Shown here one piece after another: positions 1-64,000 of a stretch of DNA of 64,000 nucleotides. The stretch is from Octopus vulgaris (Eukaryota). The notes below the pieces were generated by a model. That model saw only the letters and a program-made list of their open reading frames with translations, was not told the origin of the DNA and ran no database searches. Position 1 is the first letter of the stretch. Each line of letters opens with the position of its first letter. Position numbers and translations under genes: made by a program. The stretch spans positions 55,366,001 through 55,430,000 of the forward strand of contig OX597828.1 in assembly GCA_951406725.2 (NCBI GenBank), given 5' to 3'.

Positions 1-687
1 CAAAAAGCCGACGACCTTGCAACTTACGTTATTGTGAATCACTCAGTATATTACGCCAGAATGAGGTCTCTCACCTTAATGGTTTCTCTGACGTAGTTAC
101 CTTGTGCCAAGAAATATAACAACAGTTTCTCTCATTACCATAAATATAAATTAGTCACACTTCGAATCTTCTCGTCTCTACCTCCCTTTCCTTCTTCTTC
201 TATTAGTGTGATTTATGTCTTCTGTCCCTGCCCTCTCATTTTGCTGACCTGTATTCTCCGTGCGTCTGAAAGAAGCTCCGAGGAAGCTATAAGATGATGC
301 ACAAGTACTCAACCCTGAATGCACTGCATCTTATAAAAGAAACATCTGTAAGCTAATGAAGTTGATTACATATCACCTGTTTCTTTGTCATATATTTAAT
401 TTCATATACATATATGTATATACACACACACACATATATATATATACATACACACACATTCACACTCACATATCTATACGTACATGAATATACATACACA
501 CAGACACATTTATATATATATACATATATATATTATTTATATTGTGCGTGTGTGTGAATGTGTGTGTGTGCGTATGTGAATAAGTGTGTTTGTGCGTATG
601 TGTGTGTGTATACATACCTACACACACACACACACATGCTCACAGACATCTTGATATGTATATGCGTGAGTGTTTACGTACATATAT

Positions 688-931
688 TTATCATCGTGTC
701 GACCAAATTATAAAATGTTGCTATACACCACTGGTCACAGTACGCTTCTTCGCATTGTTGTAGTTTTCGAGTGATACCACCGAGAAGGTATACATTCACC
801 CGGAACCGGATGCCAGTCTCTCGCAACAGGTTTATATATTTACAGCTGAATGGACTGCGGCAACACAAAATGAAGTACACAACGATGAAGAACACAACGT
901 ATCACCTTATCATTAGGCCACGTGCCTTCAC
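688..931 (-). mobile_element. Degenerate tRNA-derived SINE (family C)
   Basis: 688-770 matches the tail of the copy at 32578-32650 (atgttgcta..ctggtcaca..cgcttc..gcattgtt). 900-931 matches the reverse-complemented head (cattaggccacgtgccttcac). Confidence 0.5.
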
Positions 932-2118
932 ACACACACAGACACACACACACACAAACTCACACACACTCACACACACACACACACACACACATACACA
1001 CACACACACATTTGCATATATGTGTGTATGATGCGTACGAATGTAGTTTGTTGAAATATTTTCACCTGTTTTCGCACTATTCCACCTGTTGATTGGATAT
1101 GCTTTCTTATGATTGGCTACAACTACTAAATACACATTCAGCTGTTATACCAAAACAAACAAAAAAACAGTTCTAGGTTTCACTTTCATTTTCCATTTGA
1201 ACTATTTCAGCTTATTCCTGACGCTTTCTTCCCCACTCCCACCGCCCCACCTTCTCTTTATCTTCAACTTCAAGCTATCTGTTGCTTGAAAAACGTGCAT
1301 TGATCTATCTTCTACGTCAGAAATAATTTGTTATTAAAAACACACATACTGCTATCATTTGATTGCAGCGTGTATTCTAATAACAATGAGATATTTTTGT
1401 GTTTTTTTAAATCCTTTTTGTTCATTGACATTCCATTTCTCACAATACCTTGAACGAATCTAGTTGTTAAATCATTATTTTCCTCACATGGTTTTCATTT
1501 ACATAACGTAAAAACTATCAGACTACATCTCTCACTTTCTTTCATTCATACCGTATATTCATCACTCCATGTATACACGTATGAATGTACGTGTATATAT
1601 ATATATATATATATACACATACACACATATGTAGTTATCTATCCACTTATGCATATATTTCCCAATTAATCAATAGTAATATAACTACCTGTCTTCCTCT
1701 CCTCCCTCTCCCTCTCTCTCTATCTACCCATTTATATCACGCATATTTCTGTATTAATGTTTCATATACTTTTTATGCACCTCTCTCCTATATTAAACTA
1801 TCCGACAACTTTTTTCTTTACTTTCCATCCATTAAAAAATCACAGATAACAAAACGTATTCAAAATAGTTCACGAATACACTCAGACACACAAAACACGT
1901 ACACACACGTACACACTAAAACAGGCGTTCACTGACATTTATAGATTGATAGATTGCTAGTTGGACGGATTGGTAAAAAGATGGATGCTCATACATAGAT
2001 CACAGACATAGATGCTCACACTTGTTCTATCTTTCTATTCCTTACCATAAAACTTTTGTTCACAAAATCCGATTTTGCTTTCAGTACAATGGTGATGTGT
2101 GAATGTGTGTGTGTGTGA

Positions 2119-2161
<43 letters not shown>

Positions 2162-2209
2162 TGTGTGTACGTGTTTATGTATCTTTATATGTATGTATAT
2201 ATTCACTTA

Positions 2210-2244
<35 letters not shown>

Positions 2245-2412
2245 GTAAATATATGTGAAAAAATATATTCACATCTGCATACGTTTATATATATATATGT
2301 GTATATGCAATATATATATATATATATATATGTGTGTATGTGTATGCATATGCATACATACATGCATTCATACATGTATATGCATATATATATATAAATA
2401 TATATACATATA

Positions 2413-2452
<40 letters not shown>

Positions 2453-2453
2453 T

Positions 2454-2501
<48 letters not shown>

Positions 2502-3906
2502 GAACACAATTACATATACCCACATTACACACAAGCACATGCACACACATATACACGCTTACACACGCCCACACTTACATATTAAGCTCTGTGTGTGTTT
2601 GTGTTGTGTCAATGTATAGAATTATTCCTAGAACCACTTTACCCAGCATGCAATGTTTCTCTTTCATTCATTTTCCCCATCATCATCATTATTCCTCCTC
2701 TTTATCATTTTTCTCTCTTTCGTTGTCGTTTCTTGGTTTGTTCTTATTTTTCCTTTCTTCTTTGTTATAACAAAAATCACTTATAACAAAAAAAAAAAAA
2801 AGAAAGAAGCACATCCCGCTTGCTTACATTTCTAGCACTCGTCTTGCTTCTTTTTCCAATCCAACTCGTTATCTTACCTGCCTATCTCACTACTCTCCTT
2901 CCTGCTTTGTCATCTTCAACTACACGCAAGCGTATTGCCTTAGTTTTTTACTCTCCACTTCCGGTACCACCCCTGTCCCCTCGAAGTCTTTGTGAAATTT
3001 GTTTCAGCTCGCCTCTTTACTGATTGATTTTTCGCTTCATTTTCTTCCTCTACTTTCCTTTTCAATATTCTCCTTCTTTTTCGCTTTCCTTACACAATCT
3101 CTCCTTTTCGCTTTCATCAATTTCCTCTCTTTCTCTTCTGCTTTAGCTCTTAGTCTATATACTTTCTCCCTTATCTCGTTTTCAATTTTCCTTTCTTCCT
3201 TATTATATTGTAGCGACCTTGAATGAAAGAAGTATAAATGCAAAGAAACAATGCAACAAATCTATATGTACCCTTATTTTTTATTTTATAAATGGATGCT
3301 CTTTTTAAACTTTAATTTTCTTCAATACTTTCAATGAAAGATTCTTGAAGCCAACAGGCATTTTTCTATCCCTTTTAATATCGGTTTTGTTTTGTTTTCA
3401 GATTAAATCGCATTCATCGTTTTCCATCTGTCAATAGAAAACTTTCCTTTCATGCGTCGAGGTTAAGCGTTCTGAATTACAATTACTATCTTACATAATA
3501 TATAATCTCGGTGCAAGACAGATACTTAAAAAATTACATACCAAAGAGTCATTTGTAATCCTTACAATGACTCAAAGACTCAGCTGCACGAAGATGGGAA
3601 CAGTGAGTCGTTCATTCATTTCATGATAGCAACCCTGTTGAATGAGAACTGAACTAACAACATCTGTCTATGAACTGAAATGAAGTCTGAGTCTTTTTCT
3701 GTTCTCCTTCAGCGTATCATTTTACTATGTGGCTCACTTCTTTTGCATGCATCGATATCACAAGTCTAGGAAGACCCGAGAAAGGCTATGGGCATTGCTT
3801 CCCTCTTCTTTAGCATCCATGAGAAAACAAAACTGGTTATATACTGCTTTCTGATGTATGTATGTATGTACACACACAAATATATGTATGTATGTATGTA
3901 TATATG

Positions 3907-3938
<32 letters not shown>

Positions 3939-3960
3939 TGTATGTATGTATGTATGTATG

Positions 3961-4006
<46 letters not shown>

Positions 4007-4021
4007 CATATATATATATAG

Positions 4022-4228
4022 TTAATCCAAGCATGAAAACACAAAGAGTAAACACAACAACGCGAGGACGTGGGACAAGTATAGTGTTATTGGACGCTCA
4101 GGAAAGAAGGAAAGAAGGAGGTTTAACGTTTCGAGCGGAGCTCTTCGTCAGAAACATAAGAAAAGGAAAGATCCAAAGAAGGGAAGACGGAGGAAAAAAA
4201 ATCGCCAACGGTACACACGCGGTCACAC
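4022..4228 (-). mobile_element. Short Penelope-like terminal repeat / non-autonomous element embedded in (TA)n
   Basis: Homologous to 39340-39525 (caacaacgcgaggacgtgg...gacgctcagg...acgtttcgagc...aatcgccaacg). Flanked on both sides by (TA)n. Contains a hammerhead motif. Confidence 0.6.
4121..4155 (-). ncRNA. Minimal type I hammerhead ribozyme motif
   Basis: Minus strand reads GTTT-CTGACGA-A-GAGC(TCC)GCTC-GAAA-CG-T-T-AAAC: helix I GTTT/AAAC, CUGANGA core, helix II, GAAA, palindromic ACGT in place of helix III, GUU site. Confidence 0.65.
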
Positions 4229-4233
4229 TTTGA

Positions 4234-4275
<42 letters not shown>

Positions 4276-4398
4276 TACAATTATGTTTTTAAATGACTTG
4301 CTTCAAGAGTTGCATTCGGTACGATGTGCTTATTTATTTTGGTAGTTTTGACTTAGAGTCCCTCCTAGCGTGTGGCATTTATGTATAGTAATGCCCTC

Positions 4399-4434
<36 letters not shown>

Positions 4435-4439
<5 letters not shown>

Positions 4440-4680
4440 AGTAATGTCACATTGGTTGTGTAAATGTTCGTGGCCTGAAATATAGGTACATGTACATTAA
4501 CATAAATGATACAAGTTTATCAATACTGAACTACATAAAGTACCAATAAGTGTGGGGTGCTGTAAACCAGTCTGGCGGTCGCGGAGGTTTTCTTTTTCTG
4601 TTAGTAGATTAGTGCTAACTATAAAAGGTCGGAGAGCATCAGTGTTGGGTAAGCTGGTGTTGTTCCTGTATTACATCTAA
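4435..4680 (+). pseudogene. Highly degraded 5' fragment of a Tx1-type ORF2 (APE endonuclease start)
   Basis: 4435-4477 (atgtaagtaatgtcacattggttgtgtaaatgttcgtggcctga, HIGCVNVRGL) is near-identical to 6493-6536. Remnants of GGG and GKLV motifs follow. Confidence 0.55.
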
Positions 4681-4964
4681 ACATATAAACTAGCTTTTGA
4701 AAATGAAGCGCCCTGTATTCTTTGCTAGATTATAAACATTTGTAGGTGAAGTTTTTGTAAACTAATTACTTGGATAACGATAGACACTGTCAGCACGAAA
4801 ATTAATTAGTGTTAAACTTTAAAGAAATGTTAACAAAATAGTTATGTGGCGGTGGGGAGAAACAAAACCAGCCTATGTCTAATTACGTTTTAATTACTTC
4901 AGGAAGTACACAAGACAGCTCTGGAACATATTTCGGTTTTATGAACACAACAGCCAGAATAGTG

Positions 4965-5110
4965 AAAATGTGTGACCTAGTCGTTCGGGTGTTGCATCCA
5001 CGATGGTAAGAGCGTAGTTTCGATTTCAAGACCAGGCTGTGCCTAGTGTTCTTCATCATATAAGCACTTCATTCCGCTTGGCTTTAAGTTAGTTCTGTCA
5101 GCAAATGGGG
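4965..5110 (+). mobile_element. Degenerate tRNA-derived SINE (family D)
   Basis: A/B-box-like head (tgacctagtcgttcgggtgttgca...gtttcgatttcaagacc). Similar to 54855-54995. Confidence 0.4.
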
Positions 5111-5129
5111 AGGTGAATCCGCAACCCAG

Positions 5130-5440
5130 AAGGTGAAAATTGGCGAAACGCTGCTTGGCATTTTACCCGCCATGCTAACGATTCTGCCAGATCACCGCTT
5201 TAAATATATAATAATAATGACAATCCTTTCTAATATAGGCACCAGGCCTGAATTTTTGCGGAAAGGGAGACAATCGATCACATAGACCACAGTACTTGAT
5301 TGGTAGATAATTTATCGATTCCAAAAGTATGAAAGGCAAAGTCGACCTCGGCGGAATTTGAACTCAGAACGCACTGACAGACAAAATACCGCGAAGCATT
5401 TCCCCCGGTATGCTAACGATTCTGCCCCCTCGCCACCTTA
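5130..5440 (-). mobile_element. tRNA-derived SINE family A: head fragment plus a near-complete copy (tail type 2)
   Basis: Core gaaaggcaaagtcgacctcggcggaatttgaactcaga and head gctaacgattctgcc..cgcc, shared with many copies in the window. Confidence 0.75.
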
Positions 5441-5519
5441 AATAATAATTATAATGATAATTATGTCTTGGAATAAGTTTTAGTAAAGCAAAAGAAAAAC
5501 AAATTTGTAGGGAGAGTAC

Positions 5520-7820
5520 TGTGTTAAGGCTATGAGTATATAACCCGAGTGAAACAAATTGATCGAGTGAGCGAAGAGAAAGTTGAGAAGTGCTTGACAC
5601 CCATCTGGCAGGATATCACATATCTAGCCAGAGGGAAGAAGTTTGGTACTATCGAAGTATGACTAAATGATATAGAAACTGCACAAATGTACTCAGTTAA
5701 ATCTCTTGAAACGGAAGTCGTTGTTTTAATTCCAATATATTTGGGAATGAGGACGTCAAAGATATGTATACCAAGGGTCCCACCTCAAGTCGACCCTATG
5801 TGGTTGATGGCGGAAGTCCTGGCAAAAAAGGAAGATGATATAACACTCTTTCAGGCTACCGTCACAGAAAAGGCTTATTGGACCGGTCAAACGGTTCACC
5901 TCCTAATACAAGCAGAACAGTCAATTTTTGAACAGTTACCGGAGAAAATAGAAATTAGGGAGGGATTTCTTAACGTATTCGTTGAGGGGCGTAAACCCCG
6001 ATGTTTCCAGTGTGGCCGACAGGACCATATAAACAACACTGTAGAGACGGCGAGGAAGACCCGATGGTGAGGAGGAAAAGAAAGAGAAACAGAAGAAGAG
6101 AAAGCAACTAACAAGAGAAAAATGGAAAGCTCAAATCAACAAAAACAGGTCGAACTAAGACAAAAAAAAACTGCGAAAAGAGTCAAACCAAAAATAGTAA
6201 AAAAGGGAGTAGAAGACAGAGGGATACTCGTTTTATACAGCAAAAATGAAGATTTAATGAGAGAAATAAAAACGAAAAAATCGGCCGCTAAGATTGCAGA
6301 ACTTTCTGATAAATATAAGAACTACGAGTTCTACGAAATGGATAAAAAGATTTATAATGTATTACTTAACACGTATAGAAAGTCTATTATGAGATTGGAT
6401 TTTAATCAATCCATTTTCCAAGACTTGCCACCTCCGACCTTATGTACAGAAAAGGTGGAGAGTCCCTCTCCACAGGACACCCACGATTAAATATGTAAGT
6501 AATGATACATTGGTTGTGTAAATGTTCGTGGCCTGATGTCTAGCTGGAAGCAAGGGCGTCTCCTAAATAACATGAGGTCAAGAAAATTGGATGTGATTGT
6601 TGCAACGGAAACCCGGGTGAAGGGGCCAAGAGGTCTGCTCCCCTTCCTGAACAGCTATGAGAAATACGTTTCTCCGAGTCGGGGTGGGGGTGGAGTGTTG
6701 GTCCTACTAAAAAGAAACCAAGTAGCTGAGAAAAGGTTGTTTTTTTTTCTGATCCAGAAAGTAGGTTGGTCGTTCTCGATCTTATCAGGCTGGTTCCAAT
6801 TTATGCACCCAAAGTTACGGGCCCGCAAAGTGAATATTTTCGTGATCTGGGCAAGTTCCTGGCCACATTGCATTCGCTAGTACTGATAGGAGACTTTAAC
6901 ACAATCTGCCACGCACACACAGATTGTGTTGGCTCGATCATGAATAGAAAATGTAATCCTGGCTAACGGGATCTGCTAAGTCAATTTCAGCTAGTAGATC
7001 TGTATTGGTTGGAACATCCGAACACTCCACAGTGGACGTAGTCAAATAGTGACGGGTCTTTCAGAACATCCAGATAGGGTATTAATTAGAAAAACAGATA
7101 AGTCCATAGCTAAGTGACCACAGTTTTATCTAGTCAGCTACAGTGATACCAAGATGGTTACCTCTAAGCTGACAGTAGATAAGTTGGATAGACAGGGATC
7201 TGGCTACTGGAAACTCAATACGTCCTTTTTGGCGATTGAGGAGCACAGAAAGAGGAACGAGATGTTAATACAGGGGGCATTGACAGGTATCATCATTAAT
7301 AACAAATGGTGGTACGCCCTAAAAAGAGCCATCAAATATGAGTCTATTAGGTTTAGTATAAGTTTAGCTAAGAAGGGACGTAGAATAAGAGATGGTCTAG
7401 TTAAGGAACTAAGTCTGGAGGACTGGTAATGCGGACCAAATGAACGTGAAGAGACTGGAGTTGAACCAGCATCTTGAAGCCCAACACATGGGAAGTATTG
7501 CCAGAGCTAAGTTACATGCGATGGGAAGTGAAGGAATCAAGGCCGCTGGATGGACCCGAGTGGTGGAAGCTCGACAAGGAAATAGTTCCACTATTCGGTC
7601 TTTGACGAATCAAAATGGTGTCTTTGTAAACGCACTCGAGGAAATGTGTGAGGCCTTTCGGGAGTACTTCGATTAGCTGTTCGGGGGTGACGGCGTTCAT
7701 GATGGTAGGGAGTCCTCGAGGACTTTCTTGCCGAGCTGCCATGCCTCTCAGGGTCAGTTGATGAGTCTTGCGAAGGGCCGATCACATCTGTGGAGGTGAT
7801 GGAGTCTATGGCCAACTGTG
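5520..7820 (+). mobile_element. Older, degenerate Tx1-type LINE: ORF1 remnant plus 5' part of ORF2, truncated before the RT
   Basis: Frames give EKVEKCL..GKKFGTIEV..IPRVPP..EGRKPRCFQCGRQDH (ORF1). They then give GCVNVRGLMSSWKQG..ATETR..GDFN..GSGYWKLNTS..NNKWWYALK..EGPITSVEVMESMANC, collinear with the start of ORF2 at 10132. Many stops and frameshifts. Confidence 0.9.
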
Positions 7821-7833
7821 TTGTGTGCCAGTG

Positions 7834-7873
<40 letters not shown>

Positions 7874-7888
7874 AGGCTGTCTGCCTGC

Positions 7889-7977
<89 letters not shown>
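7834..7977 (+). repeat. Compound (GTCT)n(ATCT)n microsatellite, 5' flank of the full-length Tx1
   Basis: Direct reading. Confidence 0.95.
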
Positions 7978-8302
7978 GACGGATGTGATGTCGTTTCAGC
8001 TCCGAAGGTAATCATTTATTTATGACTATTTATAGGCCAATTTTTGTGTAGATTTTTGCAAATAAGGTGTGTAAGGCAACCAACTTTCGTTTGAGTGCTT
8101 TTCTAAGGGAGGAATTCGCCCCTAGGGGCAGTTTCGACCCCATTTCATTTCTGTAATTTTTTTCTCGACATTAGAAAATGTCTAGAAATTTTATTGTTGA
8201 ACGCTGGTCGCGTTCTTTTATGGAACAACATTTCCTAGTCTGGAAACGACAGAGAAAAAAAAGAACGTTCGCACGGAAAATGCAAACGTAAAATTCGGTG
8301 AA

Positions 8303-9724
8303 ATGAACGCTGCAACCACGTGCGTTAACAGCCCTGTCACCACCGCCACCACCACCACCACTAACAACAGCAACCACGAGACAACAACTGCTACCACCAC
8401 CATCTCCACCACCACCACCACCACTACCACGACCAACATAAATGATAAAAATAAAAATAAAACTGAAACGAAAACTATTGACAAAAACAACAGCAACAAC
8501 AAGGACAACAATAAAAATGAACTATCTAATAGTGAAGATGTTAATACAAAAAAATCAACAACATCAGTAAATTTCGCAGGCATTCTTCGCCAGAAGAAAA
8601 AAATAGTAACATTCACGAATGAAGAGCTCATAGAGACAAGAGCTCTCTTTACAACCCGTGGACAAGATTTAGTGCTGCATACACCTCAACATATAAAACA
8701 AGAAATAGAAAATAAGACAATTGTATATAAAATTATTAGAAAAAACAAAAAACCAAATGAACAGATTACAAAAACTGATGTGGAGAAATGTTTAAAAAAC
8801 ATAATGAAAGAAAAAGAGTATATAAACTGGGGTCCCCAGTTTAACACAGTAGTGGTCCGCTTCCCTAACCAGGAAGTGGCAAAAGCTCACTCTACTGAGT
8901 CTCTGGGAAATGATGAAATCATCATGGTCCCTTATTATAAAAACCAGAGGGTGAGTAGAATTACTATCAGAAATGTACCCCCCGATATGCCGAACAAATG
9001 GATAACAGGGGCAATCTGTTACCACTTGAAAAGGATCAATATTTTAGAAACAGCCGTGTACCTAAACGACAATTGGGGTGGAAAAACAGTAGTGGTGACC
9101 ATCCAGATTGAGGGGGCCTCTATCGAGAGCCTACCCGACAAGATATACTTGGAGAATGGGCAATGCCTATATGTTATGGCAGAAGGCAAAAAGCCTAGAT
9201 GCTACAAATGTGGCAGCCCCGAACATTTGATTGCCAAGTGCGATCTGGTACAGAAAAAACAAGAAAGAACTAATCAGAAAACAAATAAAATCCCTTTGTT
9301 GCCAACACCAACACCAACACACTCAATTATGGAACAATGCCAAGAAAAACAACAAACCAGCAAACAAACCCCAACAACATCACCAAGAAAAACAGTACCA
9401 ACACAATCACCGTTGACTTCACAACCAATTAAACCTGTTGAATTAACAAAAAATAGACCCACGCCCACACCCAGGACGACAATTAAAAAGACAGAAAACA
9501 CTGACGAGAAGACAAATGCTACCCCTAACACCACAACAACACAAACACCGCACAAAACATCAACAATTTATACAAGCATACATAGTAATGCAAATGTTTT
9601 GCCTCTACCCCATACTGATACGTCGGACGACGAAAGTTCGACGGAATGGCAAATAGCCACAGGGGTAAAAGAAAAAGATCCAAAAAATCCACCAAACAAG
9701 GAATTAAAGCAGGGAGATATCTAA
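8303..9724 (+). CDS. LINE ORF1 protein (nucleic-acid binding; RRM-like region and CCHC zinc knuckle)
   Basis: 473 aa. Contains CYKCGSPEHLIAKC (C-x2-C-x4-H-x4-C) and ITIRNVPP, with Thr/Asn-rich low-complexity ends. Homologous to the relic at 5520-6070. Confidence 0.85.
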   Translation: MNAATTCVNSPVTTATTTTTNNSNHETTTATTTISTTTTTTTTTNINDKNKNKTETKTIDKNNSNNKDNNKNELSNSEDVNTKKSTTSVNFAGILRQKKKIVTFTNEELIETRALFTTRGQDLVLHTPQHIKQEIENKTIVYKIIRKNKKPNEQITKTDVEKCLKNIMKEKEYINWGPQFNTVVVRFPNQEVAKAHSTESLGNDEIIMVPYYKNQRVSRITIRNVPPDMPNKWITGAICYHLKRINILETAVYLNDNWGGKTVVVTIQIEGASIESLPDKIYLENGQCLYVMAEGKKPRCYKCGSPEHLIAKCDLVQKKQERTNQKTNKIPLLPTPTPTHSIMEQCQEKQQTSKQTPTTSPRKTVPTQSPLTSQPIKPVELTKNRPTPTPRTTIKKTENTDEKTNATPNTTTTQTPHKTSTIYTSIHSNANVLPLPHTDTSDDESSTEWQIATGVKEKDPKNPPNKELKQGDI

Positions 9725-10074
9725 CTCAGGACAACATCCCCTTAGACAATCAAAAAAGTAATGAACCCGTAAAACCACACACACAACTAACTGCAATAGA
9801 CACAGACAATAAAGAATTAATGGACTACATCAAATCTAATATGGTCATCTGTGAAGATGACTTTAAGACAAACAATCATCCGCACACCACACCACCGAAA
9901 CACATCAGAATTTTACACATAACACAAGCACAACACCACATACTGAAAACAATATTTCCGAATGCGGTAGGCGGGTATCAACGATACCTGTCGAAAAAAC
10001 TATACAAACACCTCATCAAAAACGATACAAAAGAAGAAGAAGAAAAAAATGAAACTTTTAAAATGAGTAAGTGA
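9646..10074 (+). CDS. Probable C-terminal part of ORF1 in the -1 frame
   Basis: Overlaps the end of ORF1. Adding one base at the GGGG near 9662 gives the continuous EWQIATGGKRKRSKK. Ends 57 nt before the ORF2 ATG. Confidence 0.6.
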   Translation: MANSHRGKRKRSKKSTKQGIKAGRYLTQDNIPLDNQKSNEPVKPHTQLTAIDTDNKELMDYIKSNMVICEDDFKTNNHPHTTPPKHIRILHITQAQHHILKTIFPNAVGGYQRYLSKKLYKHLIKNDTKEEEEKNETFKMSK

Positions 10075-10131
10075 CCTCACTTCTTGCCTCTTGTCTCTTC
10101 TAATATAGTGTGTAAAACACAATTTTCGTAA

Positions 10132-13100
10132 ATGTCAAGTATGCTTAAATTAGGTTGTGTGAATGCGCGTGGCTTGGCGTCGGCTTGGAAGCAAGGTTAC
10201 CTTCTAAACGACATCAAGTCACTGGACGTGGATATAGTAGCTATCAGTGAAACCAGACTCAGTAAGCCGCGGGCCCTCGAGTCCATGTTTGGCAATCAAT
10301 TTGACATTTATTTTTCTCCCTGTCTGCCGAACATGGGTGGTGGAGGTACTGCGGTGCTTTTTCGAAAGAGTCTAAAGGTAAAAGTAAGAGCAATATTCCT
10401 AGACCCGGAGGGTAGGCTGGTTGTCTTGGACGTGGATGGTAGAAATGGGTGTGCATTCCGTCTGATGGCAGTTTATGCACCGTCCTTAACGGGTCGGGCG
10501 GATTTCTTCAGACGTCTAGAGGTTTTCCTGGGTACGTCTAGACCTTTACTGTTAGTAGGGGATTGGAACGCTACCTTGGACACGCATCTAGATTATGTGG
10601 GAAGGGATAGGAATAGAAGGGGGTGTAAGAGCCTCAAAGACCTGCTCAGACGTTTCCATTTGTCTGACAGGTTCCGACTCGACCATCCGAACGTGCCAAC
10701 GTGGACTTGGACAAACCGCGTCGGATCGTCGAGATCTTATCTAGATAGAATTCTATGCAGGACAGCGGATAGGGATAGTGTAGGATGTCCACAATTTAAA
10801 ATAGTCAGCTACACAGATCACAAATTTGTTACGTGTACGCTCGACTTAGATAAAACACATAGGCAGGGTCCCGGTTACTGGAAACTGAACACGTCGCTGT
10901 TAGCGCGACAGGTTTACAGGAACCGGATTAGCGAGTTAATTAAGAGGGCGCTGACGGGAGCGGTCGTTAACAACCGCTGGTGGTACGCCCTGAAAATGGC
11001 AATAAAATCGGAATCAATTAGGTTTAGCAAGGAATTAGCGATAGAACGAAATAGAGTAGAGGGAAACTTAGTTAAGAAACTAGAAGAGGCACTTACCACT
11101 GGCAGCGCAACCAACGTGCTGGCTGCGAGGATGGCCCTCGACCAACACCTCAACGCCAAGCACGAAGGTTGCGTCGTCAGAGCTAAAATGCGTGCCTTAA
11201 GGAACGAAGGGATTGAAGCTGCGCGAGAGGCCCGGGTAGCGGAGGCGCAGCGTGGCAACAGATCAACCATTCGGTCTCTAATAGATCAACAGGGATGCAG
11301 TTTATTCGAACCCGAAAGGATGTGTGAGGCCTTTCAACAGCACTTTGCTCGACTGTTTGGTGCGAGTGGTGGGTCGGAACGAGGGATGGATTTCAGTGCC
11401 TACCTGACCGACCTGCCGCGGCTCTCGGCAAGAGAAGCGGAGTGTTGTGAAAGTCCCATCACAGCCGCTGACGTGTGGGATGCGATGGCGGGCTGCGCGA
11501 GGGATAAGTCGCCTGGATTGGATGGTTTACCCTACGAGCTGTATTGTCGAATGCCAGACTTGTTTGGCGACCTCTTGGCATCAGTCTACTGCAACTGGCA
11601 ACAAAACGGGAGAAGCCCCGGTTTCGTGAGCCGAGGTGCAGTGACGTTGCTGAAGAAAGACTCAAACAAGGGGAATTTTATAGATAATTTCAGGCCCATC
11701 ACTCTGCTCAACGCAGATTTGAAAATTTTGGCCAAAGTAATAGCCGAGAGGTTGGCGCTTGTCATTGGTAAACTGGTCGACAGGGCGCAAACATGCGCCG
11801 TGCCGGGCAGAACCATACATGACAACCTCCATCTGATGCGCTACATTGTGGACAGGGTAGTTAAGGATCCTGGCATGGGTGGGGCGCTGATAAATTTGGA
11901 TCAGTCTAAAGCCTTCGATAGGGTCGACCATCGGTACTTGGCGGCCGTCCTCAGGGCGGCTGGCTTCGGTCCCGTCTTCCGCGGTTGGATCGCTGCCTTG
12001 TATAGCGGCATCCGATCGGTGATTCGGGTGAACGGTCACCTGTCGAAACCGTTTGACATCACGCGTTCGGTCCGTCAGGGGTGTCCCCTGTCGGCGCTTC
12101 TGTATGTATTGACTCTCGAGCCGCTACTGCGGAAGCTGGCGACACTGAGGGGCATCCCACGGGAACTGGGTTGCGGGACGAGCGTGTCGGCATATGCGGA
12201 CGATGTCACCGTCATAGTGTCGAGCGACAAACACATCAAGATGATAGGCGAGACACTAAGAAAATACGAAACGGTGACGGGAGCAAAGATTAACCCGGAA
12301 AAGTCAGTGGGTTTGCTACTCGGCACCTGGAGAAGCAAGCCCATGCCGTCCGACTGCGGCTCAGTAGTGGGACGCTGGACGGACGGACCGGTTAAATTGC
12401 TCGGGGTCTGGTTCAGTCCGGACCTCCAAATGGATAAGAACTGGGACGAGATCACGAGTAGAGTGGTCGCTCTCAGCCAAACATGGGCCGAGAGAAAGCT
12501 GTCTCTAAAAGGCCGGGCGGAGGTGGCGAACGCGTACATCGCATCCGTCATCGATTACCGCCTGACCGTCGTACCTTGTCCCGACGCCACCATCACCAAA
12601 CTGGAACGCATACTCTTCCGCTTCCTGTGGAAGGGTGGCGTTCCGATGGTGAGGAAGTCCATTTGCTGTCAACATCCGTTGAATGGAGGACTGGGCATGC
12701 CGTGGTTGATGATGCGCAGGCATGCGCTGAGACTGCGACATCTCTGGAAATTCATCGACGACGGTGAACAGGTGTGGGCGCCGTTTGTGAGGCGCGACTT
12801 CCCGCAGCTCGTCTCACTGACCGAACTGCAAACGTGGATCAAAAAGAGACCGAAACTGGGCGATTGGCACCGAGAGTGTCGCCAAGCTCTACAGCAGCTC
12901 TGCCGACCGGGGTCAAACTTGTGCAACTTCCAAACGACTAAAGCGTTCTATAGAGGACTAGTGGAGGGGAGGTCCGACGACACACTCGGGGCAAACCTGG
13001 GCGTCGACGAGGAATTCCTAACCCGCCTGTTCAGAACGACGTTCGGGCCGGGGCCTATGGATAACTTCCAGAAATCCCTGGCTTGGCAGTGCTATCGAGA

Positions 13101-13581
13101 CGCACTACCTGTTCGAGAGAAGAGCTACAGACACGGTTCGAAAACCATCAGCGGACCGACCTGCCCGAGATGCGGTCAGAGCGACGAAACCGTTCTGCAC
13201 GCACTCGTGCAGTGTCCAGATATTTCAGAGCTGTGGTCCTTCGTCGAACAGCTGTTGTCACGTGTAGGTCAGGCTCGCCTATCGGCCGAGTCTATTGTGA
13301 ATATTGTTCCACCACCTTCCTTTAAACGGGAAGGGAAAACGGTTTTCGTTACGCTGATGGCTATGGCGAAAGAATGTGCGTGGTGGACGCGTTTGAAAGG
13401 ACTGCAAACAAACACCTTCCTCTCTGGTCAGTCTCTCGTCAACTTTTTCAAGTACCACTTGAAAAGGAGGATGAGAATAGAGAGGAAGGCTTTGTCGAAC
13501 GAATGTTTTAATAAAAAGTGGGTAAAAGTGGCAAAAATGGTCAGTATGAAAGACGACACTATTTTAAGCATAAATCTGTAA
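10132..13581 (+). CDS. LINE ORF2 polyprotein: APE endonuclease, reverse transcriptase, C-terminal zinc finger
   Basis: 1149 aa, uninterrupted. APE motifs NARGL, SET, VYAP, GDWN, YLDRI, YTDH. RT motifs KSPGLDG, FRPITLLN, DQSKAFDRV, VRQGCPLS, YADD, LLGV. C-terminal CPRC-x8-H-x4-C. GYWKLN linker typical of L1/Tx1. Confidence 0.96.
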   Translation: MSSMLKLGCVNARGLASAWKQGYLLNDIKSLDVDIVAISETRLSKPRALESMFGNQFDIYFSPCLPNMGGGGTAVLFRKSLKVKVRAIFLDPEGRLVVLDVDGRNGCAFRLMAVYAPSLTGRADFFRRLEVFLGTSRPLLLVGDWNATLDTHLDYVGRDRNRRGCKSLKDLLRRFHLSDRFRLDHPNVPTWTWTNRVGSSRSYLDRILCRTADRDSVGCPQFKIVSYTDHKFVTCTLDLDKTHRQGPGYWKLNTSLLARQVYRNRISELIKRALTGAVVNNRWWYALKMAIKSESIRFSKELAIERNRVEGNLVKKLEEALTTGSATNVLAARMALDQHLNAKHEGCVVRAKMRALRNEGIEAAREARVAEAQRGNRSTIRSLIDQQGCSLFEPERMCEAFQQHFARLFGASGGSERGMDFSAYLTDLPRLSAREAECCESPITAADVWDAMAGCARDKSPGLDGLPYELYCRMPDLFGDLLASVYCNWQQNGRSPGFVSRGAVTLLKKDSNKGNFIDNFRPITLLNADLKILAKVIAERLALVIGKLVDRAQTCAVPGRTIHDNLHLMRYIVDRVVKDPGMGGALINLDQSKAFDRVDHRYLAAVLRAAGFGPVFRGWIAALYSGIRSVIRVNGHLSKPFDITRSVRQGCPLSALLYVLTLEPLLRKLATLRGIPRELGCGTSVSAYADDVTVIVSSDKHIKMIGETLRKYETVTGAKINPEKSVGLLLGTWRSKPMPSDCGSVVGRWTDGPVKLLGVWFSPDLQMDKNWDEITSRVVALSQTWAERKLSLKGRAEVANAYIASVIDYRLTVVPCPDATITKLERILFRFLWKGGVPMVRKSICCQHPLNGGLGMPWLMMRRHALRLRHLWKFIDDGEQVWAPFVRRDFPQLVSLTELQTWIKKRPKLGDWHRECRQALQQLCRPGSNLCNFQTTKAFYRGLVEGRSDDTLGANLGVDEEFLTRLFRTTFGPGPMDNFQKSLAWQCYRDALPVREKSYRHGSKTISGPTCPRCGQSDETVLHALVQCPDISELWSFVEQLLSRVGQARLSAESIVNIVPPPSFKREGKTVFVTLMAMAKECAWWTRLKGLQTNTFLSGQSLVNFFKYHLKRRMRIERKALSNECFNKKWVKVAKMVSMKDDTILSINL

Positions 13582-13843
13582 CCAAAAGAGACAACGAGAA
13601 GTAAGGCGACTTACTCATGTGTTCTTTTTCGAATTGTCTGAGGTGACCTTGGTCTTTTTTGTAGGTTTTTCTTTCCAAGACTACACCTAAACTGTGAACC
13701 TTATATATATATATTGCTTTTTTATACACCACACAACCCACAGATCCCTATTGATCAAACGTTTTTTTTTTTTTTTTTCCCACCCATCCCACCTCGAAAA
13801 GAAAAAATTCTACATTGTATTTCGTCCATTTTTATTCTGTGTT

Positions 13844-13866
13844 TAGCCCTGTGTGGCTACAATAAA
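13844..13866 (+). promoter_or_regulatory. 3'-terminal stem-loop (TAGCC-CTGTGT-GGCTA) followed by AATAAA
   Basis: Conserved at 18528-18547 and 34504-34523, and related to the family-A SINE tail. Confidence 0.65.
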
Positions 13867-13869
13867 AAG

Positions 13870-13870
<1 letters not shown>

Positions 13871-13955
<85 letters not shown>

Positions 13956-13977
13956 GTCTGTCTGTCTGTCTGTCTGA

Positions 13978-14015
<38 letters not shown>

Positions 14016-14061
14016 GTCTGTCTGTCTGTCTGCCTGTCTGTCTGTCTGTCTGTCTGTCTGA

Positions 14062-14135
<74 letters not shown>
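13871..14135 (+). repeat. Compound (TATC)n/(TGTC)n array with a higher-order unit, 3' flank of the Tx1
   Basis: [(TATC)n(TGTC)nTGAC] twice, then (TATC)n. Confidence 0.95.
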
Positions 14136-14137
<2 letters not shown>

Positions 14138-14899
14138 ATATCTAGCTAGCTAGCTAACGTCTGTTTGTGTTAATTTAATTGTAAATTAATAAATATAATT
14201 TGTTACAAAACTGAATTGTTTCAACTTATGATCTTATGAGAGAAATATGGAAAGGCATAGATTATAGTATATATTATAATGAAATATAGACCTGAAAGTT
14301 TGCGGGAAAAAAAAATTCAACGTACAGCCGAAAGGATAAGTGAAACCTTGAGTAGGAAATCTTTTTATCCTTTCAGTTTCACTTCTAATGTATTCAATTA
14401 GAGATATTTATTTACAGACTCGACAAGAAGTGGTTTGATAAAATGGCTACACATATAAACAGAACTGGGTTGATAAAAAGGAAAGAGATAAGCAAAGTTA
14501 AAGGGGAGGGGTGGATGAAGAGTAACGATAGAGAAGATGAAGAAACTTATGTAACGACGACATAGGGAGGGGAAAGGAGGAAGCAGAAGAAGTTGAAGGG
14601 GAGGGAAAAGAGGAAGGGAATAATGATGTTTATGCTAAAGGTTTCGATTTGTATATATTTTTTTCTTCTAAGAGAATATAATTGGGAAAATAATTAGAAA
14701 GTGTATAGGAAGTGCATACATACATACATACATACATACATACATACATACATACATACATACATACATACATACATGCATGCATACATACACACACACA
14801 CACACACATACATACATGCATACATACATACATACATACATACATACATACCTTCATGTAAAAATTAAGGTGGAATACGGTAGATCTAGGTATAAGTCC

Positions 14900-16430
14900 C
14901 GCTTATCCATTTAATAATGCTCAAGTTTTGTAATTGATTTATATCTTCGAGGACTTATGTTAACTCGTTGAAATATTTTCACTGTGTTTATTTAGGATAA
15001 TACCTTTAGCAAAGAGTATAGCTGGATTTTCCATCGTGCACAAATTGCACGGTTTCTTGTAATAGACATGAAACCAACCTCTCAGTGGTATGTTCCATTC
15101 CACTCTTGTTTGCAATTAATGTTCAGCTCTTTAACTCTCATATAAACTTAGAGCTGCGATTCCGTTGCTCAGCATGCATCTCGAATAGGCTTATCTCACA
15201 ATATTTCTGTGCCTGTAGAGTTTGCCTCAGGAAATGATCTCCGGTCGTACTGCTATATCATGCATTACTGGACGTTCTCTTTAGATTCTGAGGTGCAAGT
15301 TTTCCGAAACAAGCTCCTTCGTTGTCATTAACACCAAAAGCTACCTTGAAGATCGTTGCTCTTCCTCAACACATTTCCCTCCCTGAAGCTATAACGAGGA
15401 AGTTTTACGGATCGCATCTCCCGAACGGTTAAGGACTCTGACAAAATTCTTGGTGTCATGTACCCAGACTTGAACTTCCCTTGACCTAAGTAAGCAACTC
15501 CTTTAAAGAGACCTGCTGAAAGGGAAGAAACATGCTGGATAAAGAGCGACTACACCTGTTCTTCGTATGTAGATACGAAAATCAATGTAGAAACGGAAGT
15601 CCCCTGCTGTCTCTGTTGCATTGTTTGCTCTGATCATTTAAATAAAATGCCGCTGAAAAGCGGCCACACATCTGCCTGGAATAAAACAGGACATACCCCT
15701 CTCGGTCTATCACAGACCGAATTGTAGCTTTGATGCCACGTCACGTCTCTGCCACCTAGGTCCCTCCAACACCTTTCGTTTCCATCATATTTAAGAGCTG
15801 GCGCCTTAGCTCTGAAGATGCAGCATTCGTCTTCCACGTTCAAGAAATAGTCGAGAGCCATTCTCGTCGCTATCACATTCTCGCAATGCTTTCCTTATCA
15901 TCTCTTTTAATACGCACCTCTCGTCTATTTTTCTTCATTGCTACTTCTTTCATAAATGCTATTGATTTTACTCTGATCGTCCTGTTCAAGGCGCCATCAC
16001 CAGTCAACAGCCACTTAATCTTCTGTCACCGGCTCCTTAATTAATTTGCTAATATTGTTTCTGTAGGGTTTCGCACCGGGAACGACGCCATCAGTTTCCA
16101 GTAACTGAATTCCTGTCTATGTTTTTCCTCTATGTCAACCTGCTTATTTTGTGAGTATGTATGGAAATATACTGGTGTCACGGATGACTACTACAACCTG
16201 TCTTCTGCGTTTAGTGACCTAAAATTGTTGAGCAAGTAACTCAAGTTGAAAATAGTCTAAGACACATGCATGGCCATCTTGACCGCGAAAAGGAATTTGA
16301 GAGAGGTCATTCACATTGATTTTGGAGAAAGACGAAGTAATCCAGTCTTCTCCTCGGGAAAGATTTCTTAACCGCTCTTCTATTTTTTCTCTGAGCATCA
16401 TTTAGACGCTTGTCAACTTCTTTAAGCAAA
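14900..16430 (-). mobile_element. Ancient Tx1-type ORF2 relic with an internal deletion spanning the RT domain
   Basis: Minus frames give YWKL (~16100) and ATRMALDYFLNVEDECCIFRAKAPALKYDG (cf. AARMALDQHLNAKHEGCVVRAKMRALRNEG). GLPFL follows shortly after (~15600), then GKLYRH..YSRC (~15200). Boundaries approximate. Confidence 0.75.
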
Positions 16431-16936
16431 AGTCTATTGTGTAGAGTGTAGTGGCGAACTATTCAAGCATCTACCACTTTGTGTTCGTATTTATGTGTGT
16501 GTGTGTGTGCTGTGCAATGTATCTCATCAAATCACTTTTGTTTCTGTTCACAACAGTGTAGTTAATGAGAAGTGGTTCATATGTGTTTGGGTAAAGAAAA
16601 CCACACAATACCAATAAATCAGTTTTTTGTTCGTCACATCAATGTGGTGTGCGTATTGTTTTATGATAATAAATACTTCTGTAGAACATACAGAATACTG
16701 AACCGCAAAAGACACTAAACAACACTGACGATGTCTATATCTATTCATAAAAGCTTTCTCTATTGTTTGGAGTTAATCTTTCTTGTCGTCTGCTTTTTGC
16801 TGAGATTTGCTGCTGATCTGCTTTTTTTATTGTTCGTATTTTTTCCCTTCTTCCAACGTTCGATGTCGTTGGCGTTAACAGTTTTAATCCAAACTTCGCA
16901 TGACACAAATTGTTCTTTGTATTCCTTTGTTTTCAC

Positions 16937-16973
<37 letters not shown>

Positions 16974-17082
16974 CGCGCGTGCGCACACACACACTTCCAC
17001 CTCGACACAACACCCTTTGCAGGCACACTTACAAGCGTAAACATATTTATAAACACATGTACAACTTATCTGTCTCTCTCAC

Positions 17083-17121
<39 letters not shown>

Positions 17122-17852
17122 CGTTTGTCTCTGTGTGTATGTATATGTGTATATATATATATATATATGTGTGTGTGTATGTGTGTGTGTGTGTGCGTGC
17201 GTGCGTGTGTGTATAAGTATATACATGTTTGTATATATATATCCATATATATATATATACATACACACACACACATATATATATATATATACATATATAT
17301 AGAGAGAGACACAAACCCATGCATGCATACACATATTGGTATATATATTTTTGGATATATATGCCTGTGTGTTTACACACACGTGTATGTATATATACGT
17401 GTGTGAGTGTGCGTCTGTGTATGCGTGCGTATATGTATGTGTTAGTATATTTCATTGTTATGACAGATCAATCTAGAAGAAAAATGGTCTACAGATTGAC
17501 AGAGATTCGTTCACAGAGAACAAGTCGATAAAAGGCAAAGAATTGAATCAAAGACAATAGAACAATGCCGACGCTGAAAGAACTAAGCTTGTCTACAGAC
17601 TTTATTAAAGGTCTGAATGTGTTCAGCTCTGGTTACTGTGTAACACAGACGTCTATATATGAACTACTGAGGAGATAAAATCTATAAATATTCACATACA
17701 ACTCTACGTTTCTATTCCGACATGAAAATGTCTGGCTTCACCGTTCGCTCTATCTCATCCTTACTATCCTCTCGTACTTCCTGTCTTTCTTTCTTTCTCT
17801 GTCTCTCTCTCCCTCATTCTTTCCCTTTCTTTCTCTGTCATGTATATATAGA

Positions 17853-17900
<48 letters not shown>

Positions 17901-18044
17901 GGCATATATATATATATTAAACGCGCACACACACATACATACATATACACATACATACATACATACATACATACATACATACATACATACATACATACAT
18001 ACATACATACATGTGAACAAATAACAACAGACGGATAATGGTTC

Positions 18045-18150
18045 ATTCACTACAGCTGTTTCAAGCGAGATTTTTTTTTTATTGATTATCAGAATTATTA
18101 AATCATGCCAAAAAAAAAAAGAAAAGAAAACCTTTTTTCATCTGGTGAAT
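18045..18150 (-). ncRNA. Degenerate hammerhead-like motif with long helix II region
   Basis: Minus strand reads ATTCAC-CAGATGA-...-GAAA-CAGCTG-T-A-GTGAAT: 6-bp helix I, palindromic helix III, core with U4 changed to A. Confidence 0.35.
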
Positions 18151-18272
18151 ATACACGAATTAAACATTTTAAATAAACATCCGAAGAATGAACATTATGT
18201 ACGACTTCATGTTTTCTTGGCTATCTTCAGCCTAAGAATGATTCGCTTATACTAGTTAGTACTTTTAATCTA

Positions 18273-18335
<63 letters not shown>

Positions 18336-18336
<1 letters not shown>

Positions 18337-18553
18337 ATTTTTCCTCTCCCCCTTTTTTTTTAACCCCCCCTTTTTTTGTCCTCTTTCTCTCCTTTTACGA
18401 TCCCTTTTGATCGACACCCCCTTTTTTTTATTTTATTTTTTATTTTATTTTTTTAATTTTTAATTTTTTTTTTTTTTTAAACCTTCAAAAGAAAAGCTCT
18501 ACCTTGTAATTTGTTCTATCTGTGTGCAGCCCTGTGTGGCTAATAAAGAAACA
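18336..18553 (+). mobile_element. Severely 5'-truncated Tx1 copy (3' UTR only) within (TATC)n
   Basis: ccttttacgatccc..gatcga..aaaagaaaagctctaccttgtaa..tctgtgtgcagccctgtgtggctaataaagaaac matches 34386-34528. (TATC)n lies on both sides. Confidence 0.88.
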
Positions 18554-19195
18554 TATCTATCTATCTATCAATCTATCTATCTATCTATCTTCCTCGCTCT
18601 CTCTCTCTCTCTATATATATATATCTTTATCTTTTATTAAACTTTTAATACTTTTGATATTTAAAAAAAAATAATAAATTAACTAATTAATTAATTAATA
18701 AAATAATATATAAATATAAAAATATACATACATATATATATATATTTGTATATATATATATAATTTATAAGTTTAAATTATTTAAATAATTATTTATTTT
18801 TAACTTTTATATTTTAAAATTAATTTTATGTATTGGCTTATGTTTTTCACTGTTTGATTTGCCTAATAGTGGTTTTATCTCTAATATAATATAATATAAT
18901 ATAATATATTTATACTATAAAATTGGATTTAATCCTAAATCTAATTTTTCCCTGTAAGTTTGGATTTATTCCCTAATATTATATATATATATATATATAT
19001 GTACATGTGTGTTTGCGCGTGTATATGTATAAACATCTGTATACACTTGTATAATATGTATATATATATATATATATGTATGTGTGTATGCATATAGGTA
19101 TGTATCTAAAAGCAATATATATAATTAATATAATTAATATAAACAGCAGTTTATAATTGCCATTATAATTGCCATTAAGTGTCACGAGGGTGTTA

Positions 19196-19369
19196 AGAAA
19201 CTGACGTCACTATTAAGGATTTTCGATCGGAATTTTTGGATGATTCAGGTCCCTGTAACTGCATATACTTCCATTCATGTGCGTTAACTGCAGTATTAGG
19301 GCATTTTAGCTTTTATTTCTAGCAACGTAGTTGTTTCTTAGCAACCTAGTCACATTTAGTGACAATTAT
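19196..19369. repeat. Interspersed repeat of unknown class; inverted homologue at 23256-23435
   Basis: ctagtcacatttagtgacaattata / tataattgtcgctaaatgtgactag and the adjacent ~150 bp align in opposite orientation. Confidence 0.7.
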
Positions 19370-19390
19370 ATGTATATATATATATATATA

Positions 19391-19613
19391 CTTTATTTAA
19401 AGCAGCAGAAAATTCAACAAAACCTGTTACTCTGAGTTTCCCGCTGCCGTTCATCGGACAGTTTTTGCAAAAACTGTCCGATGAACGGCAACGGGAAACT
19501 CAGAGTAACAGGTTTTGTTGAATTTTCTGCTGCTTTAAATAAAGCATATTACTCAACCACTGGTATTTGAGAACTCTTTTTTCCACCTTGTTTCACATTT
19601 ATGTGTTTACTCC

Positions 19614-19616
<3 letters not shown>
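19391..19616 (+). mobile_element. (TA)n-embedded element starting with a 154-bp palindrome (Penelope-like terminus with 5' inversion)
   Basis: 19391-19544 is self-complementary (77-bp arms, no spacer, one mismatch) and is followed by a ~70-bp unique tail. Hammerhead-like motif at 19474-19511. Confidence 0.6.
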
Positions 19617-19651
<35 letters not shown>

Positions 19652-19704
19652 CATACACACATATATATATATATTTATATATATATATAGGTGTATGTAA
19701 ATAT

Positions 19705-19756
<52 letters not shown>

Positions 19757-19800
19757 GCATATATATATATATTCATACTCTCAAACATCTATGGTCTCTT

Positions 19801-19839
<39 letters not shown>

Positions 19840-20269
19840 AACCTTAGGTGGTTAGCTTAAGCTGTTTAATACCACTATCTCGTTTACCAAGGCCATATTA
19901 TCCAGTGATATTTGGACAGTTCTTGCATTGGAATTTTTTCTGTCATAAGCGTTGACATTTCCAATTAGTATGTAAGAGATCTTACGTGGAAACTGGTTAA
20001 CTGGTTTATTTTTGCTTGTATGTCATCAAAGAATTCATATATACGCCTACGAACACTTTCATACATAACACGCATGCGTGCACACACACACACATGTACA
20101 CACACAGACAAACAAACATATATATATTATATACAAAGGAAGAGTCCAGTGTAATCCATGGGTAGGAGAGGTGCAGCCGAAGCGTAGGAGTCCAGGTGCA
20201 GGAGAGTAGAAGAAAGTCCAGGTAGAGAATCCAGATAGAATAGTCCAAGAAAAGTTCGAAGTGGAGGTG

Positions 20270-20458
20270 GAGATAGATCGTTAGCCACAAAACCTCTTTC
20301 TATTTTCCCTCGCTGTTTATTAGTGTTCCTTTCTGTCGAAGAGCGTAGGCTCGAAACGTAAAAGACTTTTTCACTTCGCGAGCGTTAAACTAATACATCT
20401 GTTTGTTGCTTAGACACCCGTCTTCGTCTATTGTTTTTTTTTGTAAATTCTCACTATA
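20270..20458 (+). mobile_element. Penelope-like short element with hammerhead-like motif (20329-20364)
   Basis: CTTT-CTGTCGA-A-GAGC(GTAG)GCTC-GAAA-CG-T-A-AAAG. Homologous to 37940-38135 and 44703-44908. Confidence 0.6.
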
Positions 20459-20526
20459 TTATATACACATAGGCATACAAAATATTTATCTGAAACTAGC
20501 TTATACATTCATGAATACATACACAC

Positions 20527-21258
20527 AGTGGATTTCCAAGATATAGCACCCCACTGCAGATCATCACAGATCTTCCTCCATCTTTAACAGTTGGAAGAAG
20601 GCAGTCTGGATCAAATGCTTCTTTTGGCTTTCTCCGCATGCATACTCGGCCGGTGGTCAGAAATAAGGTAAAGGATGATGACAAGGCGGCGAGCTGGCAG
20701 AATCGTTAGCACGTCGGGCGAAATGCTTGGGGTCGATGTAATCGACTTAATACCTATGTCTGTCCTTGTTTGTCCCCTCTGTGTTTAGCCCCTTGTGGGT
20801 AATAAAGAAATAGGTAAAGGATGATTCCTCCGAGAAAATAACATTCTTCCACTGCTTTAGGGATCAATTCTATAGGTTTTTATTCCACTCGAAACGTTTG
20901 TTTCTGAAAGTAGTGGTTTTCTGATTGCTGCCCTTCCGTGAAATCCGGCTTTGTGCAGTTCCCGGCGAACATTTTTTGTGAAACTGGGTTCTCGAGATGG
21001 TCATTAAGCTCTGCAGTAATTTTAGGAGCTGCACTTTGGTGGTCCTTTCTAACAATTCGCCTAAGAGTCCGACGGTCCCTATCTAAAAGTGTTAGTTTTC
21101 TTTTTGTTTTAGTTTTGTTTCCATGAGGATGTTTTTCCCTCTTTCTCAAAGACTGTCATTACTTTCGAGTCAGTACTTCTTGATACACCAAATATTTCGG
21201 CTGTTTTCGTTACGCTAGCGCCTGCCATGCGAGCACCAACAATTTGACCTCTTTGAAA
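20527..21258 (-). mobile_element. Tc1-family DNA transposase relic, interrupted by a SINE
   Basis: Minus frames give FQRGQIVGARMAGASVTKTAEIFGVSRST, DRDRRTLRRIVRKDHQSAAPKITAELN, QWKNVIFSEESSFTLF and EAFDPDCLLPTVKDGGRSVMI. Confidence 0.88.
20683..20811 (+). mobile_element. SINE family A, internally deleted, tail type 1, 14-bp TSD
   Basis: Head ggcggcgagctggcagaatcgttagc joined to ggggtcgatgtaatcgac...tagccccttgtgggtaataaagaaat. TSD AGGTAAAGGATGAT at 20666-20679 and 20812-20825. Confidence 0.88.
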
Positions 21259-21279
21259 TTATATATATGAGTGTGCGTG

Positions 21280-21480
21280 TGTGTGTCTTTGTATCTATGC
21301 TTGTGCTATTCAACCGCTTCTTAATGTAGTTATGCCCCCGCAACTTAGTGGTTCACCAAAAAGCAATATGATATTACCAAATTTGAAAAAATAATGTCTG
21401 GGGTCTATTTGTTCGGCTAAATCCCAGTAAAGCGGTGATCCAACATGGCTGCAGTCCAGTATCTTGAAGCAAGTGGACGA
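21280..21480 (+). mobile_element. Degenerate 3' half of SINE family B
   Basis: cccccgcaacttagtggttc..ctggggtctatttg..gcggtgatccaacatggctgcagtc matches 24100-24235. Confidence 0.6.
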
Positions 21481-22235
21481 AAGTGATGGAAAAGATATTG
21501 ATCCAATACTCTATCTCTCTCTTTCTCACACATACGCACACACATACGCACATAAATGCATACACACGCATACATGAACAAACACACATACAGAGTAGAA
21601 AAAGAAAAACTAAAGCAGCAACAAGGAAACCATAGTGCTACCTGTTGAAACAAATTCGTTATAAACAAAAGAAAGAAATCCTCAGCTTGTTAAAATTACC
21701 TTCGTTCATAACAATAGGACCGCTTAGGATATTGTCTAAAACGAAGGCAGAATATAACTAGAAGACAAGAGAAAAGAAATGTATTTGCATATGTGTGTGT
21801 GCTTTTGCGTGAAAGTGTTTATATGTGTGGGCGTGCGGTGATGTACGTCAAAAAAGCCAGTGAAGCAAAGATTATGTTCATGATAAAACATGTGCTAATA
21901 TAGATTAAACATATTGCTTGTTCAGTGTGAAAGTTATAAAGTCCAACTGACATACAACGATATGAAGCAACAATGGTAACAACAATGAAACAAAAGACTA
22001 GAACACACACGCTGAGCGTGCGCACACAAAAGAAGAAAAAAAAACAGAACAAAACTTGATGAATATAAATATGATCGAATGAAAAACGAAACGAAAGCAA
22101 ACGAATATGTGAAGACAGGTTTGAAGTAAGACCCGTATCGGCACGAACAAACACTGCGTATACCTACGGAAAACCACAAGGATCGAAAGACATACATATT
22201 TATCATGACACGTACGAATACAACCACAGCTGAAA

Positions 22236-22425
22236 TGGAGGCGTAAAGGCCCAGTGGTTAGGGCAGCGGACTCATGGTCGTAAGAACGCGGTTTCGATTC
22301 CCAGACCGGACATTGTGAGTGTTTATTGAGCAAAAACACCTAAGCTCCACCAGGCTCCGGCAGGGAGGGTGGTGAACCCCGCTGTACTCTTCACCATAAC
22401 TTTCTCTCATTCTTTCTTCCTACTT
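22236..22425 (+). mobile_element. tRNA-derived SINE family C
   Basis: A box (ggcccagtggttagggc), B box (ggtttcgattccc) and body shared with 32690-32880 and 37265-37449. Confidence 0.8.
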
Positions 22426-22716
22426 CTGCCACAAAGCAGAGGAACCATAGTTTAACCCACTATGGTGTGATAAACTTTCAGACCCTAGTCTAGATTGCGT
22501 ATCCTCTGTACCCTAGGATGATTCAGCTCTCCACCCGTTAAAAGCCACCGTTTACGGAATGAGGATAACAACGTAGCTTTCGTGCCTGTGCAACCGCTAG
22601 TCTATCGCGTGTGGTGGTGGTGGGGGATCTTCAAGTTGCCGCACGCATTCTTAGTAGCTTAGAGTAGGCTCGAATTAGAGATTATTCTTTGTGGCTAATG
22701 GCGTGAGTCCTGATTG

Positions 22717-22795
22717 GAAGAAGAAGAAGAAGAAGAAGAAGAAGAAGAAGAAGAAGAAGAAGAAGAAGAAGAAGAAGAAGAAGAAGAAGAAGAAG
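22717..22795. repeat. (AAG)n microsatellite
   Basis: Direct reading. Confidence 0.95.
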
Positions 22796-23790
22796 ACCAT
22801 AGCTGAATATATACACATACGATGATGGCATCATCTCGTTAGATGACAGCCGTCACACATTTCACCTGATTCTTCTGATTTACTTTCATCCTTACATATG
22901 CACGGATATGCTGCACATGCCGCAATGCATCCATCGCCATAGCAATTTATGAAATACAAAATGGATCAAGAAATGAATTGACAGTGAGACATCCGTACAT
23001 CGATAGATTTAAGTGACAAAAGCTTGTACAAAACATTGGTCTTTCTCTCGGCCGCCAAAGTAGGTTCCTATGGTAAGCATTAGAAAATTACTAGAACTAT
23101 TTCGACTCCCAGATTTATGTTAGTGTGTCTTTCTCAGAAATAATGGGAGCCTCGTCTACCTCTGGAAAATCTAGTAATAGTTAATCCACACACACACACA
23201 CACACACACAAAATTAATATAAACAGTAGTTTACTGTTTTACCAAAGAAGAGAATTATAATTGTCGCTAAATGTGACTAGGGTGCTAGGAAACAACTACA
23301 TTGCGAGAAATAAGAGCTAAACCGCTCTAATTCTGTAGTTAACGCATGTGAATGAAAGCATATACATACACTGGCAGGGACCATAATTGTCCGAAAAATG
23401 CCAATCGAGAATTCTCAATATTAACGTCAGTTTCGGAAATTTCCGTTGCTTCATCAGCTAAGCCCTCTCGTTATTAATATTCATGTTTTCGTCATCAAAT
23501 TATTGAATGATTTAGCGATTCGCTAATGAGTATATATAAAATTAATATACACAGCAATAAGCAATAGTTTGCAATGTTTCACCATGGTGGCTGATAACTC
23601 GTAGACAAGTTACGACTATCACTTATAAATTATCTCAGCTTCGATGTTAAAGACTATGGGTGTCAGCAATGCCTGCGTGAAATTCAATGCCACTAATAGC
23701 GTGCATAACACCGTCCATAAAGCCAAGTATTCCCAAAACAAGCAAGTGTAAAGTCTCCGACGTTGCTATGAGGTATTTCTATTTCCTATA

Positions 23791-23986
23791 GGCGTAGGAG
23801 TGGCTGTGTGGTAAGTAGCTTGCTTACCAACCACATGGTTCCAGGTCAAGTCCCACTGCGTCGCACCTTGGGCAAGTGTCTTCTACTATAGCCTCGGGCC
23901 GACCAAAGCCTTGTGGGTGGATTTGGAACTGAACCCGGAACCATGTGGTTGGTTAGCAAGCTACTTACCACACAGTCACTCCTGCG

Positions 23987-24039
<53 letters not shown>

Positions 24040-24257
24040 GTGTGTATATATGTTTGTGTGTCTGTGTTTGTCCCTCCAACATCGATGCTGGTGTGTTTAC
24101 GTCCCCGTCACTTAGCGGATCGGCAAAAGACACCGATAGAATAAGTACTAGGCTTACGAAGAATTAGTCCTGGGATCGATTTGCTCGACTAAAGGCGCTG
24201 CTCTAGCATGACCACAGTCAAATGACTGAAACAAGTAAAAGAGTAAAGAGTAAAAGA
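23791..24257 (+). mobile_element. tRNA/CORE-like SINE family B containing an inverted copy of its own head
   Basis: Head ggcgtaggagtggctgtgtggtaag, CORE-like ccttgggcaagtgtctt, inverted head at 23925-23988, internal (TA)n, and 3' half ending gaaacaagtaaaagag. Confidence 0.85.
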
Positions 24258-24556
24258 GATGTCGAAACAAAGACGGGGGGGGGAGAGGTGCCTTTCACTC
24301 CCAACTCTTTGATGGCCTTTGACTCTATCGGGTTTATCCGTCATTTGTTTTGTTTTTCGTCCTACAGGGTGTACAAGAAAATCAGCCTCCCTATCAAGCA
24401 TGATTGACAGGGCTACCGGGTTAGTCATCTACGGCCCGACTATACGAGTGGTTGTGATAAGGAACATGTTACAATTAGCACTAAGAGCTGCTTGACACAC
24501 ACACACACACACATACACACACACACACACACACAGACAAACACACACACACACAT

Positions 24557-25146
<590 letters not shown>

Positions 25147-26030
25147 TGCATGTGTATATAGCTCTGTAGAGGCTGCAAATTACCTTGTATTATTTGTTGT
25201 TGCATCACTAAGTCGGTGAACTGGCAGAATCGTTAAAACGCCGGAGAAAATGCTTAGGTGCATTCAATCCGTCTTATCATCCAAGCGCTATATGTCCAGA
25301 GTTCAAATCTTGCCTCCTGCATCTCGGCCTTTGGTCGTTGAAGATCAATTAAAGTAGCAGTCGAAGGCTTTGGATATGTGGAATTGCTTGATAGTTTGCT
25401 TATTAGGATCTGAATGCCCAGACATGTTTGACGGACTTATCTGCTTCTACTTATAGCATTCTGTCTTGTGAAAATATGTAATACCCAAAAGAAGCCAACG
25501 GAAATCCCATTTTTACTATCGTACGAAAATTCCATTGCAAACGCTATGTGTCCGTTAAGGAAGTCATTAGAGGTAGTTCGTTGACCTGACGGTCGTATGA
25601 GGAAAGGAAGGACATAGGATATACTTCTCTGTACATGTGTGAGCGTATGTGTTTTAGAGCAAGTATTCTTTTCAATACGTCACAGTTAAATTAATCATTA
25701 TTCCGTGACATTTTCCCCGTCATATCTAGAATCAACGACCTGTTTCATTTGAAAGAAGATGAAAACGGTTTTGTCTGTTTGAACTTGAAAGGAAGCACCC
25801 ACACAATATTCGGAAAGAGAGATGGGCAGACAGCGAAAGAGAGAGAGAGAGAGAGAGAGGGGGGGAGGGGAGAATAAGAGAAAAAGAGAGAAAGAAAGAG
25901 AGAGAGAGAGAAAGAGAGACAGATAGAGGCAGAGGGACACAGAGAGAGCGAAATTAAGCTTAATAAAGAAAAGAAACTACGATATATCTCAATAATTATT
26001 ACAAAAATGCAATAAAAGTATCAATACATA

Positions 26031-26086
<56 letters not shown>

Positions 26087-27784
26087 TATATACATACACA
26101 AATACATATATATGATATGATATAATATAATATAATATAATATAATATAATATAAAGGATATCGTCGATTATATCGACTTCCTTGTTAATTTTAAATCGA
26201 TCTTGCTTGGTAATTTTACCGATTCGAGAAAAATGAAAATAAATTCAATCCTAGCGGAGTTTGTCATCAGAACGTAACAGCAGGCGCCTTAGTCGAACAG
26301 GAGTTATTTGGAACGATGTTCTATTGATTCGACTTCAAAGAAATTAATTCGCTCCCCGCCTCTCTCTTTCTCCCTTTCTCTTTACATTTACTAAAGGCAA
26401 TAATAGAAATAATTCTTACAAATTCTCTTTTAAAGAAGCTTTAGCAGTAGTCAAATTTATCCTATAATATGATCAAAACCTTTTGTCCAGAGACAGGAAA
26501 TACAGTGTCATCAAGTTAGCAATATCCATGATGATTTTAATATTATTGTTATATGCTATAAATACTATAAAAGTTACAAAAACCCAATGGCTATCATGAT
26601 TTGTTCGTTAGATATCAAAATACGAGGTAACTGGTTTCAAGTTTTGGCACAAGGCCAGCAAGTTCATGGAAGGGGCTAAGTCGATTACGTCGACTATAAT
26701 GCTCAACTTGATGTATTTGGGAAAGGCATAATTGCATTAGTTTTCCATTATTTTTCCAAAATTATGAATGCTTTTTTGCTAAACTTTAAAAAGAACATAT
26801 TTTCTCCAATACCTCCTTTCCAAAGATTTTTAAAATATATTTTCATTCAAGCACTTTGTGATACCTATAGGCAATCAGTTTTCTTTTAGCAAATTAGTTT
26901 TTGTGCTACATTGTTTTAAATTTAAAGATTTAGCATAACATTTATTCTCAACAAAGGCTGCTATATTCATGGGAAGAATTCAACTTTCAGTTTTATCATG
27001 CTACTACTTAATATTGTTAATGTACCGGTCAACATCTAAAAGAAAGGTGTGGGCAGAGAAGAGAGTTCAGTAAAACAATGCTTTGAGAAGGAAGGATTAG
27101 ACATAGTGGTCAGCGGATGGGGTTCACACAAAGATGCCAACAGATGGAAAGACAATTGAATCAGAGCTGTCTCAACCAGTTAGTTTTAAGGAGTTAACGC
27201 CATTTTCTTAATACATGGTAATAAGCATCTTAATATGTCATCGGTGAGTTGAAAGATTTGGTAGAATGCATCACGCAGACGTTGACTGGAGTAACTAAAT
27301 GTCCAACCTTGGTCTACGCTCGATTCAGGTCAAAGAGGTGTGCTTCAGAAAGATGTATTCAATGATTGACAACCACATCTATTCACCATTTTCATCGTGT
27401 AGTTATCCAAGAATGTCTGCAAGCGCTTCAGCCTAAGAGATGCCCGCTCATCATCCTCCACAACAGCCCGAGACAAACCTGGAGTGGATGTTGGTAGCAA
27501 ATAGCTTTGTTGACAAGCGAAATCTGTCCCTTTCACAAAAGGTGAAACGGCAGTCTGACCAGATTTTTAGAGGACCAAAATTTAACGGTCAGTTGGAAAT
27601 ACACTTCTGAAATTGTATAGGCTTTAGCCCATTCCACATCACCTTTCAAGAACAACTTCCTCTCAGCCAATTTCTAAATGAAGCTGACCACTCCATTCGC
27701 ACTCTTCTCTGCATTTTCTCCCACAGGAGGTCTAATATAAACCACTATCCGAGCATCTTAACTTGTTCTAGAGACAGGAGCCAC

Positions 27785-28110
27785 CGACTATGCATGAAGA
27801 GAGGAAATAGAGGAAGGGGACTGATAAATGTGGAAGATGCCTATTATAGTTCGGTCCTTGGTGACAGTATCATAAGGCATCAAGAGGAATATAAAGGAAA
27901 TTGGAATTGAGTGCCCAATAGAACTGTTACAAAAGGTTTGCTTCCTTGGCACGGCCAGAATAATCAGGAAAGTATTAGCTGAAGAGAACGAAAAGCATGG
28001 TACTGTAAGCTGCAGGTAGTAAGCCGGCTACGCATGCTAGGCTCCAGGAGCTCCAACAAAACTTGTAATAAAGAGAAAGTAAAAATAATAATAATGATAA
28101 TAATAATAAT
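27785..28110 (+). mobile_element. Dong/R4-like (restriction-like endonuclease) non-LTR 3' relic ending in (TAA)n
   Basis: RLCMKRGNRGRGLINVED joined to IKEIGIECPIELLQKVCFLGTARIIRKVL (typical R4/Dong C-terminus), then a short 3' UTR and a (TAA)n run. Confidence 0.7.
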
Positions 28111-28986
28111 GCAATACCAGGCAGTGGCTCTCATGGCTTCTGATCTTAACTGACTGGAAGCATTATCATGTACGTTGTTTTGTCTTGGTATAAAAGATAG
28201 GTTACAGAAAATATTCTGCTCAGTACCACAGATTTGCTTGTCAGTTGTTTGACCTTAACCAGTCGAGCATGTCCCTTAGTGGCTGACGATATGTGCATCT
28301 CTGATCAGGAGCAGAGTAGTGGGGGGACCATCATAATTATGTGCTGAGAGGAATTCTTTCGGGTTTGGATAATTGACTTCTGGAAAAATGAGCGTTTCGT
28401 TCAACATCCTTAAGAAACCCTTATTCAAGGACCCTTTGAGCGGGATGGGCTGCTCAAACTGCAGAAAATTCTAACTGGGCTCCACCTGCAAGATGTTTAA
28501 ATGACGATAGATAAAATTTGTGGCAGCGTAAATTTGAGGCCCAATAGCGAAGGAAAAAAAAAGAAACTATTTTAGAATTTTATTTACTGCTACGGAAACA
28601 CCTACATACACCGGCCCGACAAAAACTTCGATTTTTCTATTCAAACACAAAGTATTTATCGATCTTATACATTCTTATACTTCCAGTCACAAAGATCTAC
28701 CAAACTCGACACACGTATAAACACACGTAAGCAAACATTTCATTTTCTCTATCACGTGTTTCCTCCTCACGTGTTTCCTCCTCCTCCTCCTCCTCTCATT
28801 GTTTTATGGTCCGCTCTGTTTCTGTTTCCCTTCCACACTGTTTCATTTTTTCTTATTTAGCCTCCCCCCCACTCTCTACTCGCTTCTCTTTTTCCTTTTT
28901 TTCTTTATCTAAGCATCTCTCTCTCTCTCTCTCTCACACTATCTCACGCACTAATTCTATGTAATTTATCTTCTTTCTTTTTGTTC

Positions 28987-29024
<38 letters not shown>

Positions 29025-29271
29025 CATCTTCACGTTTAATTTTTTGCCGCTCTTTCCCGTTGTTTCTCAGTCTGTCCGTCTGTCTGTCTGTCTTTATTTC
29101 ACAAACCCACCTACACAAACGCACTCTCTCCAACTCAGTATTTAATTGTACTTTGTGTGTTCTTCTTCTTCCTTTCTTTTTTCAGAGCTAATTCAGTTTT
29201 CTCTTTTCCCCTAATCTAATGTTTTCTCGTGTCTCTTTTTCTTTTCTTTAGCTCTTCTATACTTTTCATTC

Positions 29272-29814
29272 AGTGTAGGTGTGTGCTAAGAAGTTTGCTT
29301 CCCAACAACATGGTTCTGGGTTCAGTTCCACTGCGTGGAAACTTGGGTGAGTGTCTGTTACTATAGCCTCGGGCCGGCCTAGGCGTTCCTTGTGAGCGAA
29401 TTTGGTTGACGGAAACAGAAAGAAACCTCTCGTGGCTGTGTGGATAGTCGCAGGAATGGATGTGTGGTAAGAAACTCGCTTCCCAGATTCTGGGTTCAGT
29501 CCCACTGCGTGGCACCTTGGGCAAGTGTCTTCTATTATAGCCTCGGTCCGACCAAAACTTTGTAAGTGGATTTGGTAGACAGAAACTGAAGATATATAGT
29601 CTTTTATTCTTGTTTCAGTCATATGACTGCGGCCATGCTGAAGCACCACCTTTAGTCGAGCAAATCGACTCCAGGACGTATTCTTTGTAAGCCTAGTACT
29701 TATTCTATCGGTCTCTTATGCCGAATCGCTTAGTTACGGGGACGTATACACACCAACATCGGTTGTCAAGCGATGATGGGGACAAACACAAACACACAAA
29801 TACATACATGCATG

Positions 29815-29884
<70 letters not shown>

Positions 29885-30035
29885 TACGAGGATCTCTTTC
29901 AGTTTTCGTCTACCAAATCCACTCACAAGGCTTTGGTCGACCCGAAGCTATAGCAGACGGTTTCCCAAGGTTCAGTCGGACTGAACCCAGAACCATGTGT
30001 TTAGGCAGCAAGCTTTTTACCACACTGCCACTCCT
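29272..30035. mobile_element. Cluster of family-B SINEs: two plus-strand heads (29272-29430, 29448-29592) and one complete minus-strand copy (29600-30035)
   Basis: Repeated tgtgtggtaag..gggttcagtcccactgcgtggcaccttgggcaag motifs and a reverse-complemented full body. Confidence 0.85.
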
Positions 30036-30752
30036 CACACACGCTCACACACATGTACGCATATTCACACACACCGAGACAGCAACCCTTCTCCCACACA
30101 TTATTCATCCATGTCGTGTGTCGCTCAGTTAATTCGGTTTAATTTATCTCAGTTTCTTTCTTCTACCAAGTTACCTCAATAACACCATTGTCAACATTTA
30201 TACAATTCTGTTGTCTTTGCAGTTTTTTTTTTATTTCTTTTTATCGAATTCCCTTTTCAAATTGCAAATAAAAAAAGTCAACGATTCATTCATTCATTCT
30301 TTTATTCATTCATTCATTCATTCTTTTATTCATTCATTCTTTTATTCATTCATTCTTTCATTCTTTCATTCATTCATTCTTTCATTCATTCATTCATTCT
30401 TTCCCATTTACCATTACAATTCAGAAGTACCGCTTACCATTCCTGTTATTTGTGCAGTTGTGTTGTTTATACAGGTGATATTCCTCTTGTTGATGTTATC
30501 GATGTTGTTGAAGCTGTTTACGTTGCATTTGATGTTGTTGTTGTTGTTGTTGTTGTGCTTGTATGCTGTTGACTTGTTGATGTTCTGGTTGTTGTCTCTC
30601 TTCTTAGATTGTTTAGCGCCTTTCATTTCAACAATTCTAACGGAAATTGCATCTGAACGAGTGTTTAATTAAGAGTTTTGTACCCCTGAAAGTGTTATAT
30701 TCCGGTACTCCCACACATGAGACATATCAGAACATACCAATCAGCGAATTGG

Positions 30753-30832
<80 letters not shown>

Positions 30833-30989
30833 AATCTTCCTTTCTATCTATCTATATATCTATCGATCCTACACTAGCCACTCCTTTTTCACTCCCTCCC
30901 TCCCTCACCCACTCACTCACTCCCTCCCTCCCTCACCCACTCACTCCCTCCCTCCCTCCCTCCCTCCCTCCCTCCCTCCCTCACTCACT

Positions 30990-31545
30990 CACTATGCTGT
31001 TACAATTTCCCACTCCGTGTCTTCCAATCACAACCCATGTCTCATGATCTTTACCAACTCTAGCATGAAAATCGCCCAATATGATAATCTTATCATCGTG
31101 TGGAATTTTGCGCATATTTTCTTTCGGCACATCATAAAAGGAGAGCTTTTCATTTTCACTTGCATTCATAGTTTGTGTATAAACACTAACAAGTGTTACA
31201 TACCGACCCTTTTTTTTAAAGGCAACCTCATCAATATCATCCTATCATTTACACTGTGTGGCATTTCCTCTAACTTAGCAACCAAGGAAGTCTTCAGAGC
31301 AAAAGCAACAACTCTTTCTTTTTTGCAATTTTCTTTTTCTACTTTCCCACTCCAATAAAATATGTAGCCACTGGACTTCTCAGTAAAGTTAGCTTGCCCA
31401 AGAATTCTAGTCTCTGATAATGCTACAATGTCCATTGCATACTTTTGCATCTCGCTACCAATAAGAGCGAACCCTCTCTCTGGATATCTTTTATTTGATT
31501 CTGAATCTATTAACATTCTTACATTCCAGGATCCAATATTCATGG
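30990..31545 (-). mobile_element. RTE-clade LINE 5' fragment (APE endonuclease), frameshifted
   Basis: MNIGSWNVR..PER..ALI..DIVALSETR..GYIFYWSG..NDRMILMRLPL and DKIIILGDFHARVGKD..IGRHGVGNCNS. Ends at a (CCCT)/(CACT) array. Confidence 0.88.
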
Positions 31546-32471
31546 AAACTTTTCTGTTGTTGCTGTAGTTAGTAGCAGGCTAATGACCGAGCCCAGGCTG
31601 CGATTCCCTGGGGCACCTGCCGGGCCAGACTTGTTCACCTCTGGATCCCAAGCTCTTTTTGCCATTTACATTTTCATAGTTTATGTCTCTCATAATTGTA
31701 TTTAAGCCTTTTTTCGGGCTACGACCAGCCCCATTCATTGAGCTCATGTAACTTCAGCAAAATTTGCTCAAGCAGTACCGGTGCCAGAAACGTCTTAAAA
31801 CGAGGAGAGAGCTTGCACTCACCCATTCCCTCTCTCTAAGTACCAAAAGCATAACCCATAAAGAGGAATAGATCCTCATCAATGGATGCTCTTTGAGACT
31901 GCTGGTTTAATTTCAGAGTATACTTTTCCTAGATAGCTTGTCATCCAAGACTAGAGAGCTGCTATTTGCCCATCGTAGGGTTTTTACATGCATTCACACC
32001 AACACAACACACATTAACAGCCACAAAGTTAGTAGTAATGAGTACACACCATCATACACACTATACAAGATAAAAAAATATAAATACATATATACATAGT
32101 ACAAATAAAAATATAAAAATATATACACATATACAATAAAATGCCATGTACATAATACACATAAAATAATTCATAAAAATTCATTAAAAAATATACACAC
32201 ACACACATAACACAAAATACACGCACACAATTTTACATACTTTATTGGATGGCCGTTGACTCTTCTGAGTTCTTCCGCCCTTTGACGGGTCTTGTTTTTT
32301 TATCCAGCAGGATTCCAACAGTCACCCTCCTCACAAAGTAAGCTTGGTGGTGTTGCCGATGTAGTCACCGACGACCCGACCATAAAACAGGTTGTACTGG
32401 GTTACATGTTACCTGCAGTACATATGAGCGACCTGACATTTATATACATACATACATGCATACACACAAAG

Positions 32472-32515
<44 letters not shown>

Positions 32516-32547
32516 ATTAGTAATTAATTAATTTTACCCTCAATTGT

Positions 32548-32577
<30 letters not shown>

Positions 32578-32582
<5 letters not shown>

Positions 32583-32880
32583 CGTGACCGACCAGGATAT
32601 CTGATGTTGCTACACATCGCTGGTCACAATGCGCTTCGCATTGTTTTAGCCTTCAAATGACGCCACCCCTCTGGCTAAGCGAGCAGGCCAACAGAAGAAA
32701 GAGTGAGAGAAAGTTGTGGCGAAAGAGGACAGCAGGAATCGCCATCTCTTCCTGTCGGACCTCGTGAGAGCTTTAGGTGTTTTCGCCCAATAAGCACTTA
32801 CAACGCCCAGTCTGGGAATCGAAACCGAGATCCTATGACCGCGAGTCCCTGCCCCAACCACTGGGCCACTGCGTCTCCAC
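32578..32880 (-). mobile_element. tRNA-derived SINE family C, complete
   Basis: Reverse-complemented head (gggaatcgaaacc..accgcgagtcc..aaccactgggcc), shared body and tail. Confidence 0.8.
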
Positions 32881-33179
32881 ATACACACACATATATATGT
32901 GTATATGCACACACATTTTCCCAGGTACTTTGCTGATACATATACATGGCTGTGGGTGTACGTGTGTGGCTGCGTTTAGGTATGTATTATGGAAATAGTG
33001 TAAAAGAAAAAGATATAATTGAGCACGAGCAAAGGCAGTCGAGCGGAACGTGTTTCAGATGACATCTGCTGCCTGTTAGACGTTTGTGTAATGTGTTTGA
33101 AATACTCAATTACAACAGGTGACATTCTAATTAGTAAGTTTTCAGCCTGGTTCAGGAAAGACATCAATCAATTTGAAAG

Positions 33180-33308
33180 AAGGCGTGACACTGTCGTAAG
33201 AAGTTTGCTTCCAAACCACAAGCTTCCGGTTCTAGTCCTACTATATAGGCTCAGACCGAGCAAAGGCTTGTGTGTGGATTTGGTAGACGGAAACTGAAAA
33301 AAGCCCGT
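33180..33308 (+). mobile_element. Degenerate 5' half of SINE family B
   Basis: gtaagaagtttgcttccaaaccac..ggatttggtagacggaaactgaaaaagcccgt. Confidence 0.7.
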
Positions 33309-33309
33309 G

Positions 33310-33357
<48 letters not shown>

Positions 33358-33359
<2 letters not shown>

Positions 33360-34529
33360 GGCACCGCGAGTGTCGCGTTGCTCTCAAGCAACTCTGCCGT
33401 CCCGGGTCGACCTTGAGTGACTTCAACACAACCAAAGCATTCTATAGGGGATTAGTGGAGGGGAGGTACGACGACGAGTTCGGGGCGAACCTGGACGTCG
33501 ACGAGGAGTACCTGACCCGCCTGTTCAGGACGACTTTCGGGCCAGGGCCCATGGACAACTTCCAGAGATCCCTGGCCTGGCAGTGCTACCGAGAAGCGCT
33601 ACCCGTTCGGGATAAGCTCTACAGACACGGCTCGAGAAACACGGGGCCGACCTGCCCGAGATGCGGTCAGAGCGACGAAACCGTTCTGCACGCACTCGTG
33701 CAGTGTCCAACAATTTCCGACCTGTGGGCTTATGTCGAACAACTGCTGTCACGTGTGGGACGAGTCGGTTTATCAGCTGAGTCTATCGTCAATATTGTCA
33801 CGCCTCCTTCCTTCAAACGGGAAGGAAGAGCTATTTTCATCATCCTTGTGGCTATGGCGAAAGAATGTATCTGGTGGACGCGTCTGAAAGGATTGGAGAC
33901 AAACACTTTCCTCTCTGGTCAATCTCTCATCAACTTCTTCAAGTACCACTTGAAAAGGAAAGTGAGAATAGAGAGGCAAGTTTTGTCTAGCGAATGTTTT
34001 AAAAAAAGATGGGTGAATGTAGCAAGGATGGCACGTATGAATGACGAAGCCACCTTGAGCATAATCCTATGAACCCAGAAATTGAAAACAGAGGGTTACC
34101 CACTTGCAAACAAATGTGGTAACATATAACAATATTGACCAAGGTTACCGTGGTCTTTTCCGTAGGCTTTTCTTCCCACGGATAAACCTTACTTGCTTTC
34201 CCCTTTACACCATATATCATAACACTGTGATACACGATCCCTATTGATCGTTTTTTTTCCTCTTCCCCCTTTTTTCCCCTTTCTTCTTCTTTTTTCATTT
34301 CTCTTTCCTTTTGTTCCTTTTCCTTTTCTTTTTTTTCTTTTTATTCCTTTTATTTTATTCAAATTTTTTTTTGTTCTTTTCTTCCCTTTTACGATCCCTC
34401 TTGATCGAAAACCTACGCCACCCCTTTTTTTTTTCTTTTGTTTTTTGTGCTCTTCATCCCCCAAAAGAAAAGCTCTACCTTGTAACTTGTCCCATCTGTG
34501 TGCAGCCCTGTGTGGCCAATAAAGAAACT
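33358..34529 (+). mobile_element. 5'-truncated Tx1 copy (related subfamily) within (TATC)n
   Basis: Begins ttggcaccgcgagtgtcgc (cf. ~12864), covers the ORF2 C-terminus and 3' UTR, and ends ccaataaagaaact|tatc. (ATCT)n lies upstream at 33310-33357. Confidence 0.92.
33413..34072 (+). pseudogene. C-terminal 219 aa of Tx1 ORF2 (open frame, no real start)
   Basis: TTKAFYRGLVEGR..CPRCGQSDETVLHALVQCP..NFFKYHLKR, collinear with the end of ORF2 at 10132-13581. Confidence 0.9.
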
Positions 34530-34663
34530 TATCTATTTATCTATCTATCTATCTAGATTCAGATGAATATGGTACTTAAGTTGAGGCCCAGAATTTAGTA
34601 CGATATTATCATACAATTTCAAAATAAGGTGATTAACATCAAAATAATTGTTATTTATTTTAA

Positions 34664-34768
<105 letters not shown>

Positions 34769-34802
34769 CTATATGTATGTACGTATGTATGTGTGTGTGT
34801 CG

Positions 34803-35685
34803 TGACGATGCAACATCGCTGGGGTTCTGTATTTTCTGCGAGACTTTCGTATCGTCTGCGTAGCTAGCAAGGTTAGCTATCCAGGCAGCCCAGAGCATAT
34901 TTGAGAGGGCCACTCTGAAAAGCAGTGGTCCCAAGACAGTACCCTGTGGAGCACCGCTCACTATTTGTATCGGCCACTACTGCCTGACTTCTGTCTTTCA
35001 AAAAGTCATGTAACAACTCTCCAAGTTTCCCAGCTATGCCGAGATCACGCAGTTTGTGGCATGTCATACCTTGATCCACTTTATCAAAGGTTTTTGGGTC
35101 AGGCAGCTCCTACCTGGTGGAAAGCAATGCTAGATACCACTCAGCAAGTCGTTTTCTTCTATGAATGAGAATAGTTTCCCTCTGACTATCTGTTCCATGA
35201 CTTTGCTGATGTGTGAAGTCAGAGAGATAGGCCTATAGCTTTTGGCATCTGCTCTGCTTCCTCCTTTATGGATTGGGCATAATATTTCCTCATTCAGTTT
35301 GCTTGGTAGCCTACCATTTGCAAGAAAGCTCTGGAAGAGAATCTGCAGTGGTTTCGCCAGGGCACGCTTACACAATTTAAGGAGGATTGCTGGGAAACCA
35401 TCAGGACCAGCAGTTGACTTTGCATCCACCTCATTTATGGCAAGTAGTAAATCTTCTTCACTAATGTCAATGTAATCCATCGTAACTCTGCCTCGCTGGT
35501 TATAGGTGAGGCGGCAAAGAAATCCACTGGTTCGTCCACTTGTCTGTGTTCCAATGGGTGGTAAATATACTTTTGAATTGGTCATTTAGTACCTCACTGA
35601 TTCTGGTTAGAATATCTGTGAAGGAGCCATCCTTTTGGAAGAGGGGTCCTATCTTGCAGCGTACTGAGGCTGTTTCTTTGGCATA
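34803..35685 (-). mobile_element. CR1-group LINE reverse-transcriptase fragment
   Basis: AGPDGFPAILLK, CPIHKGGSR..YRPISLTSHISKVME, GRSCLTQ, SGAPQGTVLGPLLF and YADDTK, with frameshifts and deletions. Confidence 0.88.
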
Positions 35686-36405
35686 ATGTGGTTCAATAGA
35701 TATGTTTCAGGTAAGTGGTTCAATGGATATGTTTCAGGTAAGCGATGTGTAAATGAGGACAGGCAGTTTGATAAAAAGAACAGAGCAATCAGGTGGTGGT
35801 GGTGGTGGAGGTGGTGGTAGTGGTAGAGATAATTCGCTAGATATTAAATATAGCTAGGTGCATACGAAAAGCAAACATTTCGTAATCCAACACTGGAATA
35901 GATTATGGTCTGTCTGGTGCTCTGCTAAAATATACTTTGTAACATGTGAACATGATATAGCCCCTGAAGGCTCTTAGGTCTTTAGAAGATAAACTTTTTC
36001 AAGCTAGCCAACGGAATATCTTTTTAATCCTTTGATATAATGTCTGGGTTAAGAAAGGGTATTCCAGTTGATATAGTTGTTGATGCCCGCTTCCTTAAGA
36101 CTACAGATTACTGCGTAGAGGTTTGTTGTGTGTCTATTCTCTGGAAGCCTTGTTAAGGAAGGAAGAGAGCTGCCGCATCTGGATTTAAATTTAATGAGTT
36201 TCTTTTGTGACTGTTTATACTCTCATCTAAATGTAAACATTGGGTTGGTAGATATTCATCACGGATGCATTTTCAAATGAACGAGAACAGCTATTTCTGC
36301 ATTCAATATCAAATCATTAGAAGTTATTTGGATACAGAGAGACCAATCGATAGATATATAGATATGTATGTATATATATACACAGGTATATATGTATATA
36401 TATAT

Positions 36406-36481
<76 letters not shown>

Positions 36482-36775
36482 CAAAAGATGGGTTGGAGTA
36501 TTATCAGATTATCAATAGAACCACACTTAAAACACGAATGATTACAACTATGGACATACATATGCAATTCACATTGCACATACGAAGACACTTATCAAGA
36601 CTGATCGATAACTTGATACTTGGACAGACGAAAATACAAAGCGCAAAACAAGGATGAAGCAAAAGGGAAAGAAAACAGAAAAAGAGAAAGACAGATACAG
36701 ATTGACACTCATCGACAACTGTATGCCAAAAATGGTACGTCTGAAACATTCATATATACATATATACATAATACT

Positions 36776-36852
<77 letters not shown>

Positions 36853-37064
36853 ATTTACATAAGCACACACACATCTATACATAAATGTGTGTGTGTGTGT
36901 GTGTGTGTATTTAAGGACGCATTCATTCATAAATAGTTCCGTCGATCAATCGATAGCTCAATAAATAGCAAGAAGAGAGCTTGTGCGAATGTGTGAGAAA
37001 ATAATTATTAATTGATCAGGATTTACACAAGATCACCGAATACACACACACATATGCGAGAGCG

Positions 37065-37095
<31 letters not shown>

Positions 37096-37098
37096 AAC

Positions 37099-37146
<48 letters not shown>

Positions 37147-37150
37147 TGGT

Positions 37151-37447
37151 TGTTCCTTCTCGAGCCATGCCCAGCTCATAAGGGCCGGTTTCCTGGTTTC
37201 CTTGGCGTATAGGTTCCCCACCTTGACAGGACGCCGGTCCGTCGCAGGTGAGCTTCAAGATGCAGGAGGAAGGAATGAGAGAAAGTTGTGGCGAAAGAAT
37301 CAGCAGAAGTTCGCCATTACCTTCTGCCGGAGCTCCGAGGAGCTTTGGTGTTTCGCTCGTAAACGCGCACATCGCCAGGCCTCAAATTCGGGCCCGAGAT
37401 TCCTCGACCGCGAGTCCGCTGCTCTAACCACTAGGCCATGTGTCTCC

Positions 37448-37449
<2 letters not shown>
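37151..37449 (-). mobile_element. tRNA-derived SINE family C with an alternative 3' tail
   Basis: Head and body (gagagaaagttgtggcgaaaga; accgcgagtccgctgctctaaccactaggcc) shared with 32690-32880. The tail at 37151-37260 is unrelated to 32578-32690. Confidence 0.75.
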
Positions 37450-37478
<29 letters not shown>

Positions 37479-37479
37479 C

Positions 37480-37613
<134 letters not shown>

Positions 37614-37939
37614 ACATACATATATATAATACAAAGAAAATAGAGAATGTATACTATACTGAATAAACAATATATTTATTATAATAGTCAATATTGCCTA
37701 CGGGTGTTTCGGTTTATTACTTAAATCGATATTTATACAATTACGTTGCATTATGAATTTGAAAAACAGAAACCTTCAGTGGGGCAAAAATTTACTGTTA
37801 TCAAGGTAAGATTTTCTTTACTTTTTCACGTATCCTAAAGGATGTTGAAGTGATCCTAACGTGTTTTGCGTGTGCTTTTTAAATGGCTTATAGACACCTT
37901 CCACTCTTCAATTATTGATATATATATATATAACATTCT

Positions 37940-38135
37940 GTCCGGCATCCGCCGTGATAGATCGCTAGCCACTACACATTCTTTATTTTCTCTTCTTGTT
38001 TCTTTCTCTGTCCCTTTCTGTGGAAGAGCGTAGGCTCGAAACGTTAAAGAATTTTTCACCTCCTTAGCGTTAAACTAATCTGTTGTTGTCTGCACCACCA
38101 ATCTTCCTCTTTTGTTTTTTGTGAATTCTCCCTAT
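37940..38135 (+). mobile_element. Penelope-like short element with hammerhead-like motif (38014-38049)
   Basis: CTTT-CTGTGGA-A-GAGC(GTAG)GCTC-GAAA-CG-T-T-AAAG. Homologous to 20270-20458. Confidence 0.6.
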
Positions 38136-38239
38136 ACATATATGCGTGTGGTACGTGCGTGTGTAATATATGTATATTACATATGTGTATGTATGTATGT
38201 ATGTATGTATACATGTATAAATACGTATATTCACACACA

Positions 38240-38293
<54 letters not shown>

Positions 38294-39129
38294 CATATAT
38301 CTATCTAACTATATAAAGAGAGAGAGAGAGAGTGAGAAAGAGACGTGGTCAGAGAGAAAATAGTGAGAAATTAAATGACAGAACGAAAGAGAGAAAGAGA
38401 GAAGGAGAGGAGGAGGAGGAAAGAAAGAGATTGATAGAGAAAAGGGAGCGGCAGTGTTTGTATTTGGTCTACATTAATAACGTTTGGCAATTAGACAACG
38501 ATCAATAGTCTACTGCATTCAGTCTCCACTCTCACTACTCCCTCCTACGGCACAGACCCTTAGCAATAATCAAAACACTGGCACACTCTGCTTATCAAAG
38601 CGGAAAGTAAGCTCCAGTCTGTCTCCAAGACCCTCTTTTCTTCAACTATTCCACCCAATCCCACCAATCTGTATTCTACCCCGTCCGTTCTTCGTGACAT
38701 TTCCCCGATCTTTGTCTCATATTGTGCGTTAATATTCGCACAATAAATCGTCTTGTTTCATGTATATTATAATCATTTATCTTTCAATGAAAACGAAGTT
38801 TCCTTCCAGTAAACCAGATGACATCTTTTATTTCAGTCAAGAAATGGGAAGTTGTGATGCTCATTCTTTCACCAAAGTCATTATGTAATTTATATACATA
38901 TACATATATGTCCATACATATACATATATATATATATGTATATATACATATATACTTATATATCTATACACACACACACACACACACACTCATATATATA
39001 TATAGATAGATAGATAGGTATAGATAGATAAGTATAGATAGATAGGTAGATAGATATATAGATAGCTAGATACATAGGTAGATAGATAGATATATAGATA
39101 GATAGGTAGATAGATTAGATAGATAATCG

Positions 39130-39525
39130 GACATGATTGTTGGCGATCTTTTTCCCTCCTTCGTCTTGGACTTTTCTGTTTCTTCCTGTTTCCGAAGAAG
39201 AGCTATGCTCAAAACGTAAAACTTCTACTCTTTTCCTTCTCTGATTGTCTTATTAATACATTACTTGTGCCACGCCCAAACGTTTGCTTGTTTTTTGTCT
39301 GTTTCTGCTTTTTTAATTGATTATATGTATATATATATAAAACGAAGAACAAACGCAAAAAGCAACAACGCGAGGACGTGGTACGTGTAAAGTATTAGTA
39401 GACGCTCAGGGACGGAAAGAAAGGTGGTTTGACGTTTCGAGCAAACGCTCTTCTTCAGAAACAGAGGAAGGTCCAATAGAAAACGAAGAGGGAGAAAAAA
39501 AATCGCCAACGATTCACATGTGGTT
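39130..39525. mobile_element. Tail-to-tail pair of diverged Penelope-like short elements around a short TA run
   Basis: Plus copy at 39130-39320 (decayed motif 39188-39222) and minus copy at 39340-39525. Both are related to 4022-4228. Confidence 0.6.
39427..39462 (-). ncRNA. Minimal type I hammerhead ribozyme motif with GUC site
   Basis: Minus strand reads GTTT-CTGAAGA-A-GAGC(GTTT)GCTC-GAAA-CG-T-C-AAAC. Confidence 0.7.
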
Positions 39526-39558
39526 ACACACAGACACACACAAACACAGACACACACA

Positions 39559-39617
<59 letters not shown>

Positions 39618-40942
39618 GTATGTATGTATGTATATATAAAATGCAAAATGGGACAACAAAACATCCAGTTCACACACACACACACACGCACACATATATA
39701 TGCATATATACATATATATATAAATATATATACATACACACGCACACACACACATATATATAAATATATATACATATACGCACACACACATAGAGATACA
39801 CATGCATATAAAATATGTTTATCAAAATCTAATTTATCATCGTTAGTCCGACCAAATGTTGTTTCGCCCAGAGGTCATCGGAAATGTGAGGCGAAACAAT
39901 ATACTTTTATTCACTCACAGATTTATCCTTGAACACATTTTTGTAAGTCCCCACCCCACCTGATTTTCTGTCCTAATAGCTTCAAAAGACGAAATGTCAT
40001 TTTAATGGCATTTTCTACAAATACGCTTCAGATGGCGTAGATTCCGATTGTATCGGAATTTGTTGTGAAAATACATTGACCGCAGGTGGAAAGGGGAGTT
40101 TGGGAAAATTCACACGAGTCAGATTTGTTTCCCTACAACATTTATATAAATGGTTAATTTTTCATCAAATTTACTACAAATACCTTTCAGATTGTATACA
40201 TAATGATCATATCGGAATTTAATATGAAAAAAAGAAAATAATATATGCACAAATACATAGTAACACACATCATAATATTTCCCCGAAATTTCATGCCTCC
40301 CCCACCTTGACTCAGGATATGATAACTGGAGACTGAGTGACAGAGAGCTGCACCAGCATCTGGTGCTACTTATTGACTGCTAGGTAGAGTGAAACAGGGT
40401 GAAAGGAAGTGCCTTGTTCAAGGATACAAAACAACACCCGGCCCAGGGATCGAATTGACCACATCATTATTGAGAGCCAATATACTATAACTATAAGAAC
40501 TTGAACTCAGAGCTACGTGGTTGCAAAATCAACTTCTTGATCGCGCAACAATTCCTGCATTGATCACTATAGCGAGAGGTTCATCCGTATTCCGTTAGTC
40601 GTGGCGTGGTGTAATCATGCATGCTGGGCCAGCAAAACAACAACAACAACAACGTGAGTCGTTTGCCTCTTTAGAACGGCCACTTCAAACACGAAGTATA
40701 GCTGACACTTGAAAGACAAAGCTAACGATGGAATATTTCCAAAGAACACTTAAATCAAAATACGTTATCATCAAAATAACTATCTAATTATAATTCAGAT
40801 ATCGTTCCATAGAAATTAATTTTTTTCCCTATAATATTCTGTAAAGTTTTGGTTATACTTTCTTCAGCAAGTTACAGGAAACTAAAGCTATAGTAATTCG
40901 GTGGTGGTGAATCTTAAGAGTGCGAGATGAGATCAGAATTGT

Positions 40943-40991
<49 letters not shown>

Positions 40992-40996
<5 letters not shown>

Positions 40997-41212
40997 AGGT
41001 ATAGGATAAAATCTTTATAAGAATTTATCAAGTAGTTTGCGTGAAAAACCTCATAAGGGAAAAATTTATTAATCATTCCCTATAAATATATTTATTTATA
41101 TTAAGGGTATTACTATATATAAATGCCTCACGCTAGGAGGGACACTTAAACTCAAAACTTTAAGAGTCCCGCCTAGCGTGAGTCATTTATGTATAGTAAT
41201 GCCCTTAATATA
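40992..41212 (-). mobile_element. (TA)n-embedded element with a terminal 54-bp inverted duplication
   Basis: Arms 41097-41150 and 41159-41212 (few mismatches). A single arm of the same sequence occurs at 4344-4400. Confidence 0.55.
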
Positions 41213-42491
41213 TATATATAGGTAAAGCCATCAATGAATTCTATTTTTCATGTACTGCATGTCTGAATATACTTGAGCATATTTTTGCAAGCATTAAACA
41301 TATAAACATACATTCTCTCAGCAATATAACTATTAATAGCAGATCTGTGATTTTACCATTTTTTCTTTTGCTACTGTCTAAGATGGCGGTGGTCGGAGAT
41401 TGCAGTTCGCTTTGTTCTTAACACCGCCAATAACCAATACCACAACCGACACCAGCAGCACCACTGCCGACACCACCAGTACCAACAACAACAATATATA
41501 AACCATTACCATCGTCAATATATACATGCCATCCCCACTCAGATTACCCCTCCCACTTATCTTCAGCACTCTTATTGATTTTTATTATCTTTTTTTCTTG
41601 TTATTTTATTCTCAAACTTAAATATCCTGTTTTTGTGTGTTATTAAATATGTTTATGATTTAAGGTTAATCTCAACATTTCCGTCTTGAGAAAATAGCTT
41701 TAATTTCCGGTTGCAATTAATGAATTCACCTCAGATTATATCTTCGTTTCCTCTTCTTCCTTCCGTCCTACCTTCTTTCCTTCCTCCTCTGCCACTTTCT
41801 CTTTCTTCTCTCTCTTCTTCTCCAGCATCTCCTCCTCCTCCATCATCATCATCATCATTATCATCATCATCATCTTCTTGTTCTTGTTGTTCTTATTGTT
41901 GTTGTTGTTGTTGTTGTTGTTGTTCTTCTTCTTCTTCTTCTTCTTCTCCTCTTCTTCTTCTTCTTCTTCTTCTTCTTCTTCTTCTTCTTCTCCTCTTCTT
42001 CTTCTTCTTCTCCTCTTCTTCTTCTTCCTCTTTATCTCCTCCTCTTCCTTCTTCTCCTTCACTTCCTCCGGCTCCTTTCTCTTAGTTTTGCTCTGCAGCT
42101 ATTAAATTCTTTCTGGTACCATTTATCATTTTTATGTCAGAATTTCTATGAAAACTATCGCCGTTTAAATCATCATCGCCAAGCTGTTAGAAAACGGGCT
42201 TCATTTCTTTCCTTCTCCTTCTTCCCATTCATTCATTTTCTTTTTTTTTAATCTTGTTTTATTCTGATTTTTCTTTTCCTTTTCCATTTTCTTTTTCTCT
42301 TTCTTTCTTTTTGTTTTTGGTAAAACTCAGCAATTGTGATAATGGTCAATATGACAGCAACATCGAAAAGCAGCGGACTCTGGAATATGAAATGTTGTTT
42401 CAATTTCCGGCTGAAGCAAAATTTGCTTTCATTTAGAACGCTTATACCTTCAGGGTAAATCATGAGTATTATAATGAAAACTGTTACAGGA

Positions 42492-42584
<93 letters not shown>

Positions 42585-42590
42585 TATATA

Positions 42591-42716
<126 letters not shown>

Positions 42717-44024
42717 TCATAGATAGGTATATAAATAGAGAACCTGGATAACAGATATATCATCGATATCCTTAATTCTCTCACTACCTCTCTGCCCCTC
42801 TTCTCTCTCTCTCACTCTCCTTTATTTCACAGTGTATTTTCCGTCTTTTATTTTTCATTTATGTTTCTGCTCCTTGAGTCAAATAAAATTCCCTTCTATT
42901 CCTCCTCATTCAATTTTTGTCTTTCTAGCCTCTCCTTTTTTTGTGGGTTCGTCGGATTACAGTACCTAATATATTTACTTGTAATTTGAGGGAGAGTGTA
43001 GATTGTGAAGTGGGTGATATTTGGCTGTTATTTCTAGTGGTTTGTATGATTATATATTAGCTCCATCATTAGCTTCACTATTTCGTTGATATAAAAAAGT
43101 TAATGAGTACATAGAAGCCAGTATTCAGTGTTGCGGTGTATGCCTTAGGACAAAGAAATCAGGTTCTATGCTGGGGGATCGAGAAGGAAATCGTAGAGCC
43201 GAAACTGCGGCTGGCTTATTGTTTCCTCGCTTGTTTTATTCTGTTCTTGCCCTCTTGGTTGAAACAGGAATAAAATATCTCCATCCATGAACGTCACATC
43301 CGGCCTGCTCCTGCGTAGCCATCTAATTCAGGCTGTTTGTATACATCTCACTATCTGTCTCTCTGTCCGCCTGTGCTTGCCTATTTGTCTATTTGCCTTG
43401 CCTGTCTGTCTGTCTTTCTTTCTTGCTTTTTTCTTTCTTTCTCTCTCTCTATATATATCTCTCTATCTCTTTCTTCCTCTCCCAAGCGACTTCTTTAAAA
43501 TCCTCGTGCTGTCGTGTTCACTTAACCTCTGTCACACTCACTTGCCGTCTAGTCCTGATGCTTTGGCTTTGTCCCTTCTCTCGAATATCGAACTGAATAT
43601 CATATATCTAGCTAGTTATTTCTCATTGCATATGTGTGTGCATATGCATGTGATTGTGTGTGTGTGTGTGTTTGTGCATATATGTGTGTGTGTGTTCAAC
43701 TATTATGTGTGTACTTCACATCGGCGCGTTTACGACCAGCAGCCTCATCCCTTGAGCGATTTGTACGATACACTAGAAAACAAGATGTTACTTGTCGTTC
43801 GTTCGACCTAATTCCATTTCCTGAAGACAAAAGGCACCACGTGAGACTCTATTAAAATGCATTGTAACCGATTTTGAGAGAATGAGAAAATGCAAAATTG
43901 CCTCTACTATTTGACTGCTGCTAAATTTCCCTGAAGCATAAAAGACAAAGTTGACATCAGAGAGATTTGAACACACACGCATACACACATATTTACACAC
44001 ACATACGCACATTCACACACACAT

Positions 44025-44067
<43 letters not shown>

Positions 44068-44108
44068 CGTACATATGCACATATATACGCATAAATGTAT
44101 GTATACCA

Positions 44109-44331
44109 TTTACTCTTACTCTTATATTTGTTTGAGTTATTTGACTACGGCCATGCTGGAGCACCGCCTTTGATCGAACAAATCGACCTTAGCACTTATC
44201 TATAAGCCTAGTACTTATTCTATTGGTCACTTTTACCCAACCGCTAAGTTAGGGAAACGTAATCACACCAACATCGGTTTTCAAGCGATGGTGGGAGGAC
44301 AAATACAGACACAAACACACACGCACGCACG

Positions 44332-44386
<55 letters not shown>

Positions 44387-44550
44387 ACGACGGGCTTCTT
44401 TCCGTTTCCGTCTTCCAAATTCACTCACAAAGCATTAGTCAGCTCGAGGATATAGTAGAAGACACTTGTCCAAGGTGCCACGCAGTGGGACTGAACTCGG
44501 AACCATGTGGTTGGTAAGCAAGCTACTACCCACACAGCCACTCTTGCGCC
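44109..44550 (-). mobile_element. SINE family B, complete
   Basis: Reverse complement of the head, CORE-like region, internal (CA)n and 3' half. Confidence 0.85.
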
Positions 44551-44646
44551 TATGCATGTATGTATGTATGTACGTATGTATGTACATATGTAGGTATGTA
44601 TGTAGGTATGTATGTATGCATGTCTTTCTGTCTCTGTCTCTGTCTT

Positions 44647-44681
<35 letters not shown>

Positions 44682-44702
44682 ATATATATATATATATATA
44701 TA

Positions 44703-44908
44703 TAGTGAGAATTTACCAAAGAAGCAAAATACGAAGACGGGTGTCTAAACAACAAAAAGATGTGTTAGTTTAACGCTCGGAAAGAAAGAAGGTATTTTAC
44801 GTTTCGAGCCTACGCACTTCGACAGAAAGGAACACAGAATTAAACAGGGAGAGAAAATAGTAAAAAGTTTAGTTGTTAGCGATCTATCATGGCGAATACC
44901 GGACAGAG
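44703..44908 (-). mobile_element. Penelope-like short element with hammerhead-like motif (44794-44829)
   Basis: Minus strand reads CTTT-CTGTCGA-A-GTGC(GTAG)GCTC-GAAA-CG-T-A-AAAT. Homologous to 20270-20458. Confidence 0.55.
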
Positions 44909-45130
44909 GACTCATACAAGAGAGCTAGGAAGGAAGGGAGATAATAAAGTGGTGGTGATCCCAAAACGAAGGTGCGCGTGCGTGTGTATGTGAGAGCGTG
45001 TATGTGCGTGTGGAAGGGGGTGACGTTGACGTGTGCGTGTGTGCATGTGTAGGTGTGTGGATGATGATGTAGGTGCTGGGAAGGGGTTAGTGCTAGCGTT
45101 TGTGGGGTGTTGTGATGTGGTGTATAGCTT

Positions 45131-45220
<90 letters not shown>

Positions 45221-45749
45221 ATATATATATATATACATATATACATATAATTATATATCAGCAGATTGAGTGAAATTTTCCTAGGATTAAAAATTGGCAA
45301 AATTAGATAATCCAGGATTTATCGTATGTGAAATAGAAAGAGGGACAGGTTCATAGCTGAAACCATTTTCTTCTCCAATCTCTCATTTTCTCACCTTAAC
45401 ACTTTACATTTTCCCTATTTTCTTTCAAACTAAATAAAAAAATCTCAATTTTTTCCTCGTTTCATTTTTCATCTTTCACCTTTTCCTATTTACTCTTCTC
45501 TAACCTTTAAAACGTTATATTTTTAAAACCCAGCCCTACACATCGCTGTTCATTCTTTCTTTCACTCCATTCTTCTTTGCTCTTTGTCTTAACTTTTCTG
45601 CCACATTCCTTCGAACGACCAGTTTTATCTTTTGCTCGTTTATTTTCCCTTCTATTTCAGCATTTGATTTCTTTCATCTCACGCGCGGACAAAAGGCTTC
45701 AAATTTATTGAATCGAGAATAGTGGAATTAATTACTAAAAGCATTTAAA

Positions 45750-45930
45750 TGAAGCTTATTTTATCAACTTTGGCAGAATGAGAGGATGAGTTCGGTGGAA
45801 TTTCACCTCAGAACATTAAGAATGATACAAAACATTGTTAATTTGACAGGCGATTAACACATTTTGCCTTTCATCAACGCAAGGATAATAATAGTGGATT
45901 CAAAGTATTGGCATAGAGTCAGTTATTTTG

Positions 45931-45970
<40 letters not shown>

Positions 45971-46110
45971 ATTAAGCAGACCTCAGTGTTCTACTGGTAC
46001 TTATTTTACTGATTTTGGGAAAGACAAAATGCAAAGTTGAACTCGGTGGAATTTAAACTCAGAAACTAGAGTCGAAAGACTCTCAGCCTCTTGAAACTGC
46101 CAGCTTGCCA
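45750..46110 (-). mobile_element. Two old tandem family-A SINE relics
   Basis: ttcggtggaatttcacctcagaa and aaagttgaactcggtggaatttaaactcagaa cores. Confidence 0.5.
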
Positions 46111-47563
46111 GTTTCATAATGATCAAGATAATAAAAATCCCTTTTAATTTTGACCCAAGGTCAGCACAAAACCACTCATTTCGGAGGAAGAATTCGCTAA
46201 TTTTTTGTTTAACCCCAGGTCAGGCATGATTTAGGAGATGTATAAGCAAAGGCGTTCTCGTCACGGCAATACAATTTATTACTTAAAGAAGTTTTCTAGG
46301 ACCATTTTATTTCTTAATTTGGAAGAAATTTAATTATTTTTTCCCCAAAGAAATTAGAACGAATCCATAAAGAGTCTCTAAAAACGGTGGATTGCTCGAT
46401 AAAATTGACGGTTACCCAGTTCGGCTTCACTGAATTCGCTGCTCTCATTAACTTAACTGGAGAGCAGAATTTTTCTCTTCACTTTCATTACCTTATTTAA
46501 GCGATCCTTAAAGAAGTTTAAGAGGATTGTACCGGCTGGAAAACCCCCTCGTCTTCGCCCTTTTAGGCCTCAAATGCTATGCTATTTCTTATTCGAAAGC
46601 GTTAATCATCCTTATAAAGGATTCAAATCGGCTGGCAGTTGAATGCCTTCTAACACCACGATAACAACAATTCGGGAATAAGTCTAGTGATTAATAATCA
46701 GTAGACATTTAACAAGTAATTCAGGATTGTTTCGTCGTTCTCACTACATTTCGAACACATTCATTATATAGTAAAAACTGCGCTTGTAGGGCCCGACACG
46801 ACAGCTCCATGGTGGTATTATTACTAGACTAATGATGTTGGAAATTATCCTTAAATTGCCGACCTGAAGCTCCATGTTCATAGGTTTTTCAAAGCCTCAT
46901 CGGCACGAGGTGTATGTCTCGTCGCTTATGGACTCCACTAAGACTGGACTGCTAGGGTAGACGTTCCACCGGCTGCATTGGTAGAGAAATGTAGCCATTT
47001 GTCAACACTCAATATGTTATAAGGTTTTCCTCAGTCTTGGCTTCACACAAGACTGTAACTCTGCTAAAGAGGCAAGCCAATTTCAAGCTTGACATATGAC
47101 GACTACATTTTCTCACCTCAGTGCACGTCCCTACATCATCTCATACTACACTCCGAGAGTGAGTTAGAGTCTGTGACAGTCGATAATGAACTTTATGGCC
47201 AAAACAAGGAACCGACTGAGCTGGTGACCAATGTATTCGAAGATTTTCACATGCGCCTTCTCCCGGAGGCGTCATGAGGTCGTGGTGAAAGCTGAGGGCT
47301 GCTACTTTGAGTAAACTGTTATCTTCCATCCATAATTTAGTTGGTAATGTTTTGAATTTTTAAAATATTAAACATTTTTGTTAGGGATATTGTTTTCTTT
47401 TCCTTTTATGCAAACTATCAAAACCACGTATTACAATCGTATACAATTGTACTTAAACTAACACTGATTCCGAATGAGGGTTCGTAAAAGTAGTCTATGA
47501 ATCAGCAAGAATTACCAGCTAAATCACCGGCAATTCCTCTAACTACACTTTATCTTAAATATT

Positions 47564-47786
47564 TGTTTCTTTATTGCCCACGGCGGGCTAAACATAGAGA
47601 GGACAAACAAAGGGATTAAGTCGATTACATCAACCCCAGTGCATAACTGTTACTTATTTAATCGACCCCGAAAGGATGAAAGGTAAAGTCGACCTCGGCG
47701 GAATTTGAACTCAGAATGTAACGGCAGACGAAATACTACTAAGCATTTCGCCCGGTGTGCTAACGTTTCTGCCAACTCGCCGCCTT
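47564..47786 (-). mobile_element. SINE family A, complete, tail type 1
   Basis: Full head, core and tail. Candidate TSD TCTTAAATATT at 47553-47563 and 47804-47814. Confidence 0.88.
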
Positions 47787-48036
47787 AAATTTGTCTTAAA
47801 TTGTCTTAAATATTGCATAATATTGCAGTCCTTGATACACTGTTCGTTTGTCTTACGTCTGGTTCTCTATGCTGGTATATACACTGTAAGTGTACTTATT
47901 TGAAACAGTAATTTTATAGGAGGATGTTCTTCCTGTCGCTAACCCTTTCCTGTTTTAGCAGTAAGTGCTTTGTTTATGTTATACTACTTTGTGAGCTTAG
48001 AGCTACAAATTATTAAAGAAAAAAAAACATGACAGA

Positions 48037-48088
<52 letters not shown>

Positions 48089-48249
48089 TAGAGAGAAAGA
48101 GAGAGAAAGGGAGAGAGAGAGAGAGAAGAGAGAAAGAGAGAATGGTAACGGCTGGAATAGCTTTTGATAAAAAGGTTTTTCGTGATCAAACCTAACGCGA
48201 GGTTAAACTAGAAGATGAAGTAGAAAGGGAAGAAGAACCAGCAGCAACA

Positions 48250-48737
<488 letters not shown>

Positions 48738-49767
48738 ACGAATTCAGTGACGGAACTCGTGGATGTTTTCTCGACTTCCAACAAATAACTATATCTTCTA
48801 TGAAGATTGCCCTGCCATCTTGAAAAAGACGGTAAATATATTTTGTGTTGTAGGCCTAGATAAGCTGCTTTTCGATATAACAATAAAACGGGGTGGCCAC
48901 AATTGGAATTATGTCATCTTGGAGTTTAAACAATAACAACAACAACAACAACAACAACAACAAAGATACCAACGATAGTCGCAGCAACGACAACAACTCT
49001 ACTTGAAATTCAGTTGTGATTCGTTGATTTGCAGTGTTCAATGCCATCTCCATCCCCTCCTTGGTGAGACGTATTTCTCCGATAAGACGGCCAGTCTATC
49101 GAAGGTGGTGGTGGTGGTGGTGGTGGTGAAGGCGGGTAGGGTTTTACTTGTAATCCACTTAACGTTACGGAAACTAGAGAGTTGATCTCTGCTCTCCTAT
49201 AGATTCTTGTCATTTAGACAAGGATTAACTTATTTTCAGCGTCAGCACACATCTTATCTCGTATTCCCTCCATCCCACTCAATTCTTACTCTCCTCCTGT
49301 CGTCTCTTCCATTTGTTGTTGTTGTTGTTGTTGTTGTTGTTCTTCTTCTTCTTCTTCTTCTTCTTCTTCTTCTTCTTCTCCTTCCCCCTCCATTGCCCCT
49401 CCTCCTCCTCCTTCTTCTCCCTTCCCCCTCTAATGCCCCTCCTTCTTCCCTCTCTTCTTCTTCTTCTTCTTCTTCTTCTTCTTCTTCTTCTTCCTTCCCC
49501 TCCAATGCCCCGTCCTCTTCCTTCTCCCCACTTCTTCTTCTTCTTCCAATCTTTCGGTGTCTTCACCTAACCCCAAACACGGCACCCACATCCTCAAGCT
49601 CCTCTCCCCACTCCTTCCTTTATCTCTCTCTCTCTCTCTCTCTTTCTCTTTCTTTCGCCACCTCTCCTCCTCTTCATCTCTGGTCTCTATGTCTTAGCTT
49701 TGTTCCAGCGTCAAAGTTTGTATATCACAGCAGTTCTACCATATGTAGGAAGAAATCCAAATCTTAC

Positions 49768-49854
49768 TGCCCCCTTCACGACGACGACGACGATGGCGAC
49801 CACCACCACCACCACCACCACCAAAATACAGGACAGCCACGGCTGGAATATCAT
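49768..49854 (-). CDS. Candidate first coding exon of a host secreted/membrane protein (signal peptide)
   Basis: ATG with an in-frame TGA two codons upstream. Encodes MIFQPWLSCILVVVVVVVVAIVVVVVKGA, immediately followed by a GTAAGA donor (phase 0). The hydrophobic core derives from GTG/GTC repeats, so chance is not excluded. Confidence 0.35.
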
Positions 49855-50170
49855 TGATCACGGTTTGCATGGACAGAGCTTGTTTGGTTCTCAAGCGCAA
49901 CAACAGCAAACCATTACTAACACCATCAAAATAACAACCATCACTACTGCTGCCACTGACAATGCCGCCACCGCCGCCACGGCTACGGAAACCACCACCA
50001 CCACCACCACCACCACCACTAACAACAACAACAACAACAACCTCAAGCATCAGCTATATTGACCATAGAAAGATCACCAATAGTAAAATTGCCTCAACAC
50101 GTATATATAGACAAACATGTGCGCGTCGAACTTCCCGCATACATATACAGATACGTGCATACGTACGAAC

Positions 50171-50369
<199 letters not shown>

Positions 50370-51715
50370 CATACATATATACACACATATATATACACAC
50401 ACTGCATACATACAGATACATACTGCATGGACACACACACATAAATATAAAGAGAGAAAGAGAGATAGAGAGAGAGAAATCGAGAGCGTGAAAGGCAGAT
50501 AGAGAGAAAGGGAAACATAAAGAGGTTCATGAATACAGAATGCAAAACAGTTCTTCTAAATGTCTCTGTCTGACGTCTGTCTGTCTGTCTCTCTCCTCTC
50601 TCTCTCTCTTTATACATACACGCACACATACGTATATACACAAGCACACACACACACACACACACACATATATGACATTGGAAAAACTAAGTGTAAACAC
50701 CATTAAAACCTAAAAAATATAAAACAGTACAAACACAAATATATATCCACAAATGTAGAAAACAAATATAAAAGCGAAAACCAAGTAAAACCGCAAAAAA
50801 AAACCTCCAATAAAAAACCTAAAAGGACAAGCATAGCATGGAACTATCGTATAATAAGCAAGACTGTCCATAAGAACCGGAGATCAAGATAAAATAGACC
50901 CCTTCCTAGACCACATAGAAGCACACTATTGAGAGATATGCACAAACACACGTATACACATAAACATTTATGAGCCCCAATAGAACGTAGACAGATGCTC
51001 ATTTAGAGGGAGATACACAGATTCACCGATATTCACAGCGTTGAAATCTCTGGAGGATGTTACTGTCTTTGAGAGATAGCCGCGAAACTAAATTGAATTT
51101 CTCGTCATTCTTATCCCTACTTCCAAATCTATTTGCTGGAAACCCACACGTGCTGTGCGTACATACATCCACGCACACAACTGACACTAACACATACTTA
51201 CACTCGTATGCTTACACACACACTGAGAGAGTGAGGAAGAAGGATAGAGGGGCAGGTAGAAAGAGAAATAGAGTGAAAGTATTTGCGACAGAGAGAGAGA
51301 GAGAATGTGTGAGGCACACACGTGCGCATACATGTAAACGTATATATTTATATATGTATAATGCATGTGCGTATAAACTATCTTTCGTATATCCTCGTAT
51401 GTATGTGTTTGCGTGCGTATAGAGATGTGTATATAAGCGTAGTGATGAGTGCATGAGTATATATGAGTGTGTATGGGCGCGTATGCGTAGACATATATAT
51501 ATATATGTGTGTGTTTGTATGTATAAGTACACGCGTGTGTGAGTATTATATAGATATATTTATACATACATGTGTGTGTGTGTGTGTGTACGGGTATGTG
51601 AGTGTGCATATGTGTGCATATGCTGATTCTATGAACGAAGTTTTACGTTCTCTATGTGTATTGGAGTAATTTCCCTTTCTTCAGCGTTTTTTTTTTTTTC
51701 GTAGCGTTTTTGTTT

Positions 51716-51778
51716 TAATAACTGATGAGATGCCAGAGCAGACTTAAGCCCCGGTATCCGAAACTCCGAGTTTTATTA
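51716..51778 (+). ncRNA. Type I hammerhead ribozyme motif
   Basis: TAATAA-CTGATGA-GATGCC(18 nt)GGTATC-C-GAAA-CTCCGAG-T-T-TTATTA: 6-bp helix I, canonical CUGAUGA and GAAA, 6-bp helix II, near-palindromic ACTCCGAGT helix III. (TA)n follows ~20 nt later. Confidence 0.7.
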
Positions 51779-51807
51779 TGACAACCAACTAATTGTCACA
51801 TATTATA

Positions 51808-51845
<38 letters not shown>

Positions 51846-52817
51846 CGTTTGTGTGTGTGTGTCTATAAATGTATACACATATATTGTATATGTATGTATA
51901 TTTATACATGTATATGTATTTATGTACGTGTGTGCATGTGTGATGTGTGCGTCAGTATAAATTCTTATTAATTGTGTGTAGCAGTGTAATAAACAGAGTC
52001 CGACGTTTTAACTTTTGTTGGGAAAAGTGCTTTTCAGTGGACGGTCATGTCCGTCAGGTTAGGCGACTGAGTCAAACCATCTTGTTAGAACGAATAGAAA
52101 GAAATTTTTCGACTCTCCAAAGATGAAGGCCAGCACAACAACTTTTTCTAGTTATATTTAAAGTACGATTACATTTTTGAGATATTTTTTACAGTTGTTG
52201 TATATAATGTTTTTATTTTTCCTTTTTTTAAAATAATAAATAAATTTGAGTCAATGAGTTGAATAACTCTTGAGTGTAATTCTCTAAAGTAACAACTGTC
52301 TAGGTTTTAATTGTCAGACCCTCAGACCATTGTTGAATATGAAGGAATACTTGAAAAAAGGAAATAAATATTAATCGTCATATAACTTGTACAATTTAGG
52401 TTTGAGAATTGGCTCGAACAGTTGATAGTTGATACGAAAATATATCAACTACTTGTTGATATAATTTCATAGTTGAACTATCAACAAGTTGGTAGTTGAT
52501 ATGAAAGAGTTTCTTGTACAGAGAGTTCTTTCGAAAATAATTACCAAAATATTGTGCATGAAGCACAAAATCAAACCAGTATAACAATGTGTGAATTCCT
52601 TAAATCAATGGTAATAACAAAAAAGCAGCAAACTAAAACACTGCGTATACAAGAAAAAAAAAAGGATATTTTATTGCTATCAGCTTATCAAAGCGAGGAA
52701 ATGATGTTCTCAATACTTGACATAATAATTCAGTGGAGCGAAAAGAATATACAATTTGTTTATTCATGTTGCAGAAAAACAGGATTAAAAGATTTTTAGG
52801 TTTACATTGAGTGGAAA

Positions 52818-52860
<43 letters not shown>

Positions 52861-52865
<5 letters not shown>

Positions 52866-53543
52866 CCATCTATATATATATATACGTCACCAGAAAGGCT
52901 CGACACCGTACGGTGTCCTTATATATATATACGTGTGGTAGGCTTTCCGCTTCCCCGACGAATCCTCACTCTGCAGGATATCATATATAGATTTTCAAGC
53001 AAAATACATTTGCTGATATATACATATTCTCTAAAAGAGATATAGACAGTAACTGCTCGATAACATAAGGGACTAAAGCCATCTGAATATGGCTAGGGAC
53101 AGGGCAGGGTGGTGGGGGTGTTACTGTTGCATTTAGCCCAAGGCGAACATCGACGTCACCAGAAAGGCTCGACACCGTCACGGTGTCCTTATCCTGCAAA
53201 GGGAGGTAATTCCCCGATGAAGCGGAAACCACACACGGACCATGGTTTCAAGGTGTATTGCCTATCGTCGGCGTGTGGTAGGCTTCCGCTTCCCCGACGA
53301 ATCCTCACTCTGCAGGATATTCATATATAGATTTTCAAGCAAAATACATTTGCTGATTTCGAAAATCTGTTCGAAAGCAATAATAATTCTCTAAAAGAGA
53401 TATAGACAGTAACTGCTCGATAACATAAGGGACTAAAGCCATCTGAATATTATGAATATCCTGCAGAGTGAGGATTCGTCGGGGAAGCGGAAGCCTACCA
53501 CTATATATATATATATATATATATATTACCTCCCTTTTGCAGG

Positions 53544-53545
<2 letters not shown>
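52861..53545. repeat. Scrambled direct and inverted duplications of one ~400-bp element inside (TA)n
   Basis: 52932-53089 repeats at 53272-53449. 52884-52922 repeats at 53153-53191. 53451-53501 and 53525-53546 are inverted copies of internal segments. Confidence 0.8.
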
Positions 53546-53575
<30 letters not shown>

Positions 53576-53611
53576 ACATATATATATACATATATATATA
53601 TATGCATATGT

Positions 53612-53646
<35 letters not shown>

Positions 53647-53689
53647 TATATATATATATGTGTATATATGTATTTGTGTGTATGTGTGT

Positions 53690-53897
53690 TTGTGTGTCTG
53701 TGCTTGCCCCCCAACATCACTTGACAACCGATGCTGGTGTGTTTACGTCCACGTAACTTAGCGGTTCGGCAAAAGAGACCGATAGAATAAGTACTAGGCT
53801 TACAAAGAATAAGTCCTGGGGTCGATTTGCTCGACTAAAGGCGGTGCTCCAGCATGGCCGCAGTCAGATGACTGAAACGAGTAAAAGAGTAACGAGT
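53690..53897 (+). mobile_element. 3' half of SINE family B
   Basis: ttgacaaccgatgctggtgtgtttacg..aaaggcggtgctccagcatggccgcagtc. Confidence 0.85.
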
Positions 53898-53925
53898 AAT
53901 ATACACATATATATACATATACATA

Positions 53926-54003
<78 letters not shown>

Positions 54004-54280
54004 TGGAATATTCCTTGTGTTGTATGCATTGTACTTTGTTTTTTCGTTGTTTGAAAAAAAATTTCGTTTCCATGTTTTTGTTTTTGTTTCCGTTTCTCAT
54101 TGTGATCAACGTTTTTTTATCTCCTGTACCAATATATGCATGTATATATACATATAGATGTACGTATGTACATATATGTATGTATATATGCATATATTTA
54201 TATATTATTTATGTTTTCATATGATCGAACGCCACGCATCCTTTTCCAAGTAAGTTTTATCTATATACACATATATATAC

Positions 54281-54340
<60 letters not shown>

Positions 54341-54343
<3 letters not shown>

Positions 54344-54647
54344 AAAAAGGGACAGGCAACAGGTTGCTTGACCGCATACCGAAAAAATAGAAATAGCAGT
54401 CAAGAATGCTTATTTCTATCAAAGTTGATAGAAATAAACTTTGATAGAAATAAGCATTCTTGACTGCTATTTCTATTTTTTCGGTATGCGGTCAAGCAAC
54501 CTGTTGCCTGTCCCTTTTTCTTATATATACAATATATATACTGAACTTTACAGAAGTTCCTGCCGGTAATCGGCTATATTTACATACCGAATTCTACCAG
54601 TAAATAATTGGGTTTTTTTAAAAGCCTTTATAGAAATTATTTACTCT

Positions 54648-54650
<3 letters not shown>
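54341..54650 (+). mobile_element. (TA)n-embedded element starting with a perfect 86-bp inverted repeat
   Basis: Arms 54341-54426 and 54437-54522, 10-nt spacer, ~120-bp unique tail, with (TA)n on both sides. Confidence 0.6.
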
Positions 54651-54695
<45 letters not shown>

Positions 54696-54757
54696 TTATA
54701 CATATATATACACAAATACATATATATACATATACATATATATATATATACATATAT

Positions 54758-54807
<50 letters not shown>

Positions 54808-54854
54808 GCACATACATATATACGTGTGTGTGTACTCTCTAACAGAGTCTTTGT

Positions 54855-55297
54855 GGAAAGCGTGTGACGTAATAGTGAGGGTGTTGCACTGAAGAATGCA
54901 AGATCATGGTTTCGCTTCTCAGACCGGGCGGTGCATTGTGCTCATGATCAAAACACTTCATTATTTCACGTTGCTCCAGTTCACTCGGCAGTAAACCGGT
55001 TCTTTGAGTTCTTGGACTTGAGACAGTATTTTACTTCAAAACATCCACAATACGAAAAGAAGCTTATAATATAAAGAGAACTATCCTTTCTACTGTAGGC
55101 AAAAGGCCAGATATTTTGAGGAAAAGAGCTGGTCGAATATATCGTTCCCAGTCTCCAACTGGTTTTTATTCTATCAATTCCCGAAAAGATGAAAGGCAAA
55201 ATCGAGCTCGGCGGAATTTGGACGTAGAAGGCAAAGCCGGAAGGAATATCACAAAGCATTTAGTTATGCCTGGACCATTCTGTTAGCTCGCAGCCTT
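54855..55297. mobile_element. Degenerate family-D SINE (+, 54855-54995) and family-A SINE (-, 55082-55297, tail type 2)
   Basis: ggtttcgcttctcagaccgggcg B-box region; gatgaaaggcaaaatcgagctcggcggaatttg core. Confidence 0.6.
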
Positions 55298-56238
55298 GAT
55301 AGCTTGAATGATGAAACATGACACTTTAATTCAGTAGTCGAATATTAAATACGAAAGTCTTTAATTTTCTAAACTTTCTAAAACTAGGAGGCATTCTCGC
55401 TGTCATAGTTATTTAAAATTTTGAACAAATACTCCTTGTATAGATATATTATCGTTACTTTACAAATCGACTCTGGAAGAAATGGTCAATCTAGCAGTGG
55501 TAGAGACATACATTCATACACATATTCCCTGGTGATATTTTCTATGTTAGTTTTAACGGTAATCCGCTTTTACTTGGATTTAGCCAACTTTTATCGCTTG
55601 CTATAGAGGAGGTTGACTTTGATGTAGTAACTGTGAACTGTCATTTGCCTAAATTAATGTATGTTTATGCAGACAAAAGGTACGATTGTGTATTTCCTGA
55701 TATTCATAAACGTGAAAAAATAGTTACAAACAAAATTAGTGTGGAACAGGCAGTTTACAGGGGAAGGAACAACGCCACAGGTCAAACGTTTTGAGAAATT
55801 CAATCGAGAAAGGTGGAGGTAAAAATGAGATGTTTATAATCTGTACACCTCCTTCATTACTCTTTCATGTATATTCCAAACGTTCAAATTTGCACCAGTT
55901 CACCTTCATATAGAAGGGATTGTCTTCCTCTATAATAATTGCTCACCAGAGGCACATCACACGATTGAGGAATATTTCCGATGAAACACTTACTACCCCT
56001 TTGTAAATTACTACCAGCTCTCGCATAAGACATGTTTCGCCTATTACCTAAATGTCGATGAAACAATTTCAGTATCTTGTTCCCAGTTAAGCTGATCGGG
56101 TGAAACGTCAAATTTTACTTTCAACGAGGAAGCAACATGCGGAGGAAACTCGAGCCAAATTCAGACTCTTTTCGTTATGAAGAGACGATTAGTGAAACAA
56201 CAAATTCTGGTAACACTCCAGTAAAATGGTCAATCACT

Positions 56239-56270
<32 letters not shown>

Positions 56271-56617
56271 TTCGAAAGCTGAAACAATGCAAAGCGTATT
56301 GTGACCAGCAGTGTATTGCAACGTCCGACAGTCTGGTCGATCACGTGATATACAGATTCTACGAAGCATGTGTAAACATACCTCTCTTCCTTCACACGAC
56401 GTACTTCAAATTAATCCCCTATACTCGATACTTCAGTAAATACAAACTCTCAGCGATCTCAACCACTTCACACGACTTCCACGAACTCTCAACGACTCCT
56501 ACAACTTCTCTCGTTATAAGAGTTCGGCTAGACCATTCTTCCAGTCTCACAGGGGTGTCAATGACTCTCGCCACATCTCATCCTTTGAGATTTACTTCCT
56601 AGCAAATTCTATGACGT

Positions 56618-56660
<43 letters not shown>

Positions 56661-56721
56661 GCTTTCCATGTACCACGTCCTCAGGTGGGTTTTTTGTTTT
56701 TCTCCGTTTTCTTTTTAATTT

Positions 56722-56770
<49 letters not shown>

Positions 56771-56829
56771 TAAATACATATATATATATATACATATATA
56801 TATATACATATATACATACACACACACAA

Positions 56830-56870
<41 letters not shown>

Positions 56871-57795
56871 CAGTTACGTAGGTATATTGAAGAAATGATA
56901 TATTGAAGAAATGATATAAGCACTAAGCACCTGTCGTGCTGGTTAAATATCTGTATTAACAGTTTGTAACTTAAATGTGAATATGCATCACCCAAAGACT
57001 TAGGTCTGTGAAAAGTCGTGAAATAAAGACTTAAGTCACAAAATGATTATATATATGTGTGTGTGTATATTTATATGTGTTTGCATGCATATATGCATGT
57101 ATGAATATATATATGGATATGTGTGTGTGTGTGCGTATATATAGGTGTGTGTGTGTATGCAGAAAGCATACAAAAAAGAGAAGCAAAAAGAAAGATCACA
57201 GATAGGAGCTTGTCACATTTCTCTGCTTAAACGTGTTAACTTCGAAACAGTAAAAAAAAAAAATGCATCTTCTATCGATTTTCGGTTATACACTTTTAGA
57301 AAACAACCCACTTCAAACTGCTTACCTTCACACCATCTTCTGTCGGTAAGAAAATATTGGCAGACGTCCAAAAATCCCATAATGATATGACTTAAGTAAT
57401 CAATATATAAGAATATTGAACACTGTCAGTTAGATGGCGCACGGGTTTGAAAATACTTTTCTAACAAATGGTAGAGTTATATAGCTGATCGCTTGATGTT
57501 GTTTTGGAGTGAATGGGAATAAACCAAATACGACGTAGAAATGCTAGTCAAAAAAAAACGCTGGAAAACACGTATTCTCTGTGTAGAATACACTTTGTAG
57601 TGCTCAAGAGATTTAAACTGGAGCGGGTAGAGGAGTAAATGTAAGGACAAGTAAGTTAGGCAATTCGATATACAAAAAAAATATTAAAAACATTTAATAC
57701 GAAAAATGTACGTGTGTTAACGTATAAGAAGTTTCAAATTACACAGAATAGAAATGATATCAGGAATTAAAGGGCTTGAATAAGTGTTTTACGAG

Positions 57796-57886
57796 TCCAA
57801 CAGCTGTTTCTGGGGACTTGGTGATCCAAAATAATGATTGCAAATTGATTCGATCATCGGATAATACCGGCCTCCGTCTTCAGGGA
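57796..57886 (-). ncRNA. Hammerhead-like motif with long helix II
   Basis: Minus strand reads TCC-CTGAAGA-[cggaggccggtattatcc...ggatcaccaagtcccca]-GAAA-CAGCTG-T-T-GGA. Confidence 0.45.
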
Positions 57887-58079
57887 AGAATTTTACATTT
57901 GAGGTGTTGACTAAACGCCAATCACGAAGCAGGCAGGGAGACTTGCAACTGTCGCGTCTCTCAATTATGTCCTCTTGCAGGCTTCTGTCTGCACAAATAT
58001 GTAATCTACCATCAAGCAAGAGTATATATAGGTGGCATCGTAGATTTCAAGCGTCGCTACCGTGCACACATTTATAACT

Positions 58080-58300
58080 ATCTTTTGTTTTCAAATGGAT
58101 AATCGTTCTGGTTCAAGCACTGCTGATACGTCCGGTAATGGATTCGCAAACAAGGTTCATGTCATTCGGTAGGTATTTTTGTGCATTCTCGTTCAATAGC
58201 TGCCCTCAATATGTTGACTGTTGCTAGTTTTCTGCCATAAACTTTACCTTTTAGGCATCCCCATAAAAATTCTGGTAGTGTGAGATCCAGTGAACTTTGA
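58080..58300 (-). mobile_element. Tc1/mariner-superfamily (Tc3-like) transposase C-terminal relic
   Basis: SLDLTLPEFLWGCLKGKVYGRKLATVNILRAAIERECTKIP...NQNDYPFENKR, cf. the SPDL..DFFLWG.LK.KVY motif. Confidence 0.75.
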
Positions 58301-58457
58301 TAGTAAAACAGTTACCGTGCAATTATCTTTTACTGTATGGCATTCGCAATAAATTAGATTACTTTGAAAAGCGTATTTGATGACATATAAAACCCTTTTT
58401 TACCCCCCAAAATGTCTCGAGAAATCACTTCAGTCCTTTCATAGAAATTGCTTCAAA

Positions 58458-58859
58458 TATTGGTTCAAAATTTTGGCACAACCCCCTGCAATTTCAAGGA
58501 AAAGGATAAGTAAATTTCATTAATCCCAGTGGTACTTATTCCATCGACCACAAAAAAATTAAAGTTGACCGCTGCAGAATTTGAACTCAGAATGTAAAGA
58601 CGGGCTAAATACCGTTAAGCATTTTACCCGGCGTGCTAACGTTTCTGCCAGCTTCCTGCCTTAAAAATATTGGTCTCAAATTTGGCACATGGCCAGCAAA
58701 TTCGGGGGAGGGAATAACTCGATTACAACGACTCCAGTGTTCAATTGGCACATCTATTTCATCGACCCCGAAAGAATGAAAGGTAAAGCCGACCTTGGCG
58801 GAATTTGAGCTCCGTAAGTAAAGTCGAAAGAAATGCCGCTAAGCATTTTGCTCGGCGTA
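58458..58859 (-). mobile_element. Two tandem family-A SINEs (tail type 3)
   Basis: Each has a tattgg..caaa..tttggcaca tail, core and head. Confidence 0.75.
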
Positions 58860-59054
58860 TGGAAAAAATTTATAAATATCTTAATGTATCACTACGCGCG
58901 TTTTATTTGTGCCTTTGCTTGCTTCGAGTTTTCTCGCTTGTTAAGCAGTTTGTTCGTGCGGTAACGACTTTGTCAAATGCTGTAATACACTGGGAATTTT
59001 ATTCCTGAAATTGGGAAGCGTCTAATATACCATAAAAAACGGTATATGATACAT

Positions 59055-59208
59055 TATTTCTTTATTGCCCACAAGGGGCTAAACATAGAGTGGACAAACA
59101 AGGACAGACAAAGGGTTTAAGTCGATTACATCGACCCCAGTGCGTAACTGGTACTTAATTTATCGACCCCGAAAGGATGAAAAGCAAAGTCGACCTCGGC
59201 GGAATTTA
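59055..59208 (-). mobile_element. 5'-truncated family-A SINE, tail type 1, 13-bp TSD
   Basis: TSD GTATATGATACAT at 59042-59054 and 59215-59227. Confidence 0.88.
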
Positions 59209-60013
59209 AATACTGTATATGATACATGCCTGTGTGTTGAGTATGCACGTGTGCATTTGCGCACGTAAGTACAGAGGGAGAGCGGGAGAGAGAGAGAAGA
59301 AAAAAGAGAGAGAGAAGAAAAAAGAGAGAGGAGGGGGGTTGGAAGGGAGAGAGTGGGAGAGAGCATGAAAAGAGTCAACGCTTTTAAAAATGAAATTAAG
59401 TAAAACATACGATGCACTCAGTAAATGAGGGTGATTGAATTTTGGTGACAGAGAAATAAAATTGCATGTGAGTTGTGACTGCTGGTAATGGATGGTATTA
59501 AGGAAGAAAATTCGAAGAACCAAAATCAAGAGATTTTCAGAGACAGCAGAATAATTAAAGCTTCAGCGGTATAAAGAAAGAATTATTTAAAAGCTTTATT
59601 AAATCAAAGAAATCTAAGAGTGGTGAAGATCTAACACAGCTTTCAATAAACGCCGCATCAACGTTAAAAATCAGAAAAAATATTAAAAAAAAGAAGATAA
59701 ACAGTGAAAAGAAATACAAAAAAAGAAATAAGATAATGAAATTTGTGTCCGAGTTGCTTGTTAGAGATGCAAGTAAAATAAAGAAATTAGTTCATCATTT
59801 ATTGTCTGGACATGAAATGTTTGCTACTGTCGACTGAGTTAAAATAGGTGGATGTAACTACAATGTTGAGCAAAAGCACCAAAAAATAAGTAAATAAAAA
59901 GAAAAAAACACATGGAACAAAGCCATTTAAACCATAGTTGATAGCATAAAAGACGCTCGAACAGAGCATATTCACGAAAAAAACAAAACGATTTTGGTGC
60001 ATTTAAGTATGTA

Positions 60014-60695
60014 ATATTGGTTCCAAATTTTGGCTGAAGGTTAGCGATTACGATTAAAAAACAGGTCCTCTCGACTGGTACCTGTTTTATGAACTCCGTC
60101 AGAATGAAAGGCAAAGTCGACCTCGGCGGAATTTAAACTCAGAAGGTAATGAGGACGAAATACCGTAAAGTATTTTGCCCGGTGTGCTAACGACTCTGCC
60201 AGCTCGCCGCCTTATTGAATGTATGTAAAGTTCTTTTCTAATCTAGGCACAAGGACCGAAATTTCGGGGGAGGGGGTCAGTTGATTAGATCGACCCCAGT
60301 ACGCAACTGGTACTTAATTTATCGACCCCGAAAGGATGAAAGGCAAAGTCGACCTCGGCGGAATTGGAACTCTGAAGGTAAAGAGGACGAAATGCCGTAA
60401 AGTATTTCGCCCGGCGTGCTAACGATTCTGCCAGCTCGCCGGTTTATTGAAGATGTATAATATTGAAAGCAATCTGTAATGCGACGAGCTGCCAGAATCG
60501 TTTGTAGGCCGAAAAAAATTCTTATCGGCGTTTCGTCGTCTTTACGCTCTCAGTTCAAATTCCGCCTGGGTCGACTTTGGCTTTCATCCCATTCGGAGTC
60601 GATAAAATAAGGACCAGTTGAGCACTGGGGACAATGGAATCGACTTAACCTCCTGCTCCCAAGATTGCTGGCCTTGTGCCAAAATTGAAATCAAC
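60014..60695. mobile_element. Cluster of three family-A SINEs: - tail 3 (60014-60213), - tail 2 (60231-60444), + tail 3 (60480-60695)
   Basis: Shared head and core; the last two copies are head-to-head. Confidence 0.85.
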
Positions 60696-61504
60696 GTTTA
60701 AACCGATCTAGATCTATATCGCAGAATTTTTATAAAAGTAGCTACAGCAGAAAACACTGCTGTATATAAAATGTAAGTTAACAGAACACAAATAACGATT
60801 ATGAAAATATCCGATGTGATTATAGTAATAAACTATGCAACCCCATCCCAACCGCAAAACAAAACACATACATAGACACACATACACAAACAAAAAACAA
60901 AACAGTACAAAATTAGCTTATGGGTGTTCTAATTCGCATTTAGGACTCGGTGGAGAATATTTTGTGCTTTTTCTTAAAAAAAAAACGCAGATTGTACCAT
61001 ATAAATATGAACCTATATATACTAAACAATGTTCCAGGATACTGCTGACTTTTATATATTAACATCTAAGCAAATCAAAATCTCGATTCGATTTCGAATA
61101 ACAGTTTCAACAATTGCATTTAATTTCCTTTGAAATGGTGCGAAAATTACAAAAGCTCAGGTCATACAAGATGTCCGACGATTTGGTTCCGTACCAACGT
61201 AACATCATACGCTTTAGTTTGTTTCTTAAAGGGAAACTGTCTCCCGCCGACCTTGTTGCTGTTCTCGTTCAGACCTAACCGTACAAACTGATTACTAAAG
61301 GCATTCTCACCGAGACCACATGACACTTTCTTTTCAAATACACTGCAATCTAATATGTTTTTCTTTTTAAATGTAACAAGAAGGCATTTTCGAGAGATTA
61401 GACTCTTATTTCTAACAAATCATGCAGTCACGTAAAAGCAGTCTTGTTCACTTATTTACGTGTAATTAAAATTTATTACTGTAGTAATATGTACAAGTAG
61501 TAAT

Positions 61505-61655
61505 CGTATGGGTGTGTGGTTATGAAGTTTGTTTCACACCCTTGAAGTTTTGTGTTCGACTCCACTGTGCGACACCTTCAGGAAATGTCTTTTACAGTAG
61601 TTTTGATTCGGCGAAATTCTTGGTAATGGAATTTAGGTAGACAGAAACTGTCTGA
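61505..61655 (+). mobile_element. Degenerate 5' half of SINE family B
   Basis: gtgtgtggttatgaagtttg..ccactgtgcgacacctt..ggtagacagaaactg. Confidence 0.6.
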
Positions 61656-62376
61656 AAATTCTCTGAAAACCTATCCCTGTTCTTGGTTGGTAGACTTAAT
61701 CTGTTGGTTGGATTAGCATCTCCACACCATCTTGGTGCACCTTTAATAGAGCCCACTCTTTTGTGAAGATTTTGTCCTGATCCCCGGTCTGAGATTACGT
61801 CTTCTTTTTCTCTCACCTGTCTGAGAAGCCAATGAATACCGTGCTTCTTCATCTCACAGGTAAACAATTGTTTTTGTTCGCTTGCAATGTTGACTTGAAA
61901 TTCTTCCATGGACGAAAGACATGCAAAAAGCAAAAGAAGTGTCCTCCTTTTCCTCCTCCTCCTCACCATCGCCATCGTCGTCGTCATCGTGAACATCATC
62001 ATCAAGATAACAATTGTGTACAGTAGGTTGTGTCTAAAAACGGTTACACGCAAATAAAAATATACATGAAAATGATTCCTAACATTGGCGGAAGGCCACA
62101 TTTTGTAAGAGAGGAGGGCAGAGTCGATCAACATCGATCTCAGTATATGTCTGATATTCATTTTATTGATTATCGATTACCACCCCTCTGCAAAAGAAAA
62201 AAAAATAGCATAAAATAAATAAGAATGACTATTAAACGTATGAAAGCAACACAGTCCTCAAATTATTCCAATGAAAAACTACCAGACCAAAACAATAAAC
62301 AATATAAGCAGCAACAGTCAATTACGAAACGCCGACGACGACTACAACAACAACTGCAACAACTAAATGATAGAAA

Positions 62377-62421
62377 TGTTTGTCCCCTCTATGTTTAGCC
62401 CCTTGTGGGCAATGAAGAAAT
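62377..62421 (+). mobile_element. Isolated type-1 tail of family-A SINE
   Basis: tgtttgtcccctctatgtttagccccttgtgggcaatgaagaaat. Confidence 0.7.
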
Positions 62422-63409
62422 AAGAAATGATGAAAACTCACTGAAACAAGCTATAAAAGACATTAATAACATAACGATAACACGTTGAAGATGTAAAACA
62501 AGAAATTATTAAACAAATATTAGACGAAGTCGTGCCAGCAGTTTGAAACACATAAACAGCCAAGATCAATAACTGATATATATATTTTTTAGTTGTTCCA
62601 AATTTTTAGGTAAGTGACTGTCTTTTGATTTTGTTTTCGTTCAGTTCTCTCTATCATTTCTCGTGCTTATCATTTATAACTTATTCCCTTTTCAAGGAAT
62701 TGCTTTATTTCATAACGTATTTTTTCCCGTACTTTTATTTTTTAGCAATTTTTTTTTGTTCGTATATTTTATATTTTATACATACATAAGATCTCAGATT
62801 TACAAATGAGATATGAGATTCTGAAATTTTCAAGCTTTTCTTTAGAACATTAGCGATGTCGGTGAAGTGAAAATGAAAATGGTTTTCAACGGAAATCGAA
62901 AACGAAACCTTGTTGGAAAATCTATCCGTCACGATTTTTCACCTTATATGCCCTTAAGAACTTTCCTGTTTTCTTTGATATCTCATTTGTTTCCTCACGT
63001 CAGATGACGATGTTTTTGTTTACGATTCTTAGGCAAACTTTCTCTATACCGATTTTTGGTAATGCTTTCTCAATACTTCCTATCTGCATATTACTAACAA
63101 GTTTCGAGGTGAAACTTATTCCAATAACAATTCAGTCTATTCTTTTGAAATAGTTGGGCTGTATTTGACTTGTTTTTGGTAATCGATGCCAACGCCAGAA
63201 GTTAGCTTCTTTTTAATATTTTATATCACCTTCCTATTGTGAACAATCACTGGTTAACGGCGTTTTAGATGGCGAAAACAGCAAGGGATTTCCTGTATAA
63301 TTCGGATGAAACGAATATCACCTGGAACTCTGTTCAAAAGTAAAGATGGATCAATTCTCTCGCCAATGTTTACAAACTTCGGTGACATCTCCGAAATACA
63401 TACATACAT

Positions 63410-63440
<31 letters not shown>

Positions 63441-63469
63441 TACATACATACATACATACATACATACAT

Positions 63470-63500
<31 letters not shown>

Positions 63501-63532
63501 TACATACATACATACATACATACATACATACA

Positions 63533-63562
<30 letters not shown>

Positions 63563-63565
<3 letters not shown>

Positions 63566-63688
63566 GGTTCTGGGTTCAGTCCCACTGCGTGGCAATTTGG
63601 GCAGGTGTCTTCTCCAATAGCCTCGGGCCGACCAAAGTCTTGTGAGCGGATTTGGTAGACGGAAACTGAAAGAAGCCCGTCGTATATA

Positions 63689-63765
<77 letters not shown>

Positions 63766-63978
63766 TTGTGTGTCTGTGTTTGTTCCCCCAACATCGCTTG
63801 ACAACCGATGCTGGTGTGTTTACTTCCCCGTAACTTAGAGGTTCGACAAAGAGACCGATACAACAAGTACTAAGCTTACAAAGAATAAGTCATGGGGTCG
63901 ATCTGCTCGACTAAAGGCGGTGCTCCAGCATGGCCACCGTCAAAGGACTGAAACAAGTAAAAAGAGTAAAAAAAGAGT
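63563..63978 (+). mobile_element. SINE family B lacking the first part of the head
   Basis: atggttctgggttcagtcccactgcgtggc.., internal (TA)n(TG)n and a complete 3' half. Confidence 0.85.
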
Positions 63979-64000
63979 ATACATACACATATACATACAT

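Follow-up and report, generated by a model that had tools for sequence, protein, structure and literature searches.

The window analysed here, a 64,000-nt stretch of the Octopus vulgaris genome (contig OX597828.1, positions 55,366,001 to 55,430,000), carries a full-length LINE of 5,893 nt on the forward strand (7978..13870), which belongs to a family that we call A. Its 5' flank consists of TGTC-type repeats and then (TATC)22 at 7890-7977 (together 7834..7977), and its 3' flank of (TATC)21 and then mixed TGTC/TATC arrays (13871..14156), both given on the same strand. Family A has 204 exact 3' ends genome-wide, and the window copy diverges from 23 young siblings by 0.7% over 3.4 kb of ORF2. ORF1 (8178..10074, forward), which encodes ~625 aa in intact siblings of the family, is broken near 8235 and 9662, with 8303-9724 as its longest open piece; the two breaks are single-base frameshifts relative to an intact sibling, both fall in homopolymer runs, and they are either genuine or assembly errors. 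ORF2 (10132..13581, forward) is an open frame of 1,149 aa with an APE endonuclease at aa 23-211 (Pfam), a reverse transcriptase with YADD at aa 510-760 and a C-terminal zinc motif at aa 981-1035 that scores slightly below the Pfam cut-off; the usual catalytic motifs were found by eye.

Elements of the Tx1 clade have a separate ORF1 with a CCHC zinc knuckle. Such an ORF1 is present here, with one CCHC knuckle whose Pfam score lies slightly below the curated cut-off, and it is accompanied by an ORF2 that combines APE, reverse transcriptase and a C-terminal Cys/His motif, as in Tx1 elements of the L1 group. The putative L1/Tx1-type assignment is based on this anatomy and on one protein match, at 33%, that was automatically named 'Transposon TX1 uncharacterized 149 kDa protein'. 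Sequence-cluster look-ups named no close relative, the Atlas search returned only generic APE-RT clusters, and a fast tree of 33 rows (3 short rows excluded) included no curated Tx1 member and so says nothing on clade. The closest solved structures to the APE domain are the L1 endonuclease and its loop chimeras; the endonuclease loop compared alone with solved structures gave no match. Comparison of four runs guessed to be RNA with 12700-13905 gave near-identical contigs that leave the repeat-rich end uncovered, and one contig with A's after the ORF2 stop, neither of which we take as evidence; contigs from four DNA runs compared with 17600-35200 bridge no array among the matches listed, and so reveal no empty site there.

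Two 5'-truncated copies of related elements lie further along the forward strand. One, of family B (18336..18553), stands between TATC arrays at 18268-18335 and 18554-18590, and the other, of family C (33358..34529), between arrays at 33310-33357 and 34530-34555. The families were named by their 3' ends (A, AAAAGT; B, GAAACA; C, GAAACT), and B and C are sister families of A at ~81% identity; the family C copy encodes ORF2 aa 912-1149, 78% identical to family A, and matches the full-length copy at 81% over 710 nt. An earlier note on this DNA had described these three copies as insertions of one family, each preceded by (ATCT)n and each resuming at TATC in the same orientation with no poly(A). 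The three insertions and their junctions were confirmed, as were the 3' resumption at TATC, the single orientation and the lack of poly(A), and all three copies do have an array on the 5' side; however, the phase of that array varies, ending in TATC at the first copy and in ATCT at the second and third, and the copies belong to three families rather than one.

The window also holds older decayed LINE pieces at 5552-7846, 15584-16160 (reverse strand), 27458-27724 (reverse) and 35130-35585 (reverse), three of them Tx1-like and the one at 35130 an unrelated reverse transcriptase fragment. The first of these (5552..7846, forward) is an older relative, with amino acid identities of 33% in ORF1 and 39-56% in ORF2, and it stops where the repeat tract starts. 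With three copies in 64 kb, the density in the window is ~13-fold the genome mean (10,252 in 2.8 Gb), and copy density over the first 12.7 Mb of the contig sampled below (C1) is ~2 times that mean. At another locus (L142, forward strand, ~1,500-1,800) a diverged family with a different end runs into (TGTC)n, which may be another target.

The conserved 3' end of the full-length copy (13845..13870, forward) comprises a predicted hairpin at 13845-13858 and then 12 nt containing AATAAA (13861-13866), with no poly(A). In the main families the element ends 12-13 nt past this small predicted hairpin, which was no more stable than shuffled sequences (z -1.0 to +1.2). A genome-wide count gave 10,252 occurrences of the terminal motif that the families have in common, against 0 for the reversed control. 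Among 8,470 exact 3' ends of families B and C, 7,369 are followed by TATCT, of which 6,287 continue as TATCTATC, while 114 are followed by TATC and a base other than T, 503 by TAT and a base other than C, and 484 lack TAT; in family A, TATCT follows 191 of 204 ends. No poly(A) was found in 87 consecutive copies or in 59 family A loci.

The 3' side by itself could be the product of the element. LINEs of the L2, CR1 and RTE types end in a microsatellite tail of their own, and in these the repeat stands only on the 3' side, with none at 5' truncation points. This pattern was not what we found, for arrays also adjoin the points of 5' truncation. We sampled the first 87 of 100 listed copies (contig C1, 0-11.1 Mb), a set from families B, C and D in which most copies are truncated and 9 of 87 are full length, and counted a 5' run where at least 8 nt of TATC ended at the junction. 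Of 78 truncated copies, 53 abut such a run; in the background, 20 random 10-kb stretches (200 kb) scored by a looser rule than the junctions, only 0.49% of positions lie beside a TATC run of at least 8 nt (1,955/398,960). The truncated copies with 5' arrays represent dozens of different truncation points and all four phases of the repeat, although stacked copies among them are non-independent events. Seven of the nine full-length copies also have a 5' array, which is not independent evidence, as six of the boundaries had been reset by hand to the last array. Both the 5' flanks (53 of 78) and the 3' ends (74% with TATCTATC) exceed the mark of one target in more than 20% of flanks that is used in PMC4494074.

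The proposal that the element makes the repeat as a tail, or that it inserts at random and survives only in arrays, is therefore, in our judgement, extremely improbable, since 5' arrays occur at dozens of unrelated truncation points. The arrays on the two sides are also equally long (medians 68 nt on the 5' side and 63 nt on the 3' side, n = 47, p = 0.91), which identifies the repeat as target and not tail. Moreover, 18 copies by our own count from the table combine a 5' run of at least 8 nt with no more than 9 nt of TATC on the 3' side, and the long 5' array that many copies show beside a 3' run of only 5-9 nt cannot be tail-made. Nor does that proposal sit well with the nearly uniform orientation, as at most 484 of the 8,470 B and C ends may be reversed and 1 of the 87 consecutive copies is, or with the background, in which (TA)n, though seldom used, is five times as frequent as (TATC)n. 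In its favour are ~6 copies in which a long array on the 3' side faces unrelated sequence on the 5' side. Strict 5' runs are lacking from 25 of the 78 truncated copies, and their presence varies with apparent age, from 34 of 43 copies at less than 3% divergence to 7 of 19 at more than 6%. The contention of the earlier note that a tail cannot account for the 5' arrays is thus borne out by the excess over background and the equal array lengths.

Family A behaves differently and also lends the tail proposal some support. It is mostly full length (49 of 59 loci, L031-L069 and L300-L319), and 46 of the 49 full-length copies have a 5' array, whereas among independent truncated copies the array is found in only 3 of 9; the others comprise four unrelated 5' flanks without a duplication, one AATC array and one inversion. 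The bases TATT before the start are common to 25 full-length copies, and three separate ones (L036, L056 and L316) have one identical imperfect array end, with a fourth (L063) similar, although L056 and L316 lie 180 kb apart and may be duplicates. The shared imperfect end suggests that transcription starts inside the upstream array, and part of the 5' array of full-length family A copies probably travels on the RNA, as a tail-like origin of the repeat would have it. Given these shared imperfections and this carriage, the full-length family A copies are not independent evidence of targeting. Possibly the excess of full-length copies arises because 5' joining is aided by the array carried on the RNA.

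Several loci with unusual structures were noted alongside. One family D copy (L113; compare L060) has the same 5' start as family A and then diverges, which suggests an exchange of 5' UTRs between families. An imperfect repeat of ~60 nt stands on both sides of one truncated copy (L313), far above the usual duplication length, and one family A copy (L043) lies head to head with an inverted piece of a sister family, with a 7-nt overlap.

Insertions away from perfect sites allowed target-site duplications to be read. We sampled 120 of the 617 ends that are followed by TAT but not by TATCT (non-canonical sites); the 5' junction was in view in 104, and 19 had an informative duplication. Sixteen of these duplications start at the first base past the element and have TAT in both copies, so that TAT is present in the target copy as well, again contrary to a repeat made by the element; of the other three, one is from a (TAT)n array and in two the third base is not the same. 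The duplications are ~8-17 nt long, with exact matches of 9-17 nt that are overcalled owing to microhomology at the junction. The base just outside the duplication is T at 8 sites, C at 7, A at 2 and G at none (17 sites, the sixteen above and L181), a pyrimidine in 15 of 17 cases and, away from arrays, in 11 of 13 (p = 0.003). This bias gives a target of Y/TATCT(ATC), which on the opposite strand means a primer ending in GATA and a nick followed by a purine. A single TAT(C), as opposed to an array, is the smallest target, and by our own arithmetic the use per available site falls from 1 to 0.06, 0.004 and 0.001 for matches of 8, 5, 4 and 3 nt, figures for which the background is only 200 kb and whose classes are blurred by later mutation. 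A preference for array edges or element ends was also considered and is not claimed, as the order of insertion in stacks is ambiguous.

Taken together, the flanks and duplications of filled sites, from which we judge targeting, leave us in very little doubt that this lineage inserts by target, and in one orientation, into (TATC)n arrays that already exist. Target-primed reverse transcription at such arrays would explain all of the observations. In the sequence of events that we propose, the conserved 3' tail would be bound by the ORF2 protein, whose APE domain would nick the GATA strand at GATA/GATA, after A and before a purine. Reverse transcription would then start always in one register, 12-13 nt beyond the hairpin, with UAUCU read into the downstream array aiding priming, and a second nick 8-17 nt away would make the duplication.

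Whether the site is then chosen by the nuclease, by the RNA or by both is a finer question. Flanks alone cannot separate the two, as both act on the primer side. We consider the chances to be even that an endonuclease nick and the pairing of read-through RNA with the nicked strand choose the site jointly. The pyrimidine outside the duplication argues for a part played by the nuclease, as primer pairing cannot explain it; we counted the steep fall of per-site use with match length for RNA pairing, and the lack of poly(A) despite an AATAAA points to internal priming. The use of RNA pairing with the target has been reported for SART1 and R1Bm, in the available excerpts of PMC7265360.

An endonuclease that recognises 5-8 bp of the GATA repeat by itself, with RNA pairing adding little, appears to us somewhat unlikely, although it would account for the pyrimidine bias. 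It would also agree with the fixed register and with the lack of repeat units added from the RNA, which were seen in none of 114 on-target ends, among which only 2 cases were clean; the selection of non-canonical sites was such that added units could not show there. The predicted DNA-contact loop hardly varies between families A and B, the Tx1L endonuclease is sequence-specific in vitro (PMC1950540, in part), and the available text of PMC4494074 credits target choice mainly to the endonuclease. Against such an enzyme acting alone stand the internal priming just mentioned, mismatches at SINE junctions that lean to the RNA letter (see below) and, in L1, integration sites that are a subset of nicking sites (PMC1950540, in part). 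The interpretation in the earlier note is upheld for oriented insertion into (TATC)n, through the flank counts and duplications, and not for a tetranucleotide-specific endonuclease as sole cause, since the preference lies nearly all on the primer side of the nick, where RNA-primer pairing would act as a check too.

A SINE that shares the LINE tail bears on the same question. At 20685..20812 (forward) the window contains a copy, shortened by an internal deletion, of a 231-nt SINE; it has a tRNA-like head (recognised by eye) and a 14-nt target duplication, and it lies outside TATC. Over its last ~50 nt it is 80% identical to the LINE tail, so that the two have the shared 3' tail expected of a stringent LINE/SINE pair. 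Other SINE pieces with the LINE tail lie at 59056-59114 (reverse), 47566-47610 (reverse) and 62377-62421. The SINE forms stacks of 182-nt units, landing mostly at sites that start with GGTA, AGA or TA. Of 91,044 exact SINE tails, at most 162 adjoin TATCTATC, which is about background. Among 121 tails in the examined loci, 52 are followed by another SINE unit and 69 are terminal, and 30 of the terminal tails have a duplication, against 0-3 for shuffled pairs. The base outside these duplications is T in 12, C in 11, A in 7 and G in none, and their length is as in the LINE. Targets differ between SINE subfamilies, starting with A in 12 of 16 cases against 5 of 45 (p = 4e-6). Where the two copies of the 30 duplications differ early, the read-through letter stands in the 3' copy in 7 cases against 1, with 3 neutral (scored by eye).

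The SINE data fit RNA guidance. They also invite a stronger proposal, in which a loose nuclease leaves the target to be inherited on the RNA: transcription of a copy that sits in an array runs on into UAUC, the descendants insert into arrays in turn and the preference is locked in. We hold this to be quite unlikely. It draws on a SINE with a similar tail that is not enriched at TATC, on SINE subfamilies that land on the letters trailing their tail in stacks, on an outside-base bias and duplication length common to SINE and LINE, and on the lower specificity of older LINE copies. However, the wave of SINE copies predates families B and C (pairwise divergence 10.6% against 1.9-2.4%), divergence among GC-type SINE units is higher in the terminal than in the inner ones (0.091 against 0.059), as stacking in place predicts, and decay of the flanks in old copies mimics lower specificity. 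For the same reasons of age we downgraded the SINE as a same-enzyme control, its terminal units also looking older than the inner ones. Since it shares the tail of the LINE and yet not its preference for TATC, a sister or ancestral family probably serves as its carrier. A Tx1 LINE aimed at the SINE head, which would give the SINE another nuclease, was found ahead of none of 70 such SINE segments in the examined loci. It is doubtful, to our mind, that one loosely specific nuclease serves throughout while a few read-through bases pick the site, so that the target would be heritable on the RNA, switchable without a change of protein and self-perpetuating. Equally open to doubt is that these bases would be UAUCU for the LINE and GGUAUUU or AGAAAC for the tail-sharing SINE. 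We retain the joint action of nick and pairing as our working description.

With these findings, (TATC)n/(GATA)n joins the few microsatellites that APE-type retrotransposons are known to choose, and it does so in an invertebrate host and with many copies. The octopus elements are a good system for apportioning LINE site choice between nuclease and RNA-primer pairing: near-miss insertions number in the thousands and have duplications that can be read, several families differ in age, and a SINE with a shared tail goes to other targets. In practical terms, insertions may be present in the GATA markers of such genomes.

The literature that we covered held no TATC-targeting family; Repbase, Dfam and Fig. 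3 and the supplements of PMC4494074 lay outside that coverage and may hold one. The available portions of PMC8967140, PMC10294476, PMC4640811, PMC4758252, PMC5786205, PMC4824008, PMC3531059 and PMC3472496 name no TATC target, and an octopus repeat annotation reports 13 recently active L1-Tx1 families with no target analysis in the part accessible (PMC13282606). The closest parallels, compared by published description, are the crocodilian Tx1 families Tx1-1_Crp, Tx1-5_Crp, Tx1-6_Crp, Tx1-1_Gav and Tx1-2/3/5/8_AMi, which according to excerpts of PMC4494074 prefer (TTCC)n/(TTTC)n. They are likewise APE-type Tx1 elements with a preference for a tetranucleotide microsatellite, whereas the octopus elements target (TATC)n in an invertebrate host. 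Kibi and Koshi of teleosts, which target (TC)n and (TTC)n (Kojima and Fujiwara 2004, as cited in the consulted parts of PMC4494074 and PMC3812793), also show sequence-specific insertion of the Tx1 clade into microsatellites; they differ in repeat unit, and here single TAT(C) sites are used as well at a low rate, by several families and in more than 10,000 copies. The unit TATC is thus none of the TC, TTC, TTCC or TTTC of this group. A LINE that targets (TAA)n, Dong, is listed from a snail (PMC3812793, in part).

Beyond the Tx1 clade, SART1Bm and R1Bm of the R1 clade are APE elements that reside in repeats and may start reverse transcription by annealing their RNA to the nicked site, and SART1 inserts with poly(A) into telomeric repeats (excerpts of PMC7265360); the elements described here lack poly(A) and belong to another clade. 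Tx1-Mar with SINEU (PMC4494074) and LINE1-1_ZM with ZmSINE2/3 (PMC3472496) likewise link a SINE to an L1/Tx1-type LINE and likewise show, in the available text of both sources, tandem insertions around a target duplication, although in the octopus the SINE has the common tail but not the TATC target. The novelty foreseen in the earlier note accordingly narrows, as tetranucleotide-preferring Tx1 elements are known from crocodilians and a microsatellite LINE from a snail: microsatellite targeting by Tx1 elements is a known habit, and what appears to be new here is the repeat unit TATC and the host.
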